A stretch of 64,000 bases of DNA. It comes from an uncultured Methylomirabilota bacterium. Its GTDB lineage: Bacteria > Methylomirabilota > Methylomirabilia > Methylomirabilales > 2-02-FULL-66-22. How positions within the stretch are numbered: the first letter of the stretch is position 1; each line of letters begins with the position of its first letter. The stretch covers positions 536,630 to 600,629 of the forward strand of contig CAWJHW010000004.1 of NCBI GenBank assembly GCA_963842855.1, given 5' to 3'. Made by a program: the position numbers and the translations under genes. The notes beneath the pieces are model-generated. The model was not told the origin of the DNA. It worked only from the letters and a program-made list of their open reading frames with translations, and did not search any database. This document shows, one piece after another, positions 1-64,000 of the stretch.

Positions 1-348
1 AGGTGCTGTGCGGAGAGAGTTAGAGGGGGTGGGCGTGGCTCGCCCACGTCTGCAGGGGATCGAGAATCTCCCTGAAGTTGGGTGGGTCACTTTCTCTGGT
101 GGAGCAGAGCGCCGTTCCGACTGCTACCTGAGATCAACGAACCAGCTGCCCCCTGAGGCTGAGCTGAGGTCAGCATCACCGAATCACGTTCGACGTAATG
201 GGTGATCAGCCGAATAGCAAGAAAAAGGAGACACCGTCAGCAGAAGAGTCCCTGCCACCTGCCCTCGAGTCCCATGGGGCACCTCACGGGTAACCAAGGA
301 ACCGCCAGTTCTTTAGGCGGCATCGAAGTTACGGTAGGAGGTGAGTGA

Positions 349-846
349 ATGGTGATAGCTGACTTAGGTTTGGGTCGCTTAGGCCAACTCGGCATCGTGG
401 TCCGCGACATCAAAGCAAGCATGAAGCACTACTGGAATGTTCTGGGGATCGGCCCCTGGAAGATGTACACGAATAGCGCCCCTCCCCTCAGGAACGTCAC
501 TTACTACGGGCGCCCGGCGGCCTACCGGGTGCGGGTGGCTCTGGCCCAGACCGAGTCTGTGGTCGTCGAGCTCATCGAGTACCTCGAGGGTGACAGCATC
601 CATCGCGACTTCCTGGCAAAGCACGGAGAGGGCATTGAGCACTTGGGGATCTATGTTCCCGACCTAGACACACCCTTGGCCCGCTTGCGAGGCCAAGGCT
701 TGACCATCCTCCAGGCGGCCGAGGGACTCGGTGCGAGCGGCGACGGGCGGTACGTCTATTTGGATACGCGGTCGACTCTGGGCATAATTCTGGAGCTGAT
801 TCAGGTGCCCTCGCAACGGATCGCACCAGAGTTTACCTACCCTTAA
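349..846 (+). CDS. VOC family protein (glyoxalase / bleomycin-resistance / extradiol dioxygenase fold)
   Basis: 165-aa ORF preceded by AGGAGG. Sequence pattern (LGQLGIVVRDI...GIEHLGIYVPDLD...ILELIQ) is typical of paired beta-alpha-beta-beta-beta VOC modules. Family call is by recollection only. Confidence 0.7.
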   Translation: MVIADLGLGRLGQLGIVVRDIKASMKHYWNVLGIGPWKMYTNSAPPLRNVTYYGRPAAYRVRVALAQTESVVVELIEYLEGDSIHRDFLAKHGEGIEHLGIYVPDLDTPLARLRGQGLTILQAAEGLGASGDGRYVYLDTRSTLGIILELIQVPSQRIAPEFTYP

Positions 847-883
847 GGATCACTACCCATTCGAGGAAGCCCTGCCCTTTGGG

Positions 884-2684
884 CTAGACCATATGGAAAG
901 ACCGGCGCACCTATCGCAGAATAGCGTGGGTTGTTCCTGGGCGGAACAGAGCCACATGCGAAAAGGAGGCCGGTCATGGAGAAGGATACCACATTCGTGG
1001 CCTTGGATGACAGCAAGCGTACGATCGTCGCTGGGGATCCTGCGGCCCGGGGACGGACGAGCCGGAGTTGCGCCGATTCCGAATGAACCGCGCCACCTTC
1101 GGCGCCTCTTCACGCGCCTGAAGCGCGAGGGGTCGGTGGTAGCTTGCTACGAGGCGGGGCCGTCGGGGTACGACCTCTACCGGCAGCTCACCGCCCTCGG
1201 CGTCTTCTGCCAGGTCATCGCGCCCGCCTTGACGCCGCGCAAGCCGGGCGACCGGATCAAGACGGACCGCCGGGATGCCGCGAAACTCGTCCGGCTCTTC
1301 CGGGCCAAGGCGCTCACCCCGATCCGCGTGCCCGATGAAGCCGGGGAGGCCGCCCGCGATCTCCTCCGGTGCCGAGAGGACGTGCAGGAGGATCTCCTCC
1401 GCTGGCGACATCGCCTCGGGAAGTTCCTGGCGCGGCACGGGCGCATCTACCGCGAGGGCCGGAGTTGGACCCAGCGCCACTGGACCTGGCTCCGCAGCCA
1501 GCACTTCACCCTCCCGGTGCTGCAACGCACCTACGAGGAGTACCTGTTCGCGGTCGAGCAACTCCTCCCCCGCGTCGCGGACCTGGACCGGGAGATTGCG
1601 GCCCTCGCCGCGACCGCACCCTACCGGGAGCGGGTGGGCTGGCTCCGCTGCTTCCGGGGGATCGACACCCTCGCCGCCATGATCCTGCTCACCGAGGTCG
1701 GGGACTTCCCCCGCTTCGAGCACCCGCGGCCGCTCGCGGCGTATCTCGGGCTGGTCCCGAGCGAAGCCTCCTCCGGGGAGCGGGAGCGGCGCGGGAGCAT
1801 CACCAAAGCCGGCAACACGCACGCGCGGCGGATCCTGGTCGAGGCGTCCTGGCACTACCGCCACCCGCCGCGGTTGGGCGCCGCCCTCACGCGCCGGAGC
1901 CAGGGCCAACCCAAACCCGTCCTCGCGCAGGCGTGGCAGGCGCAGCTCCGGCTCCACCGGCGGTACCGGCACCTGATCGGGCACGGGAAACGGCCCCCGG
2001 TCGCCGTGGTCGCTCTCGCGCGCGAGTTGGTCGGCTTCGTCTGGGCCGCCCTGACGCAGACGGCCCCGTCGGTCCCGGCCGCGTAGGTCCATGACGGAGA
2101 GAGGTCGGGCAACCCCATCCTGAGGCCGCCAGGGACAGCGAGGCAATGCGGGCACGATTGGAGAGTCCTCGGCAACGGCTATGCGACACTCGGGCTCCGG
2201 CCCGGGGGACTCGCGCGTCTAGACAGAGGCAGCTCCCGACGGAGCACGGTCATGCGGCACTACCCTTCAGGGCAATCCGCGCATATCAGAGTGATTCGTC
2301 GTCGAAGCCGCCCCGTCGCCGCGTGGCCCCTGGCCCTCGGGATCCTATTCACCTTCGGACCACCGCCCGGCCCGCGCGCGGCGCCACACCGTTGGGCGCG
2401 CCGCGCGCTCTTGCGGGCGGGCAGGAGGAACCGCAGGGAGGACCCTCATTGAAAAGTAACCCTTGACAGCCGGCTTTCCATATCAGCCGTTACATAGAGG
2501 TGTTGATCCAAGAGTCCTAACTTACTGAGTTCAGAGGGCTTAGAGGGATGGCAGACTAGAGAAGAAATCTTCCGCAGCAATTGCCGATGAGCAGATCGAC
2601 AGAACAATCGAAAACGACTGCGGAATCTCTAGTCGCTCTTCCCTTCGACCACGGACGTTTTCAACACCCTAAGTAAACGCCTAG
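884..2684 (+). mobile_element. IS110-family insertion sequence, bounded by ctag termini and flanked by the 9-bp repeat CCCTTTGGG
   Basis: CCCTTTGGG occurs at 875-883 and 2685-2693. The two flanks together reconstitute the hairpin CCCTGCCC-TTT-GGGCAGGG. The element contains the IS110-type transposase ORF and about 600 nt of non-coding 3' sequence. Confidence 0.5.
976..2086 (+). pseudogene. IS110 family transposase with an apparent +1 frameshift in a G4 run (1033-1036)
   Basis: ATG at 976 follows AAAAGGAGG and reads MEKDTTFVALDDSKRTIVAG, then falls out of frame. The frame of ORF 893..2086 continues ILRPGDG...IPNEPRHLRRLF...ACYEAGPSGYDLYRQL...DRRDAAKL...GIDTLAAMILLTEVGDFPRF...ITKAGNTHARRILVEA, which is the typical IS110/IS1111 DEDD transposase pattern. 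Confidence 0.8.
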
Positions 2685-3420
2685 CCCTTTGGGCAGGGAG
2701 GAATCGAATCCTTGCCGGGGGATTATAAAGGGGGACGGAGTTCCCCTTTATCCGACTCCTGGGCGCGAAGCGACCACCAACACCGCTGGCGAAGCCCCGC
2801 GCTTCGCGCGGGGAGGGTCACGTGTGCTGAGCATGCTCGACAGCTTGGAGGTGCAAGTCCTCTCCCCAACCGGATGGAGGGGAAGGGGGAGCAACCCGCA
2901 AGGGCGTCCCCGCGAGGGGCCGTCGGAAGGAAGCGGTGCGCAAACGCGCGGGCCGAGGAACAAAAACCGGATACGAGGCGGGAGCGCCGGGCGAGCGGGC
3001 GGGTGACCGCGAAGCCCCTATCCATCAAAGGCGCAAAACGTAAATCCGGCGGGTGCGCGCGGACGGCGGTCGAGCGTACCCTCGGGAGATCTGCTCGGGG
3101 TCCCGGACGCGGGACTGGCCGCCCGGCGACGGGCGGTGATCCCCCCGGGCAGCAGGCAGCCACGGGTAGAGTCGGGGAGGGAAACGAGCCGGGAACCCCG
3201 GAGGCCGCACAGCACCAAAGGCCCGTGCGGTCCCCGGAAGGGGGGAAAGGGAGCGGCCAGTAGGAGAGTGCGCCTCATGAGCGGCAGGCGGCAGAAAAGC
3301 CAGACGGTTCTGGCCTTCCGGGCAGCGCCAAGGAGTGAAGCTCCGAAGCCGGCAGGGGAAGGGGCCGAACCGCTCACGGCGACGCGCCCACCCGAACGCC
3401 CGGCCAACACCGACCGGTTG

Positions 3421-3839
3421 ATGGAGGAGGTTGTCGAACGTGCAAACCTGAAGGCAGCACTGCACCGCGTCAAGGCGAACAAGGGGAGCCCGGGCATCGA
3501 TGGGATGACCCTCCAGCAGGTGCCGGGCTACCTCGTAGCGCACTGGCCAGCCCTCCGGGAGCAGTGGCTCCAGGGCACCTACCAGCCGCAGCCGGTGAAG
3601 CGGGTCGAGATCGAGAAGCCAGGGGGTGGGGTCCGGAAGCTCGGGGTGCCCACCGTCCTGGACCGCTTCCTCCAGCAGGCGGTGCTGCAGGTGCTCCAAC
3701 GCGACTGGGACCGGACGTTCTCGCCGCACAGCTACGGCTTCCGCCCCCACTGCTCTGCCCAGCAGGCCGTGGCCCAGGCGCAGCAGTACGTTGCGGACGG
3801 CTGCGCCTGGGTGGTTGATCTCGATTTGGAGAAGTTCTT
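3421..3839 (+). pseudogene. Group II intron reverse transcriptase/maturase, N-terminal segment
   Basis: MEEVVERANLKAALHRVKANKGSPGIDGMT...VEIEKPGGGVRKLGVPTVLDRFLQQAVLQVL...HSYGFRP...VVDLDLEKF matches RT domains 0-3. The reading frame breaks at 3839, where foreign DNA starts. Confidence 0.8.
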
Positions 3840-3866
3840 GGACGCGGCGTCATACTGCTCTCCCTT

Positions 3867-6078
3867 TCATGGAAGCCGGTCGAAGAGACTCGGCTGGGAG
3901 TCGATCACCTTGATTCGCAGGCCCTTGCGCCGACCGCGGCAGAGATGGATGGCGTGAAGCTCCCCGCGCTTTACACGCTGCAAAACGGTTTGGCGGGTCA
4001 CGCCCAAAAGCTTCGTGGCCTCGATCATCGGGACGTAGCCCTCGACTTCCGCCTCGACGAAGCGAGCCCGCAGTTCGTCGGTCACCCGGATCCGCCAGGG
4101 GGCGCCGGGCGTGAGCTGCTCGCCCGCGATGAAGCCGTCGGCGAGCCATCGCAGCAGCGTCGAGGGCACCAGGCCCAAGAGCTCGGCCGCTTTCGCGACC
4201 GACACCGGCTCTCCCGTAGGCGGGGTCGCGGCAGGTTCGCAGCGCGGGATCTTCCAGTGCCGCCGGAGGTTCCCGACCCGGTCGGCGGTGAAGCGGTCTC
4301 CCCGCGCCGTCCGTCTCCCCTGGCGATTCAGGATGCCCGCGATGATCGCATCGGCATAATGCACGGCCAGGCGACGGACCAAGCTGATCGTCTCCTCGGC
4401 GGTGCGGAGGGCGGGCGCACTCCGGCGCCGGAGGGGGACCGCGAGTGCGGTGATCGCGCCGCCCCGCCAGCGGAGCGTGAGCTGGGCACGGGACTCGGCG
4501 CGCTGGACCGCGACGTTGACCTCTTCGAGCAGCGTGCGCAGCAACTCCTTGCGATCGCGATCCGTGGTCGTCGATGCAGACCACACCCGAACGACATCGG
4601 CACCGAGCGCGCGCAGCATCGCGCGCTCCTCGTTGGTCAGTACCCGTGGGCGCGCTTTCTCCCGCCGCGCCAGCTCCACCTCCGCGGCGGTCCGCTCTCG
4701 CAGGCGCTGCTCCCATTCCGCTTCCAGCCCGCGGGCCACGAGGCGATTCTCCGGCTCCACCGCGCGATAGCGCCGCTCCGCGCGTTCGGCTTCGTACCGC
4801 GCGCGTTCCACCGCCAGGCGCCACTGCGCCAGCGCCGCGTCGTGGTCGCTTTCGAGACTGGCCTCCGCGACGAGGGCCGCCTCGATCCCGGCGGGCGTCA
4901 CCGTGGCGAGGAAGGTCTGGGCCACCGCCTCGTCCAGTTGCGCGCCGCCGACGCGCAGGCAGTAGCTCCCCCGGCCGTTGACGAGCAGGCTGTTCGGGCA
5001 ATAGTAGCCGGGCGTCCCGTGCTTGCCCTGGTAGTAGACCTTGAGCCGGCGGCCGCAGCGACCGCAGGTCCCGATCCCCTGGAGGAGGGCCGCGCCTTCC
5101 CTCACGGCGCCGCCTGCGGCGTGAGGACGCGGGCGGGTATTGCCGGCGATCCGCGCTTGATTGCGTTCATAGGTCTCCCAGTCGATGAAGCCGGCATGAT
5201 GGTCGGGGAGGAGGACCCCCCAGTCCGCGCGCGGCAAGTGGCGAACGCGCTTCCGCAGGTGGCCGGCCGCATCGAGGGACCCGCTCGTGCCGCGTTCTAC
5301 CATAGACATAGGCGCCTGCATAGACCGGACTGGTCAGGACGTGATGGAGCGCCGTGTAGGTGGGCGTGACCCAGCGGAGCTCAGTGAGCGTGTGGGACTG
5401 GAGCGGGAAGGAGAGCCCCTGGGCGCGGAACCACAGCCAGACTCGGCGCACGGAGCCCATCTCGGCGAAGCGGTCGAAGACGGCCCGGATCGCCCCGGTG
5501 ACGGCCTGATCCGGATGGAACCGGACCTCACCGTCCTCGTCGCCCCAGAGGAATCCCACCGGCAGGCCGCGCCGCAGTTCCCCGCGGGCAGCCTTGTTGC
5601 GGATGCCGCCCTCGAGGCGGGCTCGCAAGACGTGGAGCTCGGCTTCCGACATGGTCCCCTTGAGGCCGAGCACGAGGCGATCGTTGAACAGGGCAGGATG
5701 GTAGAGCCCGTCGCCATCGCCAATCAAGGTGTCCGTCATGGCGCAGAGGTCCAGGAGGCGGTACCAGTCGGTGTTGTTGCGGGCGAGGCGGGACACCTCC
5801 AGTCCCAGCACGAGGCCGACGCGGCCCAGCGCCACCTCCGCCGCCAGCTTGGCGAACCCCGAGCGCTCGACCACGCCCGAGCCCGATCGGCCTTGATCTT
5901 CATCGATGACCACAATGTGCGGGCGGGTCCAGCCCAGCTCCAGGGCGCGGGTGACGAGGTTGTACTGCCGGTCGGTGGATTCGCGGTTGCGGTCGAGCTG
6001 CGTGGGCGAGGATTGCCGCACGTAGACGCAGGCGGTCCGGCTCAGGTGGGTGGGTTTGACTTTGGCATGCTCAGTCAT
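3867..6078 (-). pseudogene. Large serine recombinase (resolvase catalytic domain, recombinase/zinc-ribbon, coiled coil, C-terminal HTH) with a frameshift near 5286-5292
   Basis: ORF 5167..6078 has CVYVRQSSPTQ...DRQ...SRLARN (catalytic Ser region) and ends at ...YVYGRTRHER. ORF 3867..5321 continues ...GSLDAAGHLRKRVRHLPRADWGVLLPDHHAGFIDWETYERNQ...CGRCGRRL...YYC plus coiled coil and HTH. The two frames meet at a GGG/CCC run. Confidence 0.8.
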
Positions 6079-6503
6079 CGGGATGCCCCTCCTCCTCCGG
6101 GTTCGCTGCGCGACCGACGACCTTGGCGATCGCTCGAGCCAGCGCGTGCACGCACACGCTGCGCGCTTCGGGATCGAGCTCGTCCCACCCGGGGACGCTC
6201 GGATCCGCCACGTCCCGCAAGCCGAGTTCCAGTTGCATGCTCACCCTCCTCCTGGGCCGACAGGCCTCGCTCGCCATTTAAGCACAGGAGCCGACGGAGG
6301 AGGGCATCGACCACGGTGCGCGTGCGGAGGAGGTCCGTCACGGTGCCGATCGGCCGCGGAGCCGAAGGCAGGTGTTCCGGAGGCAGGGTTTGATGGCTTC
6401 GTCTGTGGTCAAGGTCGGTCCACGCGGCAGGGACGAGTGAGCGTGTTCCATCGGGCAAGACGAGCACGAGATGCAGACTCTCAGCTCGATGGGTCCAGCC
6501 CAA
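6075..6503 (-). CDS. Hypothetical small protein upstream of the recombinase; N-terminal part resembles the DUF5372 (Y4bD/Y4pK-like) motif
   Basis: LVLVLPDGTRSLVPAAWTDLD resembles the conserved P..WTD motif of small proteins found next to large serine recombinases. The true stop is uncertain because the high-GC frame stays open. A second small ORF (about 6071-6238) overlaps the recombinase start. Confidence 0.3.
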   Translation of the reverse strand: MGWTHRAESLHLVLVLPDGTRSLVPAAWTDLDHRRSHQTLPPEHLPSAPRPIGTVTDLLRTRTVVDALLRRLLCLNGERGLSAQEEGEHATGTRLAGRGGSERPRVGRARSRSAQRVRARAGSSDRQGRRSRSEPGGGGASR

Positions 6504-6600
6504 GACCTCGAGGCATTGACCTCTCAGGGGATGGTGCGGACGGAGGATGGTAACCTTGGGCGGAAAGCCCTGGAGGTGGGTAGTGTGTGGTGGCTTCCTT

Positions 6601-7288
6601 CGACCGAGTCAATCACGACAAGCTGATGGGACAAGTGGCCAAGCGGATCACCGATCAGCGCCTGCTTCGGCTGCTCCGGGCGTTTCTCACCGCCGGAGTG
6701 CTGGCGGATGGGCTGGTGCGTCCGACCGCAGAGGGGACGCCGCAAGGCGGCCCGCTCTCGCCCCTGCTGTCGAACCTCGTGCTGGATACGCTGGACCGGG
6801 AGCTGGAGCGGCGCGGCCACCGCTTCGTGCGGTATGCGGACGATTGTAACATCTACGTCCGCAGCCACCGGGCGGGGCAGCGGGTGATGGCGAGCATCAC
6901 GCGCTTCATCACTACGACGCTCAAGCTGAAGGTCAACAGCGCGAAGAGCGCGGTGGCCCCACCAGGGGCGCGGACGTTCCTGGGGTTCTCCTTCACCCGC
7001 CCACCGGAGCCGCGACGACGGCTGGCGCCGTCCACGGTGGCCCGGTGCAAGGCGCGGGTCCGGGAAGTGACGCGGCGGACCCGAGGCGTGAGTCTGGAGA
7101 CCATGGTGCAGCAACTGGGCGCCTACCTCCGGGGCTGGCACGGCTACTTCGGCTTCTGTCAGACGCCTTCGGCGCTCACGCACCTTGACGAGTGGATCCG
7201 GCGCCGCCTCCGGTCGGCGGCCTGGAAGCAGTGGAAGCGGGGCCGGACGCGGTTCACCGAACTGCGCCGGCGCGGAGTGGGTCTCGCG
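6601..7288 (+). pseudogene. Group II intron reverse transcriptase/maturase, C-terminal segment (palm YADD plus X/maturase), 3'-truncated
   Basis: FDRVNHDKLM...GTPQGGPLSPLLSNLVLD...RFVRYADDCNIYV...FLGFSF...LGAYLRGWHGYFGF...RRRLRSAAWKQWKRGRTRFTELRRRGV. Coding stops making sense at 7289, where a second GUGUG intron 5' end begins. Confidence 0.8.
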
Positions 7289-7289
7289 T

Positions 7290-7575
7290 GTGTGCCAGGC
7301 ATGGCACAGAACGAGCGAGGTGAAAGTCCTCGCGCCAGGTTCTCGCGGAGCCGAAGGCTAGGAGCAGGGCAAGGGCGTCACCGCGAGGTGGGGTCTGGAG
7401 GAAGCCCAATCCAAACGCGCGGGGCGACGCACAGGAACCGGATACGAGGTGTGGTACACCCGGGACGAGCGGGCACGTGACCGCGAAGTCCTCCATCCGC
7501 CACGGGGTGTGCTTTATAAATCCGGCGCCTACGCGCGAAACGTTCTGTGTCTCACCCTGGGAGATCTGTCGGCTA
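7290..7575 (+). mobile_element. Second group II intron, 5' (domain I) fragment nested in the first intron
   Basis: GTGTGCCAGGCATGGCACAG...GGTGAAAGTCCTC...AACCGGATACGAGG...GTGACCGCGAAGTCCTCCATCC...AAATCCGGCG...GGGAGATCTG is collinear, at roughly two-thirds identity by eye, with 2822-3105 of the first intron. Similarity ends near 7575. Confidence 0.5.
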
Positions 7576-7968
7576 TCCGCTGGTGGTAGCATCCTCGTCA
7601 ACGTCGGGTTTCCGCCTAGGTCCTGTGCCCCGCTTGCTGTCGCTCAGCTCTCCCAGCGGTCCCGCGCTGACGCGGGTTGGTCGTTCGCAGGCCGCCCCCC
7701 GTTTCGAACTGCCTACACGGGGGGTGTACAGATGGGCGCCCCGGTATGAGGGATAACCGCACCAGTTCTGACGGATGATAGGGGTAATTGCGGAGCGACA
7801 GGAAGGAGAGAGGGGAGGTGAAATACGCATTGGAGATTATACGACTGGGACGATGTGAGTCGGGATGCGGCCGAGAATCCGAGGGGTGATTCTGCAGTGC
7901 CGCTGGTCTTTCGTGCCGCCTTTGAAAGTCACAATCGATGGACACTGCATGGATGGAGGAGTTGAGCA

Positions 7969-8895
7969 ATGTGCGCTAAGGAGTATAAAGAGAACATCGA
8001 TCTGCAGGCTGCGGAACTTCTACACGGAGCGATTGACATGCACGTGCATGCGAATCCACATCTGGCCCCTTGGACTCACATGCTGGACGCCATAGAGCTT
8101 GCGAAGGCGGCAAGAGACGCTGGCATGAAGGGCATGGTCATAAAAGACATGGCATTCCCAACGACGGGTACAGCTTATTTGGTTAATAAGATTGTCCCAG
8201 GATTTCATGTGTTTGGTTCGATACTTATGAATTTAATCTGTGGTGGGATAAATCCGAGAGCTGTGAGCGTGGCAGTAAATCACGGCGATGGAGCGAGGCT
8301 TGTATATTTTCCCGCCGGAGATACGCTCCATCACGTAATTGCTAGGGAAACAATTGCCTATGCGGGCATAAATCTTCCAACGACTCGGGCGCAAGCAATA
8401 TCGGTTGTGAGGAACGGAGACCTAACGCCGGAGACCTCGGAGGTTGTAAAGATAATCGCCGACGCTGATGTCTGTTTGGTGACCGGACACCTGTCTCCCG
8501 AAGAGACGCTGATCCTGGTTCCACGTGCGATCGAGATGGGCGTGAAGAAGATTATAATTCTCCACACGATGTGGCAGATGATCGGATTCTCGCCGGAGCA
8601 CATACGGGAGCTGAAGAAATATGATGTATTCTTCGAATTCGAATTCGGCCTCTGCTCACCGATCATGCAGATTGATCATCGTGAAAATACGGTAGATCCG
8701 AGGAGAATGCTCAAACAGATGCGAGAGATTGGAGTAGAGAAGTGCATCATGACCACAGACACAGGGCAGGCGCATTCGCCGCCACCTTTGGTTGCAATGA
8801 AATGGTTCATTGCAATGTTGCTAAAGTGTGGTGCAACAAAAGACGAGATTCGGCAGATGGTGAGTAAGAATCCTGCAAGATTGCTTGATGTTTGA
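7969..8895 (+). CDS. Amidohydrolase-superfamily-like (TIM-barrel metal hydrolase-like) protein
   Basis: 308-aa ORF in a visibly lower-GC island. It has an N-terminal AIDMHVHANPH metal-binding-type motif and a later HLSPEE / ILHT pattern. Family assignment is tentative. Confidence 0.5.
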   Translation: MCAKEYKENIDLQAAELLHGAIDMHVHANPHLAPWTHMLDAIELAKAARDAGMKGMVIKDMAFPTTGTAYLVNKIVPGFHVFGSILMNLICGGINPRAVSVAVNHGDGARLVYFPAGDTLHHVIARETIAYAGINLPTTRAQAISVVRNGDLTPETSEVVKIIADADVCLVTGHLSPEETLILVPRAIEMGVKKIIILHTMWQMIGFSPEHIRELKKYDVFFEFEFGLCSPIMQIDHRENTVDPRRMLKQMREIGVEKCIMTTDTGQAHSPPPLVAMKWFIAMLLKCGATKDEIRQMVSKNPARLLDV

Positions 8896-9529
8896 GGGCG
8901 ATGAAGCGTGGTAGCGTAGGGTGGATCTATAATGGGGGACCCGCCCGTTTCTTCGCTGTCAAGGTAAATCCCTCCTCTCGATGCTGATCGATGGAGCGCA
9001 TCATAAACCTCTGGTTTGCCGTCATCCCCCGAGGCTGCGCCCGGGTGATCTCTCGCGCCCCATCGTAGTGGTGCCATCCGGTCGCCTCGCCGCCCGAGGG
9101 ACCCACCCGGCCTAGTCCGGGCTGACGAGAGCGGGAGCGGCGTGCCAGTGTCCCTCGGTGGTCCCCAGTGGGGCCGCCACGTTGTGGTGTCGCGCTGCCT
9201 GCTCCCCGGAAAAGACGAGGTCTTCCAGGCCGGAGCGCCGTTGCTCAGCGCGGCTGCCGCCGGAGCCCACCCGTCTGCCGCGGGTCGTACGGGGCCCCGT
9301 TCCGCCAGACCCCCCACACGACCCGGAGCACTTTCGGCGCCAGCTCGACGATCGCGTTGAAGCCAGCGTAGCGATCGCCGTGGCGCTTCGCCTTCAGGGC
9401 GGCGAGCCGGGCCCGCCTCGCTCCGGTCCGCGCGATCCCCAGCGCGGCGTGGTAGAGCGGTGACCGTCCGGCCAACCCATATAAGTATGGCACGGGGTTT
9501 GTCTCGAGTGCGTAGGGGCGCAGGTTGAA

Positions 9530-9965
9530 CGTCAGGAGGCGTGGCGGTGGTCCGGGCTGCCTTCCATTGATCTGGCAGGAGCTCGGCGAGCCGGCTGGCG
9601 GGGTGGGCACTGATGCGGTCGAAGACATCGCGCAGATAGACGAACGGATCGATGTGGAGGAGCTTGCAGGTGGTGAGGAAGCTGGTCAGGATGGCGGCCG
9701 TCCGGCCTCCGGTGTCGCTGCCGAAGAAGACCCAGTTCTTGCGACCCACAGCCACCCCTCGCAGGCTGCGCTCGGCCCCGTTGTTGTCGATCTCCAGGTC
9801 ACCGTCCTCGGTGTAGCGGAGGAGCGCCGCCCAGTTGCCGAGGGCATAGGCAATGGCTTCGCCAATCCAGGGCACAGCCTTTAGTGAGGACTGCGCGGTG
9901 TTCCGCGCGATGTCCTTCCGTGTGAATCGCACGTTTGGGAGATTGCCCTTCAGCTCATCCGTCAC
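9530..9965 (-). pseudogene. IS66 family transposase, C-terminal fragment
   Basis: The first ~145 codons of ORF 8676..9965 read ...LGNWAALLRYTEDGDLEIDNNGAERSLRGVAVGRKNWVFFGSDTGGRTAAILTSFLTTCKLLHIDPFVYLRDVFDRISAHPASRLAELLPDQW, the conserved IS66 TnpC C-terminus. No N-terminal/DDE part is present, and the rest of the ORF is high-GC read-through. Confidence 0.7.
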
Positions 9966-9985
9966 GTCTCCTCCAGCTGCATAAC

Positions 9986-10122
9986 TGTGGTCCGCAAAAA
10001 CTCTGTCTGCCTCTCAAATCGCGCATAAAATGTTGACCTAACTCCTCATAAATACAGCGAAAGCTCTTCCCGCCATCGGAGCAAGTCTTCCCAGGCAGAA
10101 CCGTGCGCACAACGTTGGTGCC
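9986..10122 (-). repeat. Non-coding repeat S, copy 2 (reverse complement of 34269-34405)
   Basis: About 137 nt at roughly 85-90 percent identity by eye to 34269-34405 (GGCACCAACGTTGTGCGCA...CTGCCTGGGAAGACTTGCTC...GAGCTTTCGCTGT...AGGAGTTAGGTC...GCAGACAGAGTTTTTG.GGACCACA). Confidence 0.7.
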
Positions 10123-10295
10123 GGGGGAGCGGACCTCTAACCCAGGTTACGCACGAGTACCAAGTTTCAGCGGATTCTTCACGGGCGCGAAGCTGCGAAG
10201 TGTTGAGAAGGAGGGTGGCGCCTCGCCGAAAACCCAATGTAGTGTAGACCTACCCCCTTGCGGACCGTCCTCGACTTGTGGCACCCTCCTGTGCG

Positions 10296-11876
10296 ATGTT
10301 CCTCCGCCAGAACGACCGCGCGAAAGATGGGAAGACCCACACCTACTGGTCGCTGGTGGAGAGCGTCCGCACGCCCGACGGCCCCCGCCAGCGGACGATC
10401 TGCTACCTCGGCGAACTCAACGCCTCCGCGGAAGCCCGCTGGCGGAAGACGATTCAGATTTTCAACGCGCAGGGGGAGTCCGAGCAACTCGCCCTTTTCC
10501 CCGCGGACACCCCTCTTCCCGCTGACCCTCAGGTCGTCGCCGTCCGCTTGGACCGGGTCCGGTGGACCCGCCCCCGGAGCTTCGGCGACGTCTGGATCGG
10601 TTGGACCCTCTGGCAGCGGCTGGGGCTGGATGCCTTCTGGGCCGCGAGGGTGGACAGCGTCCCCGCCGACGTCCCCTGGTCCCGGATCGCCGCCCTCCTC
10701 GCCATCAACCGGCTCTGCGCTCCCGGGAGCGAGCTCGCCATCGAGGCCCGCTGGTACGGGAGCACCGCCTTGGACGACCTCCTCGGGGTGGACGCCGCCC
10801 GGGTGAACACGGACCGGCTCTACCGCTGCCTGGATCGCCTCCTGCCCCACAAGGCGGCCCTGGAGCAGCACCTCAGCGGCCGCTACGGCGAACTCTTCGG
10901 GGCCCAGTACGAGGTCCTCCTCTACGACCTGACGAGCACGTACATGGAAGGGCTGGCCGTCGCCAATCCCCGGATGCAGCGCGGCTACTCCCGCGACCAC
11001 CGTCCGGACTGCAAGCAGGTCGTCCTCGCCCTCGTGGTGAGCCCGGAGGGCTTCCCGTTCGCGTACGAGGTCTTCCCCGGGAACCGGACGGATGTCACGA
11101 CCTTGGAGGAGATCCTCGGGGCGGTAGAGGCCAAGTACGGGATTGCCCAGCGCGTGTGGCTCTTCGACCGGGGTCTCGTGAGCGAGCGGAACTTGGCCTG
11201 CCTCCGGGAGCGAGGCGCTCACTACCTCGTGGGGACCGCCCGGACGCGGCTCCAGGCATTCGAGCGCGCCCTCCTCACCGGGACCTGGCAGCAGGTCCGC
11301 GCCGACGTCGAGGTTCAACTCGTCCCCAGCCCCGACGGGGCCGAGACCTTCGTCCTCTGCCGGAGCGCCGCCCGGCGGGCCAAGGAGCAGGCCATGCGGG
11401 CCCGCGCCCAGCAGCACCTCGACGCAGACCTCGTGCGTCTGGCCACGCAGGTAGCCGCCGGGAAGCTGACGGACCCCGCTCGCATCCACCAGCGCCTCGG
11501 CCGCCTCCGTGAGCGATATCCAGGTGTCGCCCACCTCTACGCGATCGAGCTGGCAAAGGACCGGGCCACCCCGCAGGTGATCTGGCGGGCCCGGCCGGAC
11601 CGGGGGGCGTGGGTGGCAGCCCGCGACGGGGCCTACCTGCTCCGCACGAACCTGACGCATGCGGATCCGGTCCAGCTCTGGGAGCAGTACGTCCAGCTCA
11701 CCGAAGTCGAGGCCGCCTTCCGGGCGTTGAAGAGTGAGCTGGCCCTCCGGCCGATCTGGCATCAGACCGACGCCCGGGTCCAGGCCCACATCCTGGTCGC
11801 CTTCCTCGGCTACGCCCTGTGGGTGGCCCTCAAGCATACCTTGCGCCGGGCGGGGGCCGCCTGCTCCCCCCAGCAC
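10296..11876 (+). pseudogene. IS1634 family (IS4-superfamily DDE) transposase, probably 3'-truncated, reading through into a Sel1 gene remnant
   Basis: MFLRQNDRAKDGKTHTYWSLVES...LLYDLTSTYMEG...RGYSRDHRPDCKQVVLALVV...WLFDRGLVSERN...YLLRTNL...EVEAAFRALKSEL.LRPIWHQ...HILVAFLGYAL is the typical IS1634 pattern. The family-typical C-terminal tail is missing, and the frame runs into unrelated sequence after about 11870. Confidence 0.75.
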
Positions 11877-11877
11877 C

Positions 11878-12329
11878 TACACGTATCAGCACGGCTCCGG
11901 CGTTCCAAAGGATGAGGCCGGGGCTGTGGTCTGGTTCCGTAAGGGCGCTGAGGCTGGAAACGACGTGGCGATGAACGATCTCGGCTTCGTATACGCGAAC
12001 GGCATAGGGGTTGGCAAGGACGAGGCCGAGGGGGTGCGTTGGTATCGCAAGAGCGCTGAGGCCGGCAACACCTTGGCGATGAGGAATCTGGGCATATGTA
12101 CGCGAGTGGCTGGGGCGTGGCGAAGGACGAAGCCGAGGCGGTCCTCTGGATACGTAAGAGCGCAGAAGCCGGAGACATTGACGCGATGAGACTCCTCGGC
12201 ACGATGTATCAGAACGGTATTGGGGTGGCCGCGGACCAAGCGGAGGCCATAAAATGGTTCAAGAAAGCGGCATCGCTCGGAGACAGAGCGGCGATCGAGC
12301 GCCTGAGTGCCCTATCTAAAGAGCGCTGA
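11878..12329 (+). pseudogene. Sel1-repeat (SLR/TPR-like) protein remnant, 5'-truncated with an internal frameshift near 12095
   Basis: Repeats of the form G.GV.KDEAEAV.W.RKSAEAGN..AM..LG.MY occur across two frames (11734-frame, then 12096..12329), ending ...AASLGDRAAIERLSALSKER. Confidence 0.7.
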
Positions 12330-12607
12330 GGCGTTCTTTTCCGTCCAGACGCTCTCCACTGCCGTTCGTCTTCATTCACACTGGGGTCTGGGCGTAGATC
12401 CAGCCGGAGCGCCACGGTTCGGTCCCCGGGGGGAAGCGGGATAGTATGGGCCCGGGAATAAGCCCCGCCGGCCCCCCCTGCATTTGGGTGCCGGGGGGGA
12501 AAATTCCCGGGATGCCCGGAGATTCCCTCGCCGCGATCTCCCTTGCGTTCACACGCCATTCGTGGTATCCGCTTTGACATTAAGGGAGAGGTAGGGGAGA
12601 GGGTACT

Positions 12608-13068
12608 GTGCCCACCAAGCGCAGCCTCTTGTCCTGGCTGAGTGCGCTGGCTTGCCTCGCTCTGGCCGTTCCTGCCCTCCCTGCCTCGCCGCGCCCTCTT
12701 GTCGCCACCGTCAAGCATGTGTCTGACGGCGACTCCGTAACCGTCATCTCCGCCAACGGCACCAGGCCCCGCATGCGACTTCTGGGCATCGACGCCCCGG
12801 AGATCGCACACGGCTCGAAACCCGGCCAGCCCTACGGCGAGGAGGCCCGGGACTACCTCTCGGCGGGAAGACCGTGCGGGTGAACGCCTACGGCCCTGAC
12901 CGTTACCACCGTGTCTTGGCCATGATCTGGGACGAGCAAGTTAACGTGAATCTCTTTATGGTCGCCATGGGCTATGCGGAGGTCTACCGGGGAGCCCGCT
13001 GCCAGGTCTACTGCCGAGAGCTGGACGACGTGGAGGCGAAAGCCCGGCGAGAGCGAGTGGGAATGTGA
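12608..13068 (+). pseudogene. Secreted thermonuclease (SNase-like) family protein with a frameshift near 12858-12862
   Basis: Signal-peptide-like N-terminus (LLSWLSALACLALAVPALPA), then VSDGDSVTV...RMRLLGIDAPE...QPYGEEARDYL. After a one-base slip at a G run it continues (K)TVRVNAYGPDRYHRVLAMIW...VNLFMVAMGYAEVY. Confidence 0.7.
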
Positions 13069-13164
13069 AGGCGAGGCGTGAGCTACGAGAGTCCGGCGGC
13101 GTTCCGAAGCAGATTGAATAATCATAGGGAATACGGTTAGAGCCCATATTCAGGAGGTAATTCA

Positions 13165-14181
13165 GTGACAGGGAGATATTGGATCGTCATATGCCCTGAA
13201 CCCGACGCCCCAGGCGTCTGGCACACGTGGTTTGGGGAGAAGTGCGTGGCCGTAGGTTGGCCTCCGCCAAAATACTCAATGACCGGGCCAACCGATAACG
13301 TCGGCTGGGGATGGGTTCGTGACCGGCTTGGGCAGATGTCCCCGGGAGACAAGGTAATACCTTTCCTGCTGCACAGTCGAGTTGGGCCTGTGGGCATTAT
13401 CGAGCGTGTATTGGTCGCCGATGCCCAGTGGAAGCCGACCGTCCCTCGGGGGAAGTATAGGCGCAATCCAGACGAACCCGAGCTTGGGCGACGGGTTGAG
13501 GTGACCTGGGAAGTGCAGGGGATGCCCCCTGAAGGCATGGCTGCACTGGTGCCCGTCGAAAGTGGTCTCACTCGCCCCCTTGCCCGCCACACCGTCGAGG
13601 AGCTGTCCGCCGAGAAGTTTCAGCGGGTTCAGCAGGTCCTGGCCGCGAGCCAGAATTGGATCGAGATCGACAGAGCTGGAGAAGAGATCGAGCCCGAGGC
13701 TGGCGTTCAGCTCGGAGCACCCCCTGTCATGGGTGTTCTTGAGAGAGATCTGCAGCAGTTTCTCGCCCGGAACCTGGAGCTCATTGAGGCCGGTCTTAAG
13801 CCGCATCCGGATTATCAGCTCATTGAGTTTCCCACGGACGTTGGCTTCATTGACCTGCTCTGTCAGGACAGCACCTGCAGCCTTGTGGTGATCGAGATCA
13901 AGAGTGGCTGGGCTTCGGACAGTGCGGTAGGACAGATCGCCCGCTATATGGGTTGGGTGCAAGCTAACCTCGCGGGCGAGAGGCGATCCCGGGGGATTCT
14001 GCTGTGTGCGGGTGCGTCGCCTACCATATGGGCGGCGTGTCGAGCTATCCCGGGGCTTGAGATGAAACGGTTTCAGTCTGTCTTGCACCGTCGAACAAAT
14101 AGAATTCTAACCCTGGGTCATTTTTCAACCTCTAATGGAACGTGCCGTTGCCGAAGAACGTCAACCAGGGATCCAAATTGA
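13165..14181 (+). CDS. PUA/EVE-like N-terminal domain fused to a NucS/DUF91-type PD-(D/E)xK nuclease domain
   Basis: The N-terminus YWIVICPE...W..W.....VAVGW...MSPGDKVIPFLL...GPVGIIERV looks like a PUA-fold reader. The C-terminus ...FPTDVGFIDLLCQDSTCSLVVIEIKSGWASDSAVGQIARYMGWV...RGILLCAG matches the NucS-type nuclease core. The extreme C-terminus looks odd and may be frameshifted. Confidence 0.6.
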   Translation: MTGRYWIVICPEPDAPGVWHTWFGEKCVAVGWPPPKYSMTGPTDNVGWGWVRDRLGQMSPGDKVIPFLLHSRVGPVGIIERVLVADAQWKPTVPRGKYRRNPDEPELGRRVEVTWEVQGMPPEGMAALVPVESGLTRPLARHTVEELSAEKFQRVQQVLAASQNWIEIDRAGEEIEPEAGVQLGAPPVMGVLERDLQQFLARNLELIEAGLKPHPDYQLIEFPTDVGFIDLLCQDSTCSLVVIEIKSGWASDSAVGQIARYMGWVQANLAGERRSRGILLCAGASPTIWAACRAIPGLEMKRFQSVLHRRTNRILTLGHFSTSNGTCRCRRTSTRDPN

Positions 14182-14254
14182 GATCGCCTGCTTGATCGTT
14201 AGCCGATAGGGCGAAGACACGTCAGAGAATGGATGACGGACGGGAGTTCAACAG

Positions 14255-15619
14255 ATGGGCTTAACTCTGTCGGACACCGCAAAGCTCATGGTTCAGAAGG
14301 TATGGAATCACTACACATCCCTGCCGAGTGAGACGGGTATCGTCTACTACAAGGGCTACGATGCCGAGAGACGTGCCAGACTCCCTAAGATCCTGAATGT
14401 CTTGATGGAGTTCTTTCAATCCCGTATCGCTCTTTCCGAATTCAAGCTCGCAGTTGACAAAGAAAGCAGGAACCACACTTACTGGGGATTCAGGGGCATC
14501 AACGGCCAGATGTTCTTCAACATGCTATTCAACACAGCTGAGGCGGCCAGCCGAGTTGAGGAGTTGTCCTCCTGCCTTAGAGATGGTCTGAGAATGCCTC
14601 CTGATATAAGCGGAGCAAAGAACGCATTAGCACGCATAGTCCGCTTGGCAGAGGAGCTTGCTGAAGCGGCCACGACTCCGCGTAGCGCCCCTCGTCGTGG
14701 GAGTGCCCCATATTTTGCTTCATACTTCTGGCAGGTCCAAGATCCGTCCAAGTGGCCCGTCTACTATACCTCTATGATCGAAGCGCTAGAGGATACTGAA
14801 ATCTGGACCGCTAGCGGGGACCCTGTTCAGGATTATTGCGACTTCTATGCAATTGCCGTTCTTGTACGGGACTTCCTGTCCGGGAGCGCATCCCTGCCCC
14901 TCAGCCACTGGGACATTGAGCACGCTTTCCTCCGATGGTCCCAGCGGGGCAAAACGATCGTGACGCCTGAGCCAACTCCCGAGGCCATAAGAACCCCAAC
15001 CCCACAAGGGCTGGTGCCGCAAATCGTCGAGCCCCTATTTGACAGCTACATTCCCCCGATTGTGGCTGTTTTGCCCAATCTCGCTGCTAATGATTCTGTC
15101 GCCCAACAGCTGGCAGCACGGACGGGACGCTCCGTCGAGAAGATCTTCGAGGAGCGCGTCGCTGTGCTGTTGCGGATGCTTGGCTATCAGGTCGAGGCTC
15201 TGGGACAGGGCATGGGGCGAGTACCTGACGGAATCGCGGTATCCTCAGAGTACCGGTACGGGGTGATTTTTGACGCCAAGGTGCGGAGTGCGGAGTACTT
15301 GCTTGGAACCGACGATAGAGCATTCCGGGAGTATATCGCTACCAATGCGGGAGATCTGAGACGGCGCGGAGTCCGCCAACTCTACTTCATGGTCGTCTCC
15401 AGCGCCTTCGGAGGAGAGTATGATGACGCAATTCGATCTTTGAAGCTCGAAACCGAAGTCAGAGAAGTGGTCCTAGCTGAGGCCGCCGCACTGCTGGCTG
15501 CTCTTGAGCGCCGCCTTCGCGATCCCGACATTCAGCTAGGTCCAGATGGACTTCAACGTTTGTTTGCGAATAGTGGCATACTCACCCGGAACAGCGTTCT
15601 TGCCCTTTTGGGGGAATAG
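14255..15619 (+). CDS. Two-domain nuclease: N-terminal sensor-like domain plus C-terminal FokI-type cleavage domain
   Basis: The C-terminal FEERVAVLLRMLGYQVEALGQGMGRVPDGIAVSSEYRYGVIFDAKVRSAEY...YFMVVSSAFGGEY parallels the FokI cleavage domain (FE..GY..LG...PDG...YGVI.D.K.Y...F.FVS..F.G.Y). N-terminal PYFASYFWQVQDPSKWPVYY resembles N-terminal domains of McrB-like restriction proteins. Confidence 0.6.
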   Translation: MGLTLSDTAKLMVQKVWNHYTSLPSETGIVYYKGYDAERRARLPKILNVLMEFFQSRIALSEFKLAVDKESRNHTYWGFRGINGQMFFNMLFNTAEAASRVEELSSCLRDGLRMPPDISGAKNALARIVRLAEELAEAATTPRSAPRRGSAPYFASYFWQVQDPSKWPVYYTSMIEALEDTEIWTASGDPVQDYCDFYAIAVLVRDFLSGSASLPLSHWDIEHAFLRWSQRGKTIVTPEPTPEAIRTPTPQGLVPQIVEPLFDSYIPPIVAVLPNLAANDSVAQQLAARTGRSVEKIFEERVAVLLRMLGYQVEALGQGMGRVPDGIAVSSEYRYGVIFDAKVRSAEYLLGTDDRAFREYIATNAGDLRRRGVRQLYFMVVSSAFGGEYDDAIRSLKLETEVREVVLAEAAALLAALERRLRDPDIQLGPDGLQRLFANSGILTRNSVLALLGE

Positions 15620-16154
15620 AAGTAAGCGGAAACTTGTCTCGGGGGCAGTTGCCGCGGATTCTTTTGTACACCCCCAGGAAAGAGTTGAGGCCGTCCTGGC
15701 AAACATTTCCGCTGCCGTCAGGATGGGCCATTACCTCGCCACCGAAAAAACGGAGACTGGCGACGGCTCTCTTCGAGGGAGGAAGCGCGGGGCTACCTTG
15801 ACCGTCCGATCGAGGGCAGAGCGATGAAGGCGGAGACCTACGGCCTGGCGTGCTAGCGTCCTTTGAGGCGGGCACCATTAGGTTAGGGATATAGCAGGAA
15901 CTCTTGGGCCGCTGGCATTCCCCCATGCCGGCGCGAGAAGCTGGGAGACTCACCAGATGCGTGGATTGAAGTGGGCTCACCGTCCTGTAGCTGTCGCCCT
16001 GGTCCTGGTCTTTAATTGTAGATCGCTTGGACCAGTACGGTGAGCGTGCGTTCACCAGTCCCGAAGAGAAAAGAGCCGCAGAGCTCTTTTTGAATGTGTA
16101 CACACCTGCAAGCGGCAACGAGGGAAATTAAGGGGCAATTCAGTTGGACGAACC

Positions 16155-16652
16155 ATGAAGCGGGCGAAGCAAACCGATGTAGGATGCTTGAATTGTCGAA
16201 CCGTCCGCTATCCCATTTACGCGCGCGGTTACTGCAATCGCTGCTATCGCCTCGTTCGGAAGCTCGAAATCATCGAACAATGGGACCTCAGAGTTCCTCA
16301 GACGTTACGGGGTTATCCACAGCTGAGGTCCTTCCGAAGAGAGGAGATTCTGCGCGCCTTGCGACACGAATTCACGCATCAGATTCGACGACGACTGGAG
16401 TTCCTGAGGCATCGCGAAGAACAGCGTGAATCCGGTGTCGATGGTTATACGATTGAACTCCTCTTACGACAACTTGCCAAGGCGGCCGGCGCCAGGGGTG
16501 AGGTCCACTATGGTGTGGCGAGCTGGATCGATCACACGTTTCCGCCGGCCCAACACAATGCACTCTTCCGTTTGCTGCAGGATATCGAGGACAAAATCCC
16601 ATGGCGTGGTCTCAACATGGTGGAGGCACTAGGCGGCATATTCTTGCCCTAG
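16155..16652 (+). CDS. Hypothetical zinc-ribbon protein
   Basis: 165-aa ORF with a CLNC...CNRC pair near the N-terminus. It is convergent with the DUF499 gene and its stop overlaps that gene's stop. No family recognised. Confidence 0.4.
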   Translation: MKRAKQTDVGCLNCRTVRYPIYARGYCNRCYRLVRKLEIIEQWDLRVPQTLRGYPQLRSFRREEILRALRHEFTHQIRRRLEFLRHREEQRESGVDGYTIELLLRQLAKAAGARGEVHYGVASWIDHTFPPAQHNALFRLLQDIEDKIPWRGLNMVEALGGIFLP

Positions 16653-19432
16653 TCGATGTCCACATCGAGACGGTCGGAGAGGCCGAGGTCGGCAAGGGCC
16701 TGCTCCAGCTCCCTTTTCAATGAGGCCGCAGTGGAAGCGTCAACGGTCAGCTTCGCATTGAAGAGAAGCTGAAGGTCTGAGCCGGACTTGAGCTTCGGGA
16801 TGAGTCGGGTGCCCAGGCGATTCCAAACTTCGGGCGGGACATTGCCGCTGACCCGCAAGGTCCGCGTCGCTGTAGTAACGGGGCCCTCGGGCTTCACCCC
16901 TACCTCTTTCACGCCAGTTTCGGTTTCGGGCTCAACGACCGCCCCCGTTGTCCCTCCGCCAGTTTCGACTCCGACGCCGGTGGGTTCAGGTATGGATTTG
17001 AGGGCTTTTGCACGAGCCTTCGTGAGCAGGAAAACGTCACCCTCGAAGCTGATCTCGTCGGGGGCCAACAGCTCGGTCCACCAGACACGGTTAAAGGCGC
17101 CGTCAGGTCGCTGGCCTGAGGCCAGACCGAAGTCGCCCTTCCCCACGAACTCTGGGATCTTACCCCGAAGAACCGTGTCCGGGTCCAACAGCCGAGTCAA
17201 GGCCCCGTTGAGGAAGCTCTGACGCAGCCCCGAAAGGGGCCAGGCCCCGGTCTCCTTCAGGGCCGGCGGCCAGTTCCGCTCGATGTAGCCTGCACCGACG
17301 GAGTCGTTGAGCAAGCCCTGGGACTTGAGGGCCGTGATCACCCGGCCACTCAGGGTCTCCGCCGCGCTGGCATGGCCGGCGCCCAGGTCAATCACCTTCA
17401 GGCCATCGGGCTCTTTCTGGTCCGCCAAGACCACGTACCGGTAAGCAGCCCAGACCTCGTCCCTGGCGGTATCTTCGGCGTCGCGTACCTTGCTGGCCAC
17501 CTCAGCCTTCTCGGCCTTTTCGAACTCCCCACCCAGAGTGCCCGCAGCAATTTCATGCTCGACCCGCTTCCAGGCCAGCCACGTCTCAACGCGTTCTTTG
17601 AGGTCACGCCCAGGTTTCCGCAGACACCAGACCAGGGCGGCGGGGTAGAGGCGCGGCGACTTGCCCCGCTGGCTGGTCCATGCAGCGACCTCCCCTCGGG
17701 TCCTGCCCTGTCCGCTCCATTCCGTCTCGGGATCCATCACAATGAGAGACAGCCGGGGGGAGTCCGGGATGGCATCGGCATCCGTGGGGAAGAAGACCAG
17801 GGGCACGGCCGCTCTTGCCTCGAACTCTATCCTGACCAGGGCCTGTGTACTCCTCTTGACCTCGCTTTCGTCCAGAGAGGCCCGGCGATCGTTTACTACC
17901 TTGGTCAGCTTGGGATGGAAGCCAAAGCGATAGCCGTCAGTCCCGGCCTTCCGGATGTAAAAGCCGGTCTTCTCCAGGGCGATGGCGGCGTTGTCAATGG
18001 AGGTGGTGTCCACCTCTGGCTCGCCCAGGGCAAAGCGGAGTTCGGGCAGGTGGGCATATTTGTCCACCATGCCGCCGGAGGACTCGAACAGGATCGCCGC
18101 CCCCACCCGCCGGTGGATGTCCTTGAGGGGGCCCTTGGTGTCCGCATCCAAGCCGCGGGTGCGGGCTGTCTCCCCGGCAATGTCGGTCGTGATGGCCGAT
18201 TCGAGTTTGGTCTCGCCAAGCTGGCCCAGGATGGTGGCCCGGAACTCCGAAACCTCCAGCGGGGCTGAGCCCAGCGTGATCAGCGGCTCGCGCCGGGCCC
18301 GCTTGTAGCCGTCCCGGTACGCCCAGGAGATCCACTGCGCCAGCATCGCCAGCGTCCCTCGAGTCTGCTGGTATTGGGTCAGGGCAACCCATTTGCGCTG
18401 GAATACCGAGAGAGTGGATGGATGGAACGGATAGCACGCTTCAAAACGTCCCTGGAGGAACTCCCGGGCTTTGGCCTCCGTCGCGGTGGAGTCCACCGCC
18501 GTCCATTCCGGCGGCAATTGTGCCCGCCGCTCGAAGCACCAGTCGGCATACGCCTTGGCAACCGCCCTCCGCGTCTTTTCCGCGCCCAGGTCCTCGAACA
18601 GACGCCGGCGGACGACCTCGCTAATCTCGGCCTCGTCCACGGCGATCAGGTCCTTGGCCACCCGCTTGACGACCCTGGTAATCTTTTCCTGCCAATCCAT
18701 GTCATACGCGGTCATCTCGACCTGGCTGCGGGGCAGGCTGATCATGGCCGCCCCCTGGGTTGTGCCTGTCATCGCCACCGTCAAGTTCTGGAGGAAGTCA
18801 CGGAACCCCTCAGCCAGGTCCCGATGCCGGCTCATGAAGTTCAGCACCTCGTCGCAGAGGACCAGGACCCGTCCACCGGCCGCCGTGAACAGCTCCTGGA
18901 GCGCCTCGCTTCCTGGGGGTGTGGTCTTCGCCTTTGGTCCCAGAAGGGCAACCCCCTTCATCCCGGCAAGCTGGTGCGCCAGGTCAATCCAGGGGGTCTC
19001 CCGGCCCTCCCGTGGGTCCCAGGCATTCCCGACGAAGACGGCCACCTGGGCCGAGGGGACCTCTCCCAGTCCTGCTTCCTTGAGCATCCAGGCGACGCCT
19101 GGATCCTTCGCAACCTTCTTCCCGGCCTTCGCCAGGTGGTAGAGGGCGGTCAGCGTGTGGGTCTTCCCGCCGCCGAACTGGGTGACCAGGGTGAGAACCG
19201 GCGCCGTCCGCTCCGTGAGCCCGGCCAGGCGCCGGAGGACCATGCCCGCATGCTCGCGGAGGGCCCGGGTGAAGTAGGTCCGCAAGAAGAACTTCATCGG
19301 ATCGCTGTAGTCCTCCGGCGCGGTCCCCCGGACCACCTGCTCCAGGGCGATGGCGAATTCATCCGGGTGAAACGATCGGCCTTCCCGAACCTCGACCCGC
19401 GGCGTCGCGACCTTGTACCAGGGCTCCATCAC
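16649..19432 (-). CDS. DUF499-type P-loop ATPase (COG1483-like), defence-island ATPase
   Basis: N-terminus MMEPWYKVATPRVEVREGRSFHPDEFAIALEQVV...LVTQFGGGKTHTLTALYHL (Walker A) and overall ~930-aa architecture are typical of DUF499 proteins encoded next to DUF1156 methyltransferases. Confidence 0.8.
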   Translation of the reverse strand: MMEPWYKVATPRVEVREGRSFHPDEFAIALEQVVRGTAPEDYSDPMKFFLRTYFTRALREHAGMVLRRLAGLTERTAPVLTLVTQFGGGKTHTLTALYHLAKAGKKVAKDPGVAWMLKEAGLGEVPSAQVAVFVGNAWDPREGRETPWIDLAHQLAGMKGVALLGPKAKTTPPGSEALQELFTAAGGRVLVLCDEVLNFMSRHRDLAEGFRDFLQNLTVAMTGTTQGAAMISLPRSQVEMTAYDMDWQEKITRVVKRVAKDLIAVDEAEISEVVRRRLFEDLGAEKTRRAVAKAYADWCFERRAQLPPEWTAVDSTATEAKAREFLQGRFEACYPFHPSTLSVFQRKWVALTQYQQTRGTLAMLAQWISWAYRDGYKRARREPLITLGSAPLEVSEFRATILGQLGETKLESAITTDIAGETARTRGLDADTKGPLKDIHRRVGAAILFESSGGMVDKYAHLPELRFALGEPEVDTTSIDNAAIALEKTGFYIRKAGTDGYRFGFHPKLTKVVNDRRASLDESEVKRSTQALVRIEFEARAAVPLVFFPTDADAIPDSPRLSLIVMDPETEWSGQGRTRGEVAAWTSQRGKSPRLYPAALVWCLRKPGRDLKERVETWLAWKRVEHEIAAGTLGGEFEKAEKAEVASKVRDAEDTARDEVWAAYRYVVLADQKEPDGLKVIDLGAGHASAAETLSGRVITALKSQGLLNDSVGAGYIERNWPPALKETGAWPLSGLRQSFLNGALTRLLDPDTVLRGKIPEFVGKGDFGLASGQRPDGAFNRVWWTELLAPDEISFEGDVFLLTKARAKALKSIPEPTGVGVETGGGTTGAVVEPETETGVKEVGVKPEGPVTTATRTLRVSGNVPPEVWNRLGTRLIPKLKSGSDLQLLFNAKLTVDASTAASLKRELEQALADLGLSDRLDVDID

Positions 19433-19439
19433 TGGCTCC

Positions 19440-19838
19440 TCAGGCGACGAGTTCCGTGACTACTGTCAGATCAGGAATATCCCCGAAGTGGGCAGGATTA
19501 TGGGTGACAACGGGACAAGCGCATGCAAGAGCCGTGGCAGCGATCCACGCATCGTCCACGGATATGGGCTGCTGCCTTCGCCCGGCCCGAATTCGCCCCC
19601 AAAGCTGGCATATCCGAATGGAGTATGGAACGACAACGTAGTTCCTGATCTGGGCTCCGAGGGCGGCGAGCCTGGTCTCGCCCCATCCGCTGCGATACGC
19701 CCCCTCGTATAGTTCCGCCACCGTCATGAAGGAAACGGCGAGGGTCCTGCCTTCCAGGTGGCGCCGATATAGCTCCGCACGCGTGTCTCCTCGTATCAAG
19801 AAGGAGATAACGTTCGTGTCCAGGATGACGCCATCCAC
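19440..19838 (-). CDS. vapC: PIN-domain ribonuclease toxin (VapC family)
   Basis: 132 aa with VILDTNVISFL..., TVAELYEG and ...DAWIAATAL...VVTHNPAHF acidic/PIN signature positions. Confidence 0.8.
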   Translation of the reverse strand: MDGVILDTNVISFLIRGDTRAELYRRHLEGRTLAVSFMTVAELYEGAYRSGWGETRLAALGAQIRNYVVVPYSIRICQLWGRIRAGRRQQPISVDDAWIAATALACACPVVTHNPAHFGDIPDLTVVTELVA

Positions 19839-19839
19839 C

Positions 19840-20803
19840 TTAGGCTCCAGCAGCCCTAGACGACTCGGTCACGGCCAGGAAGGCACCGAACTCCGCATCG
19901 CTCGCCCACAGATCCGCGCCCTTCCCTAACACATCCTCCAGTCGCTGGATGGGACGAACGGACTGCTCGGACGCAAGCTGCTCCAGCGCCTTGTCGCGCC
20001 AGAATACCTCGGCATCAATCGTTTCGAAGGCTTCATCCTCCATCTGGACGAATTCAATGTCCCGTATCGTCAGGTTCAGCATCTTTCCGGTCAGCGGATC
20101 CTCCTGCGCCTCGCCTGTCACTCTGACGTACCGGCGCAAGTGTTCGTAAACGCTCTCAGCCAGCGACTCGTCAAACCGGCACGTGACGGGCTCACCAATC
20201 GCCGGATGGAGGCGGCATCGCTCACCGTCATGCCGGAAGTCCGCCATCAGGAGTCGCCCCTCTACGGTCCGCTGGTTCGAGATCGGACTGCGGAGAAGGT
20301 CAAGCACACGCTGGTGCACGTCCGGATTGAATGAGAATGCCCGCCGAAGCCGTTGCGTCCGCGACTCCGCCTCGATCTCATCAATTCCGTCGCCGAGCAT
20401 CTCCCCGATGTCGCGAAGGCTATGAAGAACGCCCGCGTCGTAACCAGGCGGTAACGCCTTCGCATCCAGTCTGATCCCTTCGATCCCTTCGAGCAGGTGT
20501 TCCACTGAGGTCACGCCTAGGTCCATGGTTTCGAATTTCGCTCGCGGAAGGTCCAAGGCGATTTCGAAACTCCCGCGGTTCAAGGCAACAACTTCCAGAC
20601 CGCACTCCTGCAGGATCTTCGTGAGGCTTTCGCCCGGGGCGACGACTATCCGTTTGCCCCACCAGAACACGCCCAACCCGCTCCACGGCGGTTTGGATAT
20701 GCCTGCCGAGCCGCAAGAGGGTACTGAGGCGTAACCGGCCCCCTTGTGTGGCTGGGCCCTTCACGCGGAGGACCAAAATTGGTTCAGGCTGCGACGAACT
20801 CAT
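19840..20803 (-). pseudogene. Putative cognate antitoxin-like protein of the PIN toxin (about 320 aa, frameshift near 20640-20680)
   Basis: ORF 20420..20803 starts plausibly (MSSSQPEPILVLRVKGPATQGGRLRLSTLLRLGRHIQTAVERVGRVL). ORF 19840..20676 continues (...APGESLTKILQECGLEVVALNRGSFEIALDL...). The stop abuts the PIN start. No family recognised. Confidence 0.45.
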
Positions 20804-20814
20804 TGCTTCACTCC

Positions 20815-23800
20815 CTATCTTGGAACCACAAGTAGCATAGCATCAAGCAGCCGTTTTTCCTCGCTTTCTTTAGGATACAGGGCCGAGAGGGCATTTGCCA
20901 GGCGCAGGAAGTCCGGGCCGCGCTGTTGCTCGGCCTCCAGAAGCGCACGGAGCGCATTGGTCCGCCCGCCCGCTTGCAGGAGCATGGCTGCGTGGACTCG
21001 ATCCAGGGTTGTGGCTTCCCGGCGTGTCCTCAGAGCTTCGTCGCCAACCGTGGCCCCGGCCTTCTTCCGGCCACGTTCCCGACCTTTGATCTCGGGCTCG
21101 ACACCGGATTCACCGAACAGCTTGAGCTGTACCTGGCCGGTTGGGGTCTGCTCGATCCGGTCCGCGACGGCTGAGGCACCCTCCTCGCCGAAGAGTTGCC
21201 TGGAGCGTTCAGCGATCGGGAGGAGGCGAACGACACCCTTCGTCGTCTCGATGATCCGCCCTTCCCACTCGGGCAGGTGAATGCCAAGGGGCTGTGCAAA
21301 GCGGCGGACCACGTCGAAGATGAGGCTGAAGCCCGGCTTCTTTCTTCGGGATGCCTTCTCTTCTTCATCTTCATCTTCCTCAGATTCTTCTCCGGATTCC
21401 TCGGCGCCCTCGTTCGCCTGCGCACCGTTCGTACTTTGAAGAGTCCAGAGGAAGAGTGCAGTCAGCCGTGCGTCTTCTTCCAGGGCACCCGCGGCGCTGT
21501 TGCGGGCCTTTGCTTCAGCCGTCCCAAGGACATGCTCCAGTGCCGTCCGGCCGACGATCTCCCAGACATAGGCCAAGAAGCCGCGCTTGTGTGGTTCGGT
21601 TGCCTCAGGGTCTCCACCCAGCGGGATCTCTCGTTCCTCAGCATCTACGACCTTTGAGTACCGACTGTAAATCTCTAGTGCAGGGCCGATGCAGGCGAAA
21701 ACGAGGTCGGCGCCGCGCACGCCCTCGGACTGCAATCGCTGCATCCACTCGCCCACGCGCCAAGGAAGCTCCCGTAGTACCTGACCCCAGTCGCCAACTG
21801 GCGCCCCCTGAGGGCGGGGGCGGCAAATGAGGTGTACACTGGCGGCGAGGGCCGCGGAGTCGCGGGCCCGGAGCCGATTCGGACGTTCAGTGGAGATTGG
21901 CCATGAGGCCGTAATCATCCAGCCCCCTCGAATCATCCCGGTCAAGAGCGCCTCCCACCCCTCGGTTGTCTTGTGGGCAAATACGACGGAGCCAACCCCA
22001 TCATCACGGAGGATCTGCGCCCCTTTCGCGAACGCTCGTGCCATCACTTCTTCGAAGAAGACACGGTCTTTAGGACGACCCTCAAAGCTCTTCGTCTCGT
22101 CCTGAACCGCCTCATGGTCCTTCGGCGTGAGCGGGTTTGCAGTGTCGAAGGGGTCGCGAAACAGGGGGTGGTCGGGAAGGGTTCGCTTCAGCCAGACGAA
22201 GAAGAAGTCGGAAAGATCGGCATATGGAACGGCATCGTAGTACGGAGGGTCAGTAAACCAGATGGCGCCTGCGTCAGCAGGGAGTGGGTGATCTGCGGCG
22301 TCGGCCATTATTACCTGACCGATCCTCCGATTCGTTGCTGCCCAATTTTCCACGGTCCCGGTTATCTGTTCAAAGATCCCGTCGAGGCCACCGCTCGCCT
22401 GCGCGAGCGGCACACCCTCCGCGAAATCCCACGTCATCGGAAGGGCCTGTCGCTTGAAGACGTGGTCAACTTTTTCCCCATTCGTATCCCAACCCACAAG
22501 ATTCGCGAGTCTGTCGGCAGTTCGAGATACGACGAAGGCCAGCAGAGACCTGATGGAATCCAATAGACCAGGGTTGTCCCTGATGAGCTGAGCAAGGACG
22601 CAAAGATTCAGTTTTTGTCGCGCCGTGAAGAGGTCGCCCCAATGGAGCATCCCGTACCGTTGCACACGAAAGCCGAGCGTGCCGATCGGCGGGAGCGGCT
22701 CATCCGGCACGGGGCTGAGGCCGTTCGGCAGCTTCTCGCCGGCCAGTTTCTCCAGTCGTTTCTGCGCGTTCCAGACGGCCTCGTAGTCGGGGGCTGTGGA
22801 CAGGCGGTAGTGCCGTCCCTGCTCGCCTGGCTTGAGTGTCACCACGGCCAGCAGCCGTGCCCCCCGGAGACGCCGTCCCTTCTTGTCGAAAATCACGTCC
22901 GCCCCGCCGCGCTGCTCGGCGAGCTGCGCCCGGACGCGTTCCGGCGGTAAGACCGCCCCGCAGCCAAGGCAGGTGGCCTTGGCGCGCGTCACCGTGCCCC
23001 CGGGGACTTCGTTCTCCGCTTTCGGCTCGAAGACCTCGAACTCCACGCGCGTCGGCTCGCCCCTGGGCCGCACGACCCTGTGTCGCAGCGCCAGCTTGCG
23101 CTTGGCCTTCTTGCAGAGCCAGAAGGAACGCGCGAGCGGGATCTCCGCACCGCAGTTCGGCGACTCGCACCGAACTGTTCTCGCCCAAAGGTAGGCGATA
23201 GGCCGCGACCCATCAGGATCGAGCGGGTAAAACTCGGCGAGTTCCTTGTCCGCAGCCTTCCTGACCTCCGCACCCACGCGCCGAAGTTCCTGTGCCAACT
23301 CCGGCCCATGCCGGGGAATGTCTTCGAGCATGACCTTGAGGATCAAACAGGCGACAGGATTGAGGTCGCTGGCTGACGTTTCGCAACCGAGGCGCAACGC
23401 TTCTAGCGGGATCGAGCCACCTCCCGCAAACGGGTCCACGACCAGTGGGGTCTCCTCCGGATAAGCGGTTTTCACCAGGCCCCGGGAAACCTCTAGGTAG
23501 TGCTGGTTGGCCGACAGATCCCAGTTGGCGAAATCGCCTATGAACTTGAGGAGAGCCTTCCGGAGATCCCCATCCCTCGGCCCGACTTCGCCCTGGACCC
23601 TCGGCAGCAACGTGCGCGCCCTCGTCTTGAAGTCCGTCGGGCAGTTAGAGTCGCATGGATCCGGCAGAAGCAACCCTAGCAGCATCGCCCGACACGCCGC
23701 TAGTGGCCGCCTCGCCCACCACTGGTGAAACGCCTGCGGGTGGCGACGTACGATCGGCTTCTCCCTCGCCGAGTGGATACCCACAACTGCAATCGGAAAA

Positions 23801-23838
23801 TCCACCTCCGCCAGCCGCTTGCAGTCCTGGGGGATCAC
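20815..23838 (-). CDS. DUF1156-type DNA methyltransferase (COG1743-like, N6-adenine/N4-cytosine class)
   Basis: N-terminal MIPQDCKRLAEVDFPIAVV...HQWWARRPLAACRAM (DUF1156 signature). AdoMet motif DPFAGGGSIPLEALRLG and catalytic FTDPPYYDAVPY. GTG start overlaps the upstream stop (GTGA). Confidence 0.85.
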   Translation of the reverse strand: MIPQDCKRLAEVDFPIAVVGIHSAREKPIVRRHPQAFHQWWARRPLAACRAMLLGLLLPDPCDSNCPTDFKTRARTLLPRVQGEVGPRDGDLRKALLKFIGDFANWDLSANQHYLEVSRGLVKTAYPEETPLVVDPFAGGGSIPLEALRLGCETSASDLNPVACLILKVMLEDIPRHGPELAQELRRVGAEVRKAADKELAEFYPLDPDGSRPIAYLWARTVRCESPNCGAEIPLARSFWLCKKAKRKLALRHRVVRPRGEPTRVEFEVFEPKAENEVPGGTVTRAKATCLGCGAVLPPERVRAQLAEQRGGADVIFDKKGRRLRGARLLAVVTLKPGEQGRHYRLSTAPDYEAVWNAQKRLEKLAGEKLPNGLSPVPDEPLPPIGTLGFRVQRYGMLHWGDLFTARQKLNLCVLAQLIRDNPGLLDSIRSLLAFVVSRTADRLANLVGWDTNGEKVDHVFKRQALPMTWDFAEGVPLAQASGGLDGIFEQITGTVENWAATNRRIGQVIMADAADHPLPADAGAIWFTDPPYYDAVPYADLSDFFFVWLKRTLPDHPLFRDPFDTANPLTPKDHEAVQDETKSFEGRPKDRVFFEEVMARAFAKGAQILRDDGVGSVVFAHKTTEGWEALLTGMIRGGWMITASWPISTERPNRLRARDSAALAASVHLICRPRPQGAPVGDWGQVLRELPWRVGEWMQRLQSEGVRGADLVFACIGPALEIYSRYSKVVDAEEREIPLGGDPEATEPHKRGFLAYVWEIVGRTALEHVLGTAEAKARNSAAGALEEDARLTALFLWTLQSTNGAQANEGAEESGEESEEDEDEEEKASRRKKPGFSLIFDVVRRFAQPLGIHLPEWEGRIIETTKGVVRLLPIAERSRQLFGEEGASAVADRIEQTPTGQVQLKLFGESGVEPEIKGRERGRKKAGATVGDEALRTRREATTLDRVHAAMLLQAGGRTNALRALLEAEQQRGPDFLRLANALSALYPKESEEKRLLDAMLLVVPR

Positions 23839-25073
23839 GCGGGCTTGTGCTCCTTCCAGAGGCGGACGATGAAGCGATCATCGTCTTCGATCAGGTCCGG
23901 CTCCGAGCCGTTGTGCGCCAGCATGCCCTGCACGATCTTGCGCGGGACGCCAAGGCCGGTGGCCTCGACGTAGCGGTAGTCTCGCAGCACTTCCTTGACG
24001 AGCTCGTTGCGTGACGCGCGGTAGCCCGCGCGCATCTTGTCCACGGTGACCGTGTTCGGGAGGCGGCCGGGGGAAATCACTTCCAGGCGGTCGGAGTAGA
24101 TCGCCAACTCGATGTCGGTGACCGTGATCGTGTAGTCGCGGTGGGCGATGGCGTTGACCACGGCCTCGCGGACCGCCTCCAGCGGATAGTCCCAGCGCTC
24201 TTGGCGCCTGCCCCCATCGTCGATCCAGGCCGCGATGGTGACGCTTCGCCGAACGAAGTCGAGCGCCTGGTCGATGATCCCCGTTTCGACGACGTCGCCC
24301 TCTTCGGAGAAGAGGGCCACCGCCGGGCCACGAATCACGGTCCTCTCCTTCGCTTCATAGTCCTTCGCCGTGCCCGAGTACGCGACGGCGGTGATGCCCG
24401 ATTGAGGCAGGTACTTGTTGGGCCGCGATCCTAACAGGAGCAGTCCTCCTGCACTCGGAATGGGGCGACCCCGATCCTCGACCATGAGCTCCGTGTTGAC
24501 CAGGAGACGAATCCAGCCTTCCTGATCGCCATCGTCCGGACATGCCTGCCGCCGAACATCGCGGAAGTAGTTGACCAGCCGCCGCCGGTCGAGATCGGCT
24601 ACCGACGAACCCGGAACTGGTTTGCGGTCGTACTGCAATCGGCCCGACTGCTGGTACAGGCGCATCTCCTCTTCGTCGGTCGCATCACGCGTGGTCGTTC
24701 CAACCCGGACCTGGGTCATCCAGGCCGAGGCTCGCTTGGCCTTGTAAGGCTTGTCGGGGCTATCCGCGGGGAGCGAGACGATGCCCAGGATCCTGCCAGG
24801 CTCCCACTCGAAGGTCTCCCAGTACGGAATCGCGGCCGGGCGAAGGTGAACGCGGGCGACCTCCATCACCCATTCTTCGGCCTTCTCGGGCGTGCGCGTT
24901 AGACCGGATACCGTGCGGTCCTTCTCTACCCCGAGGAGGATGTAGCCACCCTCGAGGTTGAGCAGTGCGGCCATCTCCTCGGCAAGCTTCTCCGGGCGAA
25001 TGTCGTCCCGCTTGAACTCAACCCCGGAGTTCTCGCCGTTGTGGATCAAGTCGGCCAGATCGGTTCGATTCAT
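23835..25073 (-). CDS. AlbA_2 (Schlafen-like) DNA-binding domain plus HATPase_c_4-type C-terminal domain protein
   Basis: DLIHNGENSGVEFKRD...NLEGGYILLGVEKD N-terminus and ...EAVVNAIAHRDY...IYSDRLEVISPGRLPN... C-terminus are typical of the 'putative DNA-binding / divergent AAA' proteins common in defence islands. Confidence 0.7.
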   Translation of the reverse strand: MNRTDLADLIHNGENSGVEFKRDDIRPEKLAEEMAALLNLEGGYILLGVEKDRTVSGLTRTPEKAEEWVMEVARVHLRPAAIPYWETFEWEPGRILGIVSLPADSPDKPYKAKRASAWMTQVRVGTTTRDATDEEEMRLYQQSGRLQYDRKPVPGSSVADLDRRRLVNYFRDVRRQACPDDGDQEGWIRLLVNTELMVEDRGRPIPSAGGLLLLGSRPNKYLPQSGITAVAYSGTAKDYEAKERTVIRGPAVALFSEEGDVVETGIIDQALDFVRRSVTIAAWIDDGGRRQERWDYPLEAVREAVVNAIAHRDYTITVTDIELAIYSDRLEVISPGRLPNTVTVDKMRAGYRASRNELVKEVLRDYRYVEATGLGVPRKIVQGMLAHNGSEPDLIEDDDRFIVRLWKEHKPA

Positions 25074-25084
25074 CTCGCCTTTCC

Positions 25085-27787
25085 TCAGAAGCCGTACTTC
25101 CGCCGCCGCATCTCGAAGGCTTCCTTGCCGCCCTCGAGGATCTCCTCCACCAGCTCGCGCACCGGGCGGGAGTCGATCGAGCCCATGTGCTCGTGCGCGA
25201 TGCGCGCATGCCCACGTTCGGCCTCGCCCGATGCACTGAGGCCGACGATCAGTTCGGCGTCACCGAGCACGGGGATATTCGCGTTGTGGGTCGAGAAGAC
25301 GAACTGCCGGCGCTGCTTCTCTTCGCGCATGCGCGGCACCACGCCCTCGGTGATGAAGCGGTTATCGAGGTCGTCCTCCGGCTGGTCCACGACGAGGGGC
25401 GCGTCGGACTCGAGAAGGAGGAGCAGAAGGACGGCCGTCGCCTTCTGGCCGGTCGAGAGGTCCTCGAGCGCCTGCCAGGCGGGCGGATCCCCGGCCGGCG
25501 CCGTGTTGAGCCGGATCGCCGTGGTCGGCGGCAAATCGAGCTCCTCGATGCGCATTAGCACCTCGGGCTCCGCCTTAGCGAGCCGCTCGGCCTGCGCCGG
25601 GGTGATGCTGTACGCCTTGTTCAGCGCGTCCGTGCCCGCCCGGCACGCCTCGACGAACTGGGTCAGTGATAGGGCTTGGACACGAGCGAGCGACTCGATG
25701 GCCTCGGACAGCCGCCCCCCGACCTCATCACGCAGCGTCCGGAACAGCGGCTCGCGGTCGCCGGCGGCCGTGACCTCGACCTGGACCTTGTCGCGCAGCT
25801 TCTGGTTGACCTTCTTCGCGGCGCGATCCAGGCGCCGGAATTCCTCGGCTTTGAGATCCTCCCACTCGGCGAGGAGTGCCCGGCGGCGGTCGGCGTGCTC
25901 CTTCTCAACGCGGCGCACGAGATTCTGGCGCTCGCGGAGCGGCCGGAGCTCCTCGATCTGGCGCCGCAGTCGGATGAACTCCTCGCCATCCACTCGCGAC
26001 TTCTGGAGCTCGCGGAGGATCCGCTCGTAAGCGGCCTGGACGTCCTTCTTACGCGTCTCCCATTCCGCGCGCACCGCAGCGACCCCTTGGTCCGCGCGCT
26101 GCAGGGCCTGCTCCAGGTCCTTCGCCACGCGTTCCAGATCGCGATCGAGCTGCGCGAAGACCTCATTGGCACGCGACAGGATCTCCTTCCCGGGCAGGTC
26201 CTCGAGCGCCTTGGCCGAGAGGAACGCGCGATCGATGGGGATCTCCCGCTTCAGGCTCTCCTGGCACTCGCGGAAGGGAGCGAGGCGCTCGGGAATGGAG
26301 GCGAGCACCCGCTCCTCGCGGACGAGCAGGCTTTGTTCACGGAGCCGCTCTTCGAGGCCCGCTTCGCGGAACCGTTGGAGTGTTTCCTCCAAGCCAGGGA
26401 GCGCGGCGAGACGTTCCTCGATCTGCCGTAGCTCGGCGCGCGTGTCCAAAAGGCTGCGCCGGTTCTTCTCCATGTCGCGTCGTAGAGCGGCCTTGCGTCG
26501 CGGCAGCGACTCGTCCCGCTCGACGAAGCGGTCAAGCAGGCGCGTGAGCTTCTCGCGGCTCTTGGTGAGCTCCGAGATCTCATGCTGCCCGTAGACCTCG
26601 ACGCGGGGGAGCACGTCCTGGGGCGAAAGGTTCGAGACCTCGCCTTGGTCATCGCGCACCAGGGGTGGGTTGGGGATGGTTCGCTCGATACGGTATTCGC
26701 GGACAGCCGGCCGATGCGCGCGTACAAGGAGGGAGATCTTCGTGCCGCTCTTCAGCACGTGCCGCACGATCCCTTCGTGCGTCTTGCGCGCCTCGTCACC
26801 GACTGCGTCGAGGGCCAGCACGGAACGAATACTCTCGACGACCGTCGATTTGCCGGTGCCGCGCCCGCCGACGAGGACATTGAGGTTAGGGTTGAAGTGA
26901 ACGGAGGCGCCGTCGAGGAATCCGCCCTCCCAAGCCAGTGCGACGAGCTCGGCATGCTCCTCGGGCTCGAGCTTGCCCTGTGTCGGATTCAGTCGAATGC
27001 GGGATCCCGGATCGAGAAAAGCCTGGCGCAAGCCTTCGATGCTGACCTCGGACATCTTGATCCAGCAGGTTGCTGAACGGTCTTCGAGATCTTCGGGTTT
27101 TACGATGTCGCCCGCATTGACTACGGCGACAGCGAGCCTATCCTCCGCGGCGTGGGCGCGGCGGTAATCGGCGTTCCTGTTTTCGACGATCTCACGCACA
27201 TCCTGCGGCAGGTCCTCGACCGGACCCGGAATCTGGATCGCGAGCAGGTCTTCACCCTGCCAGGCATTGATCCTCGCTTGACCGCTGACAACCTTGAAGA
27301 GGCCCTTGTCGGCGGTCACATGAGCCGCAATCGTGACGCCACCTTGCTCTCGGACGCAGCGTAGAATGTCGACGAAGCTCATGGTCGACAGGTCGGACGA
27401 GGGCTTCGTGCTGGTCACACCGAACACGCCGAGGAACCGCTCGAGCTGGTGCTGCTCGACGTCCTGCGGATAGATGCACAGGACGTGAACGCCTTCGCTC
27501 GACGACAGTTCGAATCCCGGAAACACGTGGATGCCGCGTTCGCCTGCCGCGTCCCGAAATGCGGGTACCCCGCTGACGTCGTTGTGGTCGGTGATGGCAA
27601 GCACAGAGACACGGATCTCGATGGCCTTGTCGACGATCGCCTGCGCATGCGCGCGGGCATCCCCGCCAGAGGGCTTTCCGCGAAACGTGCCGCCGTAGTG
27701 GTGCGGATTCACTTGCAGAGCGCACTGGTGGAAGACAGCGCCCGCAGGAAGTGTCCTGGCCTTGGCGATCGGATCGTTGGAGTTCAC
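25085..27787 (-). CDS. PHP-domain phosphoesterase fused to an SMC/RecF-like ABC ATPase with coiled coil (resembles the single-gene Ppl-type defence candidate)
   Basis: N-terminus ...CALQVNPHHY...VLAITDHNDVSG...HVFPGFEL (PHP motifs). Walker A VLVGGRGTGKST, a long coiled coil, signature LSTGQKATAVL and Walker B LVVDQPEDDLDN. Start taken at the second in-frame GTG (27787), 6 nt after GGAGG. GTG at 27793 (GTGA overlap with the upstream stop) is an alternative. Confidence 0.7.
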   Translation of the reverse strand: MNSNDPIAKARTLPAGAVFHQCALQVNPHHYGGTFRGKPSGGDARAHAQAIVDKAIEIRVSVLAITDHNDVSGVPAFRDAAGERGIHVFPGFELSSSEGVHVLCIYPQDVEQHQLERFLGVFGVTSTKPSSDLSTMSFVDILRCVREQGGVTIAAHVTADKGLFKVVSGQARINAWQGEDLLAIQIPGPVEDLPQDVREIVENRNADYRRAHAAEDRLAVAVVNAGDIVKPEDLEDRSATCWIKMSEVSIEGLRQAFLDPGSRIRLNPTQGKLEPEEHAELVALAWEGGFLDGASVHFNPNLNVLVGGRGTGKSTVVESIRSVLALDAVGDEARKTHEGIVRHVLKSGTKISLLVRAHRPAVREYRIERTIPNPPLVRDDQGEVSNLSPQDVLPRVEVYGQHEISELTKSREKLTRLLDRFVERDESLPRRKAALRRDMEKNRRSLLDTRAELRQIEERLAALPGLEETLQRFREAGLEERLREQSLLVREERVLASIPERLAPFRECQESLKREIPIDRAFLSAKALEDLPGKEILSRANEVFAQLDRDLERVAKDLEQALQRADQGVAAVRAEWETRKKDVQAAYERILRELQKSRVDGEEFIRLRRQIEELRPLRERQNLVRRVEKEHADRRRALLAEWEDLKAEEFRRLDRAAKKVNQKLRDKVQVEVTAAGDREPLFRTLRDEVGGRLSEAIESLARVQALSLTQFVEACRAGTDALNKAYSITPAQAERLAKAEPEVLMRIEELDLPPTTAIRLNTAPAGDPPAWQALEDLSTGQKATAVLLLLLLESDAPLVVDQPEDDLDNRFITEGVVPRMREEKQRRQFVFSTHNANIPVLGDAELIVGLSASGEAERGHARIAHEHMGSIDSRPVRELVEEILEGGKEAFEMRRRKYGF

Positions 27788-27789
27788 TT

Positions 27790-28170
27790 TCACCCTCCGT
27801 ACGGCGGCGTGTCCTCCCGCACCTGCATCGGCCTCGTCATCGCGTTCACCGAGAGGTAGTAGTGGGCGACCTTCGTCACCTCGTTCCAGTCGAGACGGGC
27901 AGGGTCGCGGATCGGCTCCTGGAGCCGCGGCGCAGTGTCGCAATCGGTGACGACGTAGAGCCAATAGCAGTCGCGCCGGTCCTCCGTCTCATGGTGCCTC
28001 TTCACATCTGACCACATCGCCCGGCAGGCGGCCAACAGTCCCTGCGCCCACCAGAGGTGGAGCGTGCTCGGGTGGCCGTGGCGGATAGACTTCTCCCTCG
28101 CCGCGTGTTTGCTCACCACGGCAATCGGAAAATCCACCTCCGCGAGTCGCTTGCAGTCCCTTGGGATCAT
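27790..28170 (-). pseudogene. Chimeric remnant: first ~54 codons of a DUF1156 methyltransferase fused to the last ~70 codons of a DUF3883 helicase
   Basis: MIPRDCKRLAEVDFPIAVVSKHAAREKSIRHGHPSTLHLWWAQ..LAACRAM matches the 20815..23838 N-terminus. It is followed directly by ...EDRRDCYWLYVVTDCDTAPRLQEPIRDPARLDWNEVTKVAHYYLSVNAMTRPMQVRED, which matches the 30276..33719 C-terminus (EDRRDCYWLYVVTDCDAQPGLHVNKDPANLPWHEVKKVDHYWLSVDAVRQPMRVREE). Confidence 0.7.
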
Positions 28171-28177
28171 CCTACCC

Positions 28178-28935
28178 TCATAGGGCTGTATACCCCTTTT
28201 CCTGCCAGGACTCGAACTTCTCCAGGACGTAGAATCCAAACGACCAAAGGATACTCAAGCAGATCCTCGCGGCGCTTTGAGTGGAGATCCCAGGGTGCGC
28301 GCCCTCGTCACTGAAGAAGCCGTATACACCGTCAATCAGCTTCTTTCGCTCGTCGTCGTCAAAGAAACCAGCCTTCTGGAGGTAGTCACGAACCTTGACC
28401 GGCTTACCCAGGTCAGGGGTTTCCGATCGCGCCTTGGAAGCCGTTAGTGCAATGTCGGAGAGTAGCTGCTCAACGAACTTGCGTGCCTGGCCGATTGATG
28501 CGTCCCATTTCGCCTGCCGGAATTCGTCTTCACTTTCCTTGAGGTGGTGGATCAGGACATCTGTTTTCAACGTGCCTGAATACTTCCCAAGAAGAACCTC
28601 GATTGCGCTCCTGTGCTCGGTCCCCATACTCTCATCTGGAACCACATGGTTACCATCGACAACGTATCCGTCCCGCACCAGCGCTGCGGTGAGCTCTTGG
28701 CGTGCTGGTTCACCAAGACGTTCAAGCCCAGCCCGGATGAGACGAAGGATGAGATCTGGTCTCCCCGTCGACTCCAGATCTCGAAACCCATTGAGGAGTC
28801 GCTCCTCCTTGGAGGAGCCAGTGAAGCATTCGGCGGGTACTTCATTCTCGTAGATCAAGAGATCAATAGTAGAGCCTCTCAAATCCTGTAATACCCGGAC
28901 CGCAGTACCACACGTCTTGCGGCTCAACACAGCCA
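28178..28935 (-). CDS. Hypothetical protein (alpha-helical; cargo gene in the helicase-methylase interval)
   Basis: ORF 28178..28996. Start chosen at the ATG at 28935 because the upstream codons are an out-of-frame read of a helicase 3' remnant. No family recognised, though the C-terminal ...GFFSDEGAHPG...AARICLSILW is vaguely Abi_C-like. Confidence 0.4.
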
Positions 28936-28951
28936 TCACAGCCCCCGTCAC

Positions 28952-29062
28952 GCTATGAGGGTTCTTCGCGGACCCGCATGGGATCCCGGACTGCATCCAC
29001 GCTGAGCCAGTAGTGGTCCACCTTCTTGACCTCGTGCCATGGGAAGCTTGGCCGGACCCTTA
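28952..29062 (-). pseudogene. Orphan remnant of the helicase 3' end (last ~30 codons, one indel)
   Basis: The minus-strand sequence reads ...KGPAKLP(indel)WHEVKKVDHYWLSVDAVRDPMRVREEPS*. This is near-identical to the C-terminus of the 30276..33719 product. DNA 28990-29045 aligns to 30335-30395. Confidence 0.65.
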
Positions 29063-29229
29063 CTTACCTTTCTCGTCAGTCTGAGCTTGCGCTCACCGAG
29101 CTCCCCCGATGCATGGCTGACTGTACGCTCTCCAATGCCCTCACATGGAGATACTACCTCGTTTCGCGGCCTGTGTGACTCTTACCCCCGGGCTCGGTAA
29201 GTTATTACCACATTCTTTACCACATTGCG

Positions 29230-30279
29230 CTACTTATTACCTAATTTACGCCAGGCAGCGTAGCGCCCGCGTTTCTCGACGGTTAGGCGCTTTTGACGAC
29301 GCAAGGAATTGAGTACTGTCCGCACCATATCCCGACTCACGGAGGGGCACAGGCGCTCCACGTCGGAGATGCTGAATTGCTCCGGAAGCTCAGCGATGGC
29401 TGCCTCGACCGCCTCGGTCTTTGCCCCCCGGCGGGTTGAGAGCTGGCTGATCCGCTGTTCGAACTCGCGATAGGCCGCTCGGACGACGGTGAGGAAGTAC
29501 GCCCACCACGGGGAGAGATCATGTCGGCCCTCATGCCAGCCTTCTGAGGAGCGGGCCAGGGCTTCGTAGTAGGATTCCTTGCTCTCCTCCACCAGGCGTT
29601 CGAGGCTGATGTAGCGCCCAACGGCGTAGCCATGGGTGTATAGAGCGAGGAGGGTCAAGAGGCGCGAGGCCCGACCGTTGCCGTCCCGGAATGGATGGAT
29701 GCAGAGAAAGTCCAGGATCAGGTTTGCCACAGCGAGAAGGGGTGGCAAGAGTTCCTGGTCTAGCGCGTGCCGGTACGCGAGGCACAGATCGTCTACCGCC
29801 TTCGGCGTGTCAACGGCTGGGACAGGACGAAAGCGTATCCACCGTCTTCCCTGCACGTCCACTTCGATGATCTCGTTGTCCTGACGCTTCCATTGGCCTG
29901 CATCTCCACCGCCCGCCTGGGCGAGCGCATGCAAGCGCCGGATTGTAGCCGATTCTAGCCGGGCCTCAGCATGATGCGTATGGACCCAGTTCAGCGCGTT
30001 CCGGTAGCCAACAATCTCCTCCTCCGAACGGTCGCGAGGCCGCGCTCGGCCCAGGATCAAAGGACGCAGCCTGGATCTTTCTACGATCACCCCCTCGATC
30101 CGGTTGGACGACTCGGTGCTCTCGACGAGGGCGAGTTCCCGCAGGGTCCGGAGGACTTCGGGCTTCTGGCGTTCGTAAAGCTGCTGCCGCCCTTTGCACT
30201 CCATCACAGTGCCCAGGAGCCATGACACGTTGAGGGGCACGCTGATCTCATGCGGGCGTTGCCACCGGAACGATTTCAT
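29230..30279 (-). CDS. Fic/DOC family protein (AMPylase-type) with C-terminal winged-helix-like region
   Basis: Canonical Fic motif HPFRDGNGRASRLL. The ATG overlaps the helicase stop (ATGA), so it is translationally coupled to the helicase gene. Confidence 0.85.
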   Translation of the reverse strand: MKSFRWQRPHEISVPLNVSWLLGTVMECKGRQQLYERQKPEVLRTLRELALVESTESSNRIEGVIVERSRLRPLILGRARPRDRSEEEIVGYRNALNWVHTHHAEARLESATIRRLHALAQAGGGDAGQWKRQDNEIIEVDVQGRRWIRFRPVPAVDTPKAVDDLCLAYRHALDQELLPPLLAVANLILDFLCIHPFRDGNGRASRLLTLLALYTHGYAVGRYISLERLVEESKESYYEALARSSEGWHEGRHDLSPWWAYFLTVVRAAYREFEQRISQLSTRRGAKTEAVEAAIAELPEQFSISDVERLCPSVSRDMVRTVLNSLRRQKRLTVEKRGRYAAWRKLGNK

Positions 30280-33200
30280 GTCACGCCCCCATCAGGAGCT
30301 GGCGGCTCTTCACGAACGCGCATGGGTTGCCTCACGGCATCCACGCTAAGCCAGTAGTGGTCCACCTTTTTGACCTCGTGCCAGGGGAGGTTCGCTGGAT
30401 CCTTGTTGACATGCAGGCCTGGTTGGGCGTCACAGTCGGTGACGACGTAGAGCCAGTAGCAGTCGCGCCGATCCTCGGCTACACGCTTCTCATTGGGCGT
30501 GAGGCCGATCGTCCCCGTGGACCCGCCGAGGCCCTTGACCTCGATGAGGCGCAATTCGCCACTTTGTGTGTCCAGGCTCGTCAGGTCGTAGCCCAGGTTC
30601 TGTTCGTGCACATCGGCCACGGCGCGTCCGGCGGCCCGCTCGTACTCCATGGCCACGCGCATGGCGATGGCCTCGGTCTCGGCATCAGGGCGCAGGCGCC
30701 GGACCTCAGGCTTCTCCCGCTCCGGATGCGGCAGGACGAGAACGCTGGCAATCCGTTCGACAGCCTGGAGGCTCAGGGACCGCTGGCGCTCCAGTTCCTG
30801 GCGCCGCCGCTCGCGCCGCGTCATGAGGGCCGCATGGCGATCCTCGGCCTGCTTCAGGTTCCCCGCCGCGCCCTCCACCCCACGCTCGGTCTCCTCGGCC
30901 AGCCGGCCGATCAGCCGATCCTCTCGCTGCATGAGCTCCGTGAGGGAGAGCTCGACGTGGGCCGCGATCCGATCTACCTCCGCGACGCGCTCTTGTCGGA
31001 CCTCGTCGAGGAACGGGGACAACGCCCCTTGCGTGAGCCAGTCCCTGGCCTCGGGAAGGTGGGCCACGGGCGGGAGCGTCTCGGGTGCCTTGCCGGGACT
31101 GAAGTTGCCCAAGGCGCCCGGCTCCTGACGCTTGGGCTCTTTGCCTTCCGCTACCTCCACCGCGAAGAGGCGCTCGTGGATCACTTGCCCCAGGCCATCC
31201 ACCACCCGCGCCCGGTAGAAGTCCAGCCGGGCCGGGGCAGCGTGTTCCACGGAGTAGAAGCAGGCGCCCTGGGCCAGCACGTCCCGGGCGGTTTCCCAGA
31301 CGTGGCGCCGGAGCGCCTCGAATAGCGGGTGCCCGGGGGTCACCCATTCGAGGCTGTGTCGCTCGGCCGTCTCACGGTCTGTTGACAGTCGGGGGTATTT
31401 GTTCGCCAGGGCGGCCAGCTTCCGGTCGGGAGCCGTTTCGTACTGGCGGAGGGTGGTGGGCGTGACGCCCGGGTCGAAGGAATGGGGGAGACTCGCGAGG
31501 GGCTTCAAGGTATAGCGGGCGTGGCCGGCCGCCTCGCGCAGGAACCGGGCAATGGTTTCGGGGACCACGCGGCGTTCCTGGGCAAGCGCCCGTCGCTCGA
31601 TGAGCATGTCCAGGTTCAATTTCTTGGACGCCAGCCCTTCCAAAGCATTCTGGCAGATGGCCCGGAACCGGTCTTCCTGCACATCGCGGAGCAGGCGGTC
31701 CTCCATGTCTTCCTGCCCGAGCTCCCCAGCATAATAGGCACGGAGGATCCGTTCGATCTGGGCGGCCGGCAGGATCTCGCCCACCACGTTGAAGACGGCG
31801 TCGTCGTCCAGGGCGTCGCGGATCTCCTGGAGCTTCTCCAGTAGCTTCTGGAGGACGCGCCCCTCAATGGTATTGGTAGCGACGAAGTTGAAGATCAGGC
31901 AGTCGTGGATTTGGCCGTACCGGTGGATACGGCCCATCCGCTGCTCCAGCCGGTTGGGGTTCCACGGGATGTCGTAGTTGAAAAGGATATGGCAGGACTG
32001 GAGGTTGATGCCCTCCCCGGCCGCCTCGGTGGCGACGAGGATCTGGATCGCGCCGTCCTTGAACTGCTGCTCGGAATAGAGCCGGGTGCCCGGCTCGTCC
32101 CGCGAGCCCGCCTTCATCCCGCCGTGGATGACGCCGACGCGGAAGCCCCAGTCCCGGAGCTTTCCGGGGACACCCTGGAGCTTGTTCCCCGCCAGGTAGT
32201 CCAGCGTGTCCTTAAACTCGGTAAAGATGAGCAGGCGTTGATCCGGCTTGTCGAAGAAGCCCTGCTCCTTGAGGATCGTCTTGAGCTGGGCGAGCTTCGC
32301 CTCCTGGCCAGCCTCCTCCACCTTCTTTGCCTGGTCGGCCAGCTCCTTGAGCCGGGCGATTTCTTCCTCGGCCTCATGGCGGTTCTGGGCCAGGGTGATG
32401 GCCTCCAGCAGGGCCTCCAGGCGCTCGCGCTCGGCCTCCTCCATCTCCTCGATTTCCTCGGGGCCCGGAATCTCTGGCGGCGCCGTGCGGAGCAGCTCGT
32501 CAGCCCGGCGCAGCCCCTCCTGGAGGCGATGAGACCGGTTCTCCAGGGACCGGTGCATGGCGTAGGCGCTGGAGGCCAGCCGACGCTGATACAGGGACAT
32601 CAGGAAGCCCACAGCCCGGGCCCGCGGATCGTCCCCCTGGGCGGCGGCCTTGGCACTCTGTTGCTTCACGAAACGGGTGACGTCCCGGTAGAGAACGAAC
32701 TCGTCCCCATCAATGGTAAAGTCCACCGTATGGGTAATGCGCTTGGTGAAGATCTTCCGGGCGGCCCAGGTCCCGTCGGGCTGGCGCTCCGGGAAATAGA
32801 CCATGGCTTCCTTGGTGCGGCGCAGGTAAAACGGCGCCCGCCGCTGCTCCATCGCCTGGCGGATGGAGCGGACGTCCGCGTAGGCGTCCTCATCCAGGAG
32901 CTGGAGGAAGAGGCTGAAGTTGGTCGGGTCCCCCTTGTGCGGGGTCGCCGTGAGCATGAGGAGGTGGTCTGAGGATTCCCGCAGCAGCTCGCCCAGGGCA
33001 TACCGGGCAGTCTTCCTCGCCGGGGGCGTCCAGGACATGCGGTGGGCCTCGTCCACGATCACCAGATCCCAATGCACCTGCTTGAGGCCCGGGAGGATGG
33101 TGGTGCGCTTGGCCAGGTCCAGGGAGGTCAGGATTTGTTTTTGTTCCATCCATTGGTTGATCCCAAACTGATCCCGGATGTCGTCGCCCTTGAGGACGAC

Positions 33201-33719
33201 GAACTTCTCGTCGAACTTCTCGTTCAGCTCCCGCTGCCACTGGAACGTCAGGTTCGCCGGGCAGACAATCAGCGTGCGCTCGGCCAGGCCCCGGAGTTTC
33301 AGCTCCCGGATGAGGAGCCCGGCCATGATGGTCTTGCCGGCGCCCGCATCGTCCGCGAGGAGGAACCGGACCCGGGCCAGCTTGAGGAGGGAATCGTAGA
33401 CCGCCTCAAGTTGGTGCGGGAGGGGATCTACGCGCGAAATGGACAGGCCGAAATAGGGGTCGAACTCGTACGCGATGCCGAGGGTGTAAGCCTGAAGACC
33501 GAGGCGCAAGAGTGCGCCATCGCCTGTGTAGGTGTAGGCGGCTCCGTGGATTCGAAGCGTTTTGATTTGCTCAGAGGTGAGGGTGACACTGCGGAAGCGC
33601 TCCGTCTGGACACCAACCAGGCCCAGGACCCAGGTATCGTTCCCCCCCTGGCGGATGGTTTCGACCCGCATGGGCTCGTGGAACAGCGAGCCATTCAGAA
33701 TCTGGCCGGGCTCTATCAT
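30276..33719 (-). CDS. SNF2-family helicase with C-terminal DUF3883 (restriction-endonuclease-like) domain
   Basis: LPHQLEAV...LLADDAGAGKTIMAG (motif I), VIVDEAHRM (motif II), LMLTATPHKG, ...ILVATEAAGEGINLQ...FNYDIPWNPNRLEQRMGRIHRYGQ (motifs V/VI). C-terminal ...GYDLTSLD...LRLIEVKGLG...EDRRDCYWLYVV. Confidence 0.85.
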   Translation of the reverse strand: MIEPGQILNGSLFHEPMRVETIRQGGNDTWVLGLVGVQTERFRSVTLTSEQIKTLRIHGAAYTYTGDGALLRLGLQAYTLGIAYEFDPYFGLSISRVDPLPHQLEAVYDSLLKLARVRFLLADDAGAGKTIMAGLLIRELKLRGLAERTLIVCPANLTFQWQRELNEKFDEKFVVLKGDDIRDQFGINQWMEQKQILTSLDLAKRTTILPGLKQVHWDLVIVDEAHRMSWTPPARKTARYALGELLRESSDHLLMLTATPHKGDPTNFSLFLQLLDEDAYADVRSIRQAMEQRRAPFYLRRTKEAMVYFPERQPDGTWAARKIFTKRITHTVDFTIDGDEFVLYRDVTRFVKQQSAKAAAQGDDPRARAVGFLMSLYQRRLASSAYAMHRSLENRSHRLQEGLRRADELLRTAPPEIPGPEEIEEMEEAERERLEALLEAITLAQNRHEAEEEIARLKELADQAKKVEEAGQEAKLAQLKTILKEQGFFDKPDQRLLIFTEFKDTLDYLAGNKLQGVPGKLRDWGFRVGVIHGGMKAGSRDEPGTRLYSEQQFKDGAIQILVATEAAGEGINLQSCHILFNYDIPWNPNRLEQRMGRIHRYGQIHDCLIFNFVATNTIEGRVLQKLLEKLQEIRDALDDDAVFNVVGEILPAAQIERILRAYYAGELGQEDMEDRLLRDVQEDRFRAICQNALEGLASKKLNLDMLIERRALAQERRVVPETIARFLREAAGHARYTLKPLASLPHSFDPGVTPTTLRQYETAPDRKLAALANKYPRLSTDRETAERHSLEWVTPGHPLFEALRRHVWETARDVLAQGACFYSVEHAAPARLDFYRARVVDGLGQVIHERLFAVEVAEGKEPKRQEPGALGNFSPGKAPETLPPVAHLPEARDWLTQGALSPFLDEVRQERVAEVDRIAAHVELSLTELMQREDRLIGRLAEETERGVEGAAGNLKQAEDRHAALMTRRERRRQELERQRSLSLQAVERIASVLVLPHPEREKPEVRRLRPDAETEAIAMRVAMEYERAAGRAVADVHEQNLGYDLTSLDTQSGELRLIEVKGLGGSTGTIGLTPNEKRVAEDRRDCYWLYVVTDCDAQPGLHVNKDPANLPWHEVKKVDHYWLSVDAVRQPMRVREEPPAPDGGVT

Positions 33720-33952
33720 CGGAGCAGAAAACCTTCAGAAGAGTCTGGGCGTCGTGGCCCCGCCTCTGCTAACGCGGGATCAATGCAGGACCGTGAACCA
33801 GAGGAGAGCGAACGCTCTCAGTGAACGCAATCGGGTAGGAAAGGGGAACCCGGGGGCGACACATTTCATCGGGTGTGGTATGCAGGTCGAAAAATGCCCG
33901 GGACAGAGAATATCGAAGATCGTGCCTGTCTGTCAATATGAACCAATGAACA

Positions 33953-34087
33953 GAGGACCGCCAGACAGTCTGCCCGCAGGGCTGAGCGGCCGCACCTACT
34001 TCAGGCGGGAAAACGCCCCTGAGATCCTGGAATCCAACCCGTTGCAGGAGAGTATGCAGACCTGAACGGAGTTTTTGGGGACGACAG
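33953..34087 (+). repeat. Repeat R, copy 1 (~135 nt, ends in hairpin plus T-run)
   Basis: GAGGACCGCCAGACAGTCTGCCCGCAGGGCTGA.CGG.CGCACCTACTTCAGGCGGGAAAACGCCCCTGAGATCCTGGAATCCAACCCGTTGCAGGAGAGTATGCAGACCTGAACGGAGTTTTTGGGGACGACA. It is shared with 37915-38047 and 48884-49017, all on the + strand. Confidence 0.8.
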
Positions 34088-34268
34088 GCATCTGGAGGGC
34101 CTGACCGCGAAACTGCGCAGTGGAGACACGGGCCGAGGGCGGGAGGCAATCCGAGCGACGATCGAAAACACCATGGTGGGCGAGGATGAGACGTTGACGC
34201 TCGCCGTGAAGCCGGAAGACCTCTTGGGGGCCCAGACAGCCATTGCACATTCAGGGTGCCGGGGGACC

Positions 34269-34405
34269 GGCACCAACGTTGTGCGCATGGTTCTGCCTGG
34301 GAAGACTTGCTCTGTTGGCGAGGAGAGCTTTCGCTGTGTTTATAAGGAGTTAGGTCCACATTCTATGCGCGATTGAACGGGCAGACAGAGTTTTTGTGGA
34401 CCACA
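34269..34405 (+). repeat. Non-coding repeat S, copy 1
   Basis: Matches the reverse complement of 9986-10122. It lies 180 nt downstream of R copy 1. Confidence 0.7.
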
Positions 34406-34807
34406 ACCGGACACCCGTAGAAGGCTAACCGATTGATTTGCCCGATGGGCGATTCCAATTCTTGGCGGCGGTTGCGCCCGATGCTGCGGGTCGGGATGCC
34501 GCAGGCGCTGTGTGGGGAGCCCGGCTCGGTCGGGCGCTCCGTCCCCCGCCGGGGACGTCGGCGAAGAATTGGGCCCACCCCGACGCAGAATCGAGGGGTT
34601 AGGCCCTAAATGGTGTCCGGTACCTTTTTCGCTATCGTGGTCGCGTTTGGGGTTGACAGTTAGGACAGCATTGGGTAGCCTTTTAGCGAACTGACCCCCC
34701 CTCGACCGGCGACTAGTGGCACCTGCAGTGTTGTCGACCTTTAATGCTGAAAAGCCATTCCGGAGCATTTGCACTGAGCGTGTAGGGTACCAACGGAGAA
34801 TTATCCG

Positions 34808-35824
34808 ATGATCACGCACGTCAAGGGCAGTCTGTTCGAATCACCCGCGAAGGTTCTCGTCAACACGGTGAATACGGTCGGCGTCATGGGGAGGGGTATT
34901 GCGAAAACCTTCAAAGAAATCTACCCGGAGATGTTCTCCCAGTACCAGCAGCTATGCGAGAAGCGAGAGCTGCAGACCGGAAAGCTCTGGCTATATAGGA
35001 CCGAACACAAATGGATACTCAACTTCCCGACCAAAGTCCATTGGCGTCAACCATCCAAGCTAGAGTACATCGAGCAGGGACTCGTCAAGTTCGTATCAGC
35101 CTACCCGGCTCTGGGCATCACCAGCATCGCCTTCCCGCAATTGGGGTGCGGGAACGGAGAATTGGACTGGGAAACGGCTGTCCGACCCCTAATGACGAGA
35201 TACCTCGGCCGACTTCCCATTGACACGTTCATCTACGAATACGAAGGGGAATTCGCCAAACCTGAACACAGGGATGTCGCGGCCATGAATGCTTGGCTGC
35301 GGAGCGAGCCGCGAACCCTGGCCTTTGAGGAGGTGTGGCGAGATCTGTGCGACCATGTTGGCATGGGATTGGACCTGAAGACGTGGGACGGCGAGGACGA
35401 TTTCCGAGTCATCATCACAGATCGACCAGAACATGGAATCCAAATCTGGTTAAGTTCCAAGAGCGTATGGGGGCACCTTGTCGCTTCGCTGACCCGGCTA
35501 GCTCTGTTGATTCCTGTTCAATGGCGTCCTCGGGTCATTCGGCCTGGAGGCATTTTCATACCGAAGGAGGCCATGCTGGATCTTTGGCAGAACATCCGGG
35601 CCTACGGATTCTGTGTGCCTCGCATTATGTCGCAGGGCCTCGATCTCTTTGCTCCGTATGTCATGGCCCTCCTTGACCGTCTCGATTATGTGAGGCGTGT
35701 TGAGTTATTGCCACAGACTGCAGGAGGCTTCGGCGAGAAAGAGGCTGCGTTGCAGTTGTTCGTTCCCCCCACTCCTCGACCTGCCAGATCATCGCAACCT
35801 GCCTTCGCGGTGCAGCGAGTGTGA
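34808..35824 (+). CDS. darG: Macrodomain protein, DarG-like antitoxin (ADP-ribosyl-DNA glycohydrolase type)
   Basis: VKGSLFESPAKVLVNTVNTVGVMGRGIAKTFKEIYPEMF...KWILNFPTKVHWRQPSKLEYIEQGL...ITSIAFPQLGCGNGELDW is the DarG-type macrodomain pattern. It is followed by a ~190-aa C-terminal domain, as in DarG. Confidence 0.8.
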   Translation: MITHVKGSLFESPAKVLVNTVNTVGVMGRGIAKTFKEIYPEMFSQYQQLCEKRELQTGKLWLYRTEHKWILNFPTKVHWRQPSKLEYIEQGLVKFVSAYPALGITSIAFPQLGCGNGELDWETAVRPLMTRYLGRLPIDTFIYEYEGEFAKPEHRDVAAMNAWLRSEPRTLAFEEVWRDLCDHVGMGLDLKTWDGEDDFRVIITDRPEHGIQIWLSSKSVWGHLVASLTRLALLIPVQWRPRVIRPGGIFIPKEAMLDLWQNIRAYGFCVPRIMSQGLDLFAPYVMALLDRLDYVRRVELLPQTAGGFGEKEAALQLFVPPTPRPARSSQPAFAVQRV

Positions 35825-36807
35825 ACGTCCCGAGGAAGCCGGACTCCGAGAGAATCAAAGCTCACATCAAGCGTCTCAAAGAGCAGCCTTGGTTGGGCGA
35901 AGCTCAGCGATGGTGGCCGGACTACTTGTTCAGAGTCGATGACATCCGTGCTGCTGCCACAATCCTCAACAGTGGGTACCTCCTCTCCCGGAAGGAAGCG
36001 CAGGATGCTGGGGTATTGGTCGTCAACTCCGCAAGTCCCGATGTTATCGCAGCCACAGCCGAACGATGGAAGCGTTATGTCCGTTTGTACTTTCGACCCA
36101 AGACGCCAACTCAATACCGCAATGAAGGCTTCCGGCCATCCCAGAATTACGCCCTTAGTGCTCATTGTCCCGTCCCCATCGTAATGCTCTTCGACGCAGG
36201 CGAGATTTTGACGCGATCGGATGCAGAATTCAGTGATGGAAACCTGGCAGCAGATGCGTCAACGGGCAAGGATTACGAGTTTCTCTGCGGAATCCCCTTC
36301 GAGAAGGTTTATCACGACAGAAGACTTGATGAGCCTGAGAAGAGGTCGATCATTTATCACCGTCATGCCGAGGTCATTGTTCCCAGCCGACTGGATCTGT
36401 CGTCGTTGCGCTTTATCGTTTGCAGGACACAAGCCGAATACGAAACGCTACAGCATCTCCTCGATCCAAAAGCACTCAAGCAATGGTCGAGAAGAATCAG
36501 CCAGAAGGCGAACATGCACTACCGTCTCTGGACATTCGTTGAACAGGTCGAACTTAGCAGTAAGCGAGTTCGCTTCAGATTCAATCCCTCATCCCTAACC
36601 CCTGGACCTTTCAGCGCTCGTGTGACAATCCGGGAAGACGCAACGGGCCAAAAGTACGTTTGGGAGAATGGTTCGTACCATGCGAATTCAAAGCTAGAGA
36701 TTAGCCTGGACGAGCTTCAACACCCAGAGAGCTATACTGTACGTCTAGAGCTTGACGATCAATTGGCCCACAGCAACCATTATGCGGAAGACAACTTGCC
36801 CTTCTGA
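35821..36807 (+). CDS. darT: DUF4433 / DarT-like DNA ADP-ribosyltransferase toxin with ~110-aa C-terminal extension
   Basis: LFRVDDIRAAATILNSGYLLSR..., YVRLYFRPKTPTQY, ...EFSDGNLA..., ...HRHAEVIVPSRLDLSSLRFIVCR match conserved DUF4433 blocks. The GTG start overlaps the macro gene stop (GTGA). Confidence 0.75.
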   Translation: MNVPRKPDSERIKAHIKRLKEQPWLGEAQRWWPDYLFRVDDIRAAATILNSGYLLSRKEAQDAGVLVVNSASPDVIAATAERWKRYVRLYFRPKTPTQYRNEGFRPSQNYALSAHCPVPIVMLFDAGEILTRSDAEFSDGNLAADASTGKDYEFLCGIPFEKVYHDRRLDEPEKRSIIYHRHAEVIVPSRLDLSSLRFIVCRTQAEYETLQHLLDPKALKQWSRRISQKANMHYRLWTFVEQVELSSKRVRFRFNPSSLTPGPFSARVTIREDATGQKYVWENGSYHANSKLEISLDELQHPESYTVRLELDDQLAHSNHYAEDNLPF

Positions 36808-36875
36808 ACCCGGGAAACCGAGAATTACCGAGCAAGGGGACGAGAGTCTGTAGGGGTGAACACCGACAGCAACTT

Positions 36876-37342
36876 ATGTGTGGCCGCTTCACTGTCGGCG
36901 CGACTGCCACGACCGCAGCCAAGCAGTTTCACCTAGCCGAACTCCCGCCGTGGACGCCACGCTACAACATTGCCCCCACCCAGGCAGTGACAACCCTCCT
37001 CAGGCCCTCCCCAGAAGCTGGCAGGCAATTCCGATTCCTACGCTGGGGCCTCATCCCCGTGTGGGCGGAAGGCCCAGCCGTCGGCTCCCGCCTGATCAAC
37101 GCCCGCGCCGAGACCGTGGCGACGAAACCCGCGTGGGCGCGATCCACCATCGCATGCCGGTGATCCTCAGCCCCACGGAATACGACCGCTGGCTTGATCC
37201 GAGCATCCGGGAGCCGGAAGTGCTCCAGCCCCTGCTCCGGCCCTTTCCTGCCGTCGAGATGACGGCCTACCCCGTGAGCGCATTGGTGAGCAGCCCCGCG
37301 AATGACAACCCCGGTTGCACGGAGCCTCTCCTTCAAGGCTGA
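36876..37342 (+). pseudogene. SRAP (YedK-like, SOS response-associated peptidase) with internal deletion/frameshift
   Basis: The N-terminus MCGRFTV...RYNIAPTQ...LRWGLIPVWA...LINARAETVATKPAW (catalytic Cys2) breaks at about 37140. A second frame resumes at ...IHHRMPVILSPTEYDRWLDP...YPVSALVSSP. About 80-90 central residues of the family are missing. Confidence 0.75.
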
Positions 37343-37383
37343 GAGGATGGCGAGGATTGCCCGGCAGCAGCAGGTTCGGGAGG

Positions 37384-37623
37384 CTAGTTCTTGACCTTGA
37401 GTTTGGCGTCGTTCTCGGCGATGAACTTCCGGATCTCGTCGGCCATGTCGAGGAGCTTCAGCCACTGCTCCTTGTATAGCGTGACCGGGAAGCGGCCGAG
37501 CCCGTAGACCGACACGCCGCCCTTGTCGCTGACCCGGATGTTCTCGCTGGTGGCGCGGGACTTCAAGGCCGCGTTCTCCGCACGGAGGCGTTCCAGTTGG
37601 GCCTGGAGGTTCTCGTCAACCAT
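37384..37623 (-). CDS. Hypothetical small protein (N-terminal coiled coil)
   Basis: 79-aa ORF MVDENLQAQLERLRAENAALK...GGVSVYGLGRFPVTLYKEQW... with a compact, plausible composition. No family recognised. Confidence 0.45.
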   Translation of the reverse strand: MVDENLQAQLERLRAENAALKSRATSENIRVSDKGGVSVYGLGRFPVTLYKEQWLKLLDMADEIRKFIAENDAKLKVKN

Positions 37624-37914
37624 TGGGGCTCCTTTCTTGAAGGGTTGGGGGACCGGCTGGTGATGCAGCAGGGCGTGTTACGTCGTGGGCCGCGCGTTCG
37701 TCCGTGCCTTTCTCTGTCCAGTCGGCGGGCCGGCGAGTTGTTCTTGTTCCTGGGCTGCTTCTTCGAATGCTGGTCCACCAACGCGGTGCCGGCGGGCCTG
37801 CCCGCCTTGGGTCCGCAGCACTGTCCCTAGCTGACCCCATAGAGCCTCCTCCGTCGGTCGCCACGGGGAGGGAGAACAGATCGGAGGGTACTCTTGCCCT
37901 CCTCGGCCTGTCAA

Positions 37915-38047
37915 GAGGACCGCCAGACAGACTGCCCGCAGGGCTGACCGGACGCACCTACTTCAGGCGGGAAAACGCCCCTAAGATCCTGGATTCAAAC
38001 CCGTTGCAGGAGAGTGTACGGGGCTGAACGGAGTTTTTGCGGACGAG
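37915..38047 (+). repeat. Repeat R, copy 2
   Basis: See copy 1. It is preceded by CCTCGGCCTGTCAAGA, which is shared with copy 3. Confidence 0.8.
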
Positions 38048-38943
38048 TGCGGCCCCTGGGCGGCATCCTCCCGAGCCTCGGGGGGAGTATCGCCCTCTCG
38101 GAATACGGGACCGGCACCGTGCAGCTCCCCGCCGAGGTGGCCGACCTGTTCCTCCTGTACCTGGAACAGCGCCTCTGGGAGGTCTGGGGCGCGGGGCGAC
38201 CCCGACTGGTGGCCGCCTGCCTGGCCGCGGCGAGGCGCGGCTCAAGTCTTGCGCGGCGGCCTGGTAAGTGATATAGATCACCCACATCCCACGGCTATCC
38301 ATGGAAGGGTGGAGCCGGCTCGGGATCGGCCCCCACGCTCTGTCCCGACCCCCCTGGCCCCTGACCCCCATTTTCCTTTGCGCGGTCACATCTCGCGAGG
38401 GTGGAATGGCTCCGGGCTCGGCGGGCCTTTTTCTTCACCAGATCTTAACGCCTGATCCCCATCCCCTGCGGTCAGGAGGCCTTTCTTCCCCCCATCCCCT
38501 CGTCCCCTTGTCTCCAAGTCTCCGTTTCTTCGATTCTCCGATGCACCCCTGCGCCCATGCACCTCGGCTCCTCTGCCGCTCCATCCCGTTTCTCCGGGTG
38601 CTCGGTGTCCCCTTGTCGCCTTGTCCCCATGTCTCCTTGTCCCTGTGTCATCGATCGGCAGCCCCCGTTCTCAGTGGAGGGAGCCTCGAGCACGCGCGCG
38701 CCGATTTTCGGTCACGGATCAGCGTTTTGTTCTCGGTAGAGTTGGGATGGACATTCGCTCGGCGGACGGCTTCCTGATGCAGCTGCGCGCACGGGCGAAT
38801 TCAGCGAAGTTTCTTTCAGAACCGACGTCCCCCATTACAACATGGCGTCCGTTCTCAATTGCTTGGCATCATACCCAGGGAGACGACCAAGTATAGGTGT
38901 GCGCGCGCAATCATGCGATGGAGCAAAGCTGAGGGCCGATGAT

Positions 38944-39393
38944 ATGGCAATGTGGTTGTATCAAATGACCGAAGGATCTCACTGGTCTCCGGAGCGGTAT
39001 AGGCAACAGGTTTGGGAAGGGAAGGAGATCGACTGGCCGGTCTCTCGTCTAGTGAAGGGTAATCTGCCCGATCCCGGCCCTGGTGATATGGTGGTGTTCT
39101 TCTTTGCGCCGACCCGGGACGGGGGAGGGATCTGTTCCGACCCTGGATTCTACGGTTGGGCCATTATCGAAGAATTTTATGAGGACCACAGAGCAAAGCC
39201 CAAGGGCTATCGCATGATGTACCGACCAGCCCCACCTTCGGACCTACGGAAGATGGCACCTTCCTGGGATCCGAAGGAGTTGCCGAAGTTGGTGGACATG
39301 ATTCGGGGGAAAGTGGCTCAGGGGGCTCTTTGGCACATCCCGTCCAAGCTCTTCGCCAATATCCGCCAAACAGTCCTTGGCGCGAAGAGGTGA
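38944..39393 (+). CDS. PUA-fold (EVE/ASCH-like) small protein, first gene of a four-gene operon
   Basis: From the internal ATG: MAMWLYQMTEGSHWSPERYRQQVWEGKEIDWPV...PGDMVVFFFAP...GFYGWAIIEE. This shows the W-L-Y...W...GD-hydrophobic...G-aromatic-G-x-A pattern of EVE-like readers. Assignment is tentative. Confidence 0.5.
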   Translation: MAMWLYQMTEGSHWSPERYRQQVWEGKEIDWPVSRLVKGNLPDPGPGDMVVFFFAPTRDGGGICSDPGFYGWAIIEEFYEDHRAKPKGYRMMYRPAPPSDLRKMAPSWDPKELPKLVDMIRGKVAQGALWHIPSKLFANIRQTVLGAKR

Positions 39394-39485
39394 GGACTAC
39401 GGTGTGAAATTGCTGTCGACGAAAGATCTCCTTTGGGGCGAGATGGTTGGCCCGATAAAGGTATTCGCATAGGGGGCGAGGACAA

Positions 39486-40754
39486 ATGGAATTCAAATTC
39501 ATCCTTGCAGCGGACGTTCACCTTGACAGCCCCCTGGTGGGCCTGTCGCGCTACGAGGGAGTCCCCCTGGATGTACTTCGGGGCGCAACTCGCGAGGCCT
39601 TCGGTAACCTAGTTTCGATCGCGGCCGTAGAGAAGGTTGCCTTCATGCTCCTTTCGGGTGATCTCTACGATGGGGAGTGGAAGGATTACCACACCGGACT
39701 GTTCCTCACGCACCAGCTCTCCCGTCTCCGAGAGGCCGGCGTGAAGGTCTACACTATCTACGGTAACCATGACGCCGAGAGCCGGATGACCAAGTCCCTC
39801 CGTCTGCCAGATAACGTGAAAGTTCTGTCCACGAAATCCCCGGAGACCGTCTTGTTAGAGGAACTCGGGGTGGCAATTCACGGCCAGGGGTTCGCTAAGC
39901 GAGACGTCATGGAGAACCTCGCCGAACAATACCCGGAAACCCGGAAGGGCCTTTTCAACATTGGCATGCTTCACACGGCACTCACCGGCGCTGAAGGGCA
40001 CGAGCCGTACGCTCCCTGCACCCTGGGGACACTCCAGTCGAAGGGATACGACGTGTGGGCGCTAGGGCATGTCCACGCACGGAAAGTGCACAGCGAGGAA
40101 CCTCTGATACTGTACCCGGGGAACACCCAGGGGCGGCACGCCCGGGAGACTGGTCCTAAGGGATGCACCCTGGTTTCCGTGGAAGACGGCCGGGTGGCGG
40201 CGCTTGAGCATCGGAACCTCCACGTGGTGCGGTGGGAGGTGATTCCCGTGGACGCCTCCGGCCTGTCTGCCGCGGGTGATGTCGTCGACGCTGCCGTAGC
40301 CACGGTGGAGGCAGAATCTGGCAAGGGAGGCGGAGAGGTTCTTGCGGTAAGGCTCGTCATCGAAGGAGCATGCCAGGCCCATCGTGAACTGGTGGCCGAT
40401 CCTGAGAAGTGGACCGCGGAAGTTCGAGCTGCCGTTGCTGCTGCTACTGGTGAGGGGGCCTGGGTGGAGAAGGTGAGGATTCTGACAGCAGCGGAGGCAG
40501 ACCCTTCCATCTTAAGGTCAGGTTTGGATCCCCTGGCGGATCTGGTCCGATACATCGATGGGCTATCCGCGACGGACGAACTCGGGACCCTGCTGGCTGA
40601 AGACGTCAGGTCCCTAAGGGAGAAGCTTCCGCCAGAAGTTTTTCAAGCGGAGGGAGTGGTCACTCCTGATTCAATGCACGCGGTGTCCAGGCTGCTGGAA
40701 CACGCCAAAGGGATGCTTGTTCAACGGATTCTGGCTTCGGGGGCGGGGAAATGA
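39486..40754 (+). CDS. SbcD/Mre11-like metallophosphoesterase (YhaO-type DNA repair exonuclease)
   Basis: FILAADVHLDS, LLSGDLYDG, IYGNHD, ...GMLH..., ALGHVH are calcineurin-like phosphoesterase motifs I-V. The stop overlaps the next start (ATGA). Confidence 0.8.
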   Translation: MEFKFILAADVHLDSPLVGLSRYEGVPLDVLRGATREAFGNLVSIAAVEKVAFMLLSGDLYDGEWKDYHTGLFLTHQLSRLREAGVKVYTIYGNHDAESRMTKSLRLPDNVKVLSTKSPETVLLEELGVAIHGQGFAKRDVMENLAEQYPETRKGLFNIGMLHTALTGAEGHEPYAPCTLGTLQSKGYDVWALGHVHARKVHSEEPLILYPGNTQGRHARETGPKGCTLVSVEDGRVAALEHRNLHVVRWEVIPVDASGLSAAGDVVDAAVATVEAESGKGGGEVLAVRLVIEGACQAHRELVADPEKWTAEVRAAVAAATGEGAWVEKVRILTAAEADPSILRSGLDPLADLVRYIDGLSATDELGTLLAEDVRSLREKLPPEVFQAEGVVTPDSMHAVSRLLEHAKGMLVQRILASGAGK

Positions 40755-42731
40755 GGTTGATCTCTCTGGACTTGATCGCGTACGGGAACTTTACGAACCG
40801 CAGCCTCGTGTTTCCAGAAGGCAAGCGGTTGTATGTCATCTACGGTCCGAACGAGGCGGGAAAGAGCACGTGCATCAGGGCGCTCCGGGGCTTTCTCTAC
40901 GGGATCCCGGAGACCACGAGGGATGACTTCTTGCATGAGAGTAAGCAGCTCCGGGTTGGAGGCATCCTGTTGCGTTCGGATGGGGAGAAACTTTCTATCG
41001 TCAGGCGGAAGGGTCGCAAGGACACGCTCCTTGGCCCTGACGGACGCCCGCTACCGGAAGAAACAGTGCGATCCTTTCTGGGCGGGGTCGACAGGGAGAC
41101 GTATGTCCGTGTGTTTGGGATGAGCCGGGACGAACTGATATCCGGCGGGCAAGCCCTCATGGAAGGAAAGGGCGGTGTGGGCGAGAGCCTCTTCGCCGCG
41201 GGCCTCGGTGGGGCGGATCTCAAAAGTCTACTTGAAGCGCTGGAATCCGAGGCACAAGAACTGTTTAAGCCGGGTGGGAGTAACCCGAAGTTAAACCTGG
41301 AAACGAGGTCTTACAGAGAATTGAAGAGCAAGATCCGTGAGCTTTCTCTTCTCCCCAAGGACTGGGAGGAACTCGATGGCACAGTTTCCGCCCTTGAGGA
41401 TCGTTCCAAACAGCTCAAGGAGCAGATTGCGCGGCTGTCGGCGGAGAAAGATCGCCTTGGGCGGGTCAGCGACGCCTTGCCTATCGTTGCGGAACTCAAA
41501 GAGCATCGGAAGACACGCGCAGACATGGGAGAAGTGAAGGTTCTCCGGGAGGGGTTCTCCGCGGAGCGGGCCAAGGCCCAGATGGAGATCGCAGGGGCCC
41601 TGGCGGCCGAGAAGACCGCAAGCGACAGGATCGGCGAAATCGATACGGAACTCGGGAACCTGATCGTTCCAGAGGGTCTCTTGGCCCAAGAGACGACAGT
41701 GCAGGGCTTGGTCGAAGGGTTAGGTAGCGTCCTGAAGGCCCAACAGGACCTGCCCCGGGTTCAGGGGCAAGTGCTCGAGGCCATTCAAGCTGCCAAAGGG
41801 ATCCTCGCTGAACTTCGCCCAGACCTCACCCTGGAGTCCGCTGGTGTCTTGCGCCTTACAGTGGAACGAGTCGACCTGATCAGGCGTTTGGCGGAGGAGC
41901 ACGGCAAGCTGGCGATCAGGCGACAGTCCGCCGCCGACAAGATATCGGAGAATGCCCAAAAACTTGCCGAGGCGGAGAGAAAACTTTCTGGCCTCCCGGA
42001 GACAAGGAACGCATCAGAACTGGAGGGATCGGTGGGCACCGTGCGCAGGAAAGGTGATCTGGTAAAAGCCCACCTCGATGCGCAGTTCGAGGCCCACGGT
42101 GCCAGAGAAAATGCCGAGGCGGCCCTGAAGGGATTATCGCTTTGGTCAGGAACTCTGGAGGCTCTTGCGTCTCTGCCACTCCCCCCCGAAAAGACGATCG
42201 ATGAGTTTGAAAAAACCTTCGAGGCGCTCGACGACAGCCTGAAAAAGATACGAAATGCCCTCGCCGAGACAAAGGAGAAGATCGGAGAGATCGACGGCAA
42301 CTTGAGGACCCTGAAGCTGGCGGGTGAGCCCCCCACTGAGGAGGATCTCACGGCTGCCCGTGGTCACCGGGAGCGGGGTTGGGCTCTCGTGCGATCGGCA
42401 TGGCTGGACGGGAAGCGGGACGAAGTTGCGGAAACGACTTTTGATCCATCCCTTCCTCTGGAGCAGGCATACGAAAGAAGCGTCCTGAATGCCGACGGCG
42501 TGGCTGACAGGATGCGCCGGGAGGCGGAGGGGGTGGCCCACAAGGCAGGTCTCCTCGCCGACCGCAGGCTTCAGCAGGAGCGAGGAGAAGACCTGTCCCG
42601 GGAAATCGAGCAGCTCGAAGAGCAGCGGAAAGGCGTGGAAAAAGAATGGACCTCCCGGTGGGCCCCTGCCGGGATTGTCCCGATGTTGCCCCGGGAAATG
42701 CGTGCCTGGATGGCCAACTGGAAAGAACTAG

Positions 42732-44208
42732 TACTACTGTGTCATAAACGTTCTGGCCGGGAGCCGTTCGCTCCGCAGGCCGGGCAGTAGGGGAGCCCCG
42801 CCACGAGCATGCGCGCGTGCAGAATCCGCTGCGTGGCAATGGACGCCGGGTTATGCCGTTGCGGCCTTGCGGGGGGAGCCCCGCGGGACGAAACGCCGGG
42901 GTAGCGGAGCGGGCTTGAGGAAGGCAACAGCCTGAGGGGGGGAAAGGCGGCCACGCTCGGCCGCGAGGAAGCAATACGCGGCCATACATAAGCCCCCGTG
43001 GTGATGGAAGCCCCTCCAGCCTCGCCCCTCGTAGTGATCGAGCCCAAGCTCATCCTTGAGCTCCTCGAAGTCCCGCTCGATCCGCCAGCGGATCTTCGCG
43101 AGCGAGACGAGTTCCATGAGATCCACGTCCTCGGGTACGGTCGAGAGCCAGTACTTCGTGGGATCCGGCGTCCCCGCCGGCCACTCGATGACGATCCATT
43201 CGATGGGCCGGGGTTCGCTGCGGAGCTCGTCGCGGTGCGCGGGGCGGACCCGTGCCGCCGCGAAGCGCGACACCAGGGTGCCGTTCGTCCCCTCGCGCCA
43301 CCGGACCGTCTTCCACGCCTTCGTCGGAAGCAAGTCGGCGAGGGTGCGCGCCGAGACGGGTGGATGTTGCGCAGCTCTTCGCAGGCGCGTGGGAGGCCGT
43401 CCCCGCCCCGTGCGGCGCCCGGGCGGGAGGGGCTCCTTTCCCGGCGGCCAGACACTCGTCTCGCCCTTGATCCCGAGCACGTACGAGAAGCCGCGCTCGG
43501 TGAGCCCCTCGCGGAAGTCCGTGGTGTCGCCGTAAGCGGCGTCCGCCACCACCGGAGCGGGTGGCAGATCCTCCGCGAGCAAAGCATCGATCTCCTCGAG
43601 CGCCATCCGCCACTTCTCGAGGAAGACAACGTCCCGCGGGATGCCTGCCAGCGCCCGGCGCTTGGGATCCTTCGCCCACTCGTCGGGAAGATACAGATGC
43701 CAAGCCGCCGGCACGCTCATCGTCTTGTTCGCGAGCGAAACGGAAACCGCCACCTGGCAGTTCTCCTGCTTGCCCAACACGCCGCAGTATTGCCGGGCAA
43801 CGCCGACCGAATGCTTCCCCTTCTTGGGGATCGCGGTGTCGTCCACGACCCACGCCGCCACGGGCGCGTGACGCTCGAGCTGCGCGAGGGCGACGTCCCG
43901 GGCCACGGCGAGCACCGCGCGATCCTCCCAGGGTGCCTTCGCCACGAAATGGTGCATGGACTGGTGGGCGCGACTGACATGCCGCGGATCGATCTTCGCC
44001 GCCATGGGCTCCACGCTCTTCCGCTCCCCGGACAGCAGCAGTCCGGTCAGATACGCCTCGAGCGGCCACCGGCGGTCGGCGTGGCCGACCGCCTCGGCCA
44101 GTCGTGTGACGTAGCGGTCGAACCGGATGCGGTCCACAGCGCGAGTCACCATGGGTCATTCTGTCACTCCGGGCGATCCGCCGTCAAGTATTTTATGACA
44201 CAGTAGTA
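42732..44208 (-). mobile_element. IS701-family insertion sequence (1477 bp) with CTAG target duplication
   Basis: Terminal inverted repeats TACTACTGTGTCATAAA (42732-42748) and TTTATGACACAGTAGTA (44192-44208). CTAG at 42728-42731 and 44209-44212. Confidence 0.8.
42851..44152 (-). CDS. IS701 family (DDE) transposase
   Basis: 433 aa with ...RKSVEPMA...WVVDDTAIPKKG.HSVGVARQYCG.LGK..NCQV.VS...VVADAAYG...IRWRIERDFEELKDELGLDHYEGRGWRGFHHH, characteristic of IS701. Confidence 0.8.
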   Translation of the reverse strand: MVTRAVDRIRFDRYVTRLAEAVGHADRRWPLEAYLTGLLLSGERKSVEPMAAKIDPRHVSRAHQSMHHFVAKAPWEDRAVLAVARDVALAQLERHAPVAAWVVDDTAIPKKGKHSVGVARQYCGVLGKQENCQVAVSVSLANKTMSVPAAWHLYLPDEWAKDPKRRALAGIPRDVVFLEKWRMALEEIDALLAEDLPPAPVVADAAYGDTTDFREGLTERGFSYVLGIKGETSVWPPGKEPLPPGRRTGRGRPPTRLRRAAQHPPVSARTLADLLPTKAWKTVRWREGTNGTLVSRFAAARVRPAHRDELRSEPRPIEWIVIEWPAGTPDPTKYWLSTVPEDVDLMELVSLAKIRWRIERDFEELKDELGLDHYEGRGWRGFHHHGGLCMAAYCFLAAERGRLSPPQAVAFLKPAPLPRRFVPRGSPRKAATA

Positions 44209-45897
44209 CTAGTACGAGAGGCGTCGGAGATCCGGAAGTTGGACGGCCAAATCAAGAAGATCGCTGGAGAAATCGAAGAAAGCAGACACACGCTTCTCGA
44301 TCAGCTTGCTGCCCTGGGAGAGCCAGCCCCTCCGGAAGGATCCTCCCTGGAGGCAATCCTCCTTCGGGCCGAGGAGGTTATTCGATCTGCGAAGGACCTG
44401 AAGGTTAGCCGTGAGGGCCTCGAGAAGGAGATCGACGAAGGCATAAAGGGGAAGGCCAAGGCGGAAGAGGAAGAAAGGAAGGAAGCCGCGGCGTCCGCAC
44501 AGTGGGACAAGGACTGGGCGGCGGCCGTCAAAGGACTGCGCGAAGGTCTCTCGGTAACGGCAGCCGTCGCTTTTCTGGACAAGTGCTCCGCCCTCTCGAA
44601 GAAGCTGGACGACGCTGAGAAGGACAAGGTCCGCATAGAAGGCATGAAAAGCGACATCAAGGAGTTCGGGGACAATGTGGCGGGATTCCTCGCACGGCAT
44701 GCGCCCGATCTCGCTGGCATGCCGGTGGACCAAGCCGTACGGGAAATGTCTTCAAGGGTGTCCAAGGCCAAGGCGGATGCGGCCTCAAGGGCGAAGCTAT
44801 CCGGCGAACGGGCTACCAGGAAAAGGGACTTGGACAAGGCGAGGGAGACGATCCGGCGAACGTCCGAGCAGCTCGCAGCCCTCCGCCGGGAAGCCGGATG
44901 CGAGACCGATGAGGGAATTCCCGACGCGGAGGCGCGCTCGGAGTCAGCTCGTTCCCTGGATGAAAGAATGGCTGAACTCACTGGGCAAGTTCTGGTGCTG
45001 GCCGCCGGTAGGAAGCTGGAGGAATTTGCCGGGGAGGTGGAGGAAAAGAATCCTGAGCAGATCCGGCAGGAACTCGCAAAGCTAGAGACGCACCTGAGCG
45101 AGGTGCAGGAAGAGTACGGGCGGGTCTGGAAAAACTCGGGCGCTGCAAGTGAACGGCTCCGGGCGATGGATGGCCGCCCTGACGCCGCTCGGGCTGCCCA
45201 GGAGGCTCAGGAGACGTTGGTGTTTTTGAGGGAGAACGTGGAGCGGTATCTTCGCATCAGGCTTGGGGCAATGATCCTTCGGACCCAGATCGACCGATAC
45301 CGCGAGAAAAGTCAGGGGCCCCTGCTGAAGCGAGCGGCGGAGCTGTTCACCCTGGTGACCCAAAGAAGCTTCGTTGGCCTTGAGCCTGATTATGGCTCTA
45401 GCGACGAACCCGTCCTGGTCGGGGTGCGCGAAAACGGGGAGAGAGTAGGCATTGCTGGAATGAGTGACGGGACACAGCCCCAGCTTTACCTAGCTCTTCG
45501 ACTCGCCTCACTAGAGAGATTCATCGCTGGCGGAGAGACGCTTCCCCTTTTGGTGGATGATGCGCTGGTCGACTTCGACGATGATCGTACCCAGGCAGCC
45601 ATGGAGCTTTTGGCAGACTTGGGCGAAAAAGGCCAAGTCATCTTCTTCACGCACCACCAGCACATGGTAGAGTTGGCAAGAGAGGCTATAGAGGAACCGA
45701 TTCTTCATATTCAGAATCTCGTCGAGACGGGAGGAAGGGGTTGACCCGGACAGTCCTGCCCGATTACCTTATCTGTCTGCTTGCGCTTTCCCGAGTCGGT
45801 TGGACGCACAAGTTGAATTGAGCCTGAAACGCGCTGAGCGCCTGCGGCATGCAATCTTGAGAAATGCCTTCTCTGTCGTGGAGGAGAGTCAACTGCA

Positions 45898-48801
45898 ATG
45901 AAATATGAGCTACCAGAAAACCACGGCCTTTCTGCTCCGATCATCGCCCATCTCGTATTCAAAGATGGCGACAAGCCTTTGCTTACGGACGCTCAATTCG
46001 AGGCGCTTCGAGCCGGCATTGGTTGCGGCAAGAGCGGGCTTGTTGTCTCCCCGACGTCTACCGGGAAGACGCAAATCGCACTCTGGGCAATCGCCAGTGG
46101 CATCGAAGACGGCTGCAACACAGTCTATCTGGTGACTCACCGAGCTCTGGCCAAACAAAAGTTCGATGACTTTAAGACACTTCTTTTGAGAACCTTCCTC
46201 GGAGGTAACGGGTCTGCTCTAGTCATGGCGACGGGGGATTATGTCGAGGACGCGGATGGCGCCACCCCGCCCGAACCGCTCAGGGCGTCTCTTCTGGTTG
46301 CGACCTATGAGAAGTACCTTGCTCTCCTGGCCGCCTCAGGAATTCCCGGTGACATGACCTCCACCGTTTTGGTCTGCGACGAGATGCAGCTTATCGGCGA
46401 TGAGCACCGTGGGCAAAACGTGGAGGTCCTCTTGACCCTAATTCGAAACGCTGGTTGGCGGCAGTTCGTAGGGCTCTCGGCCGTTCTGGACCCCAAGGAC
46501 GCGAAGGACCTCGCGGACTGGCTTAACGTGACTCTTGTTGACCAGCATACGCGGGAGAAGCATCTACGGTATGAATGCTGGACGCCCAAAGGTATCGCGG
46601 CTGTAACTTCCTACAGTCCAGATGATATTCAGGAGGGACTCCCTGCGCCTGTCGGTGTGGTGCTAGACCCACTGTCAATACTTACTTTTCTCCTGAATCA
46701 GAAGTCACGGCCAGTGCCAATCATAGTTTTCTGCATGCGTAAGCAGGACACCTACAACCTTGCCGAGAGGTTTCTGGCCGGTCGTGGAAAAGGCGTGCAA
46801 CGACAGCTTTCACTCGCCTTTGAAGCTCTGCCGGAAACGTCCGCTAACAGGTTCCTTACCAGGGCGGTAGCTCAGCGGGTCGCTATTCATAATGCGGATC
46901 TCACCGATGAGGAGCGGGAAATTGTCGAGGAACATCTTCTCTGGGGAAAGTTGGACGTCGTGTTCGCGACATCAACCTTGGCGGCCGGTGTGAACTTCCC
47001 TTTGGGTGCGGCCATCTTCGCAAGCTGGTATCGTTGGGATTTCGATAGGCGAGGGAACGTGCCCATCGAGAGCGCTGAATTCCACAACATGGCGGGACGT
47101 GTTGGTCGGATGGGGTTCGAGCACAAGCAAGGCCAAGTCATATTCGTGGCGACTAGCGAAGCTGAGATTCGCATCGCTAGGCGATACCTCACCCTCGGCG
47201 CCATGCCGTCCCTGGAGCCGCGAGTTGCTCCGGAGCGCTTCAACCAACTCGTGCTCCAGTTAACCGCATCCGGTCTATGCAATTCCAGAAATGGCGCAGA
47301 ACAGCTAGCCTGTACCACATTCAGCGCCCTACGAGAGCAGGATAGAAACAACGCCGCCTTTGCTAGGTGGCCTGCGCTGTTGGCTAATGCGATCACCGAA
47401 TTGCTCGATGAGGGACTGCTGATCGAGACGAGTACCGGGAAGCTTAGCGCTACTCCCGTGGGCAGGGCGGTTGGCCATAGCGGTCTGCTACCGGAAACCG
47501 GTGTGTTCCTTATGAACTATGCGTCAAACAAAGCAGAGAAGCTCGCTCAGTACCTGCCGACCCCAGGTAACACTGGGGAGGCGCCACGCCTTGCGTTCCT
47601 GCTTTTCTGTGCATGCTTCTCTGCGCCTGAGTTCCGACCATGCGACGGAAAGTCCCCCACGCGTTTCCTGCCGTGGCCTCTGGACAGGGATACACTGTTC
47701 GATGCCGACCAATACCGAGACGATCTCCCTGAGCCGGTGTGGCAGGCGGATTTGTTTCCAATTAACGCCGCGAAGCTGAGCGTGGATTGGATAGAGGGGG
47801 CGGACATTGCTGCACTCGAGGCGAGCCTCCCACAACTCAGTGCAGGGATGCTCCGAGACATGTTCCGAAACCTGGCCTGGGTGCTGCAAGGTTTCGCTTC
47901 GACCGTCGCCGCGGCGGTTGATCCAAGGACTCCCGCCGGCTGGCGCCCGAAAGCACTGCGTCGACCGGACGCGAGGTTGGATCTTCTTGCTAGGCTTCCG
48001 CGCGTTGCTCGCCGACTTAGCTTTCGCGTCGCCGAAGGATTGCCGGACGACGTCCTCTGGATGACGGGTATAGTGGCCCCGGATTCGGAGTACAGGATAT
48101 CCCGCGACGAGATTCTCGCGCTACGAAACCTTGGATACAAGACGCCCCAGCAAGTAATGCTTGGTTCCCCGCAAGCCAACCAAGCTCGGATTACTGCTCT
48201 TGCCAAGGCGAAGCCGGCGCCAGAGGTCAAGGCGAACTGGCTTCGGGACACCTGTCGAAATTGGAAGATAATACAACGTAAGCGAGCCGCGGAGAGGCAT
48301 CTGAAGAGAGCTCGCCGTTGCCCACACGTTGGGCTCGTCGAGGACTTTTACGGAACCAAGGGAATGGCCTTCGAAAGGGTCTTGGAAGCAATTCTGTCTG
48401 TTCTCAAGATTGCGTACGAGAGACTCGACGACAAGACCAAGACAGGGGCTCCCGACTACCTGATTCGACTCGAGGACTCGCCGCCGCTCATTCTGGAGCT
48501 CAAATCGAAAGAGGGTGACAAGCTTGTCGACTACAACAAGGCAGTGGAAGTACTTGCTGCGTCAGAGATTCATGGCTACGCGGCGACCTTCTGCGTGACC
48601 CTATGCCACCCGGGGGTAGATCCTAGCGTACCGATGGCGATCGCGGCATGCGGCCGGTTGAGCGTCGTAGAAAGCAGCGATCTGGGCGAAGCCCTACTGC
48701 GTGTCTGCGAAGGCTCGCTTACCCAGAAACAGCTTTGGCATTGGCTGGCCAGCCCCGGACAGGCACTGGCTGCGGATCTCCCCTTTCGCGATTACGTCTA
48801 G
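45898..48801 (+). CDS. Ski2/Hel308-like DExx-box helicase fused to a C-terminal PD-(D/E)xK nuclease-like domain
   Basis: VVSPTSTGKTQIAL (motif I), LVCDEMQLIGDEHRG (motif II), GLSAV, ...VVFATSTLAAGVNFP..., ...HNMAGRVGRMG (motif VI). C-terminal ...GAPDYLIRLEDSPPLILELKSKEG fits D...E-x-K. Visibly lower GC than the flanks. Confidence 0.75.
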   Translation: MKYELPENHGLSAPIIAHLVFKDGDKPLLTDAQFEALRAGIGCGKSGLVVSPTSTGKTQIALWAIASGIEDGCNTVYLVTHRALAKQKFDDFKTLLLRTFLGGNGSALVMATGDYVEDADGATPPEPLRASLLVATYEKYLALLAASGIPGDMTSTVLVCDEMQLIGDEHRGQNVEVLLTLIRNAGWRQFVGLSAVLDPKDAKDLADWLNVTLVDQHTREKHLRYECWTPKGIAAVTSYSPDDIQEGLPAPVGVVLDPLSILTFLLNQKSRPVPIIVFCMRKQDTYNLAERFLAGRGKGVQRQLSLAFEALPETSANRFLTRAVAQRVAIHNADLTDEEREIVEEHLLWGKLDVVFATSTLAAGVNFPLGAAIFASWYRWDFDRRGNVPIESAEFHNMAGRVGRMGFEHKQGQVIFVATSEAEIRIARRYLTLGAMPSLEPRVAPERFNQLVLQLTASGLCNSRNGAEQLACTTFSALREQDRNNAAFARWPALLANAITELLDEGLLIETSTGKLSATPVGRAVGHSGLLPETGVFLMNYASNKAEKLAQYLPTPGNTGEAPRLAFLLFCACFSAPEFRPCDGKSPTRFLPWPLDRDTLFDADQYRDDLPEPVWQADLFPINAAKLSVDWIEGADIAALEASLPQLSAGMLRDMFRNLAWVLQGFASTVAAAVDPRTPAGWRPKALRRPDARLDLLARLPRVARRLSFRVAEGLPDDVLWMTGIVAPDSEYRISRDEILALRNLGYKTPQQVMLGSPQANQARITALAKAKPAPEVKANWLRDTCRNWKIIQRKRAAERHLKRARRCPHVGLVEDFYGTKGMAFERVLEAILSVLKIAYERLDDKTKTGAPDYLIRLEDSPPLILELKSKEGDKLVDYNKAVEVLAASEIHGYAATFCVTLCHPGVDPSVPMAIAACGRLSVVESSDLGEALLRVCEGSLTQKQLWHWLASPGQALAADLPFRDYV

Positions 48802-48883
48802 CGTCAGCCGGGCGACTGATCAGACGTGGAGTGCGGGACCCGGCCGTTTCTTTCGTGTCAAGGTAGATTCCTCGGCCTGTCAA

Positions 48884-49017
48884 GAGGACCGCCAGACAGC
48901 CTGCCCGCAGGGCTGATCGGACGCACCTACTCCAGACAGGAGGCACCCCTGAGATCCTAGAATCCAACCCTTTGCAGGAGGGTATGCAGACCTGAACGGA
49001 GATTCTGAGGACGACAA
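48884..49017 (+). repeat. Repeat R, copy 3 (T-run degraded; preceded by a 40-nt motif also found at 8936-8975)
   Basis: See copy 1. The upstream motif GGGACCCGGCCGTTTCTTTCGTGTCAAGGTAGATTCCTC (48835-48873) matches GGGACCCGCCCGTTTCTTCGCTGTCAAGGTAAATCCCTC (8936-8975). Confidence 0.8.
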
Positions 49018-49634
49018 CCGTCTCGCCCAGCGCCTCCTGCGTCTGCAGCTTTTCGAGTAGTCTCCTGACTCGGGATTCCCGTCATACATCCGTACTCTCG
49101 TACCCTTGTATGTCTCGGGATACTTCCCATCCTCCCGTCCCCTTGCCTCGCCCTCTCCCACGCTCCCCTCTCCACTCGTCTGCCTGTACCCTCGTCCAGT
49201 CGCAGTCTCGTACGCCCTTCTCCTCAGAGGTCAGCCGGTGCCTGCTCATCCCATCGGGGATTCTGTGGCAGTAGATGCCACAGGCGCCTCGTAGAATGAG
49301 GCAACACAGGGCCAGCCGAAGGCGACGAATGCGAGCGGAGGAAAATCGGCACCCCTCAGATCGGAGGAGGAGAAACGCGCATGCGCATGTACGAGCTCTG
49401 GAAGCTGCCGAAGCGGAGTGGGGACCCTGTCCGGCTGGAGGATGCAGGCGGGCCACTCTTGTTCCCCGGGGTGCGCGATGCCGAGGAGTATTCCAGGGAA
49501 GAGCCGGACCGGTGGGAGGTGAATTTTGCGGTGGTGTCAGTCCGGGTCGGCTTGGCGTAGGGAACCGGTGCGGGTTCCATGCGGAGGGAACCAGCGGAGG
49601 CGAAGGGCTGACGGATGGCCCAAGGAGGACACGC

Positions 49635-50138
49635 ATGGCCACTACGAAAAGTGAGACCACTGAGGCTGAGGAGCAGATCAGGGAGCTGGCAGCACAGTTC
49701 CGGACGTATCGCCAGCGGCCCTGCCTCCTCTTCGTGAGCCGGCACCTGGTCTATGCCGATGTGGCAGCGGTCCGGGCCGCCTTGGAGGATGAGACCGGCG
49801 AGCATCTGGACGTGCTTGTCGCGAGCCCCGGCGGCGACATCGAGGCGGCCTACCTGGTGGCCCGGGAGCTCCGGCGCCGGTTCGCGGCGCTCGCCATGGC
49901 CCCCACCCGGTTCAACGCCCACAAGAATCTCGGCCTCGCCCTAGCAGGGCAGGGCCAGTTCGTGGAGGCCGCCCGCTGTCTTCTGGAAGCGGATCGCCGC
50001 TGGCCGGGGGATGGACGAGCGCGCCGACATCTCGCCGAGCTGCTGGCCGCGCATCCGGAGGTGCTCGTGGAGGACCTGGATCTCGCGACAGAGTGCCGGG
50101 CACACGGCCTGGGCGTTGGACCCATCGGGAACGCGTAA
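49635..50138 (+). pseudogene. Fusion of gene fragments: N-terminal piece of an SDH/ClpP-fold serine protease joined to a TPR-like C-terminal fragment
   Basis: ATG at 49635 follows AAGGAGG. ...PCLLFVSRHLVYADVAAVRAAL...LDVLVASPGGDIEAAYLVARELRRRF stops abruptly and continues as ...AHKNLGLALAGQGQFVEAARCLLEA (TPR-like). Confidence 0.4.
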
Positions 50139-50140
50139 CG

Positions 50141-50340
50141 ATGCGCCCACGACTCTCGAAGTCCAAGTATCTGTCTGGCCTTCAATGCCTGAAACGCGTG
50201 TATTTGGAGATCCACGCCCGGAACCTGGCGAGCGAGATGGACGAGGATACGCAGGCGGTGCTCGACGCGGGGACGCGGGTCGGGGAACTCGCACGGAAAC
50301 GGTACCCGGGCGGCGTTCTCGTGGATGTGGAGTACGGGAG
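50141..50340 (+). pseudogene. N-terminal fragment of a DUF2779 (Cas4/RecB-like nuclease) protein
   Basis: MRPRLSKSKYLSGLQCLKRVYLEIHARNL...QAVLDAGTRVGELARKRYPGGVLVDVEY matches the start of DUF2779 proteins. Sense is lost after about 65 codons. Confidence 0.4.
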
Positions 50341-50399
50341 AGAACCGGCAGGAGGTGGAGGTAGAGCTCACTTTTTGATGGATTTGCAGCCTCATAGAC

Positions 50400-50785
50400 G
50401 ATCCCATATCGGCGAAACGCCTCGGGAGGCCATTCGCCGGCGTAACGATCCCTGTCACCTGCGTGATCCTAAACCGCTGGAGCACGCCCGCGAATTCCCG
50501 GACGATCTCTTCGGGCGAGAACGGCGGCTGGCGCTCTATGAGGCGATCCACGATTACCCGGTCGCCCTCCGGATGGGTGATGGCCAGGGTCATCGAGTCC
50601 TGGCCCGTGCCGCCAGCCGGATCGCAAAAAGCGAAGTAGCGAGTACCGTCCTGGGCTGGCCGCTCCCGGACCCCGAGGGCGACGAGCGATTCCAGGAGCT
50701 GCACAGAGACGAACTCTTCGAGATCCTCGCGGAACTGCGCCCCATACTCGGCCGCTGGGAGGGGCGAGTCGGCCGGAGCGCTCAC
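50400..50785 (-). pseudogene. Fragment of a phage terminase large subunit (C-terminal nuclease region)
   Basis: ...TRYFAFCDPAGGTGQDSMTLAITHPEGDRVIVDRLIERQPPFSPEEIVREFAGVLQRFRITQVTG resembles the RNase-H-like nuclease domain of terminase large subunits. It is truncated on both sides. Confidence 0.4.
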
Positions 50786-50830
50786 CCTATCTGATTCCGG
50801 AATAAGGCATAACGTTGCCGAACGGCAAAG

Positions 50831-51903
50831 TTATGCTATTTGCCTATGGATTTAGCTCCTAATATCCGCTATCCTCTGACCAGCACTGGGAGGGGCCATG
50901 GCCAGAGGGTATGCGGAACGCAGCCTGATCGAGTTCCAGCGGACGTTCGCCTCCGAGGAAGCCTGTGCGGAGCACTTGGCACGGCACCGGTGGCCCGAGG
51001 GGTTCGTTTGCCCGCAGTGTGGGCACCGGATCGGGTGGTACCTCCCGAGACGGCACCTGTTCGACTGTCGGCGTTGCCGACACCAGACCAGCCTGACGGC
51101 GGGGACGGTTTTCCACAAGACCCGGACCCCCTTGGTCAAGTGGTACTGGCTGATCTACCACATGGCGATGGACAGGGTGGGGGTGTCGGTCGCTCAACTC
51201 CAGCGCGCGCTGGAGATCCCCGACTACAAGACCGCCTGGCTCATGGCGCACAAGGTCCGGAAGGCCAGGGCGGACCGGGATGCCGGGTATCGGCTGGTTG
51301 GCCTCGTGGAGCTGGATGAAGCCTTCTTCGGTCCCCCGGGCAAGACGCACGGCCGCGGCTCCGAGGCCAAGACCACCGTCTGGTGCGCGGTATCCCTGTA
51401 CCGGGATCAGGCCGGGCGGGAACGCCCCGGGTTCGCGCACCTGACCCTCGTGGCAGATGCCTCCACCCCGAGCATCGTGGGGGTCTTGGAGCGGCTGGGG
51501 TGCGGGCCCGCGACGGCCGAGGGGCGTCGGCTGTTGGCCGCGATCCGCACCGACGGCTGGCGGGCCTATGGGAGCGCCGCCAAGGCCAAAGGGCTTCAGC
51601 ATTGTCGCGTCGTCCTCCGGCATGCCGCCGATGCTGGCAGGCTCTTGCCATGGGTCCATCGGGTCATCTCCAACGCGAAGGCGGTCATCCGGGGGGCACA
51701 CCGCGGGGTGTCCTCCCACCACCTCCAGAGCTATCTCGGCGAAATCTGCTACCGCTTCAACCGACGCTTCTGGGAGAAGGAGTTGTTCGACCGCCTCATC
51801 CGAGCCTGTGTCTCAACCGGGACTATCACCTATGACGAACTCACCCATGACAGCGGACCAGCTAGCAAGATTAGGAGCTAAATCCATAGGCAATATGCTA
51901 TAA
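50831..51903 (+). mobile_element. IS1595-family insertion sequence
   Basis: Imperfect terminal inverted repeats with a perfect 24-nt core TGCCTATGGATTTAGCTCCTAAT (about 50841-50863) and its complement ATTAGGAGCTAAATCCATAGGCA (about 51870-51892). They flank the transposase ORF. Confidence 0.75.
50898..51881 (+). CDS. IS1595 family transposase
   Basis: N-terminal zinc ribbon (WPEGFVCPQCGH...CRRCRHQTSLTAGTVFHKT..PL..W), then a DDE region (VELDEAFFG...IRTDGWRAYG...HRVISNAK....G.H.GVS..HLQSYL.E..YRFNRR). Confidence 0.85.
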   Translation: MARGYAERSLIEFQRTFASEEACAEHLARHRWPEGFVCPQCGHRIGWYLPRRHLFDCRRCRHQTSLTAGTVFHKTRTPLVKWYWLIYHMAMDRVGVSVAQLQRALEIPDYKTAWLMAHKVRKARADRDAGYRLVGLVELDEAFFGPPGKTHGRGSEAKTTVWCAVSLYRDQAGRERPGFAHLTLVADASTPSIVGVLERLGCGPATAEGRRLLAAIRTDGWRAYGSAAKAKGLQHCRVVLRHAADAGRLLPWVHRVISNAKAVIRGAHRGVSSHHLQSYLGEICYRFNRRFWEKELFDRLIRACVSTGTITYDELTHDSGPASKIRS

Positions 51904-51924
51904 GTTACACCCAAGAGGGGCGAT

Positions 51925-52665
51925 ATGCTGAGAGCAGTCACGTTCGACCTGTGGCAGACGTTGCTCCTGGACACGCCGGAGGGATTGCGCCAGGCGCGGG
52001 CCGACCGCGTCCGCGGGATCCACGGTGTCTTGGCCCGCGAGGGGATCGCGGTAGCAGTGGCGGCAGTGGGCCAGGCCTACGATGCGGTGGGCTCGCGGCT
52101 GGAAGAGATCTGGGCGTCTCGGCGGGACGTGGGATCGCGAGGGCAGGTGCGTCTGCTCTTGGAATGTCTGGGCCTGGATGGCGCTGTACCTGCCGAAGGC
52201 GGGCTGATGGATGCCCTGGAGGAAGCCTATTGTCTTCCCATCCTCTCCGCGATGCCGATCCTCAATGCCGGCGCGCGCGCCATCCTGGAGACACTTCAAC
52301 GCCGGGGGTTGCGCCTGGGGCTGATCTGCAACACGGGGCGAACGCCCGGCAAGATGCTGCGCCTGGTCTTGGAGCGTCTGGCCCTGGCCCCCTACCTCGG
52401 CGCCCTCAGCTTTTCCGACGAGGTCGGCCTGCGGAAGCCGCACCCCGAAATCTTCCGCCGGACCCTGGCGGCCCTGGGCGTCCTGCCGACCGAGGCTGCG
52501 CACGTCGGCGACGACCCAGCCACGGACGTCGCGGGGGCGCGCGCCGTCGGGATGCGTGCCATCCACCTGTGTCATCCGTCGAGCGTCAGCCAGCCTTCGG
52601 ACGACGTCGAGAGGATTCCGACCCTGGAGGTCTTGACCGATCTGCTCTTTCCCCGCGAAAGTTAA
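51925..52665 (+). CDS. HAD-superfamily hydrolase
   Basis: AVTFDLWQTLL (motif I-like), ...LGLICNTG (motif II), ...GLRKPHPEIF (motif III K), ...HVGDDPATDVAGA (motif IV). Confidence 0.8.
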   Translation: MLRAVTFDLWQTLLLDTPEGLRQARADRVRGIHGVLAREGIAVAVAAVGQAYDAVGSRLEEIWASRRDVGSRGQVRLLLECLGLDGAVPAEGGLMDALEEAYCLPILSAMPILNAGARAILETLQRRGLRLGLICNTGRTPGKMLRLVLERLALAPYLGALSFSDEVGLRKPHPEIFRRTLAALGVLPTEAAHVGDDPATDVAGARAVGMRAIHLCHPSSVSQPSDDVERIPTLEVLTDLLFPRES

Positions 52666-52982
52666 CGCAGCTCCTCCCTCCCCTGTCCCATGCCCTGCGA
52701 GCCGGCTACGCTCCCAGACCCCGGGCACAAGGGCCTTCCCCCACGTCTTGGATTGGGGTACAATCCCCATAGCGCTCAGGCCAGCGGTTCAGTTCAAGCC
52801 GCTTTACCCGGCGGGCCGGCTTCCGCGGTCGTCGGCCTGTCGTGCGCGGGGCCCGCCGCATAAAAGCTTATTCGTTAGGCCCTTCCACACAACGAGACCG
52901 GGTATCGAGACGCCGCTCGCGAGACAGGGACCAACCCGCATGAGTGATTGGTGGGTCCTGCAAGGAGGCGGAGGAGACAGTC

Positions 52983-53870
52983 ATGCTGAAGGAGGTGGCA
53001 GCGGGTGTCCTTAGTGTCGCTTACCAGGAGACCGGAGGGCCCACCGGTACTCCGGTCCTCCTCCTGCATGGTTTTCCATACGACGTGCACGCCTACGACG
53101 CGGTGGCACCCGTCCTCGTGTCCGCCGGCTGTCGCGTCATCACGCCGTACTTGCGCGGCTATGGTCCCACACGCTTTCTGTCACCGGACACGCCGCGCTC
53201 AGGCCAGCAGGCAGCGCTGGCGCACGATCTCCGTGCCCTCATGGACGCCCTGGCGATCCCGCGCGCGGTACTCGCTGGGTACGACTGGGGAGGACGTGCG
53301 GCCTGTATCGTCGCTGCGCCGTGGCCCGACCGGGTACGTGGGCTCGTCTCGGGAGGGGGCTACGGCTACAACATTCAGGACATTGCGGGAGCGCTCAAGC
53401 CGCAGGCGCCCGAGACGGAGCGTCGGTACTGGTACCAATACTATTTTCAGACCGCGCGCGGCCGCGCTGGCCTCGCCCAAAATCGCCGCGCGTTGTGCAA
53501 GCTCCTCTGGCAGCTGTGGTCGCCCAACTGGCGCTTCGATGACGCGACGTACGCGCAGACCGCCGTTTCCTTCGACAACCCGGATTTCGTCGATGTCGTC
53601 ATCCACGCGTACCGGCATCGCTACGGGGTCGTGCCCGGAGACCCGGCGGTCGAGGACATCGAACGCCAGTTGGCGACCCAGCCGCGAATCACTGTGCCGA
53701 CAATCGCCCTGCATGGCGCGGCGAACGGTGTGCTCCCTTCGGGCGGGTCCGAGCAGCAGGGCCGATTGTTTACTGCGGCATACGAGCACCGTGTGATTCC
53801 TGTGGTGGGCCACAATCTTCCTCAGGAAGCGCCACAGGACTTTGCCGCCGCGGTCCTCTCGCTTATCTAG
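52983..53870 (+). CDS. Alpha/beta hydrolase (epoxide hydrolase / haloalkane dehalogenase-like)
   Basis: VLLLHGFPYDVHAYD..., nucleophile elbow LAGYDWGGRAA, and C-terminal ...VVGHNLPQEAPQ (catalytic His region). Start chosen at the internal ATG preceded by GGAGGAG. Confidence 0.8.
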   Translation: MLKEVAAGVLSVAYQETGGPTGTPVLLLHGFPYDVHAYDAVAPVLVSAGCRVITPYLRGYGPTRFLSPDTPRSGQQAALAHDLRALMDALAIPRAVLAGYDWGGRAACIVAAPWPDRVRGLVSGGGYGYNIQDIAGALKPQAPETERRYWYQYYFQTARGRAGLAQNRRALCKLLWQLWSPNWRFDDATYAQTAVSFDNPDFVDVVIHAYRHRYGVVPGDPAVEDIERQLATQPRITVPTIALHGAANGVLPSGGSEQQGRLFTAAYEHRVIPVVGHNLPQEAPQDFAAAVLSLI

Positions 53871-53914
53871 CCCGCCCGCAAGAGAGCCGGCGACGCGCGG
53901 CGGTGTGGGAAAGG

Positions 53915-54241
53915 GCCTAACATGGCCATCGACTCGGACCCTTGCAAGCGGGCTTCGCCCGCCCGCTTCGGGCCGGTCATTGCCGTCGATGCGCCGACGC
54001 GCGCGGCCGTCGCTCCGGTCCAGTCGGATGACCCCGGGTGGCTCCATCCCCCCGAGCCCGGCGGCGCACGCGAGGCTGGCCGCGGACCGCGCCGGCGCGA
54101 GGCAGTCGGCGCATCGGGGCGGCGGATAGACCTCCGCGTGCTGGCGCCGCTCGCGCGGCCCATCACGCGGATGCAGCCGCCACCGGCTTCGGCGAGCTAG
54201 CTCGCCATCGCCCGCGCGGCTGATCCGCCGCCCCGTTGGGC
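53915..54241 (+). repeat. attC-like recombination site, giant composite form (327 bp)
   Basis: Starts with GCCTAAC (RYYYAAC) 45 nt after the upstream stop and ends with GTTGGGC (GTTRRRY). It contains long hairpin H1 (GATGCGCCGAC...GTCGGCGCATC) and hairpin H2 (GGGGCGGCGG...CCGCCGCCCC). Confidence 0.5.
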
Positions 54242-54258
54242 AGACATTCGGAGGTCCC

Positions 54259-54960
54259 GTGCGTAGACCGCAGCGACGGCCGGGAGTTGCTTACAGCCGC
54301 GTTGACCTCTCGCACTACCATCTCTATGCAGCGTTCCTTTTTGTGTTGCATGCCGAGCGACTCGAGGAGAAGGCCTCGCCCATGGGCGGGTCCGATGCCC
54401 TCTTCCGGTACAGATCCTTCGTCATGGGTGCCATCCTGTCTTCAGTCGCGTTTCTCGAGGCGAAGGTCGCGGAACTGGGGACCGATGCAGCCGATGGTCC
54501 GTTCGTAGGCTTGTCAGCCACCGGCCTCACGGCGGCTCAGTGCACTGCGTTGGAGGCTGCCCTGAACGTTCACGCACCGCTCCTTGAGCGATATCAGGCG
54601 GCGCTGCGCGCCCTCGCTAAAAGCCCCTTCAAGGCCGACCGGCAACCGTATCGCGCGGTCGCCCTCGTTGTCGCCCTAAGGAACTTCCTCGTCCATTTCC
54701 CCGCCGAGTGGCACGCACATCCAAACGGCGAGTCTAGTCCGCTCCTGCAACGAGAGTTGCCGCTTATCGAGCGTCAGCTGAGGCGCCAGTTCCCGTCCAC
54801 GAAGTTCGCGGATCCCTCGAGGCCGTTCTTTCCCGACCACTGCCTCTCGGCGGGCTGTGCGCGGTGGGCTGCTGAGGCTAGTCTGCTCTTCGCACGCGAG
54901 TTCTCCGCGAGAGCTGGGGTGCCCATGATCCATCCGCGACCAATCCTGAGGGGCGTGTAG
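54259..54960 (+). CDS. Cassette ORF: alpha-helical protein with a HEPN-like RNxxxH motif
   Basis: GTG start 5 nt after GGAGG. ...VVALRNFLVHFPAEW fits Rx4-6H. No other family features recognised. Confidence 0.5.
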   Translation: MRRPQRRPGVAYSRVDLSHYHLYAAFLFVLHAERLEEKASPMGGSDALFRYRSFVMGAILSSVAFLEAKVAELGTDAADGPFVGLSATGLTAAQCTALEAALNVHAPLLERYQAALRALAKSPFKADRQPYRAVALVVALRNFLVHFPAEWHAHPNGESSPLLQRELPLIERQLRRQFPSTKFADPSRPFFPDHCLSAGCARWAAEASLLFAREFSARAGVPMIHPRPILRGV

Positions 54961-54965
54961 GTGCT

Positions 54966-55228
54966 GCCCAACATGGCCGTGAAGGTGTCGGCCCACGCTG
55001 CCACGGGTCGTGCTTGCGCACGCCCCGCACCACCGTGTCCCGCAGCGTACGGTCGACGATGCGCCGACGCGAGCGCTCGCCGCGCCGGGTAGCGGACAGC
55101 TTCGAGCCAGGCCCTTGGGCTGGTGATAGACAGTTGCTCAGTTGCCCCATCGACGCCTCCGACCGGCCCGGCGGCGCCTGGCAGTCGGCGCATCGGGGCG
55201 GCGTCTTGGGGACGCCGCCCCGTTGGGC
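54966..55228 (+). repeat. attC-like site, composite form (263 bp)
   Basis: GCCCAAC at 54966, 6 nt after the stop, and GTTGGGC at 55222. H1 has the same 11-nt arms but a different interior. H2 is reduced to GGGGCGGCG-tcttgggga-CGCCGCCCC. Confidence 0.5.
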
Positions 55229-55486
55229 ACGAGGAGCGGAGGTCCTGCCTTCCGCGAAGACCTCGCCATGAATGGTCAGTGATAGAGATTTCCAGAACCA
55301 CGCGGTCTTCAGTGAGTTGGAACGGTACATTGCGTTCTACAAGCACTTCGCTGATTCAGTGTTCAGCTTCGTCTCGCTGGGTACAAGGGCCATCTGCAAC
55401 ATCGACTCTTACCTCCTTTCCTCGATCCAGGGAACACTGACATCAATACGAACGATTCTTAGCGACGGGCGGATCAACGACGCCTA

Positions 55487-56772
55487 TGCAGAGCCGGCCC
55501 CGAAAAATAGGACAGGCGTTTAAGTGAAAACTCTGCTCTACTGGACGGGACGAATCGCCGTCCCACAAGGAGAGCAGCCCATGAAACGGTCCCGACGGAA
55601 TCACGCACCGGCCTTCAAGGCCAAGGTGGCCCTGGCCGCCTTGAAAGGGGATCGCACCCTAGCCGAGTTGGCGCAGCAGTTTGATGTCCACCCCAACCAG
55701 ATCACGCAGTGGAAGGCCCAGCTCCTGGAGCGGGCGCTGGAGCTCTTCGCCACCCCGGCCGAGCGTCAGGCCGGCGCGCCCGACGTGAAGGCCCTCCACG
55801 CGAAGATCGGCCAGCTGGCCATGGAGAACGATTTTTTGGCCGGCGCGCTCGGTCGGCTCCCCGATGCGAGCGGCACGCGATGATTACCCCCCAGCACCCC
55901 CTGTCGGTGACGCGTCAGTGTCGTCTGGTGGCCGTGGCCCGGTCATCGGTGTACTACACGCCCCAACCGGTCCCGGCGGCCACCCTGGCCCTGATGCGGC
56001 AGCTCGACGAACTGCATCTCCAGCATCCCTTTGCCGGCAGCCGGATGCTCCGGGACCTGCTGCGCCTCCACGGCGTGCCCGTGGGGCGCAAGCACGTGGC
56101 CACCCTGATGCGCCGGATGGGGATTGACGCGCTCTACCGGCACCCCCGGACCACCCAGCCGCACCCGGGGCACCGGGTGTTCCCGTACCTGTTGCGCTCC
56201 CTGGACATCACGGCCCCCAACCAGGTGTGGGCCATGGACCTGACGTACATTCCGATGCGCCGGGGCTTCCTCTACCTGGTCGCCGTGCTGGACTGGGCGA
56301 CCCGCCGGGTCTTGGCCTGGCGCCTCTCGAACACCCTGACCGGGGACTGTTGCCTGGACGCCCTGGACACCGCGATCCGGGCTCACGGCTGTCCCAGGAT
56401 CCTGAACACCGACCAGGGCAGTCAGTTCACCGGCACGGCCTTCGTCGACCTCGTGCAGCAGCATGGCATCGCACTCAGCATGGACGGCAAGGGGGCCTGG
56501 CGCGACAACCTCTTCGTCGAGCGCCTGTGGAAGAGCGTGAAATACGAGGAAGTGTACCTGCATGCCTATGACACCGTGGCCGAGGCCCAGCAGCACCTGG
56601 CCGTCTACTTTGCCTTTTACAATCAGGGCCGGCCTCACGCGGCGCTGGACGGCCAGACCCCCGATATGGTTTACTTCGCCGCGTTGCCTCAGCTCGAGGC
56701 AGCGTAACGTGACCCCGGCAGAGTGTCACTTATCACGCCTGGTTTGCTGTCCAACTCTGTGGGGCCACCGCA
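55487..56772 (+). mobile_element. IS3-family insertion sequence
   Basis: Ends TGCAGAGCCGGCCCC... and ...GGGGCCACCGCA (TG...CA termini, imperfect IRs sharing GGACAG and GCGT.TAAGTGA.ACTC blocks). ATGC is present at both junctions, so the exact boundary is ambiguous by 1-4 nt. Confidence 0.75.
55581..56707 (+). CDS. IS3 family transposase OrfA/OrfAB (programmed -1 frameshift at T TTT TTG, 55832-55838)
   Basis: OrfA: MKRSRRNHAPAFKAKVALAALKGDRTLAELAQQFDVHPNQITQWK (HTH), then a leucine-zipper-like region. The slippery heptamer lies in the zero frame. The -1 frame continues into the DDE integrase core (...WAMDLTYIPM...LNTDQGSQFT...ERLWKSVKYEEVY). Confidence 0.8.
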
Positions 56773-57353
56773 TGCTTTGCTCCGAAAGTACTACGACTCG
56801 GCAATCATAAACATCTGCTCAAATCTGTACCTTCAAGACCACTTCAGCATCGAGAACTTCATTGTCGAGAAGATAGACAACTGGCTGAAGGGAAAGGATC
56901 AACTTCCCGAGTACAGGATTATGTCACAGTACATCCGTTCCTCGCCAAGAGTCGCTCCCATCACTGCCCTTGTGTTCGCCGACGACCGGTACAAGCGGCT
57001 CAGGGATCGCTGCAACGACCACACACATTACAACTTCTATCGCAACGTGCTTCTCAACGACAACAAGATATTCCTTCCCGATCGGCGCCGGGCGTTGGAC
57101 ACATTCTCGGATGACGTGCGAGATGTGCTAATACTGCACGTCGCATACTTGTTCTTCGCAAGCGGTCATTACATGATGTCAAGCGACTACCGGGACTCCA
57201 TGGACTGTGGAATGACGCCAGAACCCGACTCGGAATATTGGGTTGCCCCCTTCGTTCAAGACATTTTCGATCAGACTGTGGTGAAGGAGCGTCCGGACAT
57301 AGCCGCCATCATAAGGCAGCACACGAGCATGCATCTCGCATGAACAACGGAGA

Positions 57354-57659
57354 GCCCAACAAGCCGGATGCACGCGACGGCTTACAGCCGCGCGTGATCC
57401 GCAACGATGCGCCGACGCGCGCGGCCGTCGCGCCGATCCAGTCGGGGGACCCGGCCGGCTCCATGCCTTCGAGCCCGGCGGCGCACGAATAGGTTGGCCG
57501 TGGACCGCGCCGGCGCTACGCAGTCGGCGCATCGGGACGGCGGATAGGCCTCCGCGTGCTGGGGCCGCTCGCGCGGCCCATCGCGCGGATGCAGCCGGCA
57601 GTCGCTCCGGTGAGTTCCCTCGCCGTCCCGCCTGCGGCTGATCCGCCGCCCCGTTAGGC
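57354..57659 (+). repeat. attC-like site, giant composite form (306 bp)
   Basis: GCCCAAC at 57354 and GTTAGGC at 57653. The H1 and H2 modules are about 85-90 percent identical by eye to those at 53988-54234 and 59336-59584. Confidence 0.5.
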
Positions 57660-57676
57660 AGATGAAGGAGAACGCG

Positions 57677-58261
57677 ATGCTGACGACCTTCAATGCGCAG
57701 AGTGCCCGCGCACAGTTCGAGAACAGGATCGGCAGTCTTGAGGCGGACACCAAGCGATGCTTCTGGGAGATTCCGGGCGGTCCGGGAGCCGCCTTCTTTC
57801 CGGCGGTTCTCTACGCATTCGCGACGATTGACTACTTCTCCAGCTACTGGGCTGGTTGGAATGACTCTGGTGGCGACCGAGCGAAGAACCAGACGAACCG
57901 ACTGACGAGCTTCATGGTCAAGTACCTCGGCTACGCTGCGAAGGAGTCGAAGATTGCCGTAAACATCTGGCGCCATAAGCTCATGCACACAGGGGAACCC
58001 CGGGTGCTCCGAGCGCGTACTGGAAGTGAACGATACCTTTGGGAGACGGGGATAAACCTGCAGAATCACCTTAAGCTTGACCCTACAGGAGCGCCGAACG
58101 AGTTTGCGATCCGTTTTGACTCGTACGCCATCGTCCGTGATCTGCGCATTGGCGTGTTCGGATCTTCAGGATACCTTCAAGATCTCTCTGCCTCTCAGGA
58201 CCTTCAGCAGAAGTTCCTTGCGTGCTTCAACGAGATGGAGACCTATACCGTCGATGTCTGA
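57677..58261 (+). CDS. Cassette ORF: hypothetical protein with RHKLMH (Rx4H) motif
   Basis: ATG at 57677 follows GAAGGAG. ...VNIWRHKLMHTGEP. Low GC relative to the flanks. Confidence 0.5.
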   Translation: MLTTFNAQSARAQFENRIGSLEADTKRCFWEIPGGPGAAFFPAVLYAFATIDYFSSYWAGWNDSGGDRAKNQTNRLTSFMVKYLGYAAKESKIAVNIWRHKLMHTGEPRVLRARTGSERYLWETGINLQNHLKLDPTGAPNEFAIRFDSYAIVRDLRIGVFGSSGYLQDLSASQDLQQKFLACFNEMETYTVDV

Positions 58262-58288
58262 AGAGCACGAAAACTCGCGCGCGCGGCA

Positions 58289-58367
58289 GCCCAACTCCGG
58301 GCTGCAACGGACGGGGCTTCGCCCCGCCGCACGCGACGGGGTGCGCTCAGCCGCCGCCCCGTTAGGC
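58289..58367 (+). repeat. attC-like site, canonical size (79 bp)
   Basis: GCCCAAC...GGCTG...CAGCCGCCGCCCC-GTTAGGC. It shares the 3' arm CCGCCGCCCCGTTAGGC with the giant sites. Confidence 0.55.
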
Positions 58368-58376
58368 GGGCGCCAC

Positions 58377-59234
58377 ATGGGACGCAAGCTGCCACCAATT
58401 GCCGTAGTGCAGCCCGAGTTGCGGGCCGTGGCCCGACTGACACAGCCAGCCCTTGGGCGCTGCGTCATCGACCGGGCATCTCGCAATGCCGGCCTCCATG
58501 CAGTGGTCCTCGGACTCCTCACTTGGGCTCTCGCTGAAGCCTTGTGTATTGCGGAGGCCTGCCGATCTGAGGCACCGCCACAGGGCATCAGTCCGAATGT
58601 GCGATCGATGCTCGAATCACTTATTACGATTCTCTACCTCGCAGACCCCTCAGTGACGCAGCGCGAGCGGAGGCGACGCCTTGATCGGTACTACAGAGGC
58701 GTTCGAAGAGAGCAGGTGAAGCTTCGCAGCGCCCTCGACCTCTACCCAGCCATGAGGGCTGCTCTCATCAAAGACCCTATCCTCATCGATCGCGAGAAAA
58801 CAGAGTTTGCTCGAAAAGAGGCGTTGTTCCCCAAAGCCGAGCAGCTCGGTAGTCGGCACTGGTCTGGTCTACCGCATGGCTTGCAGAGCCTCGCAGAGGC
58901 TGTAGGCTTGGGTTCCGATTACGCGCTTCAGTACAGGCTTCACTCCGGCGCCACGCACGCAAATCGGCCCTGGGATCAGGTGCCGTTTCGTGCACACCGT
59001 TCATCAGTCATTCCGACACTGGCGGAGAACAGGGCGGCCGGCGCTCCGCATTCGTTCGATGCGTTGCGCTATCTGGCATGGTGCCTAGCCGCGGCCCACG
59101 ACTGCGGTGCTCTGACCCTCACCCCAAGCGAGCAAAGGGCCCTGGGTCAGCGTCGACATTATTTGCAGCCGATAGAGGTCCTTTTCGCTAAGGGCATCGT
59201 GGGTAGCGGGCCCATCACCACCCCGACACCGTGA
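58377..59234 (+). CDS. Cassette ORF: hypothetical alpha-helical protein (RLHSGATH motif)
   Basis: The first ATG after the attC core is at 58377. The longer ORF from 58077 would read through the attC site and the previous cassette, so it is rejected. ...LQYRLHSGATHANRPW. Confidence 0.5.
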   Translation: MGRKLPPIAVVQPELRAVARLTQPALGRCVIDRASRNAGLHAVVLGLLTWALAEALCIAEACRSEAPPQGISPNVRSMLESLITILYLADPSVTQRERRRRLDRYYRGVRREQVKLRSALDLYPAMRAALIKDPILIDREKTEFARKEALFPKAEQLGSRHWSGLPHGLQSLAEAVGLGSDYALQYRLHSGATHANRPWDQVPFRAHRSSVIPTLAENRAAGAPHSFDALRYLAWCLAAAHDCGALTLTPSEQRALGQRRHYLQPIEVLFAKGIVGSGPITTPTP

Positions 59235-59241
59235 GCGACCT

Positions 59242-59591
59242 GCCTAACAAGCGCTTGCAGTTGCCGGGCCGCGGACGCAGATTGGCACAGGGTGAGAGGC
59301 ACGTGGTGGGGTGGGTCCGCAACTGAAGCGCTGGCGATGCGCCGACGCGCGCGGCCGTCGCTGCGGTCCAGTCGGATGACCCCGGCTGGCTGGATATCCC
59401 CCAGCCCGGCGGCTCACAATAGGTTGGCCGCGGACCGCGCCGGCGCGAGGCAGTCGGCGCATCGGGGCGGCGGCCTCGGGACGCCGCGTGCTGGGGCCGC
59501 TCGCGCGGCCCATCACGCGGATGCAGCCGGCAGTCGCTCCGGCGAGTTTCCTCGCCGTCCCGCCTGCGGCTGATCCGCCGCCCCGTTAGGC
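59242..59591 (+). repeat. attC-like site, giant composite form (350 bp)
   Basis: GCCTAAC at 59242, 8 nt after the stop, and GTTAGGC at 59585. Contains H1 and H2. Confidence 0.5.
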
Positions 59592-59613
59592 ACCAAGGAG
59601 AACAAGTAGGGGC

Positions 59614-59642
59614 TTGACGGATGGCCTAGTTCTGGCTATGAT
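59614..59642 (+). promoter_or_regulatory. Sigma70-like promoter of the TA cassette
   Basis: TTGACG (59614-59619), a 17-nt spacer, then TATGAT (59637-59642), 10 nt upstream of the toxin ATG. Confidence 0.4.
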
Positions 59643-59651
59643 CTGGCCAGA

Positions 59652-59945
59652 ATGCAATATGACCTCGTCCTGGCGCCTGAGGCTGCTCGCCAGTACACGG
59701 GCCTACCGGCCTATCTCCGCGCCCAGGTTCGCGATGCGCTGGAGAAGCACCTCCGGCATGACCCGGGCAGGACGAGTCGCAGCCGGATCAAGCGCCTCCG
59801 GGGCCTTGTGCGACCCCAATATCGGCTCCGGGTTGGGGAGATCCGCGTCTACTACGACGTGGCGGACCCGGTGGTCGAGATCCTTGCCATCATTCGGAAG
59901 TCAGAGGCCGAGCGCTGGCTGGGAGAAAAGGGTGAGCCCGAATGA
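59652..59945 (+). CDS. RelE/ParE family type II toxin
   Basis: 97 aa, ...RIKRLRGLVRPQYRLRVGEIRVYYDV.D..VEILAI..K. It overlaps the downstream antitoxin by 4 nt. Confidence 0.8.
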   Translation: MQYDLVLAPEAARQYTGLPAYLRAQVRDALEKHLRHDPGRTSRSRIKRLRGLVRPQYRLRVGEIRVYYDVADPVVEILAIIRKSEAERWLGEKGEPE

Positions 59946-60187
59946 AAAGGATTCCGCTGTCTGAAGTGAAGGATGATCTCTCGCGCTGTCTCCGGGAAGC
60001 AGAGAAGGAAGAGGTCGTGATTACCCGCCACGGCAAACCCGCCGGGATTCTCATCGGCTTCGGATCGGAGGACGACTGGTTCGACTATCGGCTGGAGCAC
60101 GACCCACGCTTCCTCAAGCGAATAGAGGCCGCCCGCCGTAGCCTTCGGGTCGGCAAGGGGATCCCTCTTGAGCAACTCGAAGAATGA
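59942..60187 (+). CDS. Phd/YefM family type II antitoxin
   Basis: 81 aa, MKRIPLSEVKDDLSRCLREAEKEEVVITRHGKPAGILIGF. Confidence 0.8.
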   Translation: MKRIPLSEVKDDLSRCLREAEKEEVVITRHGKPAGILIGFGSEDDWFDYRLEHDPRFLKRIEAARRSLRVGKGIPLEQLEE

Positions 60188-60197
60188 CACCCCCGGT

Positions 60198-60260
60198 GCC
60201 TAACACGGCGATGGAGGCCGGCGCCACAAGGCGGCGCGGATCATCGCCCGGACGTTAGAC
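60198..60260 (+). repeat. attC site, canonical (63 bp)
   Basis: GCCTAAC-ac-GGCGATG...CATCGCC-cggac-GTTAGAC. The R''/R' cores and the L''/L' 7-bp pairing, with extra unpaired bases on one arm, match classic attC architecture. Confidence 0.7.
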
Positions 60261-60289
60261 AGGTACGAGGGGAATGAAGAGAAGGGGAG

Positions 60290-60574
60290 CTAGATGCGGC
60301 GGGAGGCGCGATTCTCGTCGCGCCAGAGCCGCCGTCGCTCCCCCGGGCTCAGGCTTCCGTCGCTCTTGAACCGCTGCTCCTCTCCCGCAATGCCCAACTG
60401 CTCTCGCTCGAGCCGGGCCGCCTCACCGGGCTCTGGACCGGGGCTGGCGCGGCGAGCCCGAGGCCCAGAATCAGGCTGCCACTCATTGCCCATGTCAATC
60501 CTGCGCGGCGTCGAGTCACGAATGGCCTCCTTGTGGTAGATTGTCATGAGGAGAATGTCTTGCCATCCATCCAC
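60290..60574 (-). CDS. Hypothetical small protein
   Basis: 94-aa ORF. The C-terminal ...EAARLEREQLGIAGEEQRFKSDGSLSPGERRRLWRDENRASRRI looks like a repetitive charged periplasmic-type protein. Weak support. Confidence 0.3.
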   Translation of the reverse strand: MDGWQDILLMTIYHKEAIRDSTPRRIDMGNEWQPDSGPRARRASPGPEPGEAARLEREQLGIAGEEQRFKSDGSLSPGERRRLWRDENRASRRI

Positions 60575-60671
60575 TTGGCCCGGGTTAGAGGGTTGGGAGG
60601 AGAGAAAGGTTGAATCCTGGCGTCACCTTGTGTAGTCTGTCGCAGTCCCGGTTACGCTTCCGGAGCGAGAC

Positions 60672-61907
60672 ATGTCGCCAAATCAACTCTGGATAGTCAT
60701 CGGCATCTTTGGATTCCTGCTCCTCCTGGGCATGGTCGTTCTGGTGCTCATCCTGCGCCGGCGACCGGGAGGAGACCTGGGGCAAACGGTTCTGGCCAAT
60801 CTCCAGGCGAGCCTGACAGACCTGGGCACCCGGGTTGGTCAACTGTCCGGAGAGGTCCAGGCGGCTACCCGGATCCAGGAGACCGTGCGCTCGGAAGTTG
60901 TTCAGACGCGGGAGCAGGGGCAGGCGGCCGTCCAGCAGACCGCCGAGGCCCTCACCCAGCGGATTCATCAGACCCAGCAGGCCCTCACGTCAGTCACGGA
61001 GCTTGTCCATCAGACGGTCCGAACGCAGGAGCTTTTGGCGCAACATCTCGGACAGGTGCAGGAATCGCTCAGCGGAAATCTCGCGGCCGCCCATCAGGGC
61101 CTGCGAACCGAGATCGTCCAGACCCGGGAGTTGGTCGCCCAGATCCAGGCCGCCGATGAGGTCCGGGAGAAGCACGAGCGGGAGGCCCGGGACGTCCTGA
61201 AGCGCCTGGAGATGGTGCTGGCCGGAACCAAGTCCCGCGGGATCGCCGGCGAGAACATCCTGGGGGCGATCCTGGCGCAGCTTCCCGTGGAGCTTCGCGA
61301 GACGAACCTCACCATCAACAACAAGCCGGTGGAGTTCGCCCTGCGCCTGCCTCACGGACGGCTGCTTCCGATCGACAGCAAGTGGCCGGCGCTGTCCCAA
61401 CTCGAGCGACTGCAGGAGGCGGAGGATCCGGCCGTGCGCAGGGCGCTGGCCGACGAGATCCAGTCCGAGGTGAAGAGGAAGATCCGCGAGGTGGTGAAGT
61501 ACCTCGACCCGGACCGGACGATCCGGCTGGGGGTCCTGGCCGTGCCGGACGCGGTCTTCGACCTGTGCGTGGAGGCGCACGTGGAGGCCTTCAAGCAAGG
61601 GGTCGTCATCATCAGCTACACCCAGGTCATCCCGTACCTGCTGTCCTTGCTACAGGTGATCTTGCGGTTCGGCACTGAGATCGACACGGCCCGCCTGAGC
61701 CAGGCGCTGGCGACCATCGCCGACGCCCTGGAGAAGATGGACAGCGAGGTGGACGGGCGCCTCTCCCGGACGATCACGCAGCTCCAGAACAGCCGGGAGG
61801 ATCTCAAGGCCCATCTGTCCCGGGCGCGCCAGGGGGTGCGGGGCCTCCACGTCGAGACGGATCCATCCGAGCTGCCGGCGGCACCGGAGGAACGGCCCCT
61901 CACCTGA
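60672..61907 (+). CDS. rmuC: DNA recombination protein RmuC
   Basis: N-terminal TM helix, long coiled coil, then ...TKSRGIAGENILGAILAQLP...PVEFALRLPHGRLLPIDSKWP...LAVPDAVF...VVIISYTQVIPYL, which fits the RmuC nuclease-like core. Confidence 0.75.
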   Translation: MSPNQLWIVIGIFGFLLLLGMVVLVLILRRRPGGDLGQTVLANLQASLTDLGTRVGQLSGEVQAATRIQETVRSEVVQTREQGQAAVQQTAEALTQRIHQTQQALTSVTELVHQTVRTQELLAQHLGQVQESLSGNLAAAHQGLRTEIVQTRELVAQIQAADEVREKHEREARDVLKRLEMVLAGTKSRGIAGENILGAILAQLPVELRETNLTINNKPVEFALRLPHGRLLPIDSKWPALSQLERLQEAEDPAVRRALADEIQSEVKRKIREVVKYLDPDRTIRLGVLAVPDAVFDLCVEAHVEAFKQGVVIISYTQVIPYLLSLLQVILRFGTEIDTARLSQALATIADALEKMDSEVDGRLSRTITQLQNSREDLKAHLSRARQGVRGLHVETDPSELPAAPEERPLT

Positions 61908-62083
61908 TCCGTGCCCGCAGCGGAGCCAGCGTCCGGATTCCTTGTCGCGGCCGGTCCCATGTGTTAGGGTCTGGCGGGACTCACGGGTCTCTCGACTGAC
62001 TCGGCTGTTCCGGGGAGGGACGCGGACATCGATATTGCGTAGGCTGCTTCGTGAATGAAGCGGCGAAGAGAAAGGATGGGTGA

Positions 62084-63349
62084 ATGCCTGCAGGCGAATC
62101 CATTCCCTTGTACATCTGCGCCCCCTTCGTAATCTTCCTGATTCTCATCGCCGTCATGCCCTTGGCCCTTCCGCATTTCTGGGAGAAGAACCGGAACAAG
62201 GCGATCGTGTCGGCCCTGGTCAGCATTCCGGTGCTGCCCTTCCTGATCACCCGCCTCCCGGTTGAGCTGGGCCGCACCGTCGAGGATTACATTTCCTTCA
62301 TTATCCTGTTGGCTTCGCTGTTCATCATCTCGGGCGGCATTTTGCTGACAGGTGACCTGCGAGCGACTCCGGCAGTGAATACCTCGTTCCTGTTCCTCGG
62401 GGCGGTGATATGCAACCTGATCGGCACAACAGGCGCGAGCATGCTGCTCATCCGCCCGCTCTTGAAGACGAACAGCGAGAGGAAGTACACCTACCACATC
62501 CCCGTGTTCTTCATCTTTGTCGTGTCCAATATCGGCGGAAGCTTGACGCCTCTGGGGGATCCCCCGTTGTTCCTGGGGTATCTGAGGGGGGTTCCCTTCG
62601 CCTGGACATTAAACCTCTTCCCGATGTGGCTGACCGCCCTGGCCATCGTCCTGGTCGTCTTCTATGTGTGGGATACCTGGTGTTACCGAAAGGAAAGTCC
62701 GGCAGACATCCAGCGTGACCGTGCGATGGCAACGCCGCTTCGCGTGTCGGGCACGCTGAACCTGCTGTTTCTGTTGGTCGTGATCCTCTCGGTGTTCCTC
62801 CAGTTCCGCTTCCCCTACCGGGAGTTGACGATGGTGGCCATGAGCATCCTCTCGATGGCATTCACGAAGAAAGGGCTGCGGGACCAACACGGGTTCACGT
62901 TCGCGCCCATCTCGGAGGTGGCCATCCTCTTCGCCGGGATCTTCGTCACCATGGTGCCGCTGCTCACGCTGCTCCGGATAAAGGGCGCGGCGCTGGGCAT
63001 CACGCAACCCTGGCAATTCTTCTGGCTCTCGGGGGGCCTGAGCTCCTTCCTCGACAACGCGCCAACGTACCTGACCTTCTCCTCGCTGGCGGAGAGCGTC
63101 ACCCGGAGCCAGAGCATCGCGGGCATCCCGTCTATCGCCGGTGTCCGGGCGGACCTGCTGCGCGCCATCAGTTGCGGCTCGGTCTTCATGGGGGCGAACA
63201 CGTATATTGGAAACGGACCGAACTTTATGGTAAAAGTAATCGCCGAGGAGCAAGGTGTGGCGGTGCCGCATTTCTTTGGGTACATGCTGTATTCCGGGTT
63301 GGTGCTCATCCCGACGTTCCTGGTCATCACCGTGGTATTTTTTCTGTAG
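62084..63349 (+). CDS. Polytopic ion transporter (ArsB/NhaD-permease superfamily; sodium:proton antiporter-like)
   Basis: 421 aa with about 10-12 hydrophobic segments. N-terminal ...IAVMPLALPHFWEKNRNKAIV... is typical of this permease group. Confidence 0.6.
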   Translation: MPAGESIPLYICAPFVIFLILIAVMPLALPHFWEKNRNKAIVSALVSIPVLPFLITRLPVELGRTVEDYISFIILLASLFIISGGILLTGDLRATPAVNTSFLFLGAVICNLIGTTGASMLLIRPLLKTNSERKYTYHIPVFFIFVVSNIGGSLTPLGDPPLFLGYLRGVPFAWTLNLFPMWLTALAIVLVVFYVWDTWCYRKESPADIQRDRAMATPLRVSGTLNLLFLLVVILSVFLQFRFPYRELTMVAMSILSMAFTKKGLRDQHGFTFAPISEVAILFAGIFVTMVPLLTLLRIKGAALGITQPWQFFWLSGGLSSFLDNAPTYLTFSSLAESVTRSQSIAGIPSIAGVRADLLRAISCGSVFMGANTYIGNGPNFMVKVIAEEQGVAVPHFFGYMLYSGLVLIPTFLVITVVFFL

Positions 63350-63510
63350 CGCAATTCCATTTTGTGTCGGATGATCGGGGTGGGTGGACCGGATGCCCGG
63401 GGATGATCCTGTCCGGCTGGGAGCGCGGGCCACAGGCCCAGAGGGAGCCGGCGAGCACCCTCCGGGCTGCACGGCAATGATCCGGGGCTCGGCTGGAGGA
63501 ATGCGGCGAG

Positions 63511-64000
63511 ATGCCTGACAAGGTGAGCATCGGGCAGATGCTGCGGAAGCAGCGGGAGGAGCGCGGCCTCAGTCCCGAGCAGGCGGCGTACCAGAGCAAG
63601 GTCCCGCTCCGGTTGCTCGAGGCCCTGGAGGCGGACGACTACCGCATGCTGCCGGATCCGGCCTATCTGATCGGCCTCCTGCACGAGTATAGCCTGTTGC
63701 TTAAGCTGGATTCGAACGCGCTGGAGGCGGAGTTCCGCAGCGCCATCCGTCGCCCGCCCGGGGGGTTCGTGGCGCCGGCTCCGCCGCAGCCCGCGCCGCC
63801 GCCGATCCCGTGGAAGCACGTCCTTTGGACTGCCGCCGCGATTCTGATCGTCACGCCCCTGGTGTTCATTGCGCTGTCACTGGCCTCCAAACGGGCGGCG
63901 GACCGTCCCGCCCCTCCGCAAGTGGCCGAGCGCCCCAGCGAGGAACGGGCGCCGGTCGAGGAGGCGGGTCCGGCGCCGGCGGAGCAGATCCCCGCCGCGG
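63511..64000 (+). CDS. RodZ-like helix-turn-helix membrane protein (partial, runs off the window)
   Basis: Not in the ORF track because no stop falls inside the window. The ATG at 63511 follows GGAGGA. MPDKVSIGQMLRKQREERGLSPEQAAYQSKVPLRLLEALEADDY, a Pro-rich linker, a TM segment (VLWTAAAILIVTPLVFIAL), then a Pro/Ala-rich tail. Confidence 0.6.
   Translation, partial: MPDKVSIGQMLRKQREERGLSPEQAAYQSKVPLRLLEALEADDYRMLPDPAYLIGLLHEYSLLLKLDSNALEAEFRSAIRRPPGGFVAPAPPQPAPPPIPWKHVLWTAAAILIVTPLVFIALSLASKRAADRPAPPQVAERPSEERAPVEEAGPAPAEQIPAA

Follow-up and report, generated by a model that had tools for sequence, protein, structure and literature searches.

Organization of the predicted Hma operon

The window, a 64,000-nt stretch of a contig from an uncultured Methylomirabilota bacterium, carries on its minus strand an operon that, judging by the profile matches of its genes, belongs to the Hma (helicase-methylase-ATPase) defense systems, since renamed Type-1 BREX-related systems (PMC12839542). 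Phage-defense activity has been reported for other members of the family (PMC11232893). The three core genes, hmaA, hmaB and hmaC, are co-oriented in one locus (16649-33719). hmaA (30276..33719) encodes a predicted SNF2 helicase with a C-terminal NOV_C/DUF3883 nuclease-like domain (PD-(D/E)xK-like); the protein matches PADLOC HmaA across residues 50-1103 (1e-172), contains the Pfam domains SNF2-rel_dom, Helicase_C and NOV_C, and returned no identical record in an exact database look-up. hmaB (20815..23838) is an intact gene for a DUF1156 N6-adenine methylase (PADLOC HmaB 9e-106; Pfam DUF1156 1.6e-17; the match to NCBIfam DUF1156_antiphage falls under that model's cut-off), and hmaC (16649..19432) encodes a DUF499 ATPase (PADLOC HmaC 2e-92; Pfam DUF499). 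The window as a whole is a defense island, and it holds no tRNA genes that could have served as integration targets.

Three cargo blocks sit between hmaA and hmaB, and all embedded genes of the window lie on the minus strand. The first block is a SoFic-like Fic/DOC protein (29230..30279; Pfam Fic 1.7e-14; PADLOC SoFic 7e-36; NCBIfam SoFic score below cut-off), whose ATG overlaps the hmaA stop as ATGA (30276-30279); the same Fic family lies directly 3′ of hmaA in eight other loci (L011, L027, L028, L037, L051, L057, L070 and L071). The second block, a 252-aa hypothetical protein (hyp252; 28178..28936, ATG 28934-28936), has a lower G+C content (55-56%) and matched nothing in Pfam, PADLOC or NCBIfam, although it is 79% identical in amino acids to an ORF at the same position in locus L001. 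The third consists of a TrlF-family PHP protein with an AAA/SMC-like ATPase (Ppl-like; 25085..27793), which scores 516 bits against the NCBIfam TrlF_fam_ATP cut-off of 350 and matches PADLOC Ppl (2e-43), followed by a protein with the Pfam domains AlbA_2 (Schlafen-like) and HATPase_c_4 (23835..25073). The stop of this last gene overlaps the hmaB start, and AlbA_2 is the commonest cargo family of the survey described below (21 ORFs). A further embedded gene, encoding a 278-aa hypothetical protein with no family match in Pfam, PADLOC or NCBIfam, lies at a second variable junction, between hmaB and hmaC (19840..20676). A scan of 27600-30500 for promoters and terminators found no sites, so cassette-specific signals find no support there.

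Repeated ends of hmaA and a chimeric ORF

Written 5′ to 3′ along the operon, the order is hmaA, Fic, an hmaA tail, hyp252, an hmaB head fused to an hmaA tail, TrlF/Ppl, AlbA_2, hmaB. A sequence-only reading of the window had noticed that the 3′ end of the helicase gene occurs three times, and all three copies are indeed found on the minus strand at essentially the positions it gave, the second ending at 28953 instead of 28952. Copy 1 is the intact gene end (last 64 codons plus stop, 30276-30470; TGA 30276-30278). Copy 2 (orphan 2, 28953..29062) holds approximately the last 37 codons of an hmaA and ends in TAG (28953-28955); at the nucleotide level it is 82% identical to 30285-30388 across 104 nt, and by tblastn it is 81% identical in amino acids (E=4e-15). 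The non-coding spacer that separates it from the Fic stop (29063..29229) would contain the illegitimate joint that truncated it, and does not resemble the sequence that follows Fic in other Fic loci. The hyp252 ORF begins 17 nt downstream of orphan 2, which is homologous to a longer, 79-codon orphan preceding the same hypothetical gene in L001.

Copy 3 (orphan 3, 27790..27984) comprises the last 64 codons of an hmaA, EDRRDCYW...PPYGG, plus TGA (tblastn E=2.6e-21). Its first 48 nt are 92% identical to 30429-30476, with about 65% identity beyond. Recent gene conversion was considered for the 92% match and rejected, the EDRRDCYWLYVV block being about 90% conserved in all alleles (e.g. L063 and L001). 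The closest allele to orphan 3 comes from L063 (69% aa) and not from the resident gene. The stop of orphan 3 overlaps a GTG (as GTGA), in agreement with the claim that it overlaps the start of the PHP-ATPase gene; a second GTG, however, lies 3 nt further on, preceded by GGAGG 6 nt upstream, and either codon could be the start.

Orphan 3 is the 3′ part of an in-frame chimeric ORF of 126 aa (27790-28170; ATG 28168-28170, TGA 27790-27792), again as the earlier reading had proposed. The ORF starts with codons 1-52 of an hmaB (28015..28170; about 54 codons in that reading; Pfam DUF1156 1.7e-13; PADLOC HmaB 7e-16), 7 nt past the hyp252 stop, and continues through a 10-codon linker, WSDVKRHHET (30 nt, 27985..28014), into the hmaA tail. 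When aligned against both parent genes, the linker matches neither; the same linker is present in L088 (87% nt identity) and P0124. The hmaB head is 75% identical in nucleotides to the 5′ end of the intact hmaB (23683-23837), and its conserved WWARRP motif has decayed to WWAQGL. The comparison of remnant and intact methylase N-termini, suggested along with the claim, places the remnant closer to the HmaB proteins of L001 and L003 (92% aa identity) than to the window's own HmaB (about 70%).

The source is probably a metagenome-assembled genome (MAG), and repeats can mislead assemblers into collapsed or chimeric joins. The three copies, however, have diverged to 64-82% identity and each has a unique flank, and they are therefore not assembly duplicates. 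Moreover, the architecture recurs in 14 independent genome assemblies, long-read chromosomes included, and in many metagenome contigs, and a database entry from a contig of 845 kb has exactly the chimera protein. The repeats are almost certainly not an artefact.

Orphan core-gene ends in related loci

The comparison set consisted of 80 genome loci and about 25 metagenome loci. In 6 of 67 loci hmaA and hmaB are adjacent with a 4-bp overlap, and in the other 61 they are separated by 0.5-6.4 kb of cargo; the junction is hypervariable. The 231 cargo ORFs of the survey loci fall into 159 clusters, mostly of defense type. To these belong the variable genes that the sequence-only reading had expected downstream of the helicase in relatives, and the similar orphan ends that it had also expected were found as well. 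When 66 full HmaA and 44 full HmaB proteins served as queries against 215 kb of intergenic sequence (73 regions), extra hmaA fragments turned up in 14 of 72 related genome loci (about one in five), or 17 fragments including those of the window.

The polarity of these fragments is strict. All 17 lie on the operon strand and reach to within 15 residues of the C-terminus, with 5′ breakpoints scattered between 37 and 226 codons; all six hmaB-derived fragments start at residue 1, and no internal or antisense hma fragments were present in the 73 regions. Most of the fragments adjoin the next cargo gene, and seven of the 17 orphans keep a tight stop/start junction to it (-8 to +3 nt, -4 in most cases), much as intact hmaA often does to the first gene of its cargo. 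Frameshifts or insertions are present in several copies. A set of antisense ORFs ('cluster 4') produced by greedy ORF calling was discarded, as these run antisense to MNT-HEPN cassettes or to hmaB heads. The gap between hmaB and hmaC also varies across loci (5 to 3332 bp), and in L029 and L045 orphan hmaB 3′ ends stand in front of hmaC, repeating the pattern at the second junction. Long-read chromosome assemblies carry the orphan pattern too (L029, L045 and L054).

Phages and ICEs insert at the ends of tRNA genes and bring a replacement copy of the end with them. A site-specific, integron-like or integrase-driven insertion into the hmaA 3′ end would likewise leave an intact gene, an element and a displaced 3′ fragment as a direct repeat, much like attL and attR, and the orphans of L012 and L032 share a small palindromic insertion at one spot. 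Against such a process, no integrase or recombinase was found by Pfam, PADLOC or NCBIfam among the cargo of the window or the surveyed cassettes, the cassette borders show no conserved inverted repeats, and the breakpoints spread over 37 to 226 codons instead of falling at one site. Only 3.1% of Hma-embedded genes are mobility-associated (10.1101/2024.01.29.577857). We regard site-specific insertion as highly improbable.

The survey also bears on the origin of the chimera, which the sequence-only reading had taken to imply a deletion between two tandem systems. A deletion from about codon 52 of an upstream hmaB to codon -64 of a downstream hmaA would give exactly the hmaB-head::hmaA-tail joint. 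Defense systems cluster, as they do in the window, and an hmaB fragment upstream of hmaA (L060) and an hmaC 5′ fragment after hmaA (L043) are in line with such an event. Two complete Hma systems within 10 kb were, however, found in none of the 80 loci, and in 15 of 17 cases an hmaA orphan follows cargo and not remains of hmaB or hmaC. Two rare steps would have to be assumed (tandem acquisition and a precise, viable deletion of 5-6 kb) where one illegitimate join suffices. A tandem deletion is possible, though improbable and not required: the chimera follows just as readily from a one-sided event that combines a homologous with an illegitimate join, or from two loci being fused directly by illegitimate joining.

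Mosaic histories and relaxed constraint

The different parts of the window have separate histories. HmaA is 93% identical in amino acids to that of L001 (an NC10 MAG), but the cargo differs and HmaB is only 66% identical. Along hmaA itself, L001 matches at 93-99% of nucleotides for the greater part of the gene but at 79-88% within the final ~150 codons; the 3′ end of hmaA forms a mosaic block of its own. Further downstream, 28015-29032 aligns with the orphan-hyp252-hmaB 5′ segment of L001 (77% nt identity over a 1019-nt homology), and this homology stops exactly at the breakpoint of the window chimera. The window's Ppl-like protein shares 87-88% amino-acid identity with those of L081, L120 and L140, yet the core proteins are less similar, at 69-71% for HmaA (L081 and L140) and 63-69% for HmaB (all three); orphan 3 belongs to the same tail type as the hmaA tails that precede these close Ppl homologues. 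The histories of cargo and core genes are discordant. The chimera of L088 combines the joint and linker of the window with a different tail, 91% identical to orphan 2, and therefore indicates a crossover inside the conserved EDRRDCYWLYVV block.

Constraint on the hmaA fragments is relaxed. Across 14 positions at which 37 intact HmaA proteins never vary, mismatches amount to 2.3% in intact genes from other loci, 14.7% in chimeras and 22.2% in orphans. Values of dN/dS are 0.17-0.66 for chimeras and 0.09-0.30 for intact ends, ranges that are too noisy on such short segments (52 and 64 codons) to tell a scar from a selected ORF.

A family of chimeric ORFs

Far from being a private hybrid, the window chimera belongs to a widespread family of ~128-aa HmaB-N::HmaA-C ORFs located between different cargo blocks. 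Some 19 protein clusters share one architecture at 122-146 aa (most 126-131), with 60-81% identity. A metagenome scan with a chimera profile returned mostly ordinary hmaA ends and ordinary adjacent hmaA/hmaB junctions, and therefore attests recurrence, not frequency.

Several features of the family would fit a chimera kept by selection. It could be a translated bridge that couples translation of the downstream cargo, carrying ribosomes from a native hmaB start context to a native hmaA stop, or a divider that duplicates the insertion site and so creates two cargo slots, each with an hmaA-type left arm and an hmaB-type right arm, to be exchanged independently. The similar length and architecture of the clusters speak for this; so many open frames of constant length are not what a pure scar model predicts. 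Chimeras of the window type and of the L081 type break hmaB at the same point and keep the same 13-codon spacing, despite linkers that are only 30% identical. Chimera starts abut or overlap the stop of the upstream cargo and chimera stops overlap the start of the downstream cargo, and one and the same joint can be found upstream of a Ppl-AlbA_2, AIPR or SIR2-like gene and downstream of differing cargo. All four joints with different breakpoints found at the nucleotide level (window-type, L120, L151-type and L121) are in frame, and the conserved C-terminal YGG codons of hmaA supply a GGAGG Shine-Dalgarno sequence for the next gene.

Other observations weigh against selection. Residues invariant in genuine HmaA proteins are relaxed six-fold in the chimeras, and the copies of L074 and L143 are frameshifted or interrupted by stops, as is probably that of L145, which has the same segment layout. 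Joint positions vary widely (24-100 hmaB codons and 46-170 hmaA codons), which argues against a common protein fold. Cargo also persists behind plain orphans that lie outside translatable ORFs, such as orphan 2, and the chimeras were found as predicted proteins, a sample biased toward open frames. On balance we consider a selected bridge or divider rather unlikely.

The recurrence of one joint next to different neighbors in many loci could alternatively arise from cassettes that pass through a circular form. Here, a unit of hmaA tail, cargo and hmaB head would be looped out, by illegitimate joining or through existing direct repeats, and re-integrate by a single Campbell-type crossover in either arm, the hmaB-head::hmaA-tail joint being the point of closure. 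One joint would then yield both observed layouts: cargo-chimera-resident cargo after a crossover in the hmaA tail, and hmaA-chimera-cargo-hmaB after one in the hmaB head. A 678-nt direct repeat of 94% identity flanks an MNT-HEPN cassette in L054, and in L012 and L032 a common joint plus orphan is followed by different cargo. Yet most orphans have private breakpoints and no adjoining hmaB head, so most events would need a fresh illegitimate join anyway. The arms are short (100-700 nt) and often just 70-85% identical, and no circular form has been seen. We regard passage through circles as rather unlikely.

A model of cassette acquisition

The anatomy, recurrence and polarity of the repeated ends, their preserved junctions, mosaic histories and relaxed constraint are, in our opinion, probably explained by recombination: the repeats would be scars at the borders of defense cassettes stacked inside the Hma operon. 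The pathway given here is reconstructed from its end products, which with few exceptions come from MAGs or metagenome contigs. Cargo would travel between Hma loci together with the adjoining hmaA end on its left and hmaB end on its right, with these highly conserved core-gene ends acting as homology arms. Homologous crossover in both arms would result in a plain, scar-free swap of cargo. If just one arm recombined homologously and the other end were joined illegitimately, dozens to hundreds of codons inside the resident gene end, the incoming block would be added instead of exchanged (homology-facilitated illegitimate recombination, HFIR). The resident gene end would remain as an orphan, its native stop/start junction to the old cargo intact. 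A direct illegitimate fusion of an hmaB 5′ end and an hmaA 3′ end from two loci could have the same outcome. Observations relevant to HFIR are the anchor-type mosaicism in hmaA, a CTGCTC microhomology at the L081-type joint (the sole joint with a clear one) and the 30 nt between the two parents at the window joint. The orphans may later serve as homology for exchange or loop-out.

The core proposal of the sequence-only reading, that cargo enters by recombination via the conserved gene end and leaves the old hmaA end orphaned before older cargo, is well supported by the 80 genome and ~25 metagenome loci. Its picture of old cargo being pushed downstream is narrower than the data: because hmaB 5′ ends (from codon 1) and hmaB 3′ ends (before hmaC) are orphaned too, the process is two-sided and a downstream push is only one possible direction.

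Relation to known systems

Embedding as such has been published. Payne et al. described Hma systems with 'embedded' defense genes (PMC8565338; 2024 preprint 10.1101/2024.01.29.577857) and found them in 62.7% of 1,485 Hma systems, stating that the reason for embedding 'remains to be explored' (10.1101/2024.01.29.577857). Their loci have the same three core genes and co-oriented nested cargo, including SoFic, Ppl, OLD, AbiU/AIPR and YhcG/PDC-S02. Orphan hmaA and hmaB ends, the chimera family and an inference of mechanism are, in contrast, not described in these studies, which left out loci with duplicated or pseudogenized hma genes (PMC8565338; 10.1101/2024.01.29.577857); the words recombination, remnant and truncated are absent from the preprint text (10.1101/2024.01.29.577857). 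We found neither the orphan ends nor the chimera family described in the literature.

The closest parallels lie in displacement arrays. In Vibrio cholerae, T6SS effector-immunity modules are displaced sequentially (Kirchberger et al. 2017, PMC5361080): one end of the incoming DNA is anchored in a conserved upstream region, the opposite end is joined illegitimately, with HFIR as the proposed process, and old downstream genes and 3′ remnants are shifted along into arrays, although scar-free replacement by double crossover is thought to be commoner (PMC5361080). The homologous anchor, the illegitimate other end and the arrays of displaced 3′ remnants correspond to our model. In Vibrio, however, the variable effector is displaced and the immunity gene is retained, whereas in Hma the conserved end of a core enzyme gene is repeated and autonomous defense genes are retained; in Hma, scars additionally mark the opposite flank (hmaB 5′ ends) and a second junction. 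The sequence-only reading had likened the pattern to that of Rhs/CDI loci, where displaced C-termini build up arrays of orphan toxin and immunity genes (Jackson et al. 2009; Poole et al. 2011; Koskiniemi et al. 2014, as cited in PMC5361080). The likeness holds for the layout, an intact gene followed by 5′-truncated 3′ ends that each have their own downstream partner gene, and for orphans that match alleles from other strains. It fails for content: Rhs/CDI orphans code for the polymorphic toxic tip, and recombination can bring them back into use, while Hma orphans encode the conserved tail after the EVK catalytic motif, lack the nuclease motif and are under relaxed constraint. The variable part in Hma is a separate cargo gene, and the partner genes of the orphans are autonomous defense genes, not immunity genes. 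For these reasons the Hma locus works like a displacement array without being a member of that class.

Integron arrays resemble Hma loci in having promoterless, co-oriented, adaptive (often defense) cassettes behind a fixed platform, with short repeated borders. Hma loci, on the other hand, have no integrase, attI or attC; their borders consist of leftovers of the platform's own genes, with breakpoints that vary, and exchange would rest on general recombination. Some integrative elements leave behind a second copy of the 3′ end of the tRNA or tmRNA gene they target, and the 'insertion with long target duplication' reported for restriction-modification genes in Helicobacter may be a further parallel. 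In both cases the target stays intact and a displaced partial copy forms a direct repeat beyond the insert, as in Hma. The tRNA/tmRNA elements differ in using a site-specific integrase at a fixed core site.

Implications for defense-gene acquisition

The nesting of defense genes is a recent observation that already drives discovery ('guilt by embedding'), with the route of entry left open. Orphan ends would be physical records of insertion: cargo travels with core-gene ends, acquisition can be additive, and both core-gene junctions behave alike. Pipelines that drop loci with duplicated or pseudogenized core genes lose this evidence. Hundreds of short database proteins annotated as 'DUF1156' or 'DUF3883 domain-containing' are probably such scars, which makes them an annotation trap.

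A bolder version would see Hma/BREX-related operons as recombinase-free, RecA-dependent cassette platforms, in which hmaA and hmaB ends correspond to the att sites of integrons, the mini-ORF is a selected in-frame 'divider' that multiplies the slots open to independent exchange and couples translation through the array, and orphan ends are working parts of a capture device. We offer it as speculation, with low expectations. More generally, as records of insertion, orphan ends make the mechanism testable (RecA dependence, one-sided homology, loop-out between repeats), and they would offer a way to order the acquisitions within a locus.

The Hma operon and its repeated helicase end

On its minus strand, the window carries a PADLOC 'Hma' system (recently renamed Type-1 BREX-related; PMC12839542) with embedded defence genes. 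In operon order, hmaA (30276-33719) encodes a SNF2 helicase with a NOV_C/DUF3883 tail (PADLOC HmaA 1e-172). The hmaA stop overlaps the ATG of a SoFic-like Fic gene (29230-30279), which is separated by a 167-nt spacer from a copy of ~37 codons of the hmaA 3′ end (orphan 2, 28953-29062). Next come a gene for a 252-aa hypothetical protein (hyp252, 28178-28936), a 126-aa chimeric ORF (27790-28170), a Ppl-related TrlF-family PHP-ATPase gene (25085-27793; NCBIfam score 516 bits, cut-off 350), a gene for an AlbA_2/HATPase_c_4 protein (23835-25073) and hmaB, the DUF1156 methylase gene (20815-23838). A 278-aa hypothetical (19840-20676) lies between hmaB and hmaC, the DUF499 ATPase gene (16649-19432). 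Hyp252, with a G+C content of 55-56% against 62-69% in its neighbours, matches no Pfam, PADLOC or NCBIfam family. As in the window, it has its own hmaA orphan in locus L001 (an NC10 MAG), and it is an uncharacterised candidate defence gene.

The sequence-only reading had proposed that the hmaA 3′ end occurs three times, and both a repeat finder and tblastn recover all copies (E-values of 4e-15 and 2.6e-21 for the two extra ones). Positions 28941-29044 are 82% identical to 30285-30388, and 27937-27984 are 92% identical to 30429-30476, with weaker similarity downstream. At this level of divergence, the copies cannot be assembly duplicates. The methylase-helicase chimera is also real: it joins hmaB codons 1-52, a 10-codon linker for which no parent could be identified, and the last 64 hmaA codons (orphan 3, 27790-27984). 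Its hmaB part has 75% nucleotide identity to the intact hmaB start (DUF1156 match 1.7e-13), and the otherwise conserved WWARRP motif reads WWAQGL.

The operon is surrounded by an island of defence and mobile-element genes, comprising NucS-like, FokI-cleavage-like and DarT-DarG genes, an SbcCD-like pair and three transposases. A DarG-like macro-domain gene (34808-35824, +) overlaps that of the DarT ssDNA ADP-ribosyltransferase (35821-36807, +), and this DarTG toxin-antitoxin/defence pair (34808-36807) adjoins the operon in divergent orientation. Further defence genes at 13165-15619 (+) and 39486-42790 (+) encode a NucS_C-like nuclease, a protein that weakly matches the FokI cleavage domain, and an SbcCD-like pair (Metallophos + AAA_27). 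The flanking transposase genes (IS110-family, IS66-family and DDE_5) lie at 893-2086 (+), 8676-9965 (-) and 42851-44152 (-), and an RmuC-family gene at 60672-61907.

Orphan gene ends in related loci

With one genome scanned per species, 576 relatives were recovered, and the best 80 were kept as loci. The gene downstream of the helicase is highly variable in these, as the earlier reading had anticipated: hmaA and hmaB are adjacent in 6 of 67 loci and separated by 0.5-6.4 kb of cargo in the other 61, and the 231 cargo ORFs fall into 159 sequence clusters. Recurrent clusters include AlbA_2/HATPase_c_4, Fic, YhcG/DUF1016 (PDC-S02), Ppl/TrlF, OLD, AIPR/AbiU, RmuC, HerA, UvrD/GajB-like and MNT-HEPN.

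Full-length HmaA (66) and HmaB (44) proteins served as queries against 73 regions between hmaA and hmaB (215 kb in total). They revealed 17 hmaA-derived fragments, two of them in the window and the others spread over 14 of 72 genome loci, and six hmaB-derived ones, every one on the operon strand. All 17 hmaA fragments stop no more than 15 residues short of the C-terminus, and their 5′ breakpoints range between 37 and 226 codons. All six hmaB fragments start at residue 1; internal or antisense pieces were absent from these regions. Seven of the 17 orphan tails join the next cargo gene at -8 to +3 nt, mostly -4, resembling the junction often seen between intact hmaA and its first cargo gene. The hmaB-hmaC junction varies as well (5-3332 bp across loci), and in L029 and L045 it contains orphan 3′ ends of hmaB. 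Long-read chromosome assemblies account for three of the affected loci.

Two fragments fall outside the main pattern: an hmaC 5′ piece shortly after hmaA (L043, 3678-3974) and an hmaB internal or 3′ piece upstream of hmaA (L060, 178-699). Larger rearrangements or neighbouring systems may have left them behind. Separately, GC-rich, partly palindromic insertions (33 and 63 nt) interrupt orphan hmaA tails in L012 (11575-11640) and L032 (11290-11325) at one shared spot, between the AED and RRDCYW codons, possibly with a related one in L017; their source may be a small repeat element, a hairpin or an ancestral lesion that the tails share.

A family of chimeras

A protein search with the 126-aa chimera returned ~19 clusters with the same architecture and 60-81% identity over the full length (122-146 aa, mostly 126-131 aa), along with chimeras with other joints (L120, L121, L143/L145, L151, L074). 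The window chimera is a member of a family, not a one-off. Its relatives sit among different cargo: after two Fic-like_C genes and before Ppl - AlbA_2 - hmaB in L081, between AlbA_2 - RmuC - KTSC - OLD and AIPR - hmaB in L084, and before SIR2-like - hmaB in L088. The chimera keeps both native junctions, its start abutting the upstream cargo stop and its stop overlapping the downstream cargo start. The L088 and window chimeras have the hmaB part, the linker (87%) and a conserved block in common. The L088 tail, in contrast, has 91% identity to orphan 2 but only 64% to the window chimera, the signature of a crossover within the nearly invariant EDRRDCYWLYVV block. In the L081-type chimera, hmaB (RAVLLAL) and hmaA (TILLTPNE) meet at a CTGCTC microhomology. 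Just upstream of the chimera start, L143 (6198-6257) and L151 (4772-4831) have an AT-rich, operator-like or promoter-like stretch with repeated AATAATTGC(A/T)CG motifs, possibly the sequence that natively precedes hmaB in that lineage.

At 14 tail positions invariant in 37 intact HmaA proteins, mismatch is 2.3% in an independent control of 65 intact genes, 14.7% in the chimera family and 22.2% in orphans, and several copies carry frameshifts, stops or insertions. The EVK catalytic motif of the nuclease-like domain lies before the point where the fragments start. The fragments are therefore not working HmaA or HmaB domains. A role for the chimera in translational coupling or as a slot 'divider' is doubtful: many chimeras keep an open frame, contrary to a pure-scar view, the two linker variants are identical in length, all four independently ascertained joints are in frame, and the last hmaA codons (YGG) double as a GGAGG ribosome-binding site for the next gene, but the relaxed invariant positions and broken copies argue against it. 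Many short predicted proteins in the database (P0150-P0240, 70-220 aa) consist of the HmaA tail (PF13020) alone, some on 50-118 kb contigs and some annotated 'DUF3883 domain-containing protein'; these are probably orphan tails called as genes, a class of annotation artefact.

Proposed cargo exchange through core-gene ends

Several comparisons indicate that cargo travels with core-gene ends. The nearest relative among the kept loci, L001, has the order hmaA - MNT - HEPN - [79-codon hmaA orphan] - hyp252 - hmaB, and positions 28015-29032 match its orphan, hyp252 and hmaB 5′ end with 77% identity over 1019 nt, the homology ending exactly at the breakpoint of the window chimera. The two hmaA genes are 93-99% identical in nucleotides over most of their length but only 79-88% identical (50-66% at third positions) over the final ~150 codons, and this diverged end adjoins the first cassette, which differs between them. 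The window TrlF/Ppl protein is 87-88% identical to its counterparts in L081, L120 and L140, compared with only 69-71% for HmaA (L081, L140) and 63-69% for HmaB. The orphan 3 tail (..RLDWNEVTKVAHYYL..PPYGG) matches the tails preceding these close Ppl genes, and not the window's own hmaA tail. In L027, the order hmaA - Fic - orphan - Ppl - AlbA_2 - hmaB is that of the window without the middle block.

Recombination anchored in the conserved core-gene ends is the best-supported explanation. Two homologous crossovers would swap cargo silently; pairing one such crossover with an illegitimate join at the opposite end would add the incoming block and orphan the resident gene end, as would an illegitimate fusion of the hmaB head and hmaA tail of two loci. 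Insertion by a site-specific route is unlikely: the window and the surveyed cassettes encode no recombinase among their cargo, breakpoints vary and border repeats are absent. A circular-cassette (Campbell-type) origin of the chimera is possible though not favoured, and the deletion between tandem systems that the sequence-only reading had proposed is improbable; neither is needed. No tandem Hma systems were seen among the best 80 of 576 relatives, and most orphans come after cargo, not after hmaB or hmaC.

Other loci show related arrangements. On the long-read chromosome of L054 (OZ241879.1, 10999-12625), an MNT-HEPN cassette lies between 226-codon direct repeats of the hmaA end with 94% identity, and its insertion looks very recent. 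L032 has two copies (11162-11481 and 12587-12873) of one unit, formed by a cargo-gene 3′ remnant, a joint and a 77-codon hmaA orphan, which is common to L012 (11257-11796) and is followed by different cargo after each L032 copy. This duplicated unit suggests that orphans themselves act as recombination sites.

Relation to known displacement systems

Defence-gene embedding in Hma is already known: 62.7% of 1,485 Hma systems have embedded defence genes, in a study that excluded loci whose hma genes were duplicated or pseudogenised and did not settle why embedding occurs (10.1101/2024.01.29.577857). Neither recombination nor fragments are discussed in the 2026 BREX-related survey, and our literature search found no description of orphan hmaA/hmaB ends or of the chimera family. 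The likeness to Rhs/CDI orphan arrays drawn in the earlier reading holds, in that our account follows the displacement logic proposed for Rhs/CDI C-termini and Vibrio T6SS effector-immunity arrays (PMC5361080). In contrast to these, Hma loci repeat the conserved end of a gene for a core enzyme and retain autonomous defence systems, with scars on both sides and at two junctions. Orphan gene ends are a general property of Hma loci, as the loci compared here show.

Follow-up and report, generated by a model that had tools for sequence, protein, structure and literature searches.

We located three copies of a repeat of about 135 nt, termed R, on the plus strand of the 64-kb window (the whole stretch of DNA that was analyzed), at the places where a preliminary description had put them. 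Their pairwise identities (89.6%, 87.5%, and 80.9%) bear out its estimate by eye of about 85%, and a search of the 64-kb window with an nhmmer family profile detected no fourth copy. The copies and the repeats associated with them are as follows.

33952-34086, plus strand: R1, a 5'-truncated copy
34087-34266, plus strand: conserved extension after R1, 180 nt, ending in CCATTGCACATTCAGGGTGCCGGGGGA
34267-34405, plus strand: B1, 139 nt, of a second repeat family (B)
9986-10124, minus strand: B2, inverted relative to B1 and 90% complementary to it
37914-38048, plus strand: R2, the R part of the window's only complete unit
48835-48873, plus strand: preR, a separate multicopy module of 39 nt, sharp at both boundaries
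48882-49016, plus strand: R3 (48874-49016 when 8 nt of the 5' domain are included)
8936-8983, plus strand: second copy of preR, with 8 nt of the R 5' domain (CCCTCCTC), then broken off

The three copies differ in their preservation. R1 has a head palindrome (CAGACAGTCTG, 33962-33972) and ends in the terminal motif GGGACGACA (34078-34086), which is mutated to GGACGAGT in R2; in R3, 1 nt is deleted, the hairpin is degraded, and the terminal motif reads GATTCTGAGGACGACA. The direct repeats TGTCAAG(A/G)G reported ahead of the second and third copies are present. The motif before R3, said to follow the stop of an unrelated gene as well, does recur at 8936, past the stop of the gene ending at 8895 (chance expectation, 0); this is preR, which begins 33 nt past the helicase stop codon and stands in for the 5' domain before R3, its second copy following the stop of a DUF6282 gene. 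The 0.6 to 0.9 kb after each R, described as lacking convincing open reading frames, is not featureless: R1 is followed by the extension, about 97% identical in loci L002, L007, and L013, and then by B1, and R2 is followed by an antisense helix-turn-helix (HTH) transposase fragment.

The 135-nt copies are real, but R is not the whole repeat. Comparison with 12 metagenome loci and an orthologous locus showed that it is the 3' part of a larger unit, about 264 nt of which are common to the 12 metagenome loci; the complete R2 unit spans 37797-38048, reaching 117 nt further 5' than R, and metagenome copies reach beyond that. The 5' limits are nested (-6, -20, -86, -133, -180, and beyond -410 nt), and the 3' end, the single sharp one (...GGAC(G/C)ACA), is common to all copies. 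Independent contigs from every run broke at ...GGACGACA, with differing flanks beyond. The 5' domain carries the following elements at R2.

37797-37913, minus strand: R2 5' domain, with promoter, leader hairpin, Shine-Dalgarno (SD) site, and ATG
37914-37909, minus strand: -35 element TTGACA, with an 18-nt spacer to the -10 element
37890-37885, minus strand: -10 element TACCCT, followed by the leader hairpin
37853-37846, minus strand: SD site GGAGGAGG
37840-37838, minus strand: ATG

Across 10 copies, the hexamers and the spacing of this minus-strand promoter (TTGACA-18 nt-TA(C/A)C(C/T)T) were invariant and the spacer sequence varied; the same strand bears an 11-bp palindrome in addition to the SD site and the ATG. 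Minus-strand genes begin downstream of the promoter at several loci, namely, a bacterioferritin gene (L006), a small gene at R2, and a DUF5615 pair (L013). All copies keep the terminus and are truncated at varying distances on the integrase side, and R1 and R3 therefore retain just the last 135 to 147 nt (neither has the -10 element, and the -35 element is missing from R1 as well), with R2 alone keeping the promoter.

The longest copies connect the unit to integrons. In L003, L004, and L005, the C terminus of an integron integrase adjoins it (TIGR02249, E = 2e-36, profile positions 235 to 315), and in L026 and L027 the unit's ATG opens an in-frame truncated IntI of 114 amino acids (P0006), followed by GTTAGCC and cassettes with attC-like sites that were read by eye; an energy scan found no attC in L026. 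The geometry of the longest copies is that of an integrase on the minus strand, its promoter, about 135 nt, and a sharp junction about 205 nt from the start codon. In a platform, the site would lie upstream of a functional intI, with cassettes beyond it pointing away. L026 fits this geometry, but the integrase is an 81-amino-acid C-terminal remnant, and in both L001 and L026 the genes beside the terminus are directed toward the unit, unlike cassettes beside attI. Because no full-length integrase with an R-type upstream region was found, we can only infer the ancestral form. The 64-kb window itself encodes no integrase gene, and the R blocks lie just upstream of a canonical cassette array (54 to 60 kb), in the same orientation. 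Long repeats ending in CCCCGTTRGGC lie at 54.2 to 59.6 kb; candidate attC sites also occur in L001/L012 and L013, among which the L001 intergenic site was the one inspected. The sites compared in the window are listed below.

34032-34077, plus strand: attC-like hairpin of R1 (ATCCAAC / CCGTTGCAGG / loop / CCTGAACGG / A / GTTTTTG)
58289-58367, plus strand: canonical attC-type site (GCCCAAC...GTTAGGC) of the array that lies downstream of R3; context, not R
60198-60260, plus strand: canonical attC-type site (GCCTAAC...GTTAGAC), folding as a single strand with z = -2.1

The hairpin, with AGTTTTTG after it, is present in two copies, R1 and R2, as had been claimed; in R3 it is weakened (CCCTTTGCAGG; GATTCTG). 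It resembles the attC arms of related integrons in its AAC/GTT triplets and bulged G: CCGTT-G-CAGG pairs with CCTGAACGG, giving palindromic arms with an extrahelical base, and the single-strand DNA fold (z = -2.5) compares with z values of -2.1 to -4.8 for canonical sites. The arms match those of the attC in L029 at 12/13 and 10/11 nt, which 6 of 500 shuffles equaled (P ~ 0.01 in a post hoc test). The inverse core RYYYAAC fits ATCCAAC in R1, R2 having TTCAAAC, and in the 3' box (GTTTTTG, against the core GTTRRRY) the GTT is kept and the RRRY is not. Several attC features are lacking. Between the R and L boxes, where attC sites have an unpaired central spacer, the repeat has a single nucleotide on one side and none on the other, and at 46 nt its palindrome falls short of the 55 to 140 nt or so of attC sites; eight canonical sites that we examined had spacers of 1 to 3 and 3 to 5 nt and lengths of 61 to 85 nt. 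In the R boxes of the hairpin, only 3 bases are paired. Nor does homology end at the crossover, G|TT: the shared sequence runs on for 9 to 12 nt, to ...GGAC(G/C)ACA, where the divergent block between orthologous loci likewise ends.

R had been proposed to partition the region into cargo modules. The repeat does lie between variable accessory modules, but their edges do not fall inside it. Four peat metagenomes hold the R blocks (33700-34650, 37382-38198, and 48832-49016) and lack both the DarTG segment (~34.65 to 37.3 kb) and the PUA/SbcCD/helicase segment (~38.2 to 48.83 kb). The variable blocks do not have their edges at the GTT of R but at ~38.2 kb rather than 38.03 kb and at ~37.3 kb rather than 37.8 kb, and the downstream flank of R2 matches the orthologous locus at 97% over 150 nt before diverging. 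The R blocks are conserved scaffolding among variable defense modules, not the cut sites of the modules.

Because the longest copies run into a promoter and a truncated integrase gene, R is most likely integron recombination debris. We give a probability of about 0.45, somewhat below even, to its being the end segment, and the most abundant one, of a dispersed repeat that is specific to the lineage and came from an integron platform. On the minus strand, the ancestral unit would have consisted of a sharp terminus (TGT(C/G)GTCC.CAAAAAC), a short attC-like hairpin, a body of about 60 nt, an invariant block with the palindrome CAGAC-N-GTCTG, a sigma-70-type promoter, a leader with SD site and ATG, and the truncated integron-integrase gene. 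R would thus originate from integron recombination-site and promoter DNA, and we infer that its present role is passive: it may supply homology for rearrangement and, at R2, a promoter directed outward to the small gene on the minus strand at 37623-37384. That the copies are fixed at one end and nested at the other suggests one-ended copying. Integron platforms are normally single copy, and we know of nothing that accounts for tens of copies of one. The longest R copies show the classical geometry of an intI-Pint-attI platform; they differ from it in that the R-side integrase is a 114-amino-acid remnant with its own attI-like GTTAGCC and cassettes on the other side (an inverted-integrase layout), in that the neighbors of R point the wrong way for cassettes, and in the tens of unit copies.

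The usual picture of an integron is one platform that takes up small cassettes of a single gene each. In this region, part of such a platform (promoter, start codon, integrase remnant, and attC-like hairpin) would occur as a high-copy repeat at the seams of a defense island, beside a canonical cassette array. Copies that are still able to recombine would tie integron machinery to the building of multigene defense islands; if the copies are inert, decayed recombination sites would have turned into scaffolding and into tracts of homology through which islands rearrange.

An origin that we consider unlikely, though deserving of attention, is that R and the families B and C are solo ends of TnsB/TniA/MuA-type DDE transposons, with the terminus as the tip; the nested inner limits would then be later internal deletions, and the integrase fragment would be cargo or a target near the end. 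Speaking against the integron origin, families B and C share just the terminal 20 to 30 nt with R and have no integrase link. All copies of the three families have a sharp outer boundary ending in ACA, and the termini of TnsB/TniA/MuA-type elements have the form 5'-TGT...ACA-3'; the tip TGTCGTCCTCAAAAAC... matches the Tn402 IRi in its first 6 nt and in about 14/25 nt overall. B1 carries a terminal motif as in R (GAGTTTTTGTGGACCACA) at a sharp right boundary (34405), where family B contigs break, with differing flanks beyond, and its depth in metagenomes is 5 to 20 times that of its flanks. B2 and B1 are 139-nt inverted copies whose tips face outward, with 24.4 kb of defense genes between them, and L001 contains a 470-nt unit with inverted tips. 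Truncated transposase genes adjoin the tips (an IS66 TnpC fragment, at B2, and the HTH fragment). However, neither B2/B1 nor the L001 unit is flanked by a target-site duplication, no R copy has an inverted partner in the window or the loci, and the window contains no TnsB/TniA-like gene. The sole transposase near B2 is by eye of IS1634 type (Pfam DDE_Tnp_1) and has no matching far end, and tens of solo ends without one intact element would be unusual. R resembles the solo ends of Tn402/Tn5053- or Tn7-like elements in its sharp TGT...ACA terminus, its long complex end, and its association with an integron integrase and defense cargo, but it lacks the partner end, the target duplication, and the tni/tns genes, and its integrase faces the other way, with respect to the tip, from the integrase of Tn402.

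We regard as quite improbable that the R copies are working noncanonical integron sites, with the DarTG and PUA/SbcCD/helicase blocks as very large cassettes of an array that continues at 54 to 60 kb. R2 and R3 lie downstream of plus-strand operons and are oriented as are the canonical attC sites and cassette open reading frames to the right, the hairpin is attC-like, metagenomes that retain the R blocks lack both of these segments, and a core-like motif (GGGGTTAGGCCCTAA) lies 200 nt upstream of DarG within a multicopy 65-nt repeat. The homogeneous, species-specific attC repeats of sedentary chromosomal integrons offer a parallel, an example being the Vibrio VCR repeats (~123 nt); like R, they are same-strand repeats of about 130 nt and 80 to 90% identity between accessory genes. 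R shares with attC sites an imperfect palindrome with AAC...GTT triplets, a bulged base, arms close to those of related genuine sites, and a canonical array nearby. It differs from them in having no unpaired central spacer and R boxes that pair over just 3 bp, in that its palindrome spans 46 nt and the whole 135 nt does not fold (z ~ 0), in conservation that passes the expected crossover (12 nt past the GTT are conserved in all copies), in nested rather than fixed 5' limits, and in modules of 3 to 11 kb, instead of single small genes, between copies. Moreover, R3 has GAT in place of the GTT, the block edges lie away from the GTT of R, the window encodes no integrase, and the single apparent empty-site joint (run X24) is based on 23 nt and could not be reproduced. 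A bolder version, to which we give an equally slim chance, is that the R, B, and C units form a new class of integron-type recombination site, in which a short attC-like hairpin and a conserved 12-nt tail would replace the usual core; such sites would let the chromosomal integron of an uncultured peat lineage capture multigene defense systems as giant cassettes and spread by one-ended copying, which would explain the fixed end and the nested ends.

It is slightly less probable still that R belongs to a mobile regulatory element, with a minus-strand outward promoter and operator and possibly a plus-strand small RNA or terminator, kept for driving its neighbors. The conserved hexamers and spacing with a varying spacer, the invariant palindrome upstream, and the minus-strand genes starting downstream at several loci agree with such a role. 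Against it, R1 and R3 lack promoter elements, and the sharp terminus and the copying would be left unexplained. There is also no structure signal in R, and the earlier suggestion of an intrinsic terminator or small RNA 3' end did not hold up: Rfam gave no match for R, folding z-scores were near 0 on both strands (-0.95 to +0.57), a terminator scan did not report the hairpin, and in the aligned copies the RNAalifold covariation term was unfavorable, with 1 or 2 compensated pairs of about 80. Mosaic intergenic repeats (BIME/REP, BOX, ERIC, and Correia) resemble R in being modular, intergenic, and high copy, with a possible promoter role and mosaic evolution, the modules of R being preR or the 5' domain, a head, alternative bodies, and a common tail; R differs in not being palindromic overall, in its one fixed and one ragged end, and in its continuity with an integrase remnant.

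The reading frame quoted in the preliminary description exists and ends within R in R1, R2, L002, and L006, but an orphan 3' end of a protein-coding gene (...LQESMQT*) can be practically dismissed, since two protein searches (5.8 billion and 1.84 billion sequences) brought up no protein family, just open reading frames of 41 to 221 amino acids over other R copies and chance matches to repeat proteins carrying FGRNYFNRPSAPE, the frame is broken by a frameshift in R3 and L008, and substitutions between copies are, by our own count, mostly nonsynonymous. R did not prove to be the terminus of a known IS or MITE, the outcome named beforehand as counting against the proposal; a MITE or IS end is not supported, the 5' limits being nested and R showing no inverted partner in the window or loci, no target duplication, and no transposase. 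A group II intron fragment was also rejected: Rfam domains D1 to D4 were found only at 2906-3077 and 7377-7550, with no match on R or preR even at E <= 10.

We also compared copies of the unit between loci. Between the window and the orthologous locus L015, 58 of 252 positions differed inside the unit (23%) and 15 of 504 in the flanks (3%), and L001 and L008 differed at 17/264 positions in the unit versus 9/2342 in the flanks. The changed patches match other R copies, and this patchy divergence suggests that copies may have exchanged sequence, probably by gene conversion. The depth of R in peat metagenomes was 10 to 40 times that of its unique flanks. Repeats of this type also show why metagenome assemblies of such islands are poor. 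Candidatus Methylomirabilota is the annotation of one contig that bears R.

Three copies of the repeat R are present in the window, all on the + strand:

33952-34086, + strand, R1
37914-38048, + strand, R2
48882-49016, + strand, R3, with a 1-nt deletion

These are the places given in a preliminary description of this DNA, which judged the identity by eye at roughly 85%. Global pairwise identities were 89.6% (R1/R2), 87.5% (R1/R3) and 80.9% (R2/R3), and a search of the window with a profile of every known copy revealed no fourth one. What that description had said of the surroundings of R also held: a hairpin with a AGTTTTTG tail is found in R1 and R2, TGTCAAG(A/G)G motifs precede R2 and R3, and the 40-nt motif before R3 recurs at 8936, for which the chance expectation is none. 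The motif (preR, 48835-48873) proved to be a multi-copy 39-nt module with both edges sharp.

We searched metagenomes using a 23-base R core as the query. It hit 12 metagenome contigs, of peat and wetland origin, and none of the representative genomes. Among 185,579 representative and isolate genomes scanned there were only two matches, which we attribute to chance given their family-profile E values of ~0.015 each, and viral collections yielded no match. The collection of representative genomes that we searched does not include the R-bearing lineage; L006, an R-bearing contig of 111 kb, is annotated by NCBI as Candidatus Methylomirabilota. Homology in the metagenome contigs extends ~130 nt 5' of R and matches the DNA upstream of R2, which makes 37797-38048 the window's complete unit. 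The 3' end of the unit was identical across independent contexts, and its 5' limit was variable. Counted from the core, the 5' limits in the window copies and in metagenome loci (L numbers) were as follows:

R1: -6 nt
R3: -20 nt
L006: -86 nt
R2 and L001: -133 nt
L002 and L013: -180 nt
L003, L004 and L005: beyond -410 nt

When metagenome contigs were aligned to the window, R depth was 10 to 40 times that of unique flanks, and many different contigs broke exactly at ...GGACGACA.

Read on the minus strand, each of the ten full copies carries an invariant CCCTGCGGGCAGACTGTCTGGCGGTCCTC containing the palindrome CAGAC-N-GTCTG, followed by TTGACA, an 18-nt spacer of freely variable sequence and TA(C/A)C(C/T)T, and then by a leader hairpin, GGAGGAGG and ATGGGG. 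This pattern looks like a working sigma-70-type promoter with a predicted ribosome-binding site, and the TGTCAAG repeats are its -35 box in reverse reading. Past the unit's start codon, the DNA of L003, L004 and L005 codes for the C-terminal 81 residues of an integron integrase (positions 235-315 of 315 in the TIGR02249 profile, E = 2e-36). In two further loci (L026 and L027), the unit's ATG opens an in-frame 114-aa protein (P0006, MGSARDSAPDPRRA...) fused to the integrase C-terminus, and 3' of the integrase remnant come ATAGTTAGCCGTC and then cassettes with attC-like recombination sites, read by eye. This is the layout of an inverted-integrase integron. The arrangement is matched in full-pseudogene and remnant relatives (L028 and L029); an energy-based attC scan confirmed canonical sites in L028 and returned no site in L026 or L029. 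R itself was rejected as integrase coding sequence, the NCBIfam match being restricted, across all three minus-strand frames, to the last 81 residues, and a Tn402-like IRi was sought past the integrase stop of L003-L005 and not found.

Among relatives of the integrase fragment, the closest 120 (proteins including P0007-P0125) are all ORFs of 74 to 139 aa. L028 (3201-4240) shows that some of them, at least, are integrase pseudogenes with frameshifts; a size of 79 aa recurs because the last ORF begins at the internal Met of HH-M-DES. Downstream of the predicted R2 promoter, at a distance of 260 nt, is a small minus-strand gene of 79 aa (37384-37623, MVDENLQAQLERLRAEN...GRFPVTLYKEQW...); its product has no Pfam match, and it is 97 to 98% conserved at the orthologous locus.

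We then compared the 3' hairpin of R, which reads ATCCAAC / CCGTT-G-CAGG / 12-nt loop / CCTGAACGG / A / GTTTTTG, with genuine attC sites of L028 and L029 (GCCTAAC AAC GGCTTGCAG... and ...CTGAACCGG AGC GTTCAGT). The arms were identical at 12/13 and 10/11 nt; among 500 dinucleotide-shuffled versions of R, 6 reached this match. Folded as single-stranded DNA, the hairpin gave z = -2.5 and has a bulged base as in attC; the entire 135-nt R folded no better than chance. Unlike attC, however, the R hairpin lacks the unpaired central spacer, its R-box pairing is limited to AAC/GTT, its palindromic part is 46 nt and its conservation runs beyond GTT. Because of these differences, we treated it as attC-derived without being attC. 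The attC scan was a simple one and gave false positives within genes (e.g., the VIT-like gene of L001); we kept only intergenic matches with a canonical core. The window itself contains the following sites:

58289-58367, canonical attC-type site
60198-60260, canonical attC-type site

Repeats ending in CCCCGTT(A/G)GGC occur at 54244, 55235, 57662 and 59594 (three of ~290 nt, one short), with + strand ORFs between them. The stretch 53982-60260 is an integron-type cassette array, with an IS3-type transposase (55709-56707) located within it, and the window contains no integrase gene.

A locus orthologous to that of R2 is found in L014-L023. Across this comparison, the flanks differed at 15 of 504 positions and the unit at 58 of 252, the switch of substitution rate falling exactly at 37797 and 38048. 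L001 and L008 are one locus (99% identity), and 17 of their 26 differences lie inside the 264-nt unit, grouped in patches matching other copies; the L008 patch GACAGG-GGGCACCCC is the R3 form, too. We read this patchy divergence as probable sequence exchange between copies, the alternative being repeated replacement at one site.

We prefer, with a probability of about 0.45, a reading of R as debris left by the promoter and recombination-site DNA of an integron. This debris would have multiplied, exchange between copies would keep them alike, and R in the window would now serve as scaffolding and homology. One fixed and one ragged end would be the outcome of copying by a rolling-circle, a one-ended or a reverse-transcription-type process alike.

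That R is a transposon end is unlikely. It has a sharp TGT...ACA tip, truncated transposases adjoin such tips, and a second repeat family, B (139 nt, 90% identical), forms an inverted pair flanking 24.4 kb of defence genes, but partner ends, duplications and a transposase are missing. The B pair lies at:

34267-34405, + strand, B1
9986-10124, - strand, B2, inverted copy

The boundary of B is as sharp as that of R; B and a third family, C (present in L001, L004 and L005), have in common with R only the last 20 to 30 nt, GAGTTTTTG.GGAC(G/C)ACA. The B tips (TGT) point outward, and the enclosed genes are of the NucS-like, FokI-like, DUF499/DUF1156, Schlafen/AlbA, PHP-AAA and SNF2/NOV_C kinds; a target duplication was sought at the pair and not found. 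Neither candidate owner fitted: the IS1634-like transposase (10278-11915) has no far end matching B, and the inverted repeats of the IS3 in L014 differ from the R tail motif. A MITE likewise fails: R lacks both an inverted partner and a duplication, and its 5' end is ragged. The integron core-like palindrome GGGGTTAGGCCCTAA occurs 200 nt upstream of DarG within a short multi-copy repeat at 34584-34651 (depth 160 to 220, flanks near 10); a 34-nt link connects this repeat with the B family start in other genomes.

Still less probable is a working noncanonical recombination site bounding giant cassettes. The preliminary description had the R copies partition the cargo; the blocks between R-containing DNA do vary, but their edges lie 150 to 500 nt off R. 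Four metagenomes contain 33700-34650, 37382-38198 and 48832-49016 and have zero depth over ~34.65-37.3 kb (DarG, DarT and an SRAP fragment) and over ~38.2-48.83 kb (PUA, SbcD-/SbcC-like genes and helicase), save one IS701-like element. Since the R-containing blocks are kept and the defence blocks missing, the latter are variable cargo between conserved R-containing blocks. The orthologous R2 locus has the same 150 nt after R2 and then an HTH transposase fragment and IS3 in place of the operon; an empty-site allele of the 10.8-kb block, seen as a single 23-nt joint, was not confirmed, and a seeming junction between R and 33700 proved to be an artefact of the range chosen for the alignment. The IS701-like element (1,485 bp, 42728-44212; minus-strand DDE_5 transposase at 42851-44152) interrupts the SbcC-like gene (40751-42790 and 44239-45744) and is the sole operon part in peat metagenomes, at a depth of 17 to 176 in four runs, on contigs exactly element-sized.

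A mobile promoter ranks lower again. A gene remnant, the orphan 3' end once suggested, can be set aside, as word-indexed and exhaustive HMMER protein searches returned only spurious ORFs over R and chance matches to repeat proteins. The R peptide GRTYFRRENAPE matches long repeat proteins (P0126, P0127 and P0137) with 5 to 11 copies of FGRNYFNRPSAPE, which we judge to be a chance motif inflated by repetition, not homology. The suggested RNA and terminator readings found no backing either: Rfam was blank on R (whole window at gathering score; 33.5-39 kb at E <= 10), which also rejects a group II intron end; single-sequence folds of both strands gave no support for a small or structured RNA; RNAalifold detected no covariation in five full units on both strands; a tRNA/tmRNA search found none; and a consensus terminator scan did not report the hairpin.

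Mobile-element debris makes up most of the window's left 12 kb, and transposase sequences occur as follows:

893-2086, IS110-family transposase gene or fragment
8676-9965, - strand, IS66 TnpC C-terminal fragment
10278-11915, DDE_Tnp_1 transposase gene, IS1634-like by eye
50898-51881, IS1595-family transposase gene or fragment

Group II intron D1-D4 matches at 2906-3077 (126 bits) and 7377-7550 (105 bits) are accompanied by split reverse-transcriptase/maturase ORFs (3136-3957 and 6587-7480); no domain V/VI was detected at either match, and these introns are thus probably nested or truncated. Three direct-repeat pairs, 75 to 92% identical (23683-23837/28015-28169, 28941-29044/30285-30388 and 27937-27984/30429-30476), sit within or at the ends of large minus-strand defence genes and may be what had been described as helicase-end stacking.

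Follow-up and report, generated by a model that had tools for sequence, protein, structure and literature searches.

Long attC-like junctions in a Methylomirabilota cassette array read as ordinary attC sites followed by a gene-less unit

The cassette array and its long junctions

The window analysed here, a 64-kb stretch of DNA from an uncultured Methylomirabilota bacterium, carries an array of gene cassettes between positions 52874 and 60260. The array begins on the side of a HAD gene and holds an alpha/beta-hydrolase cassette, the cassettes B, C and D, a DUF5677 cassette and a toxin-antitoxin cassette of the ParE/Phd type, the attC of which (60198-60260) is the final site of the array, before RmuC (see Table 1). 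Cassette C is split by an IS3 element. Within the array a covariance model of attC hairpins, R1, has nine matches at E below 0.1. The term CALIN stands for a cluster of attC sites lacking an integron-integrase (PMC4889954), and since no intI was found in the window, either by Pfam searches of the flanking ORFs or in a tblastn search with the integrase of another locus (L078), the array is a CALIN.

The original prediction drew attention to four junctions of 263-350 bp, and these are indeed present: J1 (53915-54241, 327 bp), J2 (54966-55228, 263 bp), J3 (57354-57659, 306 bp) and J4 (59242-59591, 350 bp) each run from R'' GCCYAAC to R' GTTRGGC, and these outer cores fit the patterns R'' RYYYAAC and R' GTTRRRY. 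Inside, the four junctions share one layout, the two arms GATGCGCCGAC/GTCGGCGCATC of a hairpin H1, then GGGGCGGCGG...CCGCCGCCCC (H2), then GTTRGGC. The H1 arms are 11 nt long and exact in all four junctions, as had been claimed; their spacing, given at first as about 110-130 nt, measures 106 nt in J1, J3 and J4 and 115 nt in J2. When one mismatch is allowed the arms have nine matches in the window, eight of which are those of J1-J4, while the ninth, at 50140, carries one mismatch; in shuffled controls the mean is 2.9 matches and one shuffle in 100 reaches nine. For CCGCCGCCCCGTTRGGC, at up to two mismatches, there are seven matches against 0.12 expected. Four are in the long junctions and one is in the short site at 58289-58367 (match at 58351-58367), for which a shared arm had been noticed. 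The other two are on the minus strand with two mismatches each (54109-54125 and 59457-59473) and correspond, as reverse complements, to the H1 3′ arm together with GGGGCGGCGG in J1 and J4. The 5′ H2 arm of J3 reads GGGACGGCGG.

Three of the copies, J1, J3 and J4, are clearly homologous in a gapped alignment, as first supposed; their identity, estimated by eye at about 85-90%, is 65-90% without gaps, depending on the segment. The fourth, J2, does keep the arms together with a minimal H2 and has a different interior. This interior had been taken for covariation-like divergence and instead belongs to a second conserved family: among the matches listed, from all sources, 96 copies are of type A and 32, J2 included, are of type B.

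Table 1. Positions of the array features in the window, with scores of covariance model R1.
Feature	Position	Strand	Remarks
First crossover core of the array, GTTAGGC	52874..52880	+	HAD-gene-side upstream sequence conserved in relatives; downstream cassettes differ
J1 H0, attC of alpha/beta-hydrolase cassette	53915..53987	+	R'' GCCTAAC; R1 24.7 bits
GATGCGC at R' position of J1 H0	53988-53994	+	
J1 gene-less unit	53988..54241	+	R1 match 54158-54231, 35.1 bits, E 2e-5
J1 unit, H1 type A	53988-54115	+	
J1 unit, small hairpin	54116-54137	+	
J1 unit, box GTGCTGG..GCGCG	54138-54157	+	
J1 unit, own attC	54158-54241	+	GCCCATC 54158-54164; L'' 54167-54179; L' 54217-54228; R' GTTGGGC 54235-54241
J2 H0, attC of cassette B	54966..55057	+	R'' GCCCAAC; long loop; R1 17.4 bits, E 0.09 (weak); also in L087
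J2 gene-less unit, short form	55058..55228	+	H1 type B 55058-55194 (115 nt interior)
J2 unit end	55222-55228	+	GTTGGGC, preceded by 27-nt hairpin GGGGCGGCGTCTTGGGGACGCCGCCCC
J3 H0, ordinary attC body (52 nt) of cassette C	57354..57405	+	R1 49 bits (training member)
J3 gene-less unit	57406..57659	+	R1 match 57576-57649, 33.4 bits
J3 unit, H1 type A	57406-57533	+	
J3 unit, hairpin and conserved box	57534-57575	+	
J3 unit, own attC	57576-57659	+	GCCCATC 57576-57582; L'' 57585-57597; L' 57635-57646; GTTAGGC 57653-57659
Short ordinary attC of cassette D	58289..58367	+	GCCCAAC ... GTTAGGC; R1 23.2 bits
J4 H0, attC of DUF5677 cassette	59242..59335	+	R'' GCCTAAC; R1 match 59242-59334, 35.2 bits
J4 gene-less unit	59336..59591	+	R1 match 59508-59581, 37.7 bits, E 6e-6
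J4 unit, H1 type A	59336-59463	+	
J4 unit, hairpin and conserved box	59464-59507	+	
J4 unit, own attC	59508-59591	+	GCCCATC 59508-59514; L'' 59517-59529; L' 59567-59578; GTTAGGC 59585-59591
Toxin-antitoxin genes	59652-59945, 59942-60187		Pfam ParE_toxin and PhdYeFM
Short ordinary attC closing the ParE/Phd toxin-antitoxin cassette	60198..60260	+	GCCTAAC ... GTTAGAC; R1 33.8 bits

Anatomy of the junctions

The variable left part of each junction, H0, has the anatomy of an ordinary attC of the upstream cassette, with R'', a covarying L box, extrahelical bases and an ORF upstream. In an alignment of 24 H0 hairpins 89% of the cells are paired and compensatory changes are found in 12 of the 16 pairs; no shuffle out of 500 attains this, and controls slid along the sequence are 28-44% paired. 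The partner of the L'' beside R'' is the L' that closes H0, 180-250 nt ahead of the distal R', and the sequence in front of the distal R' pairs inside H2, not with the L'' beside R''. Within the window the exact R' position of H0 is occupied by GATGCGC, so the complementary GTTRRRY is missing there. Model R1 was trained on H0 hairpins only. All of its matches at E < 0.01 in the 64-kb window are on the plus strand and within the array, those outside the array having E-values of 0.47 or worse; the weak match of the J2 H0 (E 0.09) also lies inside it.

What follows H0 is a unit of 171-256 bp. Its 5′ end, G|ATGCGCCGAC, lies at the would-be G|TT crossover of the upstream attC and its 3′ end is ...CCGCCGCCCC-G|TTRGGC. 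The cargo between is non-coding and consists of H1 (128 or 137 nt), a small hairpin and a conserved box, GTGCTGGGGCCGCTCGCGCG; GTCGGCGCATC, which forms the 3′ arm of H1, is perfectly complementary to the unit's 5′ end. Among the matches listed, GGGGCGGCGG comes after H1 in 106 of 128 copies.

In J1, J3 and J4 the long H2 contains a second attC, which starts with GCCCATC and is matched by R1 at 33-38 bits (E 6e-6 to 5e-5). H2, described earlier as a hairpin abutting GTTAGGC, is thus more than a single hairpin when long, as a full attC-like site lies within it. This site is composed of R'' GCCCATC, 2 nt, an L'' with one extrahelical G, a variable loop, L', CGCCCC and R'. Across the 51-52 distinct long copies among the matches listed, the 12 pairs of its L box are about 98% paired, and two positions switch fully (C-G in 26 copies against A-T in 23, and G-C in 26 against C-G in 24). 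In 48 of 51 of these copies a G is the extrahelical base. H0 and the 3′ portion of the long H2 are built like canonical attC sites (59-base elements): the cores are inverted, the L box has an extrahelical base, the spacers are unpaired, the loop varies, and the site is oriented downstream of the cassette content. In contrast to canonical sites, H0 has GATGCGC at R' and the unit's attC has GCCCATC at R'', and a junction of 263-350 bp is not one attC.

For the unit of J2, model R1 finds no attC of its own. This unit and other copies with a short H2 are probably deletion derivatives that lost the attC. Thus the alternative considered at the outset, in which each long junction resolves into two attC sites flanking a cassette free of ORFs, describes J1, J3 and J4 with inner cores GAT/ATC, and fails for J2 with its short hairpin.

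Single-strand DNA folding of both strands, put forward earlier as a check, gives three tandem hairpins, H0, H1 and H2, on the top strand (z = -3.2) and on the bottom strand (z = -4.6). The closing stem of R'' with R' appears in the minimum-energy fold of the top strand only, whereas the bottom-strand fold leaves the cores unpaired. In known integrons it is the bottom strand that recombines.

Occurrence, empty sites and divisibility

The gene-less unit is found at no fewer than 120 metagenome loci, from sediment and soil, and in eight of 17 matches in genome collections, four of these eight being in MAGs labelled NC10/Methylomirabilota. As the loci were selected by exact H1 arms, the invariance of the arms outside the window follows from the selection. 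In a sediment metagenome the units have roughly 10-20 times the word depth of the cassettes beside them, which fits a multi-copy element.

Among the matches listed there are 102 distinct upstream contexts; in 54 the unit abuts an attC matched by R1, in six the 3′ end of an intI lies at most 400 nt upstream, and most of the remaining contexts are attC-like by eye. On both sides the unit boundaries fall at the G of R'. Abundance of the module outside attC contexts, as in a generic REP or MITE, had been named at the outset as grounds for rejecting the reading; none of the copies in 137 loci (among the matches listed) was seen outside cassette arrays or attI-like contexts. In the window itself the four copies lie within about 5.7 kb (53915-59591), and the 56 kb outside the array hold none. 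At two loci (L078 and L054) the unit occupies the first cassette position, 28 nt past the stop codon of an intI whose product matches TIGR02249 at 464-466 bits against a cut-off of 265. Integrases with the unit in first position are 71-99% identical, and those of the unit-bearing clade are co-oriented with their cassettes.

Locus L038 is 98.8% identical to window positions 51772-53988 and has the same J1 H0, followed by GTTAGCC and another cassette; L087 is 97.6-98.4% identical and has the J3 H0, followed by GTTATAC and another cassette. Both loci have the window's cassettes as well as its H0, and they are empty sites for J1 and J3. Loci L066 and L038 share the window from 51772/51912 to 52876 and then diverge or carry different cassettes, and contigs X1 and X5 join the first array core (52874-52880) to other content. 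In L133 a different cassette stands ahead of the J4 unit, which is accompanied by the toxin-antitoxin cassette and the flanking chromosome, and the switch falls precisely at G|ATGCGCC. Identity is 96-98% in the flanks and only about 89% between the H1 of L133 and that of J4, and this exchange at the left boundary could also reflect homologous recombination between the many copies.

Could a long junction still be a single giant composite attC, in which the distal R''/R' form one R box, H0, H1 and H2 are branches, and recombination involves the whole only? The closing stem of the top-strand fold around three hairpins speaks for this, and so do the distal cores, which are complementary, perfectly in J2 and J4 and with one wobble or mismatch in J1 and J3. 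The absence of a second attC from J2 also agrees with it. Furthermore, the inner cores are mismatched in the central triplet, which might often make the unit move as one with the upstream cassette. However, the same H0 is a complete short attC with a canonical R' in the empty sites L038 and L087, the L'' beside R'' pairs, with strong covariation, with the L' of H0 and not with the distal L', a second full attC lies inside H2, the unit can stand directly after intI with no H0, and the cores are left unpaired in the bottom-strand fold. The whole junction is also divisible, for in L133 the unit has a different upstream partner and in L038 and L087 the cassettes end in H0 plus a GTT core. We regard the single giant site as exceedingly improbable. 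The idea of a new, much larger attC architecture is not supported, given that L'' pairs with an L' that ends at GATGCGC and that the short attC sites of L038 and L087 have a GTT core and neither H1 nor H2.

Taken together, the complete H0, the empty sites and the second attC in H2 therefore argue that H1+H2 form a gene-less cassette of their own. Each long junction is very probably the ordinary attC of the upstream coding cassette plus a separate gene-less unit with its own attC. For the full reading, in which this unit is an independent integron cassette with mobility mediated by an integrase, we estimate a probability of about 0.65. A circle junction or a precise excision product, that is, the same neighbours joined without the unit, was not found in the contigs. 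A pattern search for tandem units or circle junctions merely matched the reverse complement of every unit, and the lone apparent case of an ATC core followed by H1 was a mis-aligned ordinary attC.

Core change, cargo and known systems

The inner cores are non-canonical. The R'' of its attC deviates from RYYYAAC and reads GCCCATC in 51 of 52 distinct long copies among the matches listed. It is complementary to the unit's 5′ end, GATGCGC, at six of seven positions, triplet included. Among the matches listed, the R1 matches in the fetched loci form three groups, 54 of the AAC type followed by GTT, 52 of the AAC type followed by GATGCGCCGAC and 35 of the ATC type followed by GTT; GAT is therefore specific to the gene-less unit. 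The change from GTT/AAC to GAT/ATC is a joint one of the 5′ end, G|ATGCGC, and the R'', GCCCATC. The integrases IntI1, IntI2 and IntI3 insert cassettes at a 5′-GWT-3′ consensus and cut after the G (10.1101/2022.09.11.507474), so that G|AT is a legitimate integrase crossover. The left boundary thus resembles attG secondary sites (GWT), with a crossover after G ahead of A-T (10.1101/2022.09.11.507474). Unlike attG, where the targets are double-stranded and genomic, the GAT of the unit is a heritable cassette 5′ end that is matched by a compensating ATC in a folded attC.

We infer mobilisation by IntI along the following lines. An integron integrase encoded elsewhere in the genome would excise the unit as a circle, in which GCCCATC would pair with G|ATGCGC, the central triplet having a T-A pair instead of A-T. 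Re-insertion by the integrase would then take place either at attI or at the G|TT of another attC. The first six bases of the unit, ATGCGC, would travel along with it, so that every attC ahead of a unit would get GATGCGC instead of GTTRRRY. When integrated, GTCGGCGCATC and the cassette 5′ end would fold as the H1 hairpin, and in the circle both would extend the stem of the recombination site. Some observations count against the cassette model. For example, the central triplet of both flanking R boxes is mismatched in the integrated state (A·A at H0, T·T at the unit's attC), the H1 3′ arm competes with GCCCATC for pairing with the unit's 5′ end, intI is missing from the window, and the circle of a short form such as J2 would be a perfect palindrome without extrahelical bases.

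In a more far-reaching reading, an active cassette family has co-evolved its R box from AAC/GTT to ATC/GAT; insertion would leave these mismatches in the preceding attC and in the unit's own, excision would heal both, and the unit could serve as a reversible lock or spacer that tunes the excision of its neighbours, the H1 clamp hiding the hybrid core. This reading seems to us unlikely. If true, the integrases of this clade would recombine a folded attC with a T-A pair at a triplet position thought to be invariant. The two triplets lie more than 160 nt apart when integrated and would meet only in the excised circle, and their paired change is a natural experiment on what integron integrases need of an attC core.

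The boundaries also bear on whether the unit is a MITE- or REP-like element, moved by a transposase encoded elsewhere (for example of the IS1111-attC or the single-strand HUH type) that targets the R' end of attC. Elements that target attC are known, namely IS1111-attC and the group IIC-attC introns, and the precedent favours such an element. The unit is moreover short, non-coding and of high copy number, the perfect 11-nt inverted repeats of H1 enclose either of two interchangeable interiors, and the left boundary is GAT, not the canonical GTT. That said, target-site duplications are absent from the flanks, and since the H1 repeats are internal to the unit, its ends GATGCGCC... and ...CCGCCCCG do not form an inverted repeat. 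Both boundaries match the integrase crossover point to the base. The attC carried by the unit covaries and has an extrahelical base and a canonical R', the unit is also found at attI-like sites behind intI, and Rfam has no group II intron or other family in it. A transposase-driven origin is on this evidence highly unlikely. The original prediction had offered a palindromic MITE-like coloniser of attC sites, which was right in that a separate repeated unit sits at the G|TT of many unrelated attC sites; the own attC, the lack of target-site duplication and the ends are not those of a MITE.

As with IS1111-attC and the group IIC-attC introns, the unit is repeated and specific to the recombination sites of cassettes. 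With a length of 1-2 kb, those elements encode a transposase or reverse transcriptase, or at least possess ribozyme domains, whereas the unit is 171-256 bp, non-coding, has its own attC and lacks an Rfam intron match. REP/BIME and MITE sequences are likewise short, GC-rich, hairpin-forming, multi-copy and intercistronic. They are scattered genome-wide in intergenic regions, with terminal inverted repeats or target duplications, but the unit is confined to the array within the 64-kb window and is bounded by integrase crossover points.

The unit is without a protein-coding gene. The interior of type A H1 occurs in lengths of 105, 106 and 107 nt with 1-nt indels, has stops in most frames, and shows no three-base periodicity in its variation. 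The consensus structure predicted from 78 distinct type A H1 copies is limited to the arms and short stems next to them; compensatory changes occur in none of its 23 pairs, and a structured H1 interior is therefore unsupported. Neither the interior, tried as a degenerate attC, nor the short hairpin after H1, tried as a miniature one, is matched by R1. A scan found no sigma-70-like promoter or intrinsic terminator in any unit. The sole promoter-like site of the scan belongs to the toxin-antitoxin cassette. Rfam gave nothing credible in the junctions, either for the whole window at the gathering threshold or for 52600-60400 at E up to 1, the matches to sucC (E 0.043) and ASdes (E 0.8) both being far below gathering scores. 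Group II introns are matched by Rfam elsewhere in the window, outside the junctions. One metatranscriptome holds 7% of the sampled words and is uninformative because its contigs do not cover the units.

These results concern a further explanation, that the unit is a fixed functional spacer under selection (a structured RNA, a terminator or insulator, an mRNA stabiliser or a protein-binding site), spread more by gene conversion or homologous recombination than by an integrase. The H1 ends and the 20-nt box are strongly conserved in samples from wetland, peat, sediment, soil and groundwater, the unit is repeatedly first after intI beside integrases of 71-99% identity, and its sequence is mosaic between close relatives (L133 against J4), all of which agree with a spacer. 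There is also precedent, in that gene-less cassettes of Vibrio often carry promoters (10.1101/2023.11.21.568050). Against it are the lack of compensatory pairs in the H1 interior, of promoters and terminators, and of Rfam matches. We consider the spacer a doubtful account, although it is compatible with the cassette explanation and the two are non-exclusive. The cargo is most likely a selfish cassette or a structural or regulatory spacer.

Paralogous non-coding cassettes are already known from Vibrio, and the unit is a new variant among them. The gene-less cassettes of Vibrio and of oral Treponema occur several per array, are more than 80% identical between species, are absent outside their lineage, and have been debated as selfish or regulatory elements (PMC1382264; 10.1101/2023.11.21.568050; PMC6557892). 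Like them, the unit is short, ORF-less, placed between crossover cores and equipped with its own attC. It differs in its lineage of GC-rich uncultured bacteria, for which NC10/Methylomirabilota is the prevailing MAG label, in cores of GAT/ATC, not GTT/AAC, and in a cargo that is closed by the 11-nt H1 clamp, cassette 5′ end included, and that has no promoter-like sequence. Highly paralogous non-coding cassettes would thus exist beyond Vibrio, in distant uncultured lineages too.

Because its inner cores are non-canonical, the unit visually merges with the preceding attC. Such junctions are likely to be misread, by eye and probably by attC-finding software, as over-long attC sites or unexplained spacers, and reading them as an attC plus a gene-less GAT/ATC cassette corrects the cassette boundaries in a group of environmental integrons. 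The short attC of cassette D has a canonical R'', but in its 3′ half it is kin to one of the loop/L' variants that the attC of the gene-less unit shows (cf. L007, L117 and L042).

Anatomy of the long junctions

Four junctions of the cassette array were originally predicted to be giant composite attC sites built from two long hairpins. Our analyses point to a different anatomy, with a probability of about 0.9: hairpins H1 and H2 together are a gene-less cassette ("the unit") that lies where ordinary attC sites have their crossover. The junctions themselves (J1-J4) are at the predicted positions (see table). Their H1 arms, GATGCGCCGAC/GTCGGCGCATC, are indeed perfect in all four and have no other exact match in the window. 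At up to one mismatch the arms match 9 times in the window against 2.9 expected, and CCGCCGCCCCGTTRGGC at up to two mismatches occurs 7 times against 0.12 expected. The arms are 106 nt apart in J1, J3 and J4, which can be aligned over the entire conserved part, and 115 nt apart in J2. The description of J2 holds for the retained arms (with ~25 nt inside each arm in common), the different interior and the H2 of only 27 nt; the interior, which had been read as a covariation-like pattern, represents a separate family (type B). Folded as single-stranded DNA, J1 forms three tandem hairpins, a variable H0, then H1, then H2, with energies that beat those of shuffled sequences (z = -3.2 and -4.6).

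The sequence left of H1 repeatedly reads GCCYAAC, ~2 nt, an L'' box (e.g. GCGGCTGCACCCGAC), a loop, an L' box (e.g. GCGGGTGAGCCGC) and ~3 nt. Directly after H0, at the exact position of GTTRRRY, stands GATGCGCC. In successive copies the pre-H1 sequence is a textbook attC. When 24 H0 hairpins are aligned, a 16-pair stem is 89% paired, with compensatory changes in 12 of its pairs; none of 500 shuffles was as good, and slid controls were 28-44% paired.

Three metagenome contigs of very close relatives of the window's organism were compared, two of them with empty sites. L038 is 98.8% identical to positions 51772-53988 and has the same hydrolase cassette and H0, followed by GTTAGCC and another cassette. 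L087 (97.6-98.4% identical, without the IS3 element) carries the J3 H0, followed by GTTATAC and another cassette. L133 shares with the window the J4 unit, the toxin-antitoxin cassette and the chromosomal flank, with another cassette and another H0 before G|ATGCGCC. From these comparisons H0 is a complete attC that recombines independently, and H1+H2 forms a unit of its own that begins, on its left, at a cassette boundary. A single giant attC is rejected, since H0 alone is an attC, occurs complete with a GTT core at the empty sites of L038 and L087, and is followed in J1, J3 and J4 by a second attC within H2.

A second attC and the putative circular form

This second site was found with R1, a covariance model of the 24 H0 hairpins only, R' left out, applied with filters off to the complete window. 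All matches with E < 0.01 are on the + strand inside the array; the J2 H0 is a weak match there (E 0.09, + strand), and everything at E 0.47 or worse falls outside. The matches in the array comprise the four H0, two short attC sites and three extra sites, which are the 3' parts of long H2 and read GCCCATC-AC-GCGGATGCAGCCG-loop-CGGCTGATCCGC-CGCCCC-GTTRGGC. The alternative raised beside the giant site, two ordinary attC sites around an ORF-less cassette, is what we find in J1, J3 and J4, except that the inner cores read GAT/ATC. By R1, J2 and the other short-H2 copies, like several odd intermediates, have no attC of their own; they look like products of deletion between repeated CGCCGC motifs.

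Among 51-52 distinct long copies, the 12 L-box pairs of the unit's attC are ~98% paired. Two positions switch completely, GCGGAT-G-CAGCCG with CGGCTGATCCGC versus GCGGCT-G-GAGCCG with CGGCTCAGCCGC. The base left unpaired is G in 48/51, and 51/52 have GCCCATC as their first seven bases. R1 made 179 distinct matches in the fetched loci: 54 are AAC-type followed by GTT, 52 AAC-type followed by GATGCGCCGAC, 35 ATC-type followed by GTT and 38 others, mostly AAC-type before other sequence (27). G|AT boundaries were also seen at L033 ~187, at L042 ~8700 and, in L048/L069, after the unit: GATGGGCCGAC stands before a protein-coding cassette, CCCC-GATGTGT and CCCC-GATCGTT after units. Given the few other G|AT boundaries, GAT cores are rare, yet not exclusive to the H1 unit.

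Once a cassette is integrated, the six bases that follow the G derive from its own R'. The unit begins ATGCGC and its attC GCCCATC; in an excised circle these ends would come together as the R box, pairing at 6/7 positions with a perfect ATC/GAT triplet. The T to A (R') and A to T (R'') changes are >160 nt apart in the array and would meet only in the circle, which we infer to be the simplest reason for the conservation of both GAT and ATC. The H1 3' arm exactly complements the first 11 bases of the unit and, while the unit is integrated, pairs with them as H1. In the circle, this arm and GGGGCGGCGG/CCGCCGCCCC could form a perfect ~22-bp stem around H2, as an alternative to R-box pairing. Class 1-3 integron integrases cleave GWT secondary sites just behind the G (10.1101/2022.09.11.507474), so G|AT is within the known range for double-stranded targets. 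Integrase-mediated mobility via the GAT/ATC site is somewhat favoured.

In the cargo, conservation covers the outer ~25-30 nt of H1 and a 20-nt box before GCCCATC. The H1 interior has no compensatory pairs and no coding signal, Rfam gave no match in the unit, and a scan of the units found no promoter-like or terminator-like sites. Non-coding cassette families of Vibrio reach up to 45 copies per array, are >80% identical between species and absent outside the genus, and are possibly selfish or functional (PMC1382264, Boucher et al.); a later study describes promoters in many gene-less cassettes (10.1101/2023.11.21.568050). The present unit belongs to the kind seen in Vibrio, but differs in its lineage, its paired GAT/ATC core and its H1 clamp. 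The latter two are why it resembles part of the preceding attC.

Distribution and neighbouring integrases

The module is also common outside the window. With both H1 arms and a 95-125 nt gap as the pattern, species-representative genomes gave 17 matches, with the module in 8, 4 of these in MAGs labelled NC10/Methylomirabilota; the others look like chance. Metagenomes gave at least 120 loci. The H1 interiors cluster into two families with identical arms, type A (96 copies, J1/J3/J4 included) and type B (32, J2 included) among the matches listed, where GGGGCGGCGG directly follows the 3' arm in 106/128 copies. Each type is found with short (~25 nt) and with long (~120-135 nt) H2, which ends CCCC-GTTnnnn; the bases after GTT vary between copies, as expected of a crossover point. 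Word depth of units in a sediment metagenome is ~10-20x that of flanking cassettes, which fits a multi-copy element.

GTGTGTGCCAGGCATG recurs at the R' position after ordinary attC bodies (L054 ~554, L108 ~2253, L134 ~10325, L116 ~126, L086 ~5599); it may represent another element, or another family of cassettes, that does not start with GTT. In L005, L113 and L132 the H1 3' arm runs straight into GTAAGTGGGGACGTAGGTTC and an ORF of HTH type, which is probably an insertion sequence. At L010 ~2040 the unit is broken by sequence with TAATGCG(GGACG) repeats that resembles the end of a transposon.

In many loci, tblastn and a search for tyrosine-recombinase motifs revealed integron integrases beside units, in every case co-oriented with the cassettes. 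Those of L078 and L054 are full-length (392 aa) and score 464-466 bits against TIGR02249 "integron integrase" (cut-off 265). Their ORF extensions enter a region of repeated (G)AAATAGAC(T/A)G motifs ending ...CTACTTGTA-G|ATGCGCC; in L078 the region with repeated AAATAGAC motifs precedes the unit, which starts 28 nt after the intI stop codon. This region is probably an attI overlapping the intI 3' end. The unit is the first cassette behind intI in six distinct contexts, whose integrases are 71-99% identical to one another. That is the expected place of newly integrated cassettes; the unit could equally be kept there for a function.

A second recurrent pre-H1 sequence, ...CTTATGCGGACCCAGATACTCAATA|GATGCGCC with direct TTATxCGGAC repeats (L007 5880-5987, L048, L075, L112, L057), is probably another attI type; in L057 it lies ~175 nt downstream of an integrase that shares 56% identity with the L078 integrase. 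At L026 2767-2960 an N-terminal intI fragment (aa 21-82, 48% identity) is cut off by GATGCGCCGAC, which passes without a break into the attC loop and L' of a unit and then GTTCGGC: a truncated unit within a broken integrase gene, just downstream of the HAD homologue.

The array and its surroundings

The six cassettes encode an alpha/beta hydrolase, two unknowns (one split by an IS3-family element), another unknown, DUF5677 and a ParE/Phd toxin-antitoxin, and all close with GCCYAAC ... GTTRGRC. The array is flanked upstream by a HAD hydrolase and an IS1595 transposase, and downstream by RmuC and a citrate transporter. Pfam on flanking ORFs and tblastn with a confirmed integrase found no integron integrase in the 64 kb. 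In the terms of PMC4889954 this array counts as a CALIN, or cluster of attC sites lacking an integron-integrase.

Features of the window and of two integrase loci (locus coordinates for the latter)
Feature	Positions	Strand	Remarks
Cassette array	52874-60260	+	six cassettes
J1	53915-54241		327 bp
J2	54966-55228		263 bp
J3	57354-57659		306 bp
J4	59242-59591		350 bp
Extra R1 site	54158-54231	+	33-38 bits
Extra R1 site	57576-57649	+	33-38 bits
Extra R1 site	59508-59581	+	33-38 bits
Non-coding stretch, HAD gene to first GTTAGGC	52666-52880		210 bp
Hydrolase cassette, first 21 nt	52874-52894
Hydrolase cassette, 21 nt ending in R''	53901-53921
IS3-family element	55486-56771		in cassette C
HTH_Tnp_1 ORF	55524-55883		in IS3 element
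rve ORF	ending 56707		in IS3 element
Sigma-70-like promoter	59614-59642		TTGACG-17-TATGAT
Weak attC-like R1 match	60392-60433		14 bits, E 0.47
Stretch missing from L133	60433-60546		114 bp
Group II intron D1-D4 (RF02001)	2906-3077	+	105 bits
Group II intron D1-D4 (RF02001)	7377-7550	+	126 bits
intI and adjoining region, L078	2775-3981	minus	ORF ~54 aa beyond end of integrase profile
intI and adjoining region, L054	2359-3565	minus	ORF ~54 aa beyond end of integrase profile

The non-coding stretch before the first GTTAGGC is kept in relatives as far as GTT and the cassettes beyond differ (L066, L038, X1/X5 contigs). It behaves like an attI, though without a nearby intI. Relatives have lysine-biosynthesis genes (LysX-like, semialdehyde dehydrogenase) upstream of HAD, where the window has the IS1595 transposase. 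Cassette C is intact in L087 and in a sediment contig; at the joint of its IS3 element 4 bases (ATGC) are ambiguous, which would fit a short target duplication. The two ends of the hydrolase cassette are 86% complementary, so the attC stem in its circle would extend ~14 bp past the R box. The H1 arms of the gene-less unit are built in the same way as this ordinary cassette.

The sole sigma-70-like promoter of the array is just past J4, before the ParE/Phd cassette. Beyond the array, the weak attC-like match adjoins the stretch missing from L133, which is elsewhere 96-98% identical. Around the second group II intron match, positions 7287-7578 are 91.7% identical to L086 2503-2803; L086 bears a cassette array with H1 units as well.
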